Assembly: GCA_044356455.1 (NCBI GenBank)
Contig: JBIKWF010000044.1
Location: 1 to 32,139, forward strand
DNA: 32,139 nucleotides
Direction of reading: 5' to 3'
DNA from: Bdellovibrionota bacterium
Lineage (GTDB): Bacteria > Bdellovibrionota_C > UBA2361 > JBGSMV01
The translations under genes and the position numbers were made by a program. Below, piece by piece: positions 1 through 32,139 of the stretch (positions are counted from its first letter, which is position 1; every line of letters starts with the position of its first letter). The notes beneath the pieces are model-generated. The model searched no databases. It saw only the letters and a program-made list of their open reading frames with translations, and was not told where the DNA came from.

Positions 1-112
1 CGGAGATGCTTTCCCGACTCTTTTCGTCTAACCCAAGGGCGAGAGGCGGGGCCGGAGCTTTTGAGACAGGACTACTAAGTCTTGTCAGCCTTGTTGTCAT
101 GAGTGCGGTCAT
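1..112 (-). CDS. 5' part of a gene running off the window edge; possibly a Dps/ferritin-like protein
   Basis: ATG at 112 with GGAG 8 nt upstream (ctcc at 121-124). The frame is open to position 1: MTALMTTRLTRLSSPVSKAPAPPLALGLDEKSRESIS. LGLDEKSRESIS resembles the segment preceding helix 1 of Dps proteins. Only 37 codons are visible. Confidence 0.35.
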   Translation of the reverse strand, partial: MTALMTTRLTRLSSPVSKAPAPPLALGLDEKSRESIS

Positions 113-399
113 CGCTGGGTCTCCGCTTTCTTACTTAGCACCCCCTAAGCTTTGAATGTAATGACCTAAGGATCAAGAGAAGTCCGCGAGATCTAACACA
201 ATCTGAATACAAAAAGTGCTTAGAGAGAAGAGAAGGACTACGCGTGCGCCAGGCGCCAGGGAGATGTTGCGGTTACGGTTCTTCTGGCGCTAATGCATCA
301 CATTCCATGACGTTGCCATAATACTAGGTAGTCAAGGGGTGAGAGCTCTGCCGTCCTGGCAGGCTTGCGTACAAATAACTTTAGTAATGGTTTGGGGTT

Positions 400-1269
400 A
401 TGAAACTCACCCGAGGTAGTACCTTTGGCTCATCTTCTGCGCGCGGTTTCTTACTGAGCACTATTCTCATTGCTGGCTGTTACAGCTTGGTAGCGGCTCC
501 CGAGGCGCAGGCGCTGGAATATTTGTGCCAGCGTAAAAACGTCAATCAGAAAGAGTCAGGGGTCGATAAGCCCTTCAATCAAAAGACGCGTACCCAAGCG
601 GTTAAGGCCGTAAAGTCTCTTCCGTGCCCTAAGGGCTTTAAGTTGGTTGCGGCACTTACCACTATCGATGATGTCAAGAGTATCTCTCAGGAAGCTGCCA
701 ATTCAGCGGTGAATCAAAACATCACTGCGCTCCCTGCGGGACCCACTGGTCCTCAAGGCGAGAAAGGAGAGGTGGGACCACAAGGCCCTCAAGGAGCTCC
801 GGGAGCGGTAGGTCCTCAAGGCCCTGCTGGCCCTATAGGTCCCCAAGGTCTGACGGGGCCTCAGGGTGCTACAGGTCCTCAGGGATTAAATGGAGCAACG
901 GGACCACAGGGTCCGCAAGGCCCGGTGGGATTGCAGGGACCTGTTGGTCCGCAAGGTGCGGTAGGTCCTCAAGGTCCGTCTGGAATTGCATCTCTTGGTC
1001 ATAAGGACTGCTACATTGCGATTGGCTATCGCTGGCATTCGCAGATTGCTAAGAACGGTTTTTATCCCAAGGCCTTCTACAAGGGCACTGATAATGACTG
1101 GGACTGGTACCACGTCATGTACTGCCGCGTTGATCCTACGATTGATGAAGCCAATCTTCCAACCGCGGCAGAGTTGCATGCGGATTGTCCGTGGGGGCAG
1201 TCCTACACTCAATGCAATACGAATGGAGCTACGGTTCCTGCGGGTGTAGGTGATGGCTTTGCACCGTAA
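400..1269 (+). CDS. Secreted collagen-like (Gly-X-Y repeat) protein
   Basis: Hydrophobic signal ending in an AxA-like site (EAQA), 28 uninterrupted GXY triplets, and a Cys/aromatic-rich C-terminal domain. Confidence 0.88.
739..990 (+). repeat. Collagen triple-helix repeat (28 x Gly-X-Y, GPQ-rich)
   Basis: Counted directly in the translation from GPT to GIA. Confidence 0.9.
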
Positions 1270-1319
1270 GTGGTGGCGGCGCCGTGAGTATTGATTATGG
1301 GCCTTACGTCGCCGCTTTC

Positions 1320-2024
1320 CTAAGTCGAAAGCGCAAGTATCAATTCGGGCGAGTTATTCCTCGGAGAGTTTACCAAATTCGACACGGGGTGTGCTTTCAT
1401 TTTTTCAGCTGGGTACTGGCAGAGAAGTGAGCGCACGGCAGAGGGCTCGGTTACCTCAGGGTCTAGCCATGCTGACTCCAATTCAGGGGGAAGTATCACT
1501 GGCATGCGGGTATGTATTGAGCTGACAAATGAATTTGCTGCCGTGGTCATGATGGTAAATGACTCAACTACCTCGCGGCCCTCTTTGTCTTCCCAGTGCT
1601 CCCAAAGCCCCGCAAGGCTCATGATAGGCTCATCTTTGAGATAGATAGCATAGGGTTGTTTTCCAGATTCTGTGCGCTGCCATTCATAAAATCCGCTTAC
1701 GGGAACAATGCAGCGGCGCCGCTGAAAGGCGGCGCGGTAACTGCGCTTTTCGGTGACCTCTTCGGATTTGGCATTTATCATAGAGTATTTATCTGCGTCC
1801 TTTACGCTTCCTGCCCAGGAGGGCACGAGGCCCCAGCGCAAGTTGCGGAATGTGAGTGTCCCTTCAGTAACCACAAGCGCTAAGCAGAGATGCGTGGGGC
1901 AGATATTATAGTTGGGCGATACTTTAGGAGCCTCGGTGGGAAGGTGCCAGCGAAAGCCGCGTTTATTGAGGTAGTGAAAAGCAAGTTCAACGTCAGTGTA
2001 GGTAGAATATGCTCGTCCGCACAT
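1320..2024 (-). CDS. yedK: SOS response-associated peptidase (SRAP/HMCES family, abasic-site crosslinking protein)
   Basis: N-terminal MCGR (catalytic Cys2), YNICP, RWGLVPSW, INAKSE, RRCIVPVSGFYEW and IHTRMPVIL motifs. Confidence 0.95.
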   Translation of the reverse strand: MCGRAYSTYTDVELAFHYLNKRGFRWHLPTEAPKVSPNYNICPTHLCLALVVTEGTLTFRNLRWGLVPSWAGSVKDADKYSMINAKSEEVTEKRSYRAAFQRRRCIVPVSGFYEWQRTESGKQPYAIYLKDEPIMSLAGLWEHWEDKEGREVVESFTIMTTAANSFVSSIHTRMPVILPPELESAWLDPEVTEPSAVRSLLCQYPAEKMKAHPVSNLVNSPRNNSPELILALST

Positions 2025-2156
2025 AGGTCACCTCTGGGTGCGCTCAGACTTTTACAAACGAAATGTGTGGCGCCAGGAGCCTGTCCCGCAGAAAAAGCCT
2101 GCCACTACATGTGGTGGTGGCAACGGGACAGCCTACCTACGGGACACAGCGCAAGG

Positions 2157-3506
2157 TTAGGTTCCTAAAAGCTGCAGCGCAAGAGCTGGCTGAGTATTGG
2201 CTTGCGCGAGAACGGCGGCTCCTGCTTGTTGTAAAATTTGAAGGCGCAGCATCTTGCTTGATTCAGAGGCGATGTCCGCGTCGCGGATTCTTGAGCCCGC
2301 GGATTCAACCTCGAGCCCGGCGTTTGCTACGAGGCCAAGAGCAGTTTCTAGGCGACTTTGAGTGGCACCAATGGTGCCGCGTAGAGCAGCTAAGCTTTCG
2401 ATGCGATTTCGTACGACATCGAGGGCGGTAAGAGCGCGGGAGGCTGTCTCGACTCCTGTAAAGTCTATGGCGTCAGTTGCTGGGGCTACGTTCCCGATCC
2501 GAAGCCCAGATAGATTTAGGGTCATGCTTGAGCTCAGACCGGCGCCTCCACTCCAGGTGGCAAACGAAGCCCCGGAAATGGTGACCGAGGCGTCTGTTGA
2601 ATTGATTGTACCCGTGGCAGCGTCGTATTGAATCGCATCCGAGTAATCTCCGCCTGCGTCCCAGTAGTTATTGAAGGCTGCGAGTCCATTCTGGGTCACG
2701 GAGAACTCAGTATCAGCGCCGCCTGTGGAAATGAAGCTTATGATGTCAATGCTTCCCTCGCTAAACATGCCTCGTATGAATCCAAAGGCGAGGGTGCGTT
2801 CGTTTCCATTCGTATCATACACCGTGGTGGTCATGAGATTTCCACCAAAGAGATCAGCGAGCTCGTCAAGTGTTCTGACTTCTACAATGGAGCCTGCGTC
2901 ATCTCCATCGACCCCGCCGTCCCCGCTAAGGTCAGCAGTGACCATATCTTCATAGCGTATCGATCCGCTAAGACTACCGCTATTGATACCGTTCATAGAG
3001 AGCCGACTAGAGGCATTACCTCGAATTCCGAGCTGGAAGGAGAATGCATCGGGAGCACCAGTATCGTTCGCTCGCAGCAGAGCGAGACCGTTGAATTGGG
3101 CGCTATCGCCTAATCTTCCATACTCATCGATGAGCTGTTCATATTCCTTCTGCAGCGTGCGGCGCTGCTCTGTTGAGAAGGTGCCATTTGCGGCTTGCTC
3201 TGCAAGCTCTGCCAAGCGTGAGAGGGTGTTTGCTTGTTCTCCAAGCACACTATCGGCAATGGAGAGGACGGAGACGGCGTCTGAGATGTTGCGCTGGGCA
3301 GTGCCGTAAAGACGGCGATCGGCGCGTAGGCTCTCAGAAATGGAGAGCCCGGCAGCGTCATCTGAGGCCCGGTTGATACGCAGGCCTGAGGAGAGGCGCT
3401 CAAAGCTGCGCCCCAACTCTGCAGACGACTCTGCGAGCAGTCGTCCTGCTCGAAGTGCTGCGATGTTTGTGCCTATGCGAATCACGCGAGTCTTATCCTT
3501 GACCAT
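2157..3506 (-). CDS. fliC: Flagellin
   Basis: TNIAAL, ERLSSGLRINRASDDAAGLSISE at the N-terminus; RGTIGATQSRL, SRIRDADIA, QQAGAAVLAQAN at the C-terminus. The real start may be GTG at 3485. Confidence 0.96.
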   Translation of the reverse strand: MVKDKTRVIRIGTNIAALRAGRLLAESSAELGRSFERLSSGLRINRASDDAAGLSISESLRADRRLYGTAQRNISDAVSVLSIADSVLGEQANTLSRLAELAEQAANGTFSTEQRRTLQKEYEQLIDEYGRLGDSAQFNGLALLRANDTGAPDAFSFQLGIRGNASSRLSMNGINSGSLSGSIRYEDMVTADLSGDGGVDGDDAGSIVEVRTLDELADLFGGNLMTTTVYDTNGNERTLAFGFIRGMFSEGSIDIISFISTGGADTEFSVTQNGLAAFNNYWDAGGDYSDAIQYDAATGTINSTDASVTISGASFATWSGGAGLSSSMTLNLSGLRIGNVAPATDAIDFTGVETASRALTALDVVRNRIESLAALRGTIGATQSRLETALGLVANAGLEVESAGSRIRDADIASESSKMLRLQILQQAGAAVLAQANTQPALALQLLGT

Positions 3507-3581
3507 TTCGCGGCAGCGAACGTTCGTGTTCGCTGCACCGTGTGAAGCCCCGTAAAAAAGCGAGGTACTCCACGTCTCAAG

Positions 3582-3608
3582 TATTCGGAATATTTGCGAT
3601 TTATCTGA
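3582..3608 (-). promoter_or_regulatory. Possible sigma28 (FliA) promoter for the flagellin
   Basis: Minus strand reads TCAG-N15-TCCGAATA against the consensus TAAA-N15-GCCGATAA. Spacing and position are right but the match is imperfect. Confidence 0.35.
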
Positions 3609-3874
3609 AGTTGTAGGAATTCAGCGTTCAGAGCTCCAACTTTATTGGCGTGGAGTATTTCGGGGAGAAATCTGGAGTGGGTAACTACCTGAATCTTTGG
3701 GCTAGCCGCGAGGACTGCTCGCGGCTCTTCCGCCCGGAGGTACTATGAGAGGAATTCGTACCTGACTTTTAGGTGGAAGAGACGCGCTCTCTCCGAGTCG
3801 ACCAATCGGTAGGCCACGTAGAACTTGTTCGTCTATCCTGGTTCGCACTGATTCGTTGCTGTTGGCAAGCGGCG

Positions 3875-5152
3875 CTATTTTATGCGCGCATCCTCGTCGA
3901 TGCGCATCCAGGGCAGGTAGCCCGTTTCCTTATAGATCCAATAGAGACAGTAGCTACATAGAGCAAACTCTGTTAGCACCGTCGAGAGCGCGGCCCCCTC
4001 GGCGCCCAGTTGTGGAATTAGAATCAGATTGCCCAGGATGTTTACGGCTAGGCTTACGAGCGTTGCCCACATATAGAGGTGCTGCTTTTTCAGTGAAAGG
4101 AAGATGGTCCCCGAGGGGCCATTTATCCACGCAAACACTGCCGCGAGCATTAAGATCGAGAGAGAAAGAGATGCCGAGGTATACTCGTGTCCGTATAGTA
4201 TGCCTAGCAATTGCTTAGAAAAGAGGGCGAGGATCAGCGCGAGAGGAAGGAGGTATCTACAATAGATACTAAGTATGCCGCGATAGAGTACTTTGAATTC
4301 CCTGCCGCCGGTTATGGTTGTGCGGGCGAAGTTTGGGAACAGCGCCCCCATCATAAAATTCGATAAGATCATGAGTTGATCAAGTAATAGGTAGCCGGCG
4401 CTGTAATGGGCTACGGTGCTTTCCCCAGTAAAGTAGTTGAGCATGACGACGTCAATTCGCACATAGAGGTGAGTGGCGACTACCATGATGACGACTGGGA
4501 CCACTTCTACTATAAGGTTTCTAAGGATCTTTGTGTCCACAGCCTGCAATGAGAAATGCTGCCAGGATCGTGACAGAAGGACTAAAACAACTCCTTGCAT
4601 GAAATTAAAGAGCGCCCATGCGCCGACGAGAGCGGGCACAGGAAGTCCTTGCCTTGCGACAGAGTAGAGTCCCGCAGTTGCCGCCACGTGCCCTACGATG
4701 GAAGCAAGGACCACTTTACCTATGAGCTCCTTAGCAATGAGTAATGTCTGCGACACTTGAAGGACGAGAGAAGCAAGGAGCGAGACGGTGCCTATCGCTA
4801 ACGAGAGGGCAAGTTCAGGATGAAAGGCATTAAAGTAGACGAGGGCCACGCCGCAGAGTGGAAGTGCTACCAAAAGCTGCAATAGGAGCGCCGAGGAGAA
4901 CGTCGCTGTGTAATGCTGCGGCCCTTGTTGAGCCATCTCCCGAGCTGCCACCATTGCAATGCCGCCAAAGCAGGAAAATGCAGAGATGAAGAAAAGTAGC
5001 GCAAGCACCAACTGATATTCGCCAACAATGGCGGATGAATACGCGCGTGTAAGGATAACAAGCTGGATCAGGGATGCCGTAATAGTAACGAGAGCATCAA
5101 CTGCTTTACGTCCGATGTTGTGCTTGAGTCGAGTTTCCAATGAGGTGCTCAT
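3875..5152 (-). CDS. Polysaccharide/oligosaccharide flippase (Wzx-like, MOP superfamily)
   Basis: About 12 hydrophobic segments; YVRIDVVML, HYSAGY, ALFP and NLILIPQLGAEGAALSTVLTE motifs. ATG at 5152 preferred over TTG at 5167. Confidence 0.85.
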   Translation of the reverse strand: MSTSLETRLKHNIGRKAVDALVTITASLIQLVILTRAYSSAIVGEYQLVLALLFFISAFSCFGGIAMVAAREMAQQGPQHYTATFSSALLLQLLVALPLCGVALVYFNAFHPELALSLAIGTVSLLASLVLQVSQTLLIAKELIGKVVLASIVGHVAATAGLYSVARQGLPVPALVGAWALFNFMQGVVLVLLSRSWQHFSLQAVDTKILRNLIVEVVPVVIMVVATHLYVRIDVVMLNYFTGESTVAHYSAGYLLLDQLMILSNFMMGALFPNFARTTITGGREFKVLYRGILSIYCRYLLPLALILALFSKQLLGILYGHEYTSASLSLSILMLAAVFAWINGPSGTIFLSLKKQHLYMWATLVSLAVNILGNLILIPQLGAEGAALSTVLTEFALCSYCLYWIYKETGYLPWMRIDEDARIK

Positions 5153-5267
5153 GCAATTCTTTTGCAAGGGAGGGTTTTGTTGGAGCCAGTGTAGTCAGCT
5201 TGTGATTCTGTGACAATTTGTTCTTCTTCTTGGTGTGGTGGGTGGTCTGCGGTAGGTCTGAGTCGAT

Positions 5268-7358
5268 TTACTCAGTATAGGGAACGGGGCTCACAATCCA
5301 TACGCCTGCCGTGGCAATTGAGTTGGGAACTCGCAGGACTGAGCCTTCTCGAAAGGTGAGGCGCCTGCCGCCAAGGTTAATTACTACTTGTCCCGGGGTC
5401 TCTACCACATGGGCCATGGGATTCATATCTTCAGGTGTGAAGCGGTATATATACCGATTGGCGTATGCCACCGAGAGAAGTTCCTGAGCATGCAGATTAA
5501 TTATGTTTTGATTGAGCGTGGCAAGTTCAGCACCCCCGATTATGGCGTCGAACTCCCGAAGGACCTGATTGAGCGCGCGCTCTCCTGCATCTGAAGAGGA
5601 GGCGTCTGGGTTCCACAGAGCGAAGTGTGAGACGCCACTGGTGAGCGCGTGGAGGATGTTTTCATAGTAGAGCAGGGGCTGCGGATAGCCGTCACTAGGT
5701 GAGGTCATGGTGCCCGGGAAGATACGGTCGGATATCCAAGGAGTGAGAGGCCGTGGCGAGGAGTTCTGCGAAATGCGCATGTCGGATTGTGTCATGAGAA
5801 AGGCGTGAAAAGGGGTGGGGGCCAGGTAGTCGGAATAGGGATAGGTCAGCCATACATAGGAACTCATTCTGCCGTACATGTTAAAAGCCCCGGAAGTTCC
5901 GAATTCTGAGAGTGAGCCGTTTCGATACCAGTGCCATCCACCGATATCTGGGGAGGAAAACTCGTCTGACATGGGGCTAAAGCCATAGTTGGAGATCTTC
6001 GCCTGAGGAAAGACCTGAAGTATGGGATCTCGAATTGCACGATTGAGCTGCGCAGCAATACGGTTGCGAATCATATGATCCCATAGCTCTCTGTTCTGAA
6101 GGGGCGATGCGCGGTTTAGGGAATCCTTGAGGCTATCATTCAGAAATACGAAGCCACGTGCTTGTAAGGGAGCGAGAACTTCCGTGGTAAAGGTCGGATG
6201 GCTCTGCAGTGCTCTAAGCTCAGCATCTACCTGATCGCACCGACGTGTGAAGGGCCAATTTTGGTCGCATTGGAACAGGCCGTAGGATGAGTGCGTGTAG
6301 TGTTCTTCGTAGTCAATCAGAACGGTTGCTACGGTAGCGCCCGCGTTCTTCATGATCTGAAAATACTGTTGAATTGTTGCCGCGGCCTGTGGAATTCCGT
6401 TTTCAAAAGAAAGAGATTTGAATGATAGCCCGGTGATTGGATCTACTGCTCTGTCAGAGGGGTGGCTATCGAAGGGAATTGCGTCAGCGTTGCGCGAGGT
6501 TTCATGGACATCCCATACGTAAACTACTCGGTCTTGCTCCGCACGCGCGGTGAGCTCGCGTGCTTTTAGTGGCGCCTCAGCAAGGCGCAGAGAGTTGAGC
6601 CAAATAAACGGCTTAATATTATAACCTGATATGTCAGAGGGGACTGCTGCCCAAGAATAGGCTCGTGCCCGGGCAGTCTGCGTGCCTCCACCGGTAGGGC
6701 GCTCAGAAGCACTGGTGCTACTGCTACAGTCGGGGTCTCTGGGGAAATCAGCAAACCCGTCTTGATCGTCATCTAACCCGTTTGAGCACTCAAAGGCAGG
6801 ACGAGGTGTGGGAGTGCTGGTCGCGGTACGAGTCGCCGTTGGCGTTGGTGTGTTTGTAGGGGTGCTCGTTGCGGTTTGTGTTGGAGTAGGTGTTTTGGTT
6901 TGGGTCGGGGTAGCAGTTGGCGTTCTAGTTGGGGTAGCCGAGGATGTCGCGGTAGGTTGAATGGTTGGCAGCGAAGTCGGAGTTGGTTCTGCAGCCTCCA
7001 CACGCGGCGGCACACAGAAGATCAGCAACCTCTCGACGGAGCGAAGTTTCTTTCTAAGGGGACGTCTCTCTGGTCTCCGTGCATTTGCAAGACGTCTTTG
7101 CAGATTTTGCTTGGTGCGCAAGGGATCGATTGAGGTCCACTGAACGCGCCGCCGGAATCTGGGAGGATTCAATCTTACCGCGATGAAGCGAAATGGTTCT
7201 TCGCTGGGGTGGTAGCAAGCGAACCCGTTGCGGAAGTTAGTAAATGAGGAGATGTTGCTCGCTACAATCAAGCCGCGTTCGGCGTGAGCGATCGGGGCTA
7301 TGGACAGGAACAAGAGAACTGTCCAGAAACCGACCGATAGACATCGCTTTACAGTCAC
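5268..7358 (-). CDS. Secreted multidomain hypothetical protein (basic N-domain, Pro/Thr linker, Cys-Asp module, possible glycoside-hydrolase-like barrel)
   Basis: 696-aa ORF with a signal peptide ending in AHA, a PT-rich linker, CSNGLDDDQDGFADFPRDPDC, and a large aromatic-rich C-terminal domain. The function is an inference. Confidence 0.7.
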   Translation of the reverse strand: MTVKRCLSVGFWTVLLFLSIAPIAHAERGLIVASNISSFTNFRNGFACYHPSEEPFRFIAVRLNPPRFRRRVQWTSIDPLRTKQNLQRRLANARRPERRPLRKKLRSVERLLIFCVPPRVEAAEPTPTSLPTIQPTATSSATPTRTPTATPTQTKTPTPTQTATSTPTNTPTPTATRTATSTPTPRPAFECSNGLDDDQDGFADFPRDPDCSSSTSASERPTGGGTQTARARAYSWAAVPSDISGYNIKPFIWLNSLRLAEAPLKARELTARAEQDRVVYVWDVHETSRNADAIPFDSHPSDRAVDPITGLSFKSLSFENGIPQAAATIQQYFQIMKNAGATVATVLIDYEEHYTHSSYGLFQCDQNWPFTRRCDQVDAELRALQSHPTFTTEVLAPLQARGFVFLNDSLKDSLNRASPLQNRELWDHMIRNRIAAQLNRAIRDPILQVFPQAKISNYGFSPMSDEFSSPDIGGWHWYRNGSLSEFGTSGAFNMYGRMSSYVWLTYPYSDYLAPTPFHAFLMTQSDMRISQNSSPRPLTPWISDRIFPGTMTSPSDGYPQPLLYYENILHALTSGVSHFALWNPDASSSDAGERALNQVLREFDAIIGGAELATLNQNIINLHAQELLSVAYANRYIYRFTPEDMNPMAHVVETPGQVVINLGGRRLTFREGSVLRVPNSIATAGVWIVSPVPYTE
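6798..6989 (-). repeat. Pro/Thr-rich low-complexity linker (TPT repeats)
   Basis: EPTPTSLPT...TPTATPTQTKTPTPTQTATSTPTNTPTPTATRTATSTPTPRP in the translation. Confidence 0.8.
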
Positions 7359-7584
7359 AGCTAACTACCTGAAAATACGTCCCATCATCGAAGCTAGTTT
7401 GGCGTATTAGGTAATTTTGCAAGAAACGTTCCACTGAATTCCCTATATTTCTTAGCGAATGCTCCTAGTTTTTCGGAATTAGGTACCCACTTTTGACGGG
7501 TGTCTGGGTTTCGGGGTTTGGTGCACCCCAACAATGGCTCCCAGCCCCTTTGTTTCAGGGATCTGAGGCAGTTTTGGAACTTAA

Positions 7585-9864
7585 CTACCGGTCACTCTTT
7601 CCCTCATCATTCTCCACGGCACTCAGAGCGGGCTGTGGCGCTGGCAGCTCTTTTTTAAGGGAGTCAAGATAGGAGTCCAAATCTCGGGGTGCCTGCTTGT
7701 TCTTGGGATCGAGGGCTGGGATGAATCGACCAAAGATTCCTGTCACGCTGAGGCCAAGACTCTTGATTACCTCAGGAATAAAAGCAGGAACATCAGGGAG
7801 CGGCGCGTCTAAGGTTCCTCCGATGGGAAGAGGCAAAAGAACCTCGGCAAGCTTGATGCGGCTCACCAAGTCAACTTTCCGGTTAAGTCCAATAGTGCCT
7901 TCGAACTGGACGGTGGGAAGTAGATTGGTATTGAGCTCCATAGAAGGGAGCGTCACCACTCCATTCTCAAGCTTCATATCGAAGACGCCCTTCTTAATGT
8001 ACAGCCGCCCTTGTTCTCCCAGGGAAGATTTGAATTCGCCGCCCGCTGCAGAAAGCTCGGCGGGAAGAATTGCTGAGCCGAGCGTGCTGATGATTTTTGA
8101 AAAAACGGAAAAGGGAAGAAACACGATATTTATCGGCGGCACATCTTGGAATCGGGAAGGAAGCCTAAGTTCGGAGAAGTTGCTTTGCAGGCTCGCGGTC
8201 AGTCTATTCTCAAAGCCAGGACTAAAAATGTCAGTGCCATGCAGGGAAAGATGTGCGCCATCAATGGTGCCTGCGAGGCCGATCTTTTCTTCTCCAGAAG
8301 GGGGCTCCTCTATGAGGCTTTCAAGCGCAAGTCCAGACACTCTTGCGTTTACGTTAAGCGCTCCGTCATTTTGAAGGGTGCCGTCAAGTGCGAGTTGTCC
8401 CTTGCCGCGTGAGGCCGTCGCCTTCGTGAGGGTGACTTTCGATGCAGAGCTCGCCGCCTCAATAAGAAGATTCTGCAGCTCGGTGCCCGCAGCGCGGAGT
8501 TTCAAAACGTTTCCTCTTATTTGAAGTTCAGGAAACGTCTTGGTGGGCGAGGAAGGTTCTTCCTTCTTCTGCTCCTCGGTGCCCACCTCATCCTTACGAG
8601 TGAGGGCGGTTCCAATGCTTTGAATGTGGTCGCTATCTAGGAGGGTTGATTCGAATGCGATCTGAAGTGGGGATTTATCTGAGCTGACGGCAGAAAAAGA
8701 GAGGTCACTAATGAGCTGGGGGCCGCTGCGGAGATCGACCCGCGCATTCTAAATTCTCCAGCCCAGGTTTTCTTTGTGGTAGGCTGCTTTAATGGTGCTT
8801 GTCTCATAGCTCTTGCCATCGCTCAGTTTCAGGGTTGGAAACACAATTTCGACCTCTCCGTGCTGCTCTTTGGAGCTCTTTGATTCTCCTTTGCCTTTGA
8901 TTTCTGCAACAAACTCAAGGGCGTCTAAGAGAGGTGAGCGATAGAAGCTCCTTATAAAAGGGGAGTTGATTGCAAGAGATGTGATGCTGGCCGAGCTTTC
9001 GCCTGTGGCAGTGTAATACCGGGCAGACCCGCTTAAGTTCAAAGTGCCAGCCTGTGTGCCAATCTGAGGAACGCTGCTCGAGAGGGTAACTGAGGAAAGG
9101 TTGATCTCCTTAGGCATGAGACTGCCTCGGACGCGAATCCCAAGGGTGCGATCGGTAAGATCGATCGATCCGATATTCCCTTCGAAATTACTGAAGTCAA
9201 AACTGCTATCGGTTGACCGCAACCCAATTCTTTCTAATTCACCAAAGCTTGAGAAGGTTCCGTGCACGGTAAAGTCGAGCTTCTCTTGGGGAGCGGCAAC
9301 GGTGAGAGTCGCTTTGCCGCTAAGTTCCACGCTTCCGGGATAGCTGAGCTTCTTTGCAGAGAGATCTACTTGTGAGGCAACCACACGTAGCCCCGCGGAG
9401 GAATAAGAGAACTCACTTTGCTCGATTTCAGCATTTCGAACGTTAAGCTGTATTCTGTTCTGAGTACTTTCGGAAGAAGAGGGTACGTCTTCTCGTTCTA
9501 TTGATTCTGAAGAAGTGCTGACCTCAATTATGGCTCCCTTAAGCGAGAGGTTCTCAAGGGAGAGAAAATTCAAGCGCGAGCGCAAGAGCTCAAGCAGGTC
9601 TATCTTGAGTGACGCCGTTTTGAGGGAAATCTTTGCTGACGGGGAGCGTAGCTCAAATCCGGTGGTTGCGACTTCTCCCTTCAGGCTTAGGCGAAAGCTT
9701 TCTGCGTTAAGGGAAAGAGGGGTGTACTTGGTGGCTAAAGGAAAGAGATACTTTGTTACTATCGCAGAGCTGTCGAGGCAGAGCATAAAGCCCAAAACGG
9801 TGATGCCGCTCATCATAAGCAGCATTGCCAGTGTCCTTAGGGTGCCTTTAAGGAATGCGCGCAT
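7585..9864 (-). pseudogene. AsmA-like envelope protein interrupted by one in-frame TAG (8749-8751)
   Basis: ORFs 8749..9966 and 7585..8586 are in the same frame and the 54 codons between them are open. There is an N-terminal TM anchor after ATG 9864, a beta-rich body, and an AsmA-like C-terminal pattern (FEGTIGLNRKVDL...LPIGGTLDAP). Confidence 0.6.
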
Positions 9865-10033
9865 GGTGGTGTGCTTTGAGCTGGTGCCGCTCTCTAAGAA
9901 GATCTCCGCGGCTGTTCCCACACCTTTTTGGGCATATTTTTGAGCAGAGTGGAATTCACTTCCCACGTGAGGGCACTACCTGCCGCAAGGGAGCAGTTTT
10001 CTACGAACCATTGCTGCTAAAACACCGCTACCG

Positions 10034-11734
10034 CTACGGGATGGTCACGTAGATGTTCTGATTCGCGGTGTTCCGTCCGCCCGTAAGGCTTGCACCCGCA
10101 GCTGAAAGAGTAATCCCATACGTGCCGGGAGCGGACCCGATTCTTGCAAGGCAAGACTTAAGGTCTACCGTGAAGGAGAGCAAATTACTCGCCGATGCGG
10201 GACGGTCTGTCTGCTGATCGGTGAGAGGGTTTAAATTCGCGCCTTGATTTGAGAGCGGGCTGTTTCCGTTTCCAAGGGGAGAGCTGTCCTCTGCCAGATC
10301 ACTTGAGAGTGCGCTGTAGAAGCCTCCGCAAGTTGCCTGCGCCTGGTCAATAATCACGCCATAGTTGAGAGATCCGAAATCTTGGTAGCCAACCTCGGTG
10401 CCAACGGGCTCGCGCTGTGGGCGCCAGAAGGAGAGGGTGAGCAAACCATCTGAACCAAGTACAATAGGATTTCCCTGCGAAATCCCTGGGATACTTCCTA
10501 TTTCAGGGGTAACAGAGGTGTAATCCACGGTGGTCGTTGTTCCGTTCGCGGTGTAATCCTTTATGGCCGGAACCGAGATAAAATAAGGGGGAAGCGAGAA
10601 GGTGCGCGAAGATACTTCAGCAGTGCCCGAGGTGAGCACGACTCGGTACATATCTCCAGCTCGAAAGACATCGCGACCAACGCGCGGCTGCATTGAAAGC
10701 ACCAGCGCAGGACGCCCACCTACCGAAATGCGTTCAAGGATTGGATGTCCCGAAGAGTTAAGAAGAGAACTCATCGGCCCACGATAGGCCTCTGAGCTTT
10801 CTGAGACACCGCCTGAAAAGCCAAGGGGAGTGTTCGGGCGGCAATAGGAAAGTGCTTCTCCGCATACCAAATATCCTCCGTCGATAGGACTATCATCGGG
10901 AAGTGAGATAAAGAAGGTTGATGCGAAAAAGTTTTCGCCAGAAACAATGGCATCAATAGCTTCATTCGAAAGTCCGCTACGCACATGAGCGTTGAGCGTC
11001 CGCCTAAAATCGAAATTTAGTCCTACATAGGGAGTATCAGTGCCCTCGGAGGCGGGATCTGCGGAGTCGAGGATTCCGTTGCCGTTATCGTCGGCATCGA
11101 GAGAATTCATAATTCCGTCTCGGTCACCGTCTTCTCCAGGACTCGTGGCGGCTGCTGTGGTAAGTGGGGATGTGGCGAGAGACGACATGCTGGTGCTGAC
11201 AATGCCAGAGTTCCCCGCGCCGGTCGGCTTTCCTGAGCCGTTAGCGGTTACTTTCGGAGCGGTATAAATCCCCGCAGGTAGATTTGCGGGAGCGGAGGCA
11301 TAGCCACTTTTGAGCTTCATCTTGCCAAGATTCAGAATCTTGGAGCTGCTCGGGTTGCTTCCACTAAAGGTAATCGAGACCTTTTTCCCCTTCTTGCCAA
11401 GGACTACGGGACCATAATACCGACCATCGGTTCCGATTAGTTGTAGCGAAGCATTCTTGAGCTTGCTCAGTTTCACCCCCGAGAAGCTAAATGCGCCGCT
11501 GGCGGGCAGAAGCTTAGTCTTGGAAGAGCCGTCCTTATTAAGGAGGGCAATCGTATATCCACTCGCGCCTTTTACTGAGCCTTTAAGCCTCACGGACTGG
11601 GCCTGTGCCTGGCTGGGGATAAGGCTGCATAGCGCTATTGCCGCAGAAGCGAGAAGGAAGGTGGAAGAAATTGGTCTCATCATGCTGGTTTTCTCGGATG
11701 TGGCGCGGAATTTCTTAATAGCAGGAGATGCCAT
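10034..11734 (-). CDS. Secreted hypothetical protein with a DxDxDG/thrombospondin type-3-like Ca-binding motif
   Basis: Signal peptide ending in AQA (possible start 11683), Lys-rich beta domain, Ser/Thr linker, and DGDRDGIMNSLDADDNGNGILDSAD. Confidence 0.7.
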   Translation of the reverse strand: MASPAIKKFRATSEKTSMMRPISSTFLLASAAIALCSLIPSQAQAQSVRLKGSVKGASGYTIALLNKDGSSKTKLLPASGAFSFSGVKLSKLKNASLQLIGTDGRYYGPVVLGKKGKKVSITFSGSNPSSSKILNLGKMKLKSGYASAPANLPAGIYTAPKVTANGSGKPTGAGNSGIVSTSMSSLATSPLTTAAATSPGEDGDRDGIMNSLDADDNGNGILDSADPASEGTDTPYVGLNFDFRRTLNAHVRSGLSNEAIDAIVSGENFFASTFFISLPDDSPIDGGYLVCGEALSYCRPNTPLGFSGGVSESSEAYRGPMSSLLNSSGHPILERISVGGRPALVLSMQPRVGRDVFRAGDMYRVVLTSGTAEVSSRTFSLPPYFISVPAIKDYTANGTTTTVDYTSVTPEIGSIPGISQGNPIVLGSDGLLTLSFWRPQREPVGTEVGYQDFGSLNYGVIIDQAQATCGGFYSALSSDLAEDSSPLGNGNSPLSNQGANLNPLTDQQTDRPASASNLLSFTVDLKSCLARIGSAPGTYGITLSAAGASLTGGRNTANQNIYVTIP

Positions 11735-11997
11735 GGAAAGAAGGCCAGGGGGGCGGGGAGTAAAACCTCATTTTGGAGGGGGACGTAATTTTATAACCGT
11801 GCGATGAGGTCCCCACTCGAAGATTCGGTTTTCAGATAAAAACTGTGCGGGATAGGGCAGTTGCAGGTATGTGGGCAGGCGCAAAGCTTCTCCCGGGCTC
11901 TCTCCTCATTTTTCCTATCCGCGATTGCTCACAGCCCCTATGTGCTAGGGCGAGAGGTTTTGCGGCGCCGGAGGGAACCGGCGCCCTACCAAGGGGC

Positions 11998-12498
11998 TCA
12001 TTCCAAAAGTCGAACCTTTCCCTCGTCGCCGAGTGCATTAAATTCTACTCTTCTATTCTTTGCCCATGCATCTTCGCTGTGGCTTACTTCAAGGGGGCTG
12101 CTCTCTCCGAAGCTCATCGTTTCAATGCGCTCTCGAACGATCCCAAGTGATTCAAGGTAGTCCGCTGCGGTAATGGCTCTGCTTTTAGCAAGAGAGAGGT
12201 TGTACTGCGTTGTCCCACGTTCATCTGCATGCCCCTCAATGCGTACGGTCATTCCAGGATTCACCTCTAGCCACGCTGCGTTCTTTTGCAGAGTACGTTT
12301 GCTACCCTCTGAAAGGTCATATCTATCAAAAGCAAAGTAAACGTTTTTCATTTGGTAGCTCTCGGCAGCCACTTGAGTTGACCCTGGCTGCATCATTGCT
12401 CGTGGTTCGTCATACACAACGGCGCGTGTGCGGCACGCGCATCCGGCGCATGCGGCAAGGGAAACTATCCCGATAAGAAGTCTGAATGTTGGTTTCAT
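11998..12498 (-). CDS. pal: Peptidoglycan-associated lipoprotein (Pal/OmpA C-like domain)
   Basis: Lipobox (LAAC or CAGC) after ATG 12498; VYFAFDRYDL, IEGHADERGTTQYNLSL, SFGESSP and WAKNRRVEF motifs. Confidence 0.88.
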   Translation of the reverse strand: MKPTFRLLIGIVSLAACAGCACRTRAVVYDEPRAMMQPGSTQVAAESYQMKNVYFAFDRYDLSEGSKRTLQKNAAWLEVNPGMTVRIEGHADERGTTQYNLSLAKSRAITAADYLESLGIVRERIETMSFGESSPLEVSHSEDAWAKNRRVEFNALGDEGKVRLLE

Positions 12499-12590
12499 AA
12501 ATCGGTACCTTTTTGTTTGGTGATCTATCGCACCCAGAGTCAACACCTTGGGTCATGCCTGTTCTTGTACGAAAGTTTGCGGCCCTCATG

Positions 12591-12606
12591 TATGACGTGT
12601 GTCATA
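12591..12606. promoter_or_regulatory. Crp/Fnr-type palindromic operator TATGAC-GTGT-GTCATA
   Basis: Perfect 6-4-6 palindrome between divergent pal and DUF1328. An extended -10 (TG-c-TATCTT, 12625-12633) has its hexamer 21 nt downstream. Confidence 0.75.
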
Positions 12607-12685
12607 GGGCGCCTTTCATTCTGCTGCTATCTTCGCTCACAAGAGCTCGGCTCACGGTGAGGCCGACAAAATCTGGAGATTTTTT

Positions 12686-12853
12686 ATGTTAAATTGGGCA
12701 CTCACTTTTCTCGTCCTTGCAATAGTTGCCGCAGTACTTGGATTCGGCGGATTGGCTGCAGACTCGGCCTACATTGCAAAGATACTCTTCGTGGTCTTTC
12801 TTGTAGTGGCTGTGATAAGTTTCGCCACAGGTCGTCGTGTTAATATTGGATAG
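12686..12853 (+). CDS. ytjA: DUF1328 (YtjA/UPF0391) small membrane protein, 55 aa; absent from the ORF track
   Basis: GGAG SD at 12675-12678. Translation [55 protein letters not shown] matches the family pattern. Confidence 0.93.
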
Positions 12854-12894
12854 GGATGAGTGTTCGGCCTCGTTACGTGGCAAGAATAGAAAGA

Positions 12895-12933
12895 AGCCGT
12901 CCTCTGAAAGCCAGGTGGCTACTGAGGACGGCT
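12895..12933 (-). terminator. Putative intrinsic terminator between convergent DUF1328 and SYLF genes
   Basis: AGCCGTCCTC/GAGGACGGCT 10-bp stem followed by a T-rich tract on the minus strand. Confidence 0.6.
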
Positions 12934-12955
12934 CGGCTGCCTGTCCCGTATTTAA

Positions 12956-13669
12956 CTACGGAAGAAGCTTGGTAAGCCTCTGAGAATATCTCGTGGTATC
13001 GGGCGTCTCTCGTCCCTCAAGTAGTTCAGTATAATCCACCGCTTTGCCGTAATAGCTGGTAATCGCTTCGTCATCTTTGCTCATGGTTCCACCATTGACT
13101 GATGCGCCGGCAAAAAGCCCTTCGCTTCTACTGTAAGCGATGACTCCCGCCCGTGAAGTGTCAATGCTGCTATCAAAGTTCCCGGCAACGGCACTTACGT
13201 CAGTTCCAAGCGCGAATCGCCCGCGTCTCAGGGCCTGCACGGCGTCGTTGTTTTGAAAAAAGAATACCAAATCGGCGGATTTGGCACCTGCTTGGAGACC
13301 AAGACTTGCTTGGTTGATTGAGATAGCCCCAGGGGTGCTCCACGTATTATCAGAGCTTTTGCACATCGCGAGACCATTTCCGTGAGTCCCTCCTACAAGA
13401 AGAGCTCCCGTAATGACATTCGGGAAAATAGCTACGCAACGCGCATTGCTGAGCACACTTGCCGGAACTTCCCCATGAGAACCTCGTACTACGGCAGAAT
13501 AGACGGCCGCAGAATCGTCAACTAGTTTATGGAAGCGAGCGCGATCCTTAGAATCTCCCATGCGTGCACGCATATTCATCTCCTGACTTTCAGCCATGAG
13601 AGGAGTAGGTGGTGTTGCCAAGGGAAGGCTCATCAGAGTGGCGAGCGCCAAAAGTATTGTTCGTTTCAT
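12956..13669 (-). CDS. Lipid-binding SYLF (Ysc84 actin-binding-like) domain protein, secreted
   Basis: Signal peptide; ARCVAIFPNV, GGTHGNG, SLGLQAGAKSADLV and YSRSEGLFAGASVNG motifs. Confidence 0.9.
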   Translation of the reverse strand: MKRTILLALATLMSLPLATPPTPLMAESQEMNMRARMGDSKDRARFHKLVDDSAAVYSAVVRGSHGEVPASVLSNARCVAIFPNVITGALLVGGTHGNGLAMCKSSDNTWSTPGAISINQASLGLQAGAKSADLVFFFQNNDAVQALRRGRFALGTDVSAVAGNFDSSIDTSRAGVIAYSRSEGLFAGASVNGGTMSKDDEAITSYYGKAVDYTELLEGRETPDTTRYSQRLTKLLP

Positions 13670-13690
13670 AAATGTTTTCCTTTCTTTTCT

Positions 13691-13966
13691 TTAAAATCTG
13701 AAGCGGGGAGTAGTAGGGCTGCTGCTAAAACCACGTAAGAGCACAAGGAGAAGAACCGCGCCGATAAGGGCGGTGCTGGTATTTCCCATCCAGGCTCCCG
13801 CAGGGAACTCGAACCCCGCCTTAAAGAGAGCTCCGCCAGTCACTGCCCCTACGATTCCCACGCTAAAATCGTTGATGACGCCCTGAGGGGCCTCCCCCGG
13901 GAACCACGCCGTAGTGCACCAGCCCGCAACGAGACCAATCAGAATCCACAGCAGAATATTTTCCAT
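13691..13966 (-). CDS. GlsB/YeaQ/YmgE family stress-response membrane protein
   Basis: ATG 13966 with an AGGAG SD; WILIGLVAGW, VGIVGAVTGG and ALIGAVLLL motifs. Confidence 0.88.
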   Translation of the reverse strand: MENILLWILIGLVAGWCTTAWFPGEAPQGVINDFSVGIVGAVTGGALFKAGFEFPAGAWMGNTSTALIGAVLLLVLLRGFSSSPTTPRFRF

Positions 13967-14092
13967 ACAAAAACTCCTCAAACCGTTCTGGTAGCCCGCG
14001 GTTTACTCAAGTAAAGCTGAGGTGAAGAGTGAGAGACTTCACGGTGCTTGGCTTCCGCTGTCAGAGGTTGTCTCAAAAAGCACCTAGTGAGG

Positions 14093-14108
14093 TATGACCT
14101 CAGTCATG
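14093..14108. promoter_or_regulatory. Crp/Fnr-type operator TATGAC-CTCA-GTCATG
   Basis: Lies between divergent GlsB/YmgE and hlyIII. TATTTT at 14131-14136 is 22 nt downstream. Confidence 0.7.
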
Positions 14109-14191
14109 GTACCCTGCAGAGAGTACGTCCTATTTTCTCTCTCTTTTTGCAGGAGTCAGTCGCTCCTGGCGCTACTTTTTTGTTGCACTAC

Positions 14192-14866
14192 ATGAAATGG
14201 ACCCTTCGTCTAAGAGAACCTTTTTCTTCTGCTTCCCATCTATCTGGTGCGATTGCGGGAGTTTTTGGCGCGGCGTATCTCCTGAGCTGCTGTGACCAGA
14301 GCTGGACATCAGTCCTCGGCATTCTTGTATACAGCCTCGCTCTTGTCGGGCTTTTCCTCGTGAGCGGCCTTCTCCACGGACTGCACTGCTCTGAGGAGAC
14401 CATTGAAAGGCTTGAGCGATTGGACTACGCGGCGATTTATTTCTTCATCGCCGGGACCTACACGCCCATTTGTCTCTTTGTTATTCGTGGCTGGTTTGGA
14501 GCCGGGCTGCTGGCCGCGGAATGGGGGCTTGCTTTTGTGGGCGCCTGGACCGCACTGGCGAGAGGGCAGTATACCAGGGCAGGCCTCCCATACGGTAAGC
14601 GCGAGCGTACTACTCAAGTGGCCCTTTTCTTGGCGATGGGCTGGGCATTTGTACTTGCCCTTCCTTCGCTCTCGAAGGCTCTTAGCCCCATGCCATTTGC
14701 ACTCCTATTACTTGGGGGCTTTTTCTACTCGGTCGGGGCTGTGGTATTTGCACTAAATAAGCCCAATCTCTTTCGTGCACGCTGTTCCGCTCACGATTTC
14801 TGGCACTTGCTTGTGCTCCTCGGAAGCTCCGCGCATTTCGCAGCGATTGCTCAAGTCGTGCGCTAA
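14192..14866 (+). CDS. Hemolysin III / PAQR family membrane protein (TrhA-like)
   Basis: LREPFSSASH, RLDYAAIYFFIAGTYTP, GGFFYSVGA and HDFWHLLVLLGSSAHF motifs. ATG 14192 preferred over TTG 14048. Confidence 0.92.
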   Translation: MKWTLRLREPFSSASHLSGAIAGVFGAAYLLSCCDQSWTSVLGILVYSLALVGLFLVSGLLHGLHCSEETIERLERLDYAAIYFFIAGTYTPICLFVIRGWFGAGLLAAEWGLAFVGAWTALARGQYTRAGLPYGKRERTTQVALFLAMGWAFVLALPSLSKALSPMPFALLLLGGFFYSVGAVVFALNKPNLFRARCSAHDFWHLLVLLGSSAHFAAIAQVVR

Positions 14867-14895
14867 GAGTGCCCCCCCCGTAGAGAAATGCCTCA

Positions 14896-15504
14896 TCAAC
14901 GGGCGCAGGGCGCGCAAGCCATTCGCCAAGCCTGAATAACATTCTTGAGAGCGACCTCGGCCGCTTCCGCATGAACTCGAGGAGCTTCCTTGCTGATTTC
15001 TCGGGCCACTACCTCAGGCACTAAGGTGCCAATTTCAACGAGTAGGGGGAGGAGATTCTCTATATGTTTGAGAGCAACGGAGGCAATATCGTGGCATTTT
15101 AGGGCCAACGCCGAGGTATGTAGCAGCGTATTATTTAAGGCAACGGTATTCAGCGCGGAGAAATCATCTCTCAGGATTCGCGAGATTCTTCTTTGCTCTC
15201 TTCGTTCTTCTTCTCGTGAGCTGGGGTTGCTGCCCCTATTGGAGCGAGGCTCTCGCTTCCCCTCTGTGAGGGAACCATTTGCGAGGGTAAGGGGAACGTC
15301 GCGCTCGAGCTGATCAAGGAGCTCGTTAAGAGGGGTGAAATGTCCTTCGAGGGCCGTCTTTGTTTTTTCAAGCAGTGCCCTGGCATCAGCGTACTCTGCG
15401 CACTGTACTTCATGAAGTTGCTCCTCGACGTTCCGAAGGAGTTGCTCCTCTAAGGCGATTTGTTCCCTCAGATACTGTTTGAGAGTATCGATGTGATTTT
15501 CCAT
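14896..15504 (-). CDS. Ferritin-like four-helix-bundle protein (DUF892/YciF-like)
   Basis: ATG 15504 with a GAGGAG SD; amphipathic helices YLREQIALEEQL, LEGH, ILRDDFSAL and LLHTSALAL. Family assigned from pattern only. Confidence 0.6.
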   Translation of the reverse strand: MENHIDTLKQYLREQIALEEQLLRNVEEQLHEVQCAEYADARALLEKTKTALEGHFTPLNELLDQLERDVPLTLANGSLTEGKREPRSNRGSNPSSREEERREQRRISRILRDDFSALNTVALNNTLLHTSALALKCHDIASVALKHIENLLPLLVEIGTLVPEVVAREISKEAPRVHAEAAEVALKNVIQAWRMACAPCAR

Positions 15505-15593
15505 TACGCAACTCCTCTTGCACTTCGTAACCTTAGCCTTCGCAGGTCTCGTCCTTTCTGGCGATGATTCTGCGAGCACAATTTCTTACTCAC

Positions 15594-15609
15594 TATGAGG
15601 ATGGTCATG
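15594..15609. promoter_or_regulatory. Crp/Fnr-type operator TATGAG-GATG-GTCATG
   Basis: Overlaps the regulator's stop codon and lies about 90 nt upstream of the ferritin-like gene. CAGAAT on the minus strand (15572-15567) is 21 nt away. Confidence 0.65.
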
Positions 15610-16420
15610 CCTCAACAAGGAGCTGTAGCTCGTCTAGCTTTAGGATTCGAATGATACCGGGACGAGAAATGTCAAGAATACCATCGCGCTGCATTTGACG
15701 TGTGACTCGAATAGCGGTCTCTGGGGTGGTCCCGGTCAGGTCGGCCAACTGTTGGCGAGTAAATCTGATAGTAGGGGAATCCTTTTGAGGTAAGGTCTCT
15801 GCGAATTTGAGTGCAAGACTTGAAAGAACGGCCGCAATGCGAATCTCAACTCTGTCATGCGCAAGGCCTCGCGACAGACGATAGGACGACTGCAGGCAAA
15901 GGATGAGATGGCCAACTAAGAGGCGAAAGAGCTCTGGCCGAGCCCGAAGAACGTCGTCGAAGGCGCGGATCGGCATCATGATTACGCGCGTTTTGCGAAT
16001 AGGACGCGACGTGAGCTGCGCGGGTACGCGCTGCTCGGCTAAGTTAAGAAGAAGGCCAAACGTATCTCTTGATTGCAACAGCTCTACAATAAGCTCCTTT
16101 CCATTGATCGAGGTTTTGAGCATGGCAATCAGCCCAGACATTACAATAAATCCGTAGAGACTTTGATCGTCTCCCTCAATGGCAATGCTTTCACCACTGG
16201 CATAGTTCGCAATTCTGCACGTTGCGGCAAGTGCTCTGAGCTCGCCGGAAGGGAGCTCGCGTAGCTCGTGGAGTGAGCGAAGGAAATCAAAAATTTCCGC
16301 ACTCTCATTCCCATCAAGCGTCCTCGAATCTGCGATTTTTGCTCTGATAATTCCTCTTGGGTTGGGAGTAGTGTTTTGTGTCGCGAGGCTAGTGACGGGT
16401 GTGGGTTGATGAGTGTCCAT
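15605..16420 (-). CDS. Crp/Fnr family transcriptional regulator
   Basis: cNMP-type beta-barrel (FIVMSGLIAMLKTSINGKELIV), HDRVEIRIAAVL, and HTH TRQQLADLTGTTPETAIRV. Confidence 0.93.
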   Translation of the reverse strand: MDTHQPTPVTSLATQNTTPNPRGIIRAKIADSRTLDGNESAEIFDFLRSLHELRELPSGELRALAATCRIANYASGESIAIEGDDQSLYGFIVMSGLIAMLKTSINGKELIVELLQSRDTFGLLLNLAEQRVPAQLTSRPIRKTRVIMMPIRAFDDVLRARPELFRLLVGHLILCLQSSYRLSRGLAHDRVEIRIAAVLSSLALKFAETLPQKDSPTIRFTRQQLADLTGTTPETAIRVTRQMQRDGILDISRPGIIRILKLDELQLLVEA

Positions 16421-16589
16421 GGCTTACCATGGCACATCTCGGGTTTGAATGGAGTTATATTTCATAATGCGGGTCACGTGAGTTCTCTGCCCCCCCCTGT
16501 GCAAGTCCACCTTTCAGCTCATGTCGCTTGAGAGCCACTGGGAGGGGAAAGAGGCTGCCTCATCTACAGCGAAGATGGAGCGTTAGGCG

Positions 16590-16605
16590 TATGATCTTCG
16601 TCATA
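16590..16605. promoter_or_regulatory. Crp/Fnr-type operator TATGAT-CTTC-GTCATA
   Basis: Lies between the regulator and the 40-aa ORF/glucan synthase. TATGAT (16626-16631) is 20 nt downstream. Confidence 0.7.
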
Positions 16606-16658
16606 GGTGCACGAGCTAATCTGACTATGATGCTCGCTCAGAAAGTGGAGCAATAGTT

Positions 16659-16781
16659 ATGATACAGGTTACAAAAAGAACTCGGGCCGTTGTTTCTGCT
16701 GCCGCAGAGGAAGATTTACCTCCCTACGCCTGTGGAAACGTCTTCGTGGCCGATGCCGATGAGGTATTCCAGGTTCAGTAA
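16659..16781 (+). CDS. Putative 40-aa small protein; absent from the ORF track
   Basis: GGAG SD at 16647-16650, ATG 16659, MIQVTKRTRAVVSAAAEEDLPPYACGNVFVADADEVFQVQ, TAA-TAG double stop, upstream promoter elements and a downstream hairpin. Confidence 0.6.
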   Translation: MIQVTKRTRAVVSAAAEEDLPPYACGNVFVADADEVFQVQ

Positions 16782-16786
16782 TAGAC

Positions 16787-16820
16787 ACCCCATGGCATCA
16801 CCTCACTGATGCCATGGGGT
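16787..16820 (+). terminator. Strong hairpin after the small ORF (terminator or attenuator)
   Basis: Perfect 14-bp stem ACCCCATGGCATCA/TGATGCCATGGGGT with a 6-nt loop, followed by TCCCCTTTTC. Confidence 0.65.
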
Positions 16821-16962
16821 TCCCCTTTTCCTCCGTACTCAAGTTTCCCCCATCAGGACCCGTAGAGCGGGTTCGAGAGGAGTTACTATAAAGGCGCTTT
16901 TTGCGGCAAAGTTTTGGCCTCGCGTAGCGCAGGTCGGTAAGGGAGCGTTTTGCGTTCCCTCG

Positions 16963-19900
16963 GTGCGAGAACGAGAGGACCCCATTCGCGCAGAAAACCT
17001 TTCGCGTGAGGGGTTAAGTGAGCTTGCGCGCGGCCTCGCCGAGGAGCAGCAGCTTGCACCGTCACGAAAAGGAGATAGGCGACTATTCCAGCGTTTTGAA
17101 GAAAACGCGATCGTATTGGACCGCATCTGCTCCGAACTGTTTCAGGCTGCGCAAGATCAGGAAGTTCTTTCCTCCGGGGCAGAATGGCTCATCGACAATT
17201 ATTACATTATTCAAGAACAGATTCGTGATATCAGAAGGGACTTCCCGCACGGATATTATCACACATTGCCTAAACTTGCTGAGGGGGCCTATGCGAAGTT
17301 TCCTCGTGCCTATCAACTTGCGGTAGAGGTTGTTGCGCATACTGATTCATCTATTTATGGTGAAACTCTTGCCGCTTTTATTCAAGGATTTCAGGGGAAA
17401 GCCGTCCTTGAGACGGGCGAGCTTTGGGCAATCCCGAGCCTTTTGCGTCTCGTGTTAATTGAAAATCTGCGCCGTCTTGCGGTGGTTAACCTTGAGGAGA
17501 CCCGTCAACGCAAGGAAGCTGAGTCACTTGCCGGGGAGATCATCGGTCCGCAGGAGCTGAAGTCCGGCACTGATGCGCTACTTTCACTCGCGACGAGGCT
17601 TCACATTGATCCTCATTGCCTTCGTCAGTACTCGGTCCATCTCATGCGGCGCCTACGCGAGCAGGGCCCGAAGGCAGGACTTACGTTACGCTGGATAGAG
17701 GAGCGTCTAAGAGAAGAGGGGCACGATCCTGATGAACTATTGCGTTTGGAGCAACACCGCCAGGCGGCCAACCAGATTTCTATTGGTAACGCCGTGAGCG
17801 CACTGCGGCGCATTAGTGGCATGAATTGGAGTGACTGGGTTGAGGGTGTGAGCGAGGTTCACCGCGCGTTGGCAAGCGATCCTCTTGGTAAGTACGAAGA
17901 GTGTGATTTCGCAACCCGCGATTGGTATCGGCACAGTATTGAGCGCCTGGCTCGAGCGGTGAAAAAAACTGAGGTTGAGATTGCTCGAGCTGCTCTGCTG
18001 CTCGCCGAGAGTGCGGTGATTGCTCAAGGCAGCGATGTTAGGATGAGGCACGTGGGCTATTTCCTCAGTGGAAACGGACTTGCCATCCTGGAACGTGAGG
18101 TAGGCTACCAGTCCTCGGGTCATAGGCGTTTGGGATCTTTTGGCGACCGTCATGCAGTTGCACTGTATCTTGGCGCAATTGCAACTCTTACTGCGATGCT
18201 ATTAGCTGGACTCTTCGAGTTCATGCGGGGGCAGGGAGGGACTCTTCTGGAGGCTTGGCTAGCGACCTTCGTCGCGGCAATTCCCCTCAGCGATCTTGCC
18301 TGCAATATCGTGCAATGGGCGTGTGTACGAGGTAGTGCGCCTAGTTTTCTGCCCAAGCTTGAGATGGGGAAGATAATCCCAGCCGAACACAAAACGATTG
18401 TAGCGATTCAAGCAATTTTGCAGGGCAAGGAATCAGTTCTTGAGATAATTTCCGATCTTGAAGTCCGGTACTTAGCTAACGGGGAAGAGAATCTGAGCTA
18501 CGCACTGCTGGCGGACCTACGCGACGCAGAAGGTGAGGAAATACCAGAAGACGATGAAGTAATCAGCTATGCAGAGCTGCTCGTAAGAACACTCAATGAG
18601 CGGCATTTCCGCGATGGGCCAGGGCGGTTCTTTCTTCTTTTTCGCCGCCGCGTCTGGAACCCCGTGCAGGGAATTTTCATGGGCTGGGAGCGTAAGCGCG
18701 GCAAGATAGAAGAGTTTAATCGATTCCTTCTTGATCGCGGGGTTACTACGTTCCGTATGCTCGTGGGCGAAGCCTCACAGCTCAGGGGGGCCGCATACGT
18801 TATCACTCTTGATTGTGACTCTCAGTTGCCGCGGGGTGTGGCAAAAAAGCTTATCGGTACCATTGCACATCCCCTCAACCGTCCACGACTCGACCTCGAA
18901 AGACGCATCGTGGTTGAGGGGTACGGTATCATTCAGCCTCGTATTGGCATCGCGCTTACGAGTGCTAGGGCGTCGAGATTCGCCGCAGTTTTCTGTGGCC
19001 ACGCAGGACTCGATCCCTATACGCAGCTTGTTTCAGATGTGTACCAGGATCTATTTCACGAGGGGTCTTTTTGTGGGAAAGGGATCTATGATGTTCGTGC
19101 ATTCGAGCTTGCACTCCGAGACCGCGTCCCAGAAAACCAGTTGCTGAGTCACGATCTTTTTGAGGGAGGTTTCGCGAGAGTTGGTCTCGCAAGTGATATC
19201 GAGCTCTTTGACGGATTCCCCTCACGCTATCATGCGTTTGCGAAACGACTACATCGCTGGGTGCGAGGTGATTGGCAGCTCCTTCCTTGGATGCTGGGTT
19301 ATATTCCTGATGCTCAGGGAAAGAAGTATCGCTCGCCGCTCTCGGTGCTCTCGCGTTGGAAACTCTTGGATAATTTGCGACGTAGCTTGGTGGCTCCTTG
19401 CTGTTTCCTCCTTTTCTGTGGCGGCGCTGCGCTCCTTCCGGTTAACACGTTGCTATGGATTCTCATGCTCGTGCTCGTGATTGCGTTTCCTGTGTATGGC
19501 AACGCAGCGAACGCGCTTCTCATCCCCACGGGCGGAATCTCCGTGATGAGTCATGCCCGCGCCGCGGGGCGTGATTTTGTCTTTCAGTCTAAACAAGCAT
19601 TTACTGCACTGAGTTTTCTTTCCTATCAGACATTTTTGATGCTGCATGCCATTGGGGTGACCTTGTATCGCGTTCTTATTTCGCATCGGGACCTTTTGGA
19701 GTGGGAGCCCGCTTCGCACGCGGAGAGACGACTTGGCGTTAACCTTAGTGCGTTCCTGCGACAAATGGGACCCGGAGTGGCGCTGGCGCTTATGGCGGCC
19801 GTGATGATACTTTTGTGTGCTCCCTCTCAAATGATCTATGCGTCGCCTCTGTTGCTACTTTGGGCAGCGTCTCCTTTTCTTGCGCGCTGGTTAAGTGCGC

Positions 19901-22900
19901 CAATTCCTCGGGTGACTGCGGAGCTAGGTGTGCGGGACCGCGAGCGGCTCCTTTCCATGGGGTGGGAGACCTGGAGGTATTTTGACGAGCAGATTAGCCC
20001 AGAGAACAATTATCTGGCCCCCGATAATATTCAGCTTACGCCCTACCGCACCGTTGCAACGCGAACCTCGCCGACAAATATTGGTCTTTCGATTCTTAGC
20101 GTAATCTCAGCCTACGATTTAGGGTACCTTAGCCTTGTTGCAGCTACTGTGCGGCTAGGGAATATCATGCAAACGCTTGGCACTTTGGAGCGTGTACACG
20201 GGCATTTTCTTAATTGGTATGACACCAAAACACGAGAGTCACTCGCTCCACGGTACGTGTCAGCCGTGGATAGCGGTAACTTGGTGGGGCATCTTATTGC
20301 CGCGAAGAACGCTGTGGAGAGCTTCCGCACCGCGCCACTTGTGACGCTGCAGCGGTATCAGCACCTTGCGCGGCGCTTAGAGAAGTTTCGCCTGATTGCG
20401 GGAGCAGGGCGAGATAAGTTTAAGAGCGTCTCCGTGGGCCTCGCCGATCTTCTCGCCCAGGCGCCTTCGGTCGGGGCTCGAGGGCTATTAGTAGAACTCG
20501 AGGTCGTGTCTGAGTTCCTGAATGCTACCTTGGATGGACCCGAGTTCTTGGCGCCCTCAGTACTAGGCGATTTTGAGCTCTTTCGCCGAGAGCTTGCTGA
20601 GCTCCTTGAGGTCCGCCCCCTGCTTCTTTCAGGCAATCAGTCCAAGGGGGATGATCCCGGGGCAACGCTTCACGCACTTCGGATGCACCATCCAGAGAAT
20701 GCAGCGGTAGGTGTGATAGCAGATACCCTCGAGTTATTTATAGAGGGGGCTCAAGGCATTATAAGAGAGGTTGATTTCGGCTTTCTCTTCGATACCGATA
20801 AGCAGCTCTTTACTATCGGTTTCCACGTGGACAATGGAAGGCGTGATAGTGGCTTCTACGATCTGCATGCGTCAGAGGCACGTCTCATGAGCTTTGTGGC
20901 GATTGCGACAGGCCAAGTCCCGCAAAAGCATTGGTTCATGCTGGGCCGAACGTTAGTGAATGCGCCGGGAGGGGCCGCCCTCGCTTCTTGGACAGGGACT
21001 ATGTTCGAGTATCTGATGCCGCTATTAGTGATGCGGGACTACCCTGGCACTCTTCTTTCGGAGACCTGTCGCGCGGTGGTGGCTACGCAGCAGCTCTACG
21101 CTGCTGGCAAAGGCTTACCGTGGGGAATATCGGAGTCAGCGTATGGGGCCGTAGATTTCGAGAGGACATATCAATACAAGGCCTTTGGTGTTCCTAGTCT
21201 AGGGTTGAAGCGAGGGCTTGGCGGAGATCTTGTGATTTCTCCCTATTCCACATTCTTAGCCCTTGCCATCAACAGTGCCGCTGCCATGGAGAACCTCGAC
21301 CGCCTAGAGAAGGAGGGCGCTCGCGGCGAGTATGGCTTTTACGAGGCAATAGATTACACCCCAGAGCGGCTGAGAAGTGGAGAATCCCGCCATGTGGTGG
21401 AGTCTTATCTTGCGCTGCATCAGGGTATGAGTCTCGTCGCCATAAATAACGCGCTACAATCAGGCGTGATGCAGGAGCGCTTCCACCGAGACCCCTGGGT
21501 GCGAGCGACCGATTTACTCTTGCAAGAGCGTTTCCCTGACGCACTTCCGGTTGCGGAACCGAAACACTCGCAAGTTCTTCCGGCTTTGGTTGCCCCCAAT
21601 GATGCTCGCGTCGCATCAGTTGAGCGTTTCACCACGCCTCACACGCAAGTGCCGCGTACTCGTGTTCTGTCAAATGGGCGCTACAGTGTGCTCGTAGATA
21701 ATGCCGGAATTGGTTTTTCATCATGTGACCGGGATATATCGCTCACGAGATGGCGAGAAGATGCTCTTCTTGGGCAGTACGGAACGTTTATTTATCTAAG
21801 AGATTTGGAGAATGGCAAGGTTTGGTCGGCTGCGTATCACCCTTCGCGTGTCGAGCCAGAGTTTTACGAAGTGTTGTTCAGCCCCGACAAGGTAGAGTTT
21901 AATCGACGTGACGCCGGAATTACGCTTCATACAGAAATTGCAGTTTCACCTGAAGATCAAGTCGAGGTTCGTAGAGTCACCATTTCGAATGTGGGGAATC
22001 GGCACCGAAGCCTTGAAATTACGAGCTTTGGCGAAGTTGCCCTCGGCAATATGTTTGCTGATAGCGCACATCCCGCTTTTGCCAAGATGTTCATTGAGAG
22101 CGAATTTGATGCAGAGCTCGACGCGCTCTTGTTCGCTCGTCGTCCGCGCTCGAAACATGAGGAGACACTATTTCTCATGCATACGATGGCTCTGGATCGT
22201 GTGGTGGAGCCAATACAATATGAGACCTCGCGCGCGGCGTTTATTGGAAGAGGACGTTCCATCGCGAACCCTCTGGTCTTTACCGATCGCCGGAAATTAT
22301 CGAAAGCAGTCGGTTCGATTATTGACCCAATTTTTTCTCTTCGAACACGCGTAGAGCTCGACGAGGGTACTTCCAATGTGGTGGTCTTCGTTACAGGATT
22401 TGCAAAATCGAGAACAGAAATTAGGGCGCTCGCAGAAAGGTACCGGGATCAGCTCTCTGTGACGCGAGCTTTTGAGATGGCCTGGAGCCAGAGCAGTATC
22501 GAGCTTCGGCACGAGCAGTTTTCGGTTCGACAGGTCCATGCGTTTCAGCGCCTGATTACAGCTCTTCTGTTTAACATTGAAGGCGTAAGGGGAAGCCAAG
22601 CTTCGATTGCCACCAATCGTCTTACGCAGTCGGGGTTCTGGAGGTTCGGCGTTTCCGGAGATTTGCCTATCGTATACCTCACGGTATCTGATCCTGGGCA
22701 TGTTAAGCTGGTGCGGGAACTGGTACTTGCACACCAGTACATTCGAATGCATGGGATTAGCTTTGAGCTTGTTATTCTTAACAAGTACCCGGGCGGTTAT
22801 CTTCAATCCTTTCAAGAAGAGCTGGACTTCCTCGTGCGCTCGGGCTACGCAGGCGCCGTCGTAGATAAGAAAGGAGGCATTTTCCTCCGCACCCTTTCGG

Positions 22901-25557
22901 CCCTCTCAGCGGAGGAGCTGTGTTTGCTTGAAGCAGTCGCTCGAGTGGTGCTGGTCGGAGCACGCGGCCTACTTTCGTCTCAGCTCCTATTCGGCAACGA
23001 GCCGAAGGAGCCTTCGCAGCGAAGAAGGGCGAACCTCGGGTGGGAGCAAGAAGTCTTGGCCGAGACGTCACTGCCAGCTTCCGGAGCCCCCGAGAAAGGG
23101 AACGGGATAGGAGACTTTTTAGGAGAGGGCGGCACCTATCAGATAATCCTCAAGGGTAAAGCACTTCCGCCGCAGCCTTGGTCGAATGTGATTGCAAATC
23201 CGTCTTTTGGGTTTCTTGTGACGGAATCGGGGGGCGGATTCACCTGGTCGCAGAACAGTCATGAGAATAGGCTCTCCCCCTGGAGCAACGATCCTATAGG
23301 AGATATGAGTGGAGAGATTCTCTATCTTCGAGATGTCGACCGCGGCAATTTTTGGTCTGCAACTCCTCGGCCCATTTCCCCCGGAGGGACCTCTTCGGTT
23401 ACGCACAGTTTTGGCGAAACGTGTTTCATTCGGAACGAACATGAGGTGACGTCTCGTCTCACTATTTCGGGGAGCGTGGCGGACCGGGTGAAGTTTTGGA
23501 ATCTTACGTTATCTAATACGGGTGGGCAGGTTCGCACGCTCGAAGTTTTCCTGTATGTGGAATGGGTGCTTGGAGTTCAGCGCAGCGAAGGCGCTCGGAT
23601 GATTGTTGCAGACTTTGATGTGCGTTCTCAGTCTCTGCACGCCCGCAACTATTACAATAATGAATTTGCTGGGGCGACCCTCTACCTTGGTTCAACTGCG
23701 AGTGCTGTTGAGTACACCACAAGTCGTGCCGAATTTCTCGGGAGGCATGGCGACCATGCTCATCCCCGTATACTTGTCGAAGGGGGTATGGGGGCACGAT
23801 CCGCCCTATTTTCAGCTCAGAGGCGCGCGAGGGTAGAATTGAGCCAGAAGGTCGGCGCGGGTTTTGATTCGTGCGGAGTGCTTAAGGTGGACGTGGTTCT
23901 GGCCCCTCATGCCAAGCGCGAGCTGGTGTTCTTTATGGGAGAAGAGAGCTCAGCCGAAAGCGCCAAGAAAAAAGCTCTGCACTATGGTTCTCTCCCGTCC
24001 TATCGGCGTGAGCGAGAGCAGGCGCATGCCCGTTGGGAGTCGGATCTTGGCGCCATTCGTGTTCGTACGCCCAATCGTGGATTCGATTTGATGGTGAATG
24101 GGTGGCTCCTGTATCAGACGATTTCCTCCAGGATTCATGGCAGAAGCGGAGTCTACCAAAGTGGCGGCGCCATTGGCTTCCGAGACCAGCTTCAGGACAG
24201 CCTTGCGCTCCTGTGGAGTCACCCCGAGCGGACGCGCGAGCAGATTCTTCTACACGCTTCTCACCAATTCCCCGAGGGAGATGTGCAGCATTGGTGGCAT
24301 CCACCGACAGGACGCGGCGTGCGTACGCGCATTTCAGATGACTACCTTTGGCTTCCGTTTGCAGTAGCTCGTTATCTTGAGGCGACCGAAGAACGGGGAG
24401 TACTTGAGGAGCAGGTGCCATTTGTCGAGGGACCAAAGCTTGATGCGCAGGAAATGGAAATTTACATGTTGCCGCAGGTTACCCGACTCAAAATGACTCT
24501 TTATGAACATTGTATTCTTGCCCTCGATAGAGCCTCGGCTTTGGGCGTCCATGGCTTACCACTTATTGGCGGCGGAGATTGGAATGATGGGATGAACGAG
24601 GTGGGGCGCGAGGGGAAAGGGGAGAGTGTTTGGCTCGCATGGTTCCTTAGCAACTGCCTTAGGAAGTTCGCTCCTTTGGCAAGGGATAGGGGAGAGATCG
24701 AGCGCGCAAAAAGTTATGAGGCGAGGGCAGAGGCGCTTGTAGGTTCAATTGATGAGCATAGTTGGGATGGCTCCTGGTATCGCCGGGCCTACTTTGATGA
24801 CGGTACTCCCTTAGGGAGCGCAGAGAGTGAGGAGTGCAAGATTGATTCCTTGGTTCAGTCTTGGAGTGTCATCGCGGGAGGCGGACGGATAGACCGCCAG
24901 CAGGCTGCGATGTCTGCGGTACGTACTCACCTCGTTAACGAATCCACAAAAGTCGTGCGCTTACTTGCGCCACCCTTTAATCGCTCATCGCTTGATCCTG
25001 GGTATATCAAGGGGTATCTCCCCGGTATTCGGGAGAACGGGGGCCAGTACACGCACGCCGCTGTATGGTATCTCATGGCAACTGCTTTGCAGGGGAAAGG
25101 AAAGGAGGCGTTCGAGCTTTTTGATATGATAAATCCCATCACCCATACTTCTACGAAGGATGGGGTGGCCCGCTATCAAGCAGAGCCCTATGTCCTGTGT
25201 GGAGACGTGTATGCCGAAGCCCCGCATGAAGGGCGGGGCGGGTGGAGCTGGTATACGGGCTCTGCAGGCTGGATGTATCAGGTCGCGATAGAGCAACTTG
25301 TGGGACTCAAAGTGCGCGGGAGCTTTTTTACCATCGAGCCTTGTGTGCCCCCAGACTGGAAAGAATTCTCCTTTGAATACTGCCGGCGGGGACTTCGTTA
25401 CCAAGTTTCGATTTTAAATCCAGATGGTGTTGAAACTGGTGTGGTGCGCATCGAAGCGGACGGGCGAATCTGCGACGAAAAGAGAGTGCGGTTTATAGAA
25501 GAATCAGCACCTCGAGATGTCCGGGTAGTGGTGCACATGGGTGCCTCGCTCATATAG
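16963..25557 (+). CDS. ndvB: Cyclic beta-1,2-glucan synthase (Cgs/ChvB/NdvB: GT84 synthase, cyclising transglycosylase domain, GH94 phosphorylase)
   Basis: 2864 aa; EWLIDNYY, GWERKRGK, TLDCD, LLSHDLFEG, RWVRGDWQL, RTSPTNIGL, MFEYLMP, PWGISES, QSGGAIGFRDQLQD, GDWNDG, ENGGQYTH and GRGGWSWYTGSAGW motifs. The start may be ATA at 16888. Confidence 0.95.
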   Translation: MREREDPIRAENLSREGLSELARGLAEEQQLAPSRKGDRRLFQRFEENAIVLDRICSELFQAAQDQEVLSSGAEWLIDNYYIIQEQIRDIRRDFPHGYYHTLPKLAEGAYAKFPRAYQLAVEVVAHTDSSIYGETLAAFIQGFQGKAVLETGELWAIPSLLRLVLIENLRRLAVVNLEETRQRKEAESLAGEIIGPQELKSGTDALLSLATRLHIDPHCLRQYSVHLMRRLREQGPKAGLTLRWIEERLREEGHDPDELLRLEQHRQAANQISIGNAVSALRRISGMNWSDWVEGVSEVHRALASDPLGKYEECDFATRDWYRHSIERLARAVKKTEVEIARAALLLAESAVIAQGSDVRMRHVGYFLSGNGLAILEREVGYQSSGHRRLGSFGDRHAVALYLGAIATLTAMLLAGLFEFMRGQGGTLLEAWLATFVAAIPLSDLACNIVQWACVRGSAPSFLPKLEMGKIIPAEHKTIVAIQAILQGKESVLEIISDLEVRYLANGEENLSYALLADLRDAEGEEIPEDDEVISYAELLVRTLNERHFRDGPGRFFLLFRRRVWNPVQGIFMGWERKRGKIEEFNRFLLDRGVTTFRMLVGEASQLRGAAYVITLDCDSQLPRGVAKKLIGTIAHPLNRPRLDLERRIVVEGYGIIQPRIGIALTSARASRFAAVFCGHAGLDPYTQLVSDVYQDLFHEGSFCGKGIYDVRAFELALRDRVPENQLLSHDLFEGGFARVGLASDIELFDGFPSRYHAFAKRLHRWVRGDWQLLPWMLGYIPDAQGKKYRSPLSVLSRWKLLDNLRRSLVAPCCFLLFCGGAALLPVNTLLWILMLVLVIAFPVYGNAANALLIPTGGISVMSHARAAGRDFVFQSKQAFTALSFLSYQTFLMLHAIGVTLYRVLISHRDLLEWEPASHAERRLGVNLSAFLRQMGPGVALALMAAVMILLCAPSQMIYASPLLLLWAASPFLARWLSAPIPRVTAELGVRDRERLLSMGWETWRYFDEQISPENNYLAPDNIQLTPYRTVATRTSPTNIGLSILSVISAYDLGYLSLVAATVRLGNIMQTLGTLERVHGHFLNWYDTKTRESLAPRYVSAVDSGNLVGHLIAAKNAVESFRTAPLVTLQRYQHLARRLEKFRLIAGAGRDKFKSVSVGLADLLAQAPSVGARGLLVELEVVSEFLNATLDGPEFLAPSVLGDFELFRRELAELLEVRPLLLSGNQSKGDDPGATLHALRMHHPENAAVGVIADTLELFIEGAQGIIREVDFGFLFDTDKQLFTIGFHVDNGRRDSGFYDLHASEARLMSFVAIATGQVPQKHWFMLGRTLVNAPGGAALASWTGTMFEYLMPLLVMRDYPGTLLSETCRAVVATQQLYAAGKGLPWGISESAYGAVDFERTYQYKAFGVPSLGLKRGLGGDLVISPYSTFLALAINSAAAMENLDRLEKEGARGEYGFYEAIDYTPERLRSGESRHVVESYLALHQGMSLVAINNALQSGVMQERFHRDPWVRATDLLLQERFPDALPVAEPKHSQVLPALVAPNDARVASVERFTTPHTQVPRTRVLSNGRYSVLVDNAGIGFSSCDRDISLTRWREDALLGQYGTFIYLRDLENGKVWSAAYHPSRVEPEFYEVLFSPDKVEFNRRDAGITLHTEIAVSPEDQVEVRRVTISNVGNRHRSLEITSFGEVALGNMFADSAHPAFAKMFIESEFDAELDALLFARRPRSKHEETLFLMHTMALDRVVEPIQYETSRAAFIGRGRSIANPLVFTDRRKLSKAVGSIIDPIFSLRTRVELDEGTSNVVVFVTGFAKSRTEIRALAERYRDQLSVTRAFEMAWSQSSIELRHEQFSVRQVHAFQRLITALLFNIEGVRGSQASIATNRLTQSGFWRFGVSGDLPIVYLTVSDPGHVKLVRELVLAHQYIRMHGISFELVILNKYPGGYLQSFQEELDFLVRSGYAGAVVDKKGGIFLRTLSALSAEELCLLEAVARVVLVGARGLLSSQLLFGNEPKEPSQRRRANLGWEQEVLAETSLPASGAPEKGNGIGDFLGEGGTYQIILKGKALPPQPWSNVIANPSFGFLVTESGGGFTWSQNSHENRLSPWSNDPIGDMSGEILYLRDVDRGNFWSATPRPISPGGTSSVTHSFGETCFIRNEHEVTSRLTISGSVADRVKFWNLTLSNTGGQVRTLEVFLYVEWVLGVQRSEGARMIVADFDVRSQSLHARNYYNNEFAGATLYLGSTASAVEYTTSRAEFLGRHGDHAHPRILVEGGMGARSALFSAQRRARVELSQKVGAGFDSCGVLKVDVVLAPHAKRELVFFMGEESSAESAKKKALHYGSLPSYRREREQAHARWESDLGAIRVRTPNRGFDLMVNGWLLYQTISSRIHGRSGVYQSGGAIGFRDQLQDSLALLWSHPERTREQILLHASHQFPEGDVQHWWHPPTGRGVRTRISDDYLWLPFAVARYLEATEERGVLEEQVPFVEGPKLDAQEMEIYMLPQVTRLKMTLYEHCILALDRASALGVHGLPLIGGGDWNDGMNEVGREGKGESVWLAWFLSNCLRKFAPLARDRGEIERAKSYEARAEALVGSIDEHSWDGSWYRRAYFDDGTPLGSAESEECKIDSLVQSWSVIAGGGRIDRQQAAMSAVRTHLVNESTKVVRLLAPPFNRSSLDPGYIKGYLPGIRENGGQYTHAAVWYLMATALQGKGKEAFELFDMINPITHTSTKDGVARYQAEPYVLCGDVYAEAPHEGRGGWSWYTGSAGWMYQVAIEQLVGLKVRGSFFTIEPCVPPDWKEFSFEYCRRGLRYQVSILNPDGVETGVVRIEADGRICDEKRVRFIEESAPRDVRVVVHMGASLI

Positions 25558-25573
25558 CGCAGCGGCCGCAGGT

Positions 25574-25599
25574 GCTTACCATTCTTTCAAATGGTAAGC
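25574..25599. terminator. Hairpin between convergent glucan synthase and csbD genes
   Basis: GCTTACCATT/AATGGTAAGC 10-bp stem with a 6-nt loop; weak U-tract. Confidence 0.45.
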
Positions 25600-25640
25600 T
25601 TATGCTTACGGACCGGGGAGGGGCCCGCAAGCAATATTGG

Positions 25641-25886
25641 TTAGATGGTCGGTTGACTCTTGCTCTTCGAAAAGTCTGAAGGGCTGCAGCTGCATTCCTT
25701 CATGAAAGAACCAAGTTCCTTGCTCGCCTGGTCAGAGGTATAGCCGTAGCGTTCGCGCAGCTTGCCAATGAGCTGCTCTTTCTTTCCTTTAATGATCACG
25801 ATGTCATCATTCGTGAGCTTGCCCCACTTTTCTTTTATCTGCCCTTTGAGCTGTTCCCATTTTCCTTCGAGTTCATTGCTATTCAT
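25641..25886 (-). CDS. csbD: CsbD/YjbJ family general stress protein
   Basis: MNSNELEGKWEQLKGQIKEKWGKLTNDD...GKKEQLIGKLRERYG. Confidence 0.93.
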   Translation of the reverse strand: MNSNELEGKWEQLKGQIKEKWGKLTNDDIVIIKGKKEQLIGKLRERYGYTSDQASKELGSFMKECSCSPSDFSKSKSQPTI

Positions 25887-25959
25887 GATGAGTGCCTTTC
25901 TTGTTTGTTAGTAGGTCCATTCTGTCCTCGCGATCTTAGAAGCTTCGAGCGCGTCAGCG

Positions 25960-25975
25960 CATGACGGTGCTCAGG
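25960..25975. promoter_or_regulatory. Crp/Fnr-type operator CATGAC-GGTG-CTCAGG; candidate bidirectional promoter
   Basis: -10-like hexamers lie 21 nt away on both strands: TAGATT (25997-26002, +) and TAAGAT (25938-25933, -). Confidence 0.6.
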
Positions 25976-26042
25976 GTCCGTAGGGCCACGCGGTAGTAGA
26001 TTTCATCGAAGGAGCTTCTAAGGAGCCATTGAGAAATAAGTT

Positions 26043-26255
26043 ATGAATAAAATTCTAGTCAGCATGAGTGTCTGTGCGTTCCTAGTTCTGTGTAGCTGCC
26101 AAGAAAAGGGAGCGGTTGAAAAAGCGGGAGAACGTGCAGATGAAATAGTCGATAACGTGAAACACGGAGAACCTCCGCTTAAGAAAAAGGGGCCGATCGA
26201 GAAGATCGGTCAGAGCATTGATGAGACGCTGGAGCGCGCAGGCGAGCGCAAGTGA
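26043..26255 (+). CDS. Small lipoprotein with two EKxGxxxDE repeats
   Basis: MNK, a hydrophobic stretch and an LCSC lipobox; KGAVEKAGERADE and KGPIEKIGQSIDE internal repeat. Confidence 0.8.
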   Translation: MNKILVSMSVCAFLVLCSCQEKGAVEKAGERADEIVDNVKHGEPPLKKKGPIEKIGQSIDETLERAGERK

Positions 26256-26594
26256 ATGATGACGCTCGAAGGCCCGGCATGTTGGAAGTGTTTGTAACAG
26301 TCTTTTATTCAGCTTTTAAAAAATTCATTGAAAAAGATTGTTGGACATTTTTCACTTTGTGTTTTGTTTCTGTTCTTTTGAGGACACCGTTTGAGAGCAA
26401 TTTGATCAGAGGTTCGCATAGGTAGAATCGGGTTATTTCCTAGCCTGGAATCGGTTGGTCGCGTATTCTTGCGGTCTGTCGTTGCTGGTGTGCGCCGAGA
26501 CATCATGCGGCCATGCACTTTCGACGATTTCAAGTATGCAGGCGTAGCATTCTAATGCAGGCATGCCTGCCAACAGATTTCTTAGGCTAGGGAG

Positions 26595-27995
26595 ATGAAC
26601 GAGAGTAACTTAACACCGGCACAAAAACGGTTTGGCTCTGTAGTATCCCAGGCCTGGTTTCCTCCACAGCCCGATGTTCTGGCACGCGTCCGTTCCGGTA
26701 TTGCCTCGGGGGAGTTACTTAAGGATAGAACGAGTCTCTATCGGGAACTAAGCAACGATCCCAGTCTCTTTCTTCTTGGTGCCAGGGAACTCTCGCGTCG
26801 TGCATCTCGCGCTGCTATCAAGCCTGCGCTCAGTCTTGCCCCCCGTGCGTTAATAGAGACAAGTTCTGATGAGGAGCTCACCGAGATTTTTGCTGCGCCG
26901 ATCGATTCGTTTGCGCGTATTCCCTATCATTCAGGGGCTGAAATCTCTCAGCGTCGCTCGGTGCAGGCGATGGTCAGTGCGGTCACTACGGACATGCTCG
27001 AAGCCGCTTTAGGAAAGTCTGACGATTTGGGCTATTCCTGCGCGCTTTTTCGGCAGTTGGGTCTCATGCTTATTGCGTGGAATCATCCGCATGTGTACGC
27101 CCGTATTTCAGCATCACTTGAGCCAGACGAGTCACTGGATGAGGCGCTTGCGCGAGTTCTTGGTCTTTCGCCTTCAGCGTTAGGGCTGCACTTGGCAAGG
27201 GAGTGGCGTGTCTGCCCAACGATCCGGGCGTCGATGGGCGATGAGGTTCCTGACGAATCTCCAGAGGTGCGAGAGACAGGAAAGTTTCTCAGAGGAATGT
27301 GTGAGGTCGGCGAGAAGCTTGCGCAACTTGCCGATGCCTCCGTGCGCTCCACTCGCCTCAAGCAGTTTGACGAAGTTCGCTCCCTAGTGCTGCAAAGATT
27401 AGGACCGGATGGGCTCACGCAGATATTTGATCGCGTAGAGGCCGTGTGCAGAAATATTCGCGAGGTCTTCCCTGCGCTCTTTGCGCCTCTGCCGCAAGGG
27501 CAGGGACCAGCAAGGACCTGCAATGAGAACCCTTTTCTGTCAAAAACACCGCGGTTTTTCCAAGAGCACCTTCAGTTTGTCTATGGCCGATTTTCGAAGG
27601 GAGCTGCACCTGAAGAGCTGCGGAGTGTGCTTGACCAAGCGATACGTTCCCTTGGATTTAATCGAGCGGCCATTTATCTTCTCGACCCTGTATCTTCAGT
27701 GCTTCACCCTCGAGTCGCTCTCGGGGATTTAGAGCTTTCCTCGGTAAGGGCAGTCCAAATTGCCGCGCCTTCGGGATCTGCTGCAGAAATGATAGCGCGA
27801 GCTATTACCACAGAAGACCTGGTGATTAACGGCAAGGCAATGCGCCAAGTCGTAATTCGTGTCGGGGGAGAGCGTATACTCGGTGCGCTTTCGCTTGAGA
27901 TCTCAAGAGAACTCTTTGATGCACGGAGCGAGATGCTTGGCGATTGCGTGCGGGCTGTGGCGCTTACGATTTCGCACCTCATTCGGGTCAGCTAA
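26595..27995 (+). CDS. HDOD-like domain protein with a C-terminal GAF-like region
   Basis: SNDPSLFL, YSCALFRQLGLML, LGLSPSALGLHLAREW; C-terminal LGFNRAAIYLLDP...LGAL; GGAG SD. Confidence 0.65.
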   Translation: MNESNLTPAQKRFGSVVSQAWFPPQPDVLARVRSGIASGELLKDRTSLYRELSNDPSLFLLGARELSRRASRAAIKPALSLAPRALIETSSDEELTEIFAAPIDSFARIPYHSGAEISQRRSVQAMVSAVTTDMLEAALGKSDDLGYSCALFRQLGLMLIAWNHPHVYARISASLEPDESLDEALARVLGLSPSALGLHLAREWRVCPTIRASMGDEVPDESPEVRETGKFLRGMCEVGEKLAQLADASVRSTRLKQFDEVRSLVLQRLGPDGLTQIFDRVEAVCRNIREVFPALFAPLPQGQGPARTCNENPFLSKTPRFFQEHLQFVYGRFSKGAAPEELRSVLDQAIRSLGFNRAAIYLLDPVSSVLHPRVALGDLELSSVRAVQIAAPSGSAAEMIARAITTEDLVINGKAMRQVVIRVGGERILGALSLEISRELFDARSEMLGDCVRAVALTISHLIRVS

Positions 27996-28000
27996 AGAAA

Positions 28001-28038
28001 AACCCCGTGAGATTCCTTTGGGGAAATCTCACGGGGTT
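28001..28038. terminator. Intrinsic terminator between convergent HDOD and hppA genes
   Basis: 14-bp stem AACCCCGTGAGATT/AATCTCACGGGGTT, followed by TTTCTTT on the minus strand. Confidence 0.75.
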
Positions 28039-28065
28039 CTCGTGGAACTCAAGTTGAGGAGGTTC

Positions 28066-30519
28066 TTAGCCTTCCGACTTGATTCTCATACCGTAGAATG
28101 ATCTCCATACGAAGATCAGTCCGACGATAAGGAGTGCAACGCCTATCCACATCGCTACGGCATGTGCTTTCACCGCTATCTCAACGGCCAAGAGACCAAA
28201 GAGAGTGGTGAACTTGATGATGGGGTTAAGCGCTACTGAGCTCGTATCCTTGTAGGGGTCACCCACGGTGTCGCCCACTACGGTAGCAGCATGAAGCGGG
28301 GTTCCCTTCTCGCGAAGGTCTACTTCAACAAACTTCTTGGCGTTGTCCCAGGCTCCGCCCGCATTCGCCATGAAGACGGCTTGGAAGAGACCAAACACCG
28401 CAATCGAGACGAGGTAGCTTGCAAAGAAGCTCGGGTCAAAACATGCAAACGCAAGAGTAAGGCAGAACACGACACCGAAGATATTCATCATTCCGTTTTG
28501 TGCATACTGCGTACAAATGCGCACCACTTCTTTCGAATCCTTTACCGAGGCACGGTCAGAACTCTCAAGATTGATGTTCTTCTTGATGTACTCCACTGCA
28601 CGGTAGGCGCCCGTGGTTACTGCCTGCATAGAAGCACCAGTGAACCAGTAGACCACCGCACCGCCCATAATGAGTCCAAGAAGGACCTGAGGCGCAAGAA
28701 GATCGAGCTTCAGTTGGAGCAGGAGGATGATCGAGAAGATCATCGTCGTAGCGCCAATTACGGCCGTTCCGATAAGCACGGGCTTGGCCGTTGCCTTAAA
28801 GGTATTGCCGGCTGAGTCGTTCTCTTCAAGGAACAGCTTGCCATGCTCAAAGTCAGCCTCGATGCCGAAGTCTCTCTTGAGCTCTTCCTTGATGTTGGGA
28901 ATCTGCTCAATTTGAGAAAGCTCGAACACTGACTGGGCGTTATCAGTAACGGGGCCGTAGCTATCGACCGCAATCGTTACAGGTCCCATGCCGAGCATAC
29001 CAAATGCTACAAGACCGAAGGCGAATACCGCGGGGTAGATCATGAACTGATCAAGCCCAAAGGTAGACGTCCAGTAGGCGATGAACATCAAGCCAGCGAT
29101 GGTAAGTCCCTGCCAGAAGGCACTGAAGTTACCCGCGACAAGACCCGAGAGGATGGTCAAAGAAGCACCACCTTCGCGTGAAGCGGATACAATCTCAGCC
29201 ACATGCTTCGACTTCGAAGAAGTGAAGATCTTGGTGAGCTCAGGAATCACGGCTGCCGAGATAGTTCCGCAGCTGATGATCGTTGAGAGCTTCCACCAGA
29301 GACCTGAGCCAAGGAACTCAAGCATCTCGTAGCTGACCACGTAGGTGACCGCGATAGAGATGAGTGAAGTAACCCAGATCAGAGAGGTGAGGGGGGCTTC
29401 GAAGTCAAACTTCTTGGAATTGCCATACTTAGCTTTGGCTACTGCGCCATTTGCCACGTACGCAACAATAGAAGTGATGACCATGAGCACGCGCATCACA
29501 AAGATCCAGATGATGAACTTCGCTTGAAGCTCAGCACTAGTAATGCCGCCGATAAGTCCATCAGAGGCAACTGGATGGCCATCCGTTCCAAGCATCATGC
29601 CCACGGCGAGCACAATGAAAGTAATGAGGGCCACGCCGGTTACGCCGTAGGTCTCGAATCCATCAGCGGTAGGTCCAACTGAGTCACCGGCATTATCGCC
29701 CGTGCAGTCTGCAATAACGCCAGGGTTACGCGCGTCGTCTTCTTTAATATTGAAGACGATCTTCATCAGGTCAGAACCAATGTCTGCAATCTTGGTGAAG
29801 ATACCGCCGCAGATACGGAGTGCGGAGGCGCCGAGGGACTCGCCGATGGCAAATCCTACAAAGCAGGCGCCTGCATACTTCGGGTCAACAAGAAGCAGAA
29901 TCGCGAGCATCATGATGAGCTCGACGCAGATCAGGAACACGCCAATTGACATACCAGCGCGAAGCGGGATGTCCATGACGGGGTAGGGTTTGCCACCAAG
30001 AGAGGCAAATGCGGTGCGGCTATTGGCATACGTGTTAATACGAATACCGAACCACGCGACCACATAAGAGCCCAAGATGCCGAGAACTGACCAAAAGAGA
30101 ATCAGTCCAACTACCGCGGCCGTCTCGCCGGTCAAGAACATGAAGTAGTACACCATGCACGCAGCGATAAGTACCCAAAGCCCGATGAGGAACTTGCCCT
30201 GCTGGAGCAGGTAAGTTTTGCAGGTCTCGTAAATAAGAGAGGAAACTTCGAGCATCGAGCGATGCGCGGGGAGCCCTTTAATCTTGGAGAACTCCATGAA
30301 GCCAAAGAGAAGTCCAAGAAGGCAAACCACCACACCGATCCACAAAAGGTTGGGTCCGCTAAGGGTGCTTCCAAAAAAATTAAAGTTTACTGCCAGGTCG
30401 GGGATTTTAATGTTCACATCCCCGCTTGCGAACGCATTCGCTGGACTAAAGAGGGCAGCGAGCGCGCTGAAACCAGCGAGCGTCGCGCACGAAATTCCGC
30501 GCATCATAGATCTACACAT
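28066..30519 (-). CDS. hppA: Membrane-bound ion-translocating pyrophosphatase, K+-independent type
   Basis: GGIFTKIADIGSDL, EDDARNPGVIADCTGDNAGD, DSYGPVTDNA, GNTFKATAK, ANAGGAWDNAKK and GDTVGDPYKDTS motifs. Confidence 0.96.
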   Translation of the reverse strand: MCRSMMRGISCATLAGFSALAALFSPANAFASGDVNIKIPDLAVNFNFFGSTLSGPNLLWIGVVVCLLGLLFGFMEFSKIKGLPAHRSMLEVSSLIYETCKTYLLQQGKFLIGLWVLIAACMVYYFMFLTGETAAVVGLILFWSVLGILGSYVVAWFGIRINTYANSRTAFASLGGKPYPVMDIPLRAGMSIGVFLICVELIMMLAILLLVDPKYAGACFVGFAIGESLGASALRICGGIFTKIADIGSDLMKIVFNIKEDDARNPGVIADCTGDNAGDSVGPTADGFETYGVTGVALITFIVLAVGMMLGTDGHPVASDGLIGGITSAELQAKFIIWIFVMRVLMVITSIVAYVANGAVAKAKYGNSKKFDFEAPLTSLIWVTSLISIAVTYVVSYEMLEFLGSGLWWKLSTIISCGTISAAVIPELTKIFTSSKSKHVAEIVSASREGGASLTILSGLVAGNFSAFWQGLTIAGLMFIAYWTSTFGLDQFMIYPAVFAFGLVAFGMLGMGPVTIAVDSYGPVTDNAQSVFELSQIEQIPNIKEELKRDFGIEADFEHGKLFLEENDSAGNTFKATAKPVLIGTAVIGATTMIFSIILLLQLKLDLLAPQVLLGLIMGGAVVYWFTGASMQAVTTGAYRAVEYIKKNINLESSDRASVKDSKEVVRICTQYAQNGMMNIFGVVFCLTLAFACFDPSFFASYLVSIAVFGLFQAVFMANAGGAWDNAKKFVEVDLREKGTPLHAATVVGDTVGDPYKDTSSVALNPIIKFTTLFGLLAVEIAVKAHAVAMWIGVALLIVGLIFVWRSFYGMRIKSEG

Positions 30520-30644
30520 AGAAGTTGCTTTCCTTTAAAGAATCCCTAACTTACAAAATCTCTCGAAGAACAAATCGAACCTTGCGGTGCTCAAGGGGCG
30601 CGCGGCGACCTATGCATACACGATAGATGCGTAGTCGCCTTAGA

Positions 30645-30703
30645 ACCTGCGGCACCTCAGCCACGCCTCTCCACCCAGTCGCGACTTAAACCCGTCGCAA
30701 CTT
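30645..30703 (-). ncRNA. Candidate cis-regulatory RNA in the hppA leader, resembling the Na+-I (DUF1646) riboswitch
   Basis: Minus strand: stem AGTTGCGAC/GTCGCGACT, then GGGT...GGTGCCGCAG, then a second hairpin (30604-30639). The resemblance rests on my recollection of the motif and was not tested. Confidence 0.4.
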
Positions 30704-30847
30704 TTCAAGACCTCGCCGGCTTCTTGGCCACTTGCTCAAAGAGAAAGTGGGCCACTGTACCCTTGCTAAGTGCTCGAACGGACTTGAAGAGGTCCCTCTT
30801 AGTAGCGAAATCGGATAAATTGGTAAAGCTGCCTATTCCTTGAGACA

Positions 30848-31681
30848 ATGAGGATTATGGCGCGGTCAAAACGCTACAAATTGAAAGAACTCCTGGTAAT
30901 TCGCGGACTTGCGCCATCTGAGGCGCGTGCAGAGGCCTTTGTCATGGCCAGAAAGGTGCGCGTAAATGGTTCTCTGGCCCGCCAAGCGGGGGAATCTATT
31001 TCTGAGGATGCCCTCATTGAGCTGGAAGAGCCGCGCCAATATGTAGGTCGAGGTGCCTTTAAACTCCTTGGGGCACTCGATGAATGGCAGGTCTCCCCCC
31101 AAGATCTGACCTGTGCCGATGTGGGAAGTTCGACTGGGGGCTTCACGCAGGTGCTTTTGGAGAGGGGCGCCCGAAAGGTGTTTGCTATTGATGTAGGCAA
31201 AGGCGAGCTGGCTTGGAGTCTTCGGAGCGATCCGCGCGTGGTGGTTATGGAGGAGACCAACGCGCGTTATGTAAGTGTCCTTGAATCTCCAATTGAGCTG
31301 GCAACGGTTGACGTTTCTTTTATTTCGCTAAGGGTTGTCTTGCCCGTTATCAAGGATTGGTTTGTTGGTGATCGCTCCACCATAATTGCCCTTATAAAGC
31401 CGCAATTTGAAATTCCCGCAGAGGAGGTCCCTCCTGGAGGCATTATTGTAAACCCCGAAGCGCACAGACGCGTTCTTGATGAGTTTACCGCGCGCTCTAT
31501 CCCACCGGGCTTGGTGCTTGCAGGACTAATGCCCTCGCCCTTAAAGGGGCAGGGAGGAAATCAAGAGTTTTTATGTCGTCTCGAAAAAGACGTGGGGGGC
31601 GTCCCCCAGGCTGTGGGGCATCCTTCGGTAGGTGCGCTTGTGGCGGATGCTTTGAGACGAGCGGCAGGAGAGATTCCTTAG
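30848..31681 (+). CDS. tlyA: TlyA family rRNA (cytidine-2'-O)-methyltransferase
   Basis: S4 domain, YVGRGAFKL, DVGSSTGGFT, AIDVG, DVSFISL, ALIKPQFE and GNQEF motifs. Confidence 0.95.
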   Translation: MRIMARSKRYKLKELLVIRGLAPSEARAEAFVMARKVRVNGSLARQAGESISEDALIELEEPRQYVGRGAFKLLGALDEWQVSPQDLTCADVGSSTGGFTQVLLERGARKVFAIDVGKGELAWSLRSDPRVVVMEETNARYVSVLESPIELATVDVSFISLRVVLPVIKDWFVGDRSTIIALIKPQFEIPAEEVPPGGIIVNPEAHRRVLDEFTARSIPPGLVLAGLMPSPLKGQGGNQEFLCRLEKDVGGVPQAVGHPSVGALVADALRRAAGEIP

Positions 31682-31723
31682 GGGAGACCGTTGAAAACCC
31701 TCCAGTCTTAATACACCTCTGTG

Positions 31724-31786
31724 TACCTGTGTGTCCTCTGTGGTGAATTCCTTGATGAAAATTTCACCACAGAGGACGCAGAGGTA
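31724..31786. repeat. Long inverted repeat of the CACAGAG/CTCTGTG REP-like type
   Basis: 24-nt arms TACCTGTGTGTCCTCTGTGGTGAA and TTCACCACAGAGGACGCAGAGGTA, 22 of 24 complementary, with a 15-nt spacer. Confidence 0.7.
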
Positions 31787-31837
31787 AGTTTTTCAGAGGT
31801 TCCTTAGATAGGCGGAACATACTTTTCGCCCAAAGAG

Positions 31838-31866
31838 TTGAATAATTTCTTTGCTGTGGCTATTGT
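31838..31866 (+). promoter_or_regulatory. Sigma70 promoter for the tRNA gene
   Basis: TTGAAT-N17-TATTGT followed by a GC-rich discriminator (GCGTCCC). Confidence 0.6.
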
Positions 31867-31902
31867 GCGTCCCTCGAAGGCGTCTTTCTGGGTGCCTCAG
31901 GT

Positions 31903-31978
<76 letters not shown>

Positions 31979-32003
31979 TTTTTTCCGCTCGGCGCTCGGC
32001 CCA

Positions 32004-32023
32004 GAGGGGGCGCAGGCCCCCTC
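32004..32023. other. GC-rich hairpin downstream of the tRNA, within CGCTCG-rich sequence
   Basis: GAGGGGGC-GCAG-GCCCCCTC; no U-tract. Confidence 0.4.
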
Positions 32024-32139
32024 GCGTCGCTGGTCGCTCGCTCACCCCTTCAGTGATAAACTTGTGACTTGTGGCATGTTTGGTGTGAGTCGTTGCACTG
32101 CTCGGTTTCGCGTTTAGCTGGAGGAGATGGGCGCAAGGC

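Follow-up and report, generated by a model that had tools for sequence, protein, structure and literature searches.

What is known of general stress responses comes chiefly from systems built on sigma factors (RpoS, SigB, EcfG); by what means most other phyla control this set of stress genes is the question addressed here. The target families of the alphaproteobacterial general stress response (GSR; PhyR, NepR, EcfG) overlap those at the locus described below. BfmR, of the system BfmRS, is an OmpR-type regulator. Sites of Crp/Fnr proteins are typified by TGA-N6-TCA geometry and by their place at -41.5, and FixK serves as the standard example of a member that needs no ligand and is controlled by abundance. 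HWE/HisKA_2 kinases act in the alphaproteobacterial GSR (PMC6599016), and BfmRS is the two-component system of the general stress and desiccation response in Acinetobacter baumannii, whose genome has no RpoS (PMC6181384). Helix-to-base covariation in the Crp/Fnr family was described by Rodionov et al. (PMC1274295), and the recognition-helix patterns RExxR and ExxSR were used for comparison (PMC3590769).

The window, the whole analysed stretch of 32,139 nucleotides, carries an island that resembles the class II systems of CRP and FNR in E. coli, with their sites centred at -41.5, in its regulator fold, TGA-N6-TCA core, site position and helix residues E and R. It differs in the half-site (ATGA, against GTGA or TTGA), in the helix P-E-T-A-I-R, which has neither the RExxR pattern of CRP nor the ExxSR pattern of FNR, in a regulator without the cAMP Glu/Arg pair or Fe-S cysteines, and in targets that are general-stress genes. 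The absence of an Fe-S cluster and an FNR-like box are shared with FixK, DNR, NnrR and HcpR; however, the boxes listed for those regulators are of the TTGAT, TTGAC, TGTGA, GTAAC and ctTTGcg types (PMC1274295), and the string ATGA is absent from the main text of that paper. Unlike for DNR, NnrR and HcpR, 0 of 100 targets in the phylum are denitrification or NO-detoxification genes, while those of Bacteroidota relatives are partly of this kind. The alphaproteobacterial GSR is similar in its HisKA_2 input, its receiver-fused switch protein, and the presence of kinases and receivers inside the regulon itself. The predicted output here is, in contrast, a Crp/Fnr activator with the housekeeping sigma factor, neither a partner switch nor an alternative sigma factor being in evidence, and the promoters differ from EcfG-type ones in combining a dyad at -41.5 with a sigma-70-type -10, used divergently. 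BfmRS is likewise a general stress response without RpoS, but its kinase class and box are different and BfmR is not related to Crp/Fnr. No published description of an ATGA-N6-TCAT Crp stress regulon was found among the papers searched.

Box positions and promoter geometry

The five palindromes reported in the initial annotation were all found again in the window scan, with exact ATGA-N6-TCAT cores at 12592, 14094, 15595 and 16591, and a core one mismatch away at 25961. The boxes and their -10 hexamers are as follows.

12591..12606: box 1, centred -41.5 from TATCTT (12628-12633, + strand), before ytjA
14093..14108: box 2, centred -42.5 from TATTTT (+ strand, towards trhA) and, in the other direction, -42.5 from the weak CAACCT (- strand, towards ymgE-ysc84)
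15594..15609: box 3, centred -41.5 from CAGAAT (15572-15567, - strand), before the YciF-like gene
16590..16605: box 4, centred -40.5 from TATGAT (16626-16631, + strand), facing a 40-codon ORF and not directly the cyclic-glucan synthase
25960..25975: box 5, one mismatch, centred -41.5 for two divergent -10 hexamers, TAGATT (25997-26002, + strand) and TAAGAT (25938-25933, - strand)

Counted from predicted -10 hexamers, all five boxes are centred -40.5 to -42.5 from sigma-70-type hexamers, box 5 in both directions; on these predictions the island boxes occupy the class II Crp/Fnr activator position. Consensus -35/-10 promoters numbered 0 within 11800-17100, against 3.0 in shuffles. In the orthologue loci, YAnnnT was present at -41.5 for 21 of 110 oriented sites, compared with a mean of 3.7 over 63 other offsets. 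The one-mismatch sites of this genome showed no -10 peak (9, 9, 9 versus 8.5).

Raw counts of ATGA..TCAT in this genome were unremarkable (103 at N6 versus 35-104 at 14 other spacers), as were those in coding DNA (82 versus 28-89). In non-coding DNA, delimited by gene calls from a purpose-made hexamer model, the N6 core was found 21 times against a mean of 9.0 for other spacers and YATGA..TCATR 11 times against 2.5, and N6 palindromes of TTGA, GTGA and CTGA were not enriched. The 1,424 bases of island intergenic DNA contain 4 exact sites against 0.015 expected, a figure that overstates the enrichment because the motif was picked post hoc.

The earlier scan by eye, which saw no match in intergenic regions outside the island, needs a correction: a fifth exact core is present outside it, at window positions 99-112. 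Neither flank of this core carries a YAnnnT hexamer at gaps 21-23. Nor is the regulon confined to the island, as boxes also precede a DUF4398-OmpA gene (C42:6038) and a yciF cluster on C172. Box 3 overlaps the stop codon of the regulator gene. It is kept in L034, L035, L038, L040, L042 and L080, and is no stop-codon artefact because the box of the same downstream gene lies 16-200 bp from the regulator stop in L034, L035 and L038. The orthologous ymgE and ysc84 genes have a box and a -10 in L037, L035 and L118. Box 4 has no -10 facing the regulator gene, and autoregulation in this genome was dropped on that ground. In several relatives (L042, L044, L051, L055 and L069), though, a box is found a short way upstream of the gene for the regulator. 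The sole match of an Rfam search was a tRNA.

The regulator, its probable targets and its probable input

The genes and other features of the island are listed below.

11998..12498, - strand: Pal-like OmpA lipoprotein, divergent from ytjA
12686..12853, + strand: YtjA/DUF1328 small membrane protein, conserved target
12956..13669, - strand: Ysc84/SYLF-domain secreted protein, conserved island member
13691..13966, - strand: YmgE-like (transglycosylase-associated) membrane protein
14192..14866, + strand: TrhA/PAQR (HlyIII-related) membrane protein, boxed in this genome
14896..15504, - strand: YciF/DUF892-like helical protein, target and candidate feedback partner
15605..16420, - strand: Crp/Fnr-family regulator, 271 aa, receiver-less, recognition helix GTTPETAIRVT
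16659..16781, + strand: 40-codon ORF with a GGAG ribosome site, just past the box 4 promoter
16784..16822, + strand: hairpin with a 14-bp core stem, between the 40-codon ORF and the glucan synthase
16963..25557, + strand: cyclic beta-1,2-glucan synthase-like protein, 2,864 aa (GT2, glycoamylase and GH94)
25641..25886, - strand: CsbD family protein, conserved target
26043..26255, + strand: small lipoprotein-like protein, 70 aa, conserved in orthologue loci

The regulator has the cNMP_binding and HTH_Crp_2 domains of Pfam and a CRP fold. In an NCBIfam scan it fell under the cut-off of every named model, scoring 28-38 bits against FixK, FnrL and FtrB (cut-offs 211-300) and 57 bits against CRP proper (cut-off 266). 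The residues E234, I237, R238 and H188 are invariant in 55 of 55 aligned relatives, and the helix from P233 (P-E-T-A-I-R) matches neither the CRP nor the FNR type. Glu72 and Arg82, which bind cAMP in CRP, align to Leu123 and Ala134. An FNR-type cluster of four cysteines is not conserved, two cysteines each being present in about half of the 55 relatives. The other two Crp proteins of this genome carry CRP-type S-R-E-x-V-T-R helices. The 271-aa protein is likely the activator of the ATGA-N6-TCAT boxes, to which its binding is predicted. The family was present in 62 of 96 genomes of the phylum.

Genes under the box include csbD, ytjA, yciF, BON, KGG, Ku and ligD. About 31 of 100 scanned downstream genes belong to general-stress-type families, about 20 of them away from the regulator gene. 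The view that general-stress genes lie under the box was borne out by the recurrence of CsbD, DUF1328, DUF892, BON, KGG, Ku and LigD; the label "desiccation/osmotic" is narrower than this evidence. No cbb3 oxidase, HemN, universal stress protein, Nor, Nos or Ric was seen among the 100 scanned targets in the phylum. Acetate kinase and the PEP-synthase-like, HPF-like, Rieske and P-type ATPase proteins, a minority among the targets, would fit a low-oxygen or dormancy regulon as well.

The YciF-like protein has no Pfam match, but an Atlas feature score of 0.92 to clusters with 13-16% DUF892 members; its distant matches carry the name YciE-like, and its gene co-occurs with the receiver-less regulator. 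TrhA has a -10 here, but none of the 36 orthologue loci showed the gene, and its link to the regulon is not conserved. For the Pal-like lipoprotein, membership is doubtful on the sequence, with no -10 at class II distance and a link that is not conserved.

The proposed coupling to cyclic-glucan synthesis was not sustained. Of 96 genomes of the phylum, 73 encode the synthase, whether or not they have the regulator, and among the best 30 of these 73 an exact box within 700 bp upstream was found in one, the present genome, where the 40-codon ORF and the strong hairpin separate box 4 from the gene. Conserved box control of the synthase was consequently dropped, and the gene is probably a neighbour and not a conserved regulon member. 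In G080, outside those 30, a composite site of box and -10 lies about 650 bp upstream of the synthase. The 40-codon ORF has no homologue in the examined loci or this genome. The hairpin region (16780-16840; -27 kcal/mol) is a possible terminator, for which a terminator scan gave no call.

Most relatives of the regulator are receiver-fused and paired with HisKA_2 kinases, and the form in this genome is without both. A HisKA_2 kinase was found in 19 of 22 genomes with the fused form (within 7 kb of the fused regulator in 11 of the 22) and in none of the 9 genomes that have the short form alone. A search of this genome gave no HisKA_2 kinase and no separate fused-type receiver (best 59 bits versus 140-194), and no kinase was seen beside short-form regulators in 61 scanned of 100 listed neighbours. 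The short-form neighbourhood L040 holds one lone receiver. Neither RpoS (TIGR02394) nor SigB (TIGR02980) was above cut-off in this 93%-complete genome. It has 16 sigma-region-2 matches, many ECF-sized; such sigma factors could share stress control.

Conservation and alternative readings

Footprinting beside regulator orthologues confirmed that the box is conserved: in 36 loci (525 kb), picked solely for holding a regulator relative, it occurred 58 times versus 4-17 for 14 other spacers. TTGA, GTGA and CTGA N6 palindromes were not enriched in these loci, which upholds the distinction from the CRP (GTGA-N6-TCAC) and FNR (TTGA-N6-TCAA) boxes. Eight close metagenome loci had the box 10 times versus 0-3 for other spacers. 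Composite sites (box plus -10) were counted in 60 relatives, which are kin and not independent, the pattern having come from loci that belong to the first 30 genomes; 156 were present in the 30 with the regulator (control 30) and 41 in the 30 without (control 38). In 23 independent genomes of other orders, which took no part in deriving the pattern, 123 sites were found in the 14 with the regulator (control 11) and 18 in the 9 without (control 20). Nine genomes had only 0-1 sites despite the regulator (G040, G060, G015, G038, G048, G050, G055, G056, G063), and G041 and G080 had 4-5 without a detected one. Given the fixed activator position and the tracking with one Crp/Fnr protein, the regulator likely drives the stress programme.

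Distant Bacteroidota Crp proteins with E-T-x-I-R share the box, often before NO genes. Across 72 Bacteroidota-type loci, 90 of 92 helices read E-x-x-I-R and the box occurred 118 times versus 13-40 for other spacers; for 74 of 236 oriented sites, the -7 element of Bacteroidota promoters lay at this same gap. The box precedes Ric/ScdA, qNor, azurin and FixS and is also found in nos loci; in Chondrinema litorale it precedes nrfHA and a truncated haemoglobin.

These Bacteroidota genes are one reason to consider that the same regulator and box serve a low-oxygen or NO response of the FixK/DNR kind instead of general stress. The best box, ATGAT-N4-ATCAT, also differs from the FNR/DNR box TTGATnnnnATCAA by a single base in each half-site (PMC1274295), a few dormancy-type genes are among the 100 scanned targets, and the invariant His188 could bind haem. 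We nevertheless regard this response as improbable, given the absence of the oxidase, HemN, universal-stress and NO-type genes named above from the 100 phylum targets, the recurring stress families, the unconserved cysteine cluster and the kinase input of the fused forms.

It is less probable still that the box is real and read by another transcription factor or a stress sigma factor, with the Crp gene an island passenger. Boxes and genes may be transferred jointly in one cassette, the YciF-like gene and boxes are present in G080 with no detected regulator, and ECF-sized sigma factors abound in this genome. However, the geometry and position are those of Crp/Fnr sites, some boxes each serve two divergent promoters, which is impossible for a sigma factor, the pairing of helix and box is seen again in Bacteroidota, there with different targets and a different promoter grammar, and the two other Crp proteins here have CRP-type helices. 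That the palindromes reflect chance, or the crowding of start (ATG) and stop (TGA) codons at the edges of genes, would agree with the raw genome counts, the stop codon in box 3 and the stray site at 99-112, but enrichments specific to spacer, position and genome make it exceedingly improbable, and the spacer controls ruled out a chance origin of the whole box set. Single sites, namely 99-112 and box 4, may be chance.

Proposed mechanism and its meaning

Activation of general-stress genes by a dimer of the adjacent regulator, at class II distance from ATGA-N6-TCAT sites to which it is predicted to bind, is thus the reading we hold with considerable confidence. The earlier proposal of a Crp/Fnr general-stress activator agrees with the class II position, conservation, co-occurrence and target families, but not in its glucan coupling or island confinement. 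The dimer would bind the palindromes, of the form yATGA(B)-N4-(V)TCATr and some -41.5 from -10 hexamers of sigma-70 type, and would activate promoters otherwise lacking a -35. E234 and R238 would read the TGA core as E181 and R185 do in CRP, and Ile at the FNR-serine position would go with A, not T, at the outer base.

The regulator has, through most of the phylum, an N-terminal receiver with its phospho-Asp, and is probably switched on by a neighbouring HisKA_2 kinase. The tree used was a quick tree. The clade of the window's protein has probably lost the receiver as well as the kinase, and its companion is instead likely the YciF-like gene that lies under box 3. Because of this likely loss, the receiver-less regulator would be controlled by its abundance, by some ligand or by a YciF-like partner; direct binding of the YciF-like protein is rather unlikely.

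Somewhat short of an even chance, in our judgement, is the broader proposal that HisKA_2 kinase, receiver-Crp protein and ATGA-N6-TCAT class II promoters form a separate, phylum-wide and sigma-independent GSR architecture, with a derived clade that has no phospho-control and a co-inherited YciF-like anti-activator, and with an E-T-x-I-R helix that reads ATGA and so predicts Bacteroidota NO and stress regulons. A regulator, a box, a promoter geometry, a kinase class and a target list are now offered for a whole uncultured phylum, and the helix-box pairing is a prediction for cultured Bacteroidota, in which it would mark nitrite/NO and stress genes.

The box in the window and its genome

The window corresponds to contig C186 in a 4.7 Mb, 93%-complete genome, and the GTDB sample of the phylum covers one class only. 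The island comprises genes for a Pal-like lipoprotein, YtjA (DUF1328), a Ysc84 protein, YmgE, TrhA, a YciF-like protein, a Crp/Fnr-type regulator, a cyclic-glucan-synthase-like protein (2,864 aa), CsbD and a 70-aa lipoprotein-like product. All five palindromes credited to it by the initial annotation were found where they had been placed. No intergenic match had been seen outside the island; this was incorrect, as an exact sixth box was identified 288 bp before a collagen-like gene, with no −10 hexamer at class II distance. A collagen-like gene is also near the island in L038, a locus around a relative of the regulator.

Features of the window
99-112, sixth box (exact), not part of the island
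400-1269, collagen-like gene
1320-2024, SRAP-like protein, island flank, identified by eye from the translation
2157-3506, flagellin-like protein, island flank, identified by eye from the translation
11998-26255, island
15594, box 3, before the YciF-like gene
15605-16420, minus strand, receiver-less Crp/Fnr-type regulator (271 aa)
16590, box 4
16659-16822, 40-codon ORF and hairpin with a 14-bp stem, directly under box 4
25960, box 5, one mismatch
26595-27995, HDOD protein gene, island flank
28066-30519, H+-pyrophosphatase gene, island flank
31903-31975, tRNA, island flank

Whether the box is equally common throughout the genome or in coding DNA received a divided answer: raw counts of the 8-bp core ATGA-N6-TCAT were unexceptional in the whole genome (103 at N6 vs 35-104 at other spacers) and likewise in coding DNA, whereas non-coding DNA was enriched (21 at N6 vs a mean of 9.0 at other spacers, and 11 vs 2.5 with the Y/R flanks).

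Conservation, promoter geometry and recognition

Among 61 genomes searched, 31, the window's genome included, had a close relative of the regulator at E < 1e-20, and 36 regions were fetched around 36 close matches outside that genome. The proposed footprinting beside regulator orthologues showed that the box is kept, with 58 occurrences in these 36 loci vs 4-17 for each of 14 other spacers. Recurring neighbours were csbD, ytjA, ymgE, ysc84, the YciF-like gene and a small lipoprotein gene; Pal was present once, at a locus edge, and the glucan synthase and trhA were absent from all 36. The consensus from 55 sites with full flanks was yATGA(T/C/G)-N4-(A/G/C)TCATr (best form ATGAT-N4-ATCAT). A YAnnnT hexamer putting the site centre at −41.5, the class II CRP/FNR position, was present in 21 of 110 orientations vs a mean of 3.7 elsewhere. 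All five island boxes are centred −40.5 to −42.5 from a −10 hexamer, box 5 at exactly −41.5 for both the csbD and the lipoprotein promoters, and no consensus −35/−10 promoter was found in window 11800-17100.

In 30 relatives carrying the regulator, the composite pattern (box, then 22 bases, then YAnnnT) matched 156 sites, against 30 for the reversed control; 30 relatives lacking the regulator had 41 (control 38). This comparison overstates the difference, as loci of these genomes had served to define the pattern and the kin are related. Among 23 genomes of other orders, with no earlier use in deriving the pattern, the 14 with the regulator had 123 sites (control 11) and the nine without it 18 (control 20). 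The exceptions were nine carriers with just 0-1 composite sites, and two genomes, G041 and G080, with 4-5 sites and no regulator detected. In G080 (C24:42737-44424 and C125:4827-5387), boxes occur with the YciF-like partner present and the regulator undetected, possibly through an assembly gap; one box is ~650 bp before its glucan synthase.

The predicted structure of the regulator is a CRP fold (pLDDT 85), and its sequence contains neither the cAMP Glu/Arg pair nor the Fe-S cysteine set. The recognition helix, GTTPETAIRVT, has E, I and R in 55/55 aligned relatives and departs from the patterns of both CRP (RExxR) and FNR (ExxSR) given in PMC3590769; the two other Crp proteins of the genome have S-R-E-x-V-T-R helices. 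FNR-, CRP- and CTGA-type palindromes showed no enrichment in the non-coding DNA of the genome, and this bears out the initial view of a box distinct from those of CRP and FNR.

The best 80 of 313 from a metagenome scan comprised 8 close loci and 72 distant ones (24-30% identity); Atlas labels and promoter type place the distant loci in Bacteroidota. In these 72 (among the best 80 of 313), 90 of 92 Crp helices read E-x-x-I-R and the core occurred 118 times vs 13-40, with near-copies included and the loci chosen partly by helix-adjacent similarity, never by the box. The box there takes the form TTATGA-N6-TCATAA, and 74 of 236 orientations carry a TAnnTTTG-like element at gaps 22-23. In loci L158-L229 and at L260:10061 and 11848, Crp proteins with a GLRVETVIR helix lie amid such boxes, and tandem regulator paralogues are common. 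Some loci have NO/respiration targets (Ric/ScdA, DUF2249, qNor, azurin, FixS and genes in nos loci, with nosZ nearby), and others have stress targets (KGG, with Ku, LigD, CinA and an SDR nearby). Within 24.6 kb of a Chondrinema litorale plasmid, both exact boxes are beside a GLRVETVIR regulator; one lies upstream of nrfH-nrfA-ccsA and the other before a truncated haemoglobin, two sites alone being within chance.

Helix and box covary across two phyla whose promoter grammars differ, and this is the strongest indirect evidence for the Crp protein itself as reader of the box. Helix-base covariation has precedent in PMC1274295, the main text of which contains no ATGA box. No literature description was found of the box or regulon, in a weak search whose 'crp fnr' phrase may miss the slash spelling, nor of the Bacteroidota GLRVETVIR/TTATGA-N6-TCATAA regulon, and the box motif strings returned no papers.

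Probable signal input and the genes around the regulator

Most regulator relatives are 375-420 aa long, with an N-terminal receiver whose acidic pocket, phospho-Asp and Lys-Pro are intact. A HisKA_2 kinase was present in 19 of 22 genomes with this fused form (in one of the 22 the regulator is broken by a contig end), at most 7 kb away in 11, and in 0/9 genomes with the short form only; of 30 genomes without the regulator, three matched strongly and three weakly. In Alphaproteobacteria it is HWE/HisKA_2 kinases that drive the general stress response (PMC6599016). In a quick, midpoint-rooted tree, all 12 intact short forms group on a single branch (SH-aLRT 100) that lies within the fused forms, so the receiver was probably lost once.

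The close YciF-like family was present in 10 of 12 genomes whose short form scored at least 300 bits (five weaker short or broken copies fall outside this count), and elsewhere among the 96 genomes only in G080 and as two distant matches. Another 45 homologues lie on contigs of at least 2.4 kb, and 30 of these were matched by exact size to the contig of a listed Crp homologue. The gene may be simply a co-inherited target, or may encode a NepR-like feedback partner.

The proposed coupling to glucan synthesis was not upheld. The synthase is present in 73/96 genomes irrespective of the regulator and is boxed in 1/30 examined, and box 4 faces the 40-codon ORF, which has a ribosome site and is followed by the strong hairpin. 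This element may encode a small protein or act as an sRNA, and the synthase is at most a local recruit by read-through.

Putative target genes and a probable general stress response

The target set consisted of 122 genes downstream of composite sites, from 36 regulator loci and 80 regions around genome-wide sites in 12 carrier genomes. With short doubtful ORFs and same-family repeats left out, 100 were scanned against Pfam and 73 gave a match. The expectation that boxes precede general-stress genes was supported, with ~31 of the 100 in families that we take to be of general-stress type: BON (6), DUF892 (4), CsbD, DUF1328 and glycine zipper (3 each), and one each of Ku, LigD_N, KGG, YmgE, DUF2383, DUF3309, DUF4398, OmpA, Ysc84, YflT-like, cardiolipin-synthase-like PLD and Zn-ADH. 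Three HisKA_2 kinases and two receivers were also boxed. Acetate kinase, PEP-synthase-like and HPF-like genes were present, and cbb3 oxidase, HemN, USP, Nor and Nos were not among the 100. In other phyla, Crp/Fnr genes probably occur often in csbD/BON clusters.

The regulon is not confined to the island, since further boxes are present on contigs C42 and C172 of the window's genome. At C42:6038-7358 an exact box precedes a DUF4398-OmpA lipoprotein pair by 81 bp, the DUF4398 orthologue in genome G001 being boxed too; a second stress cluster (C172:16849-19700) includes a gene for a 137-aa membrane protein, preceded by two boxes, as well as two yciF (DUF892) genes accompanied by a one-mismatch box. 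Genome G035 has tandem short-form regulators (L037:9135-11007) and 16 composite sites, including those of ice-binding-domain and DUF4394 genes.

BfmR is an earlier case of a general stress regulator that is sigma-independent (PMC6181384). The present results probably reflect a genuine class II regulon of Crp/Fnr type that is conserved and uses an unlisted box; in this phylum it most likely constitutes the general stress response.
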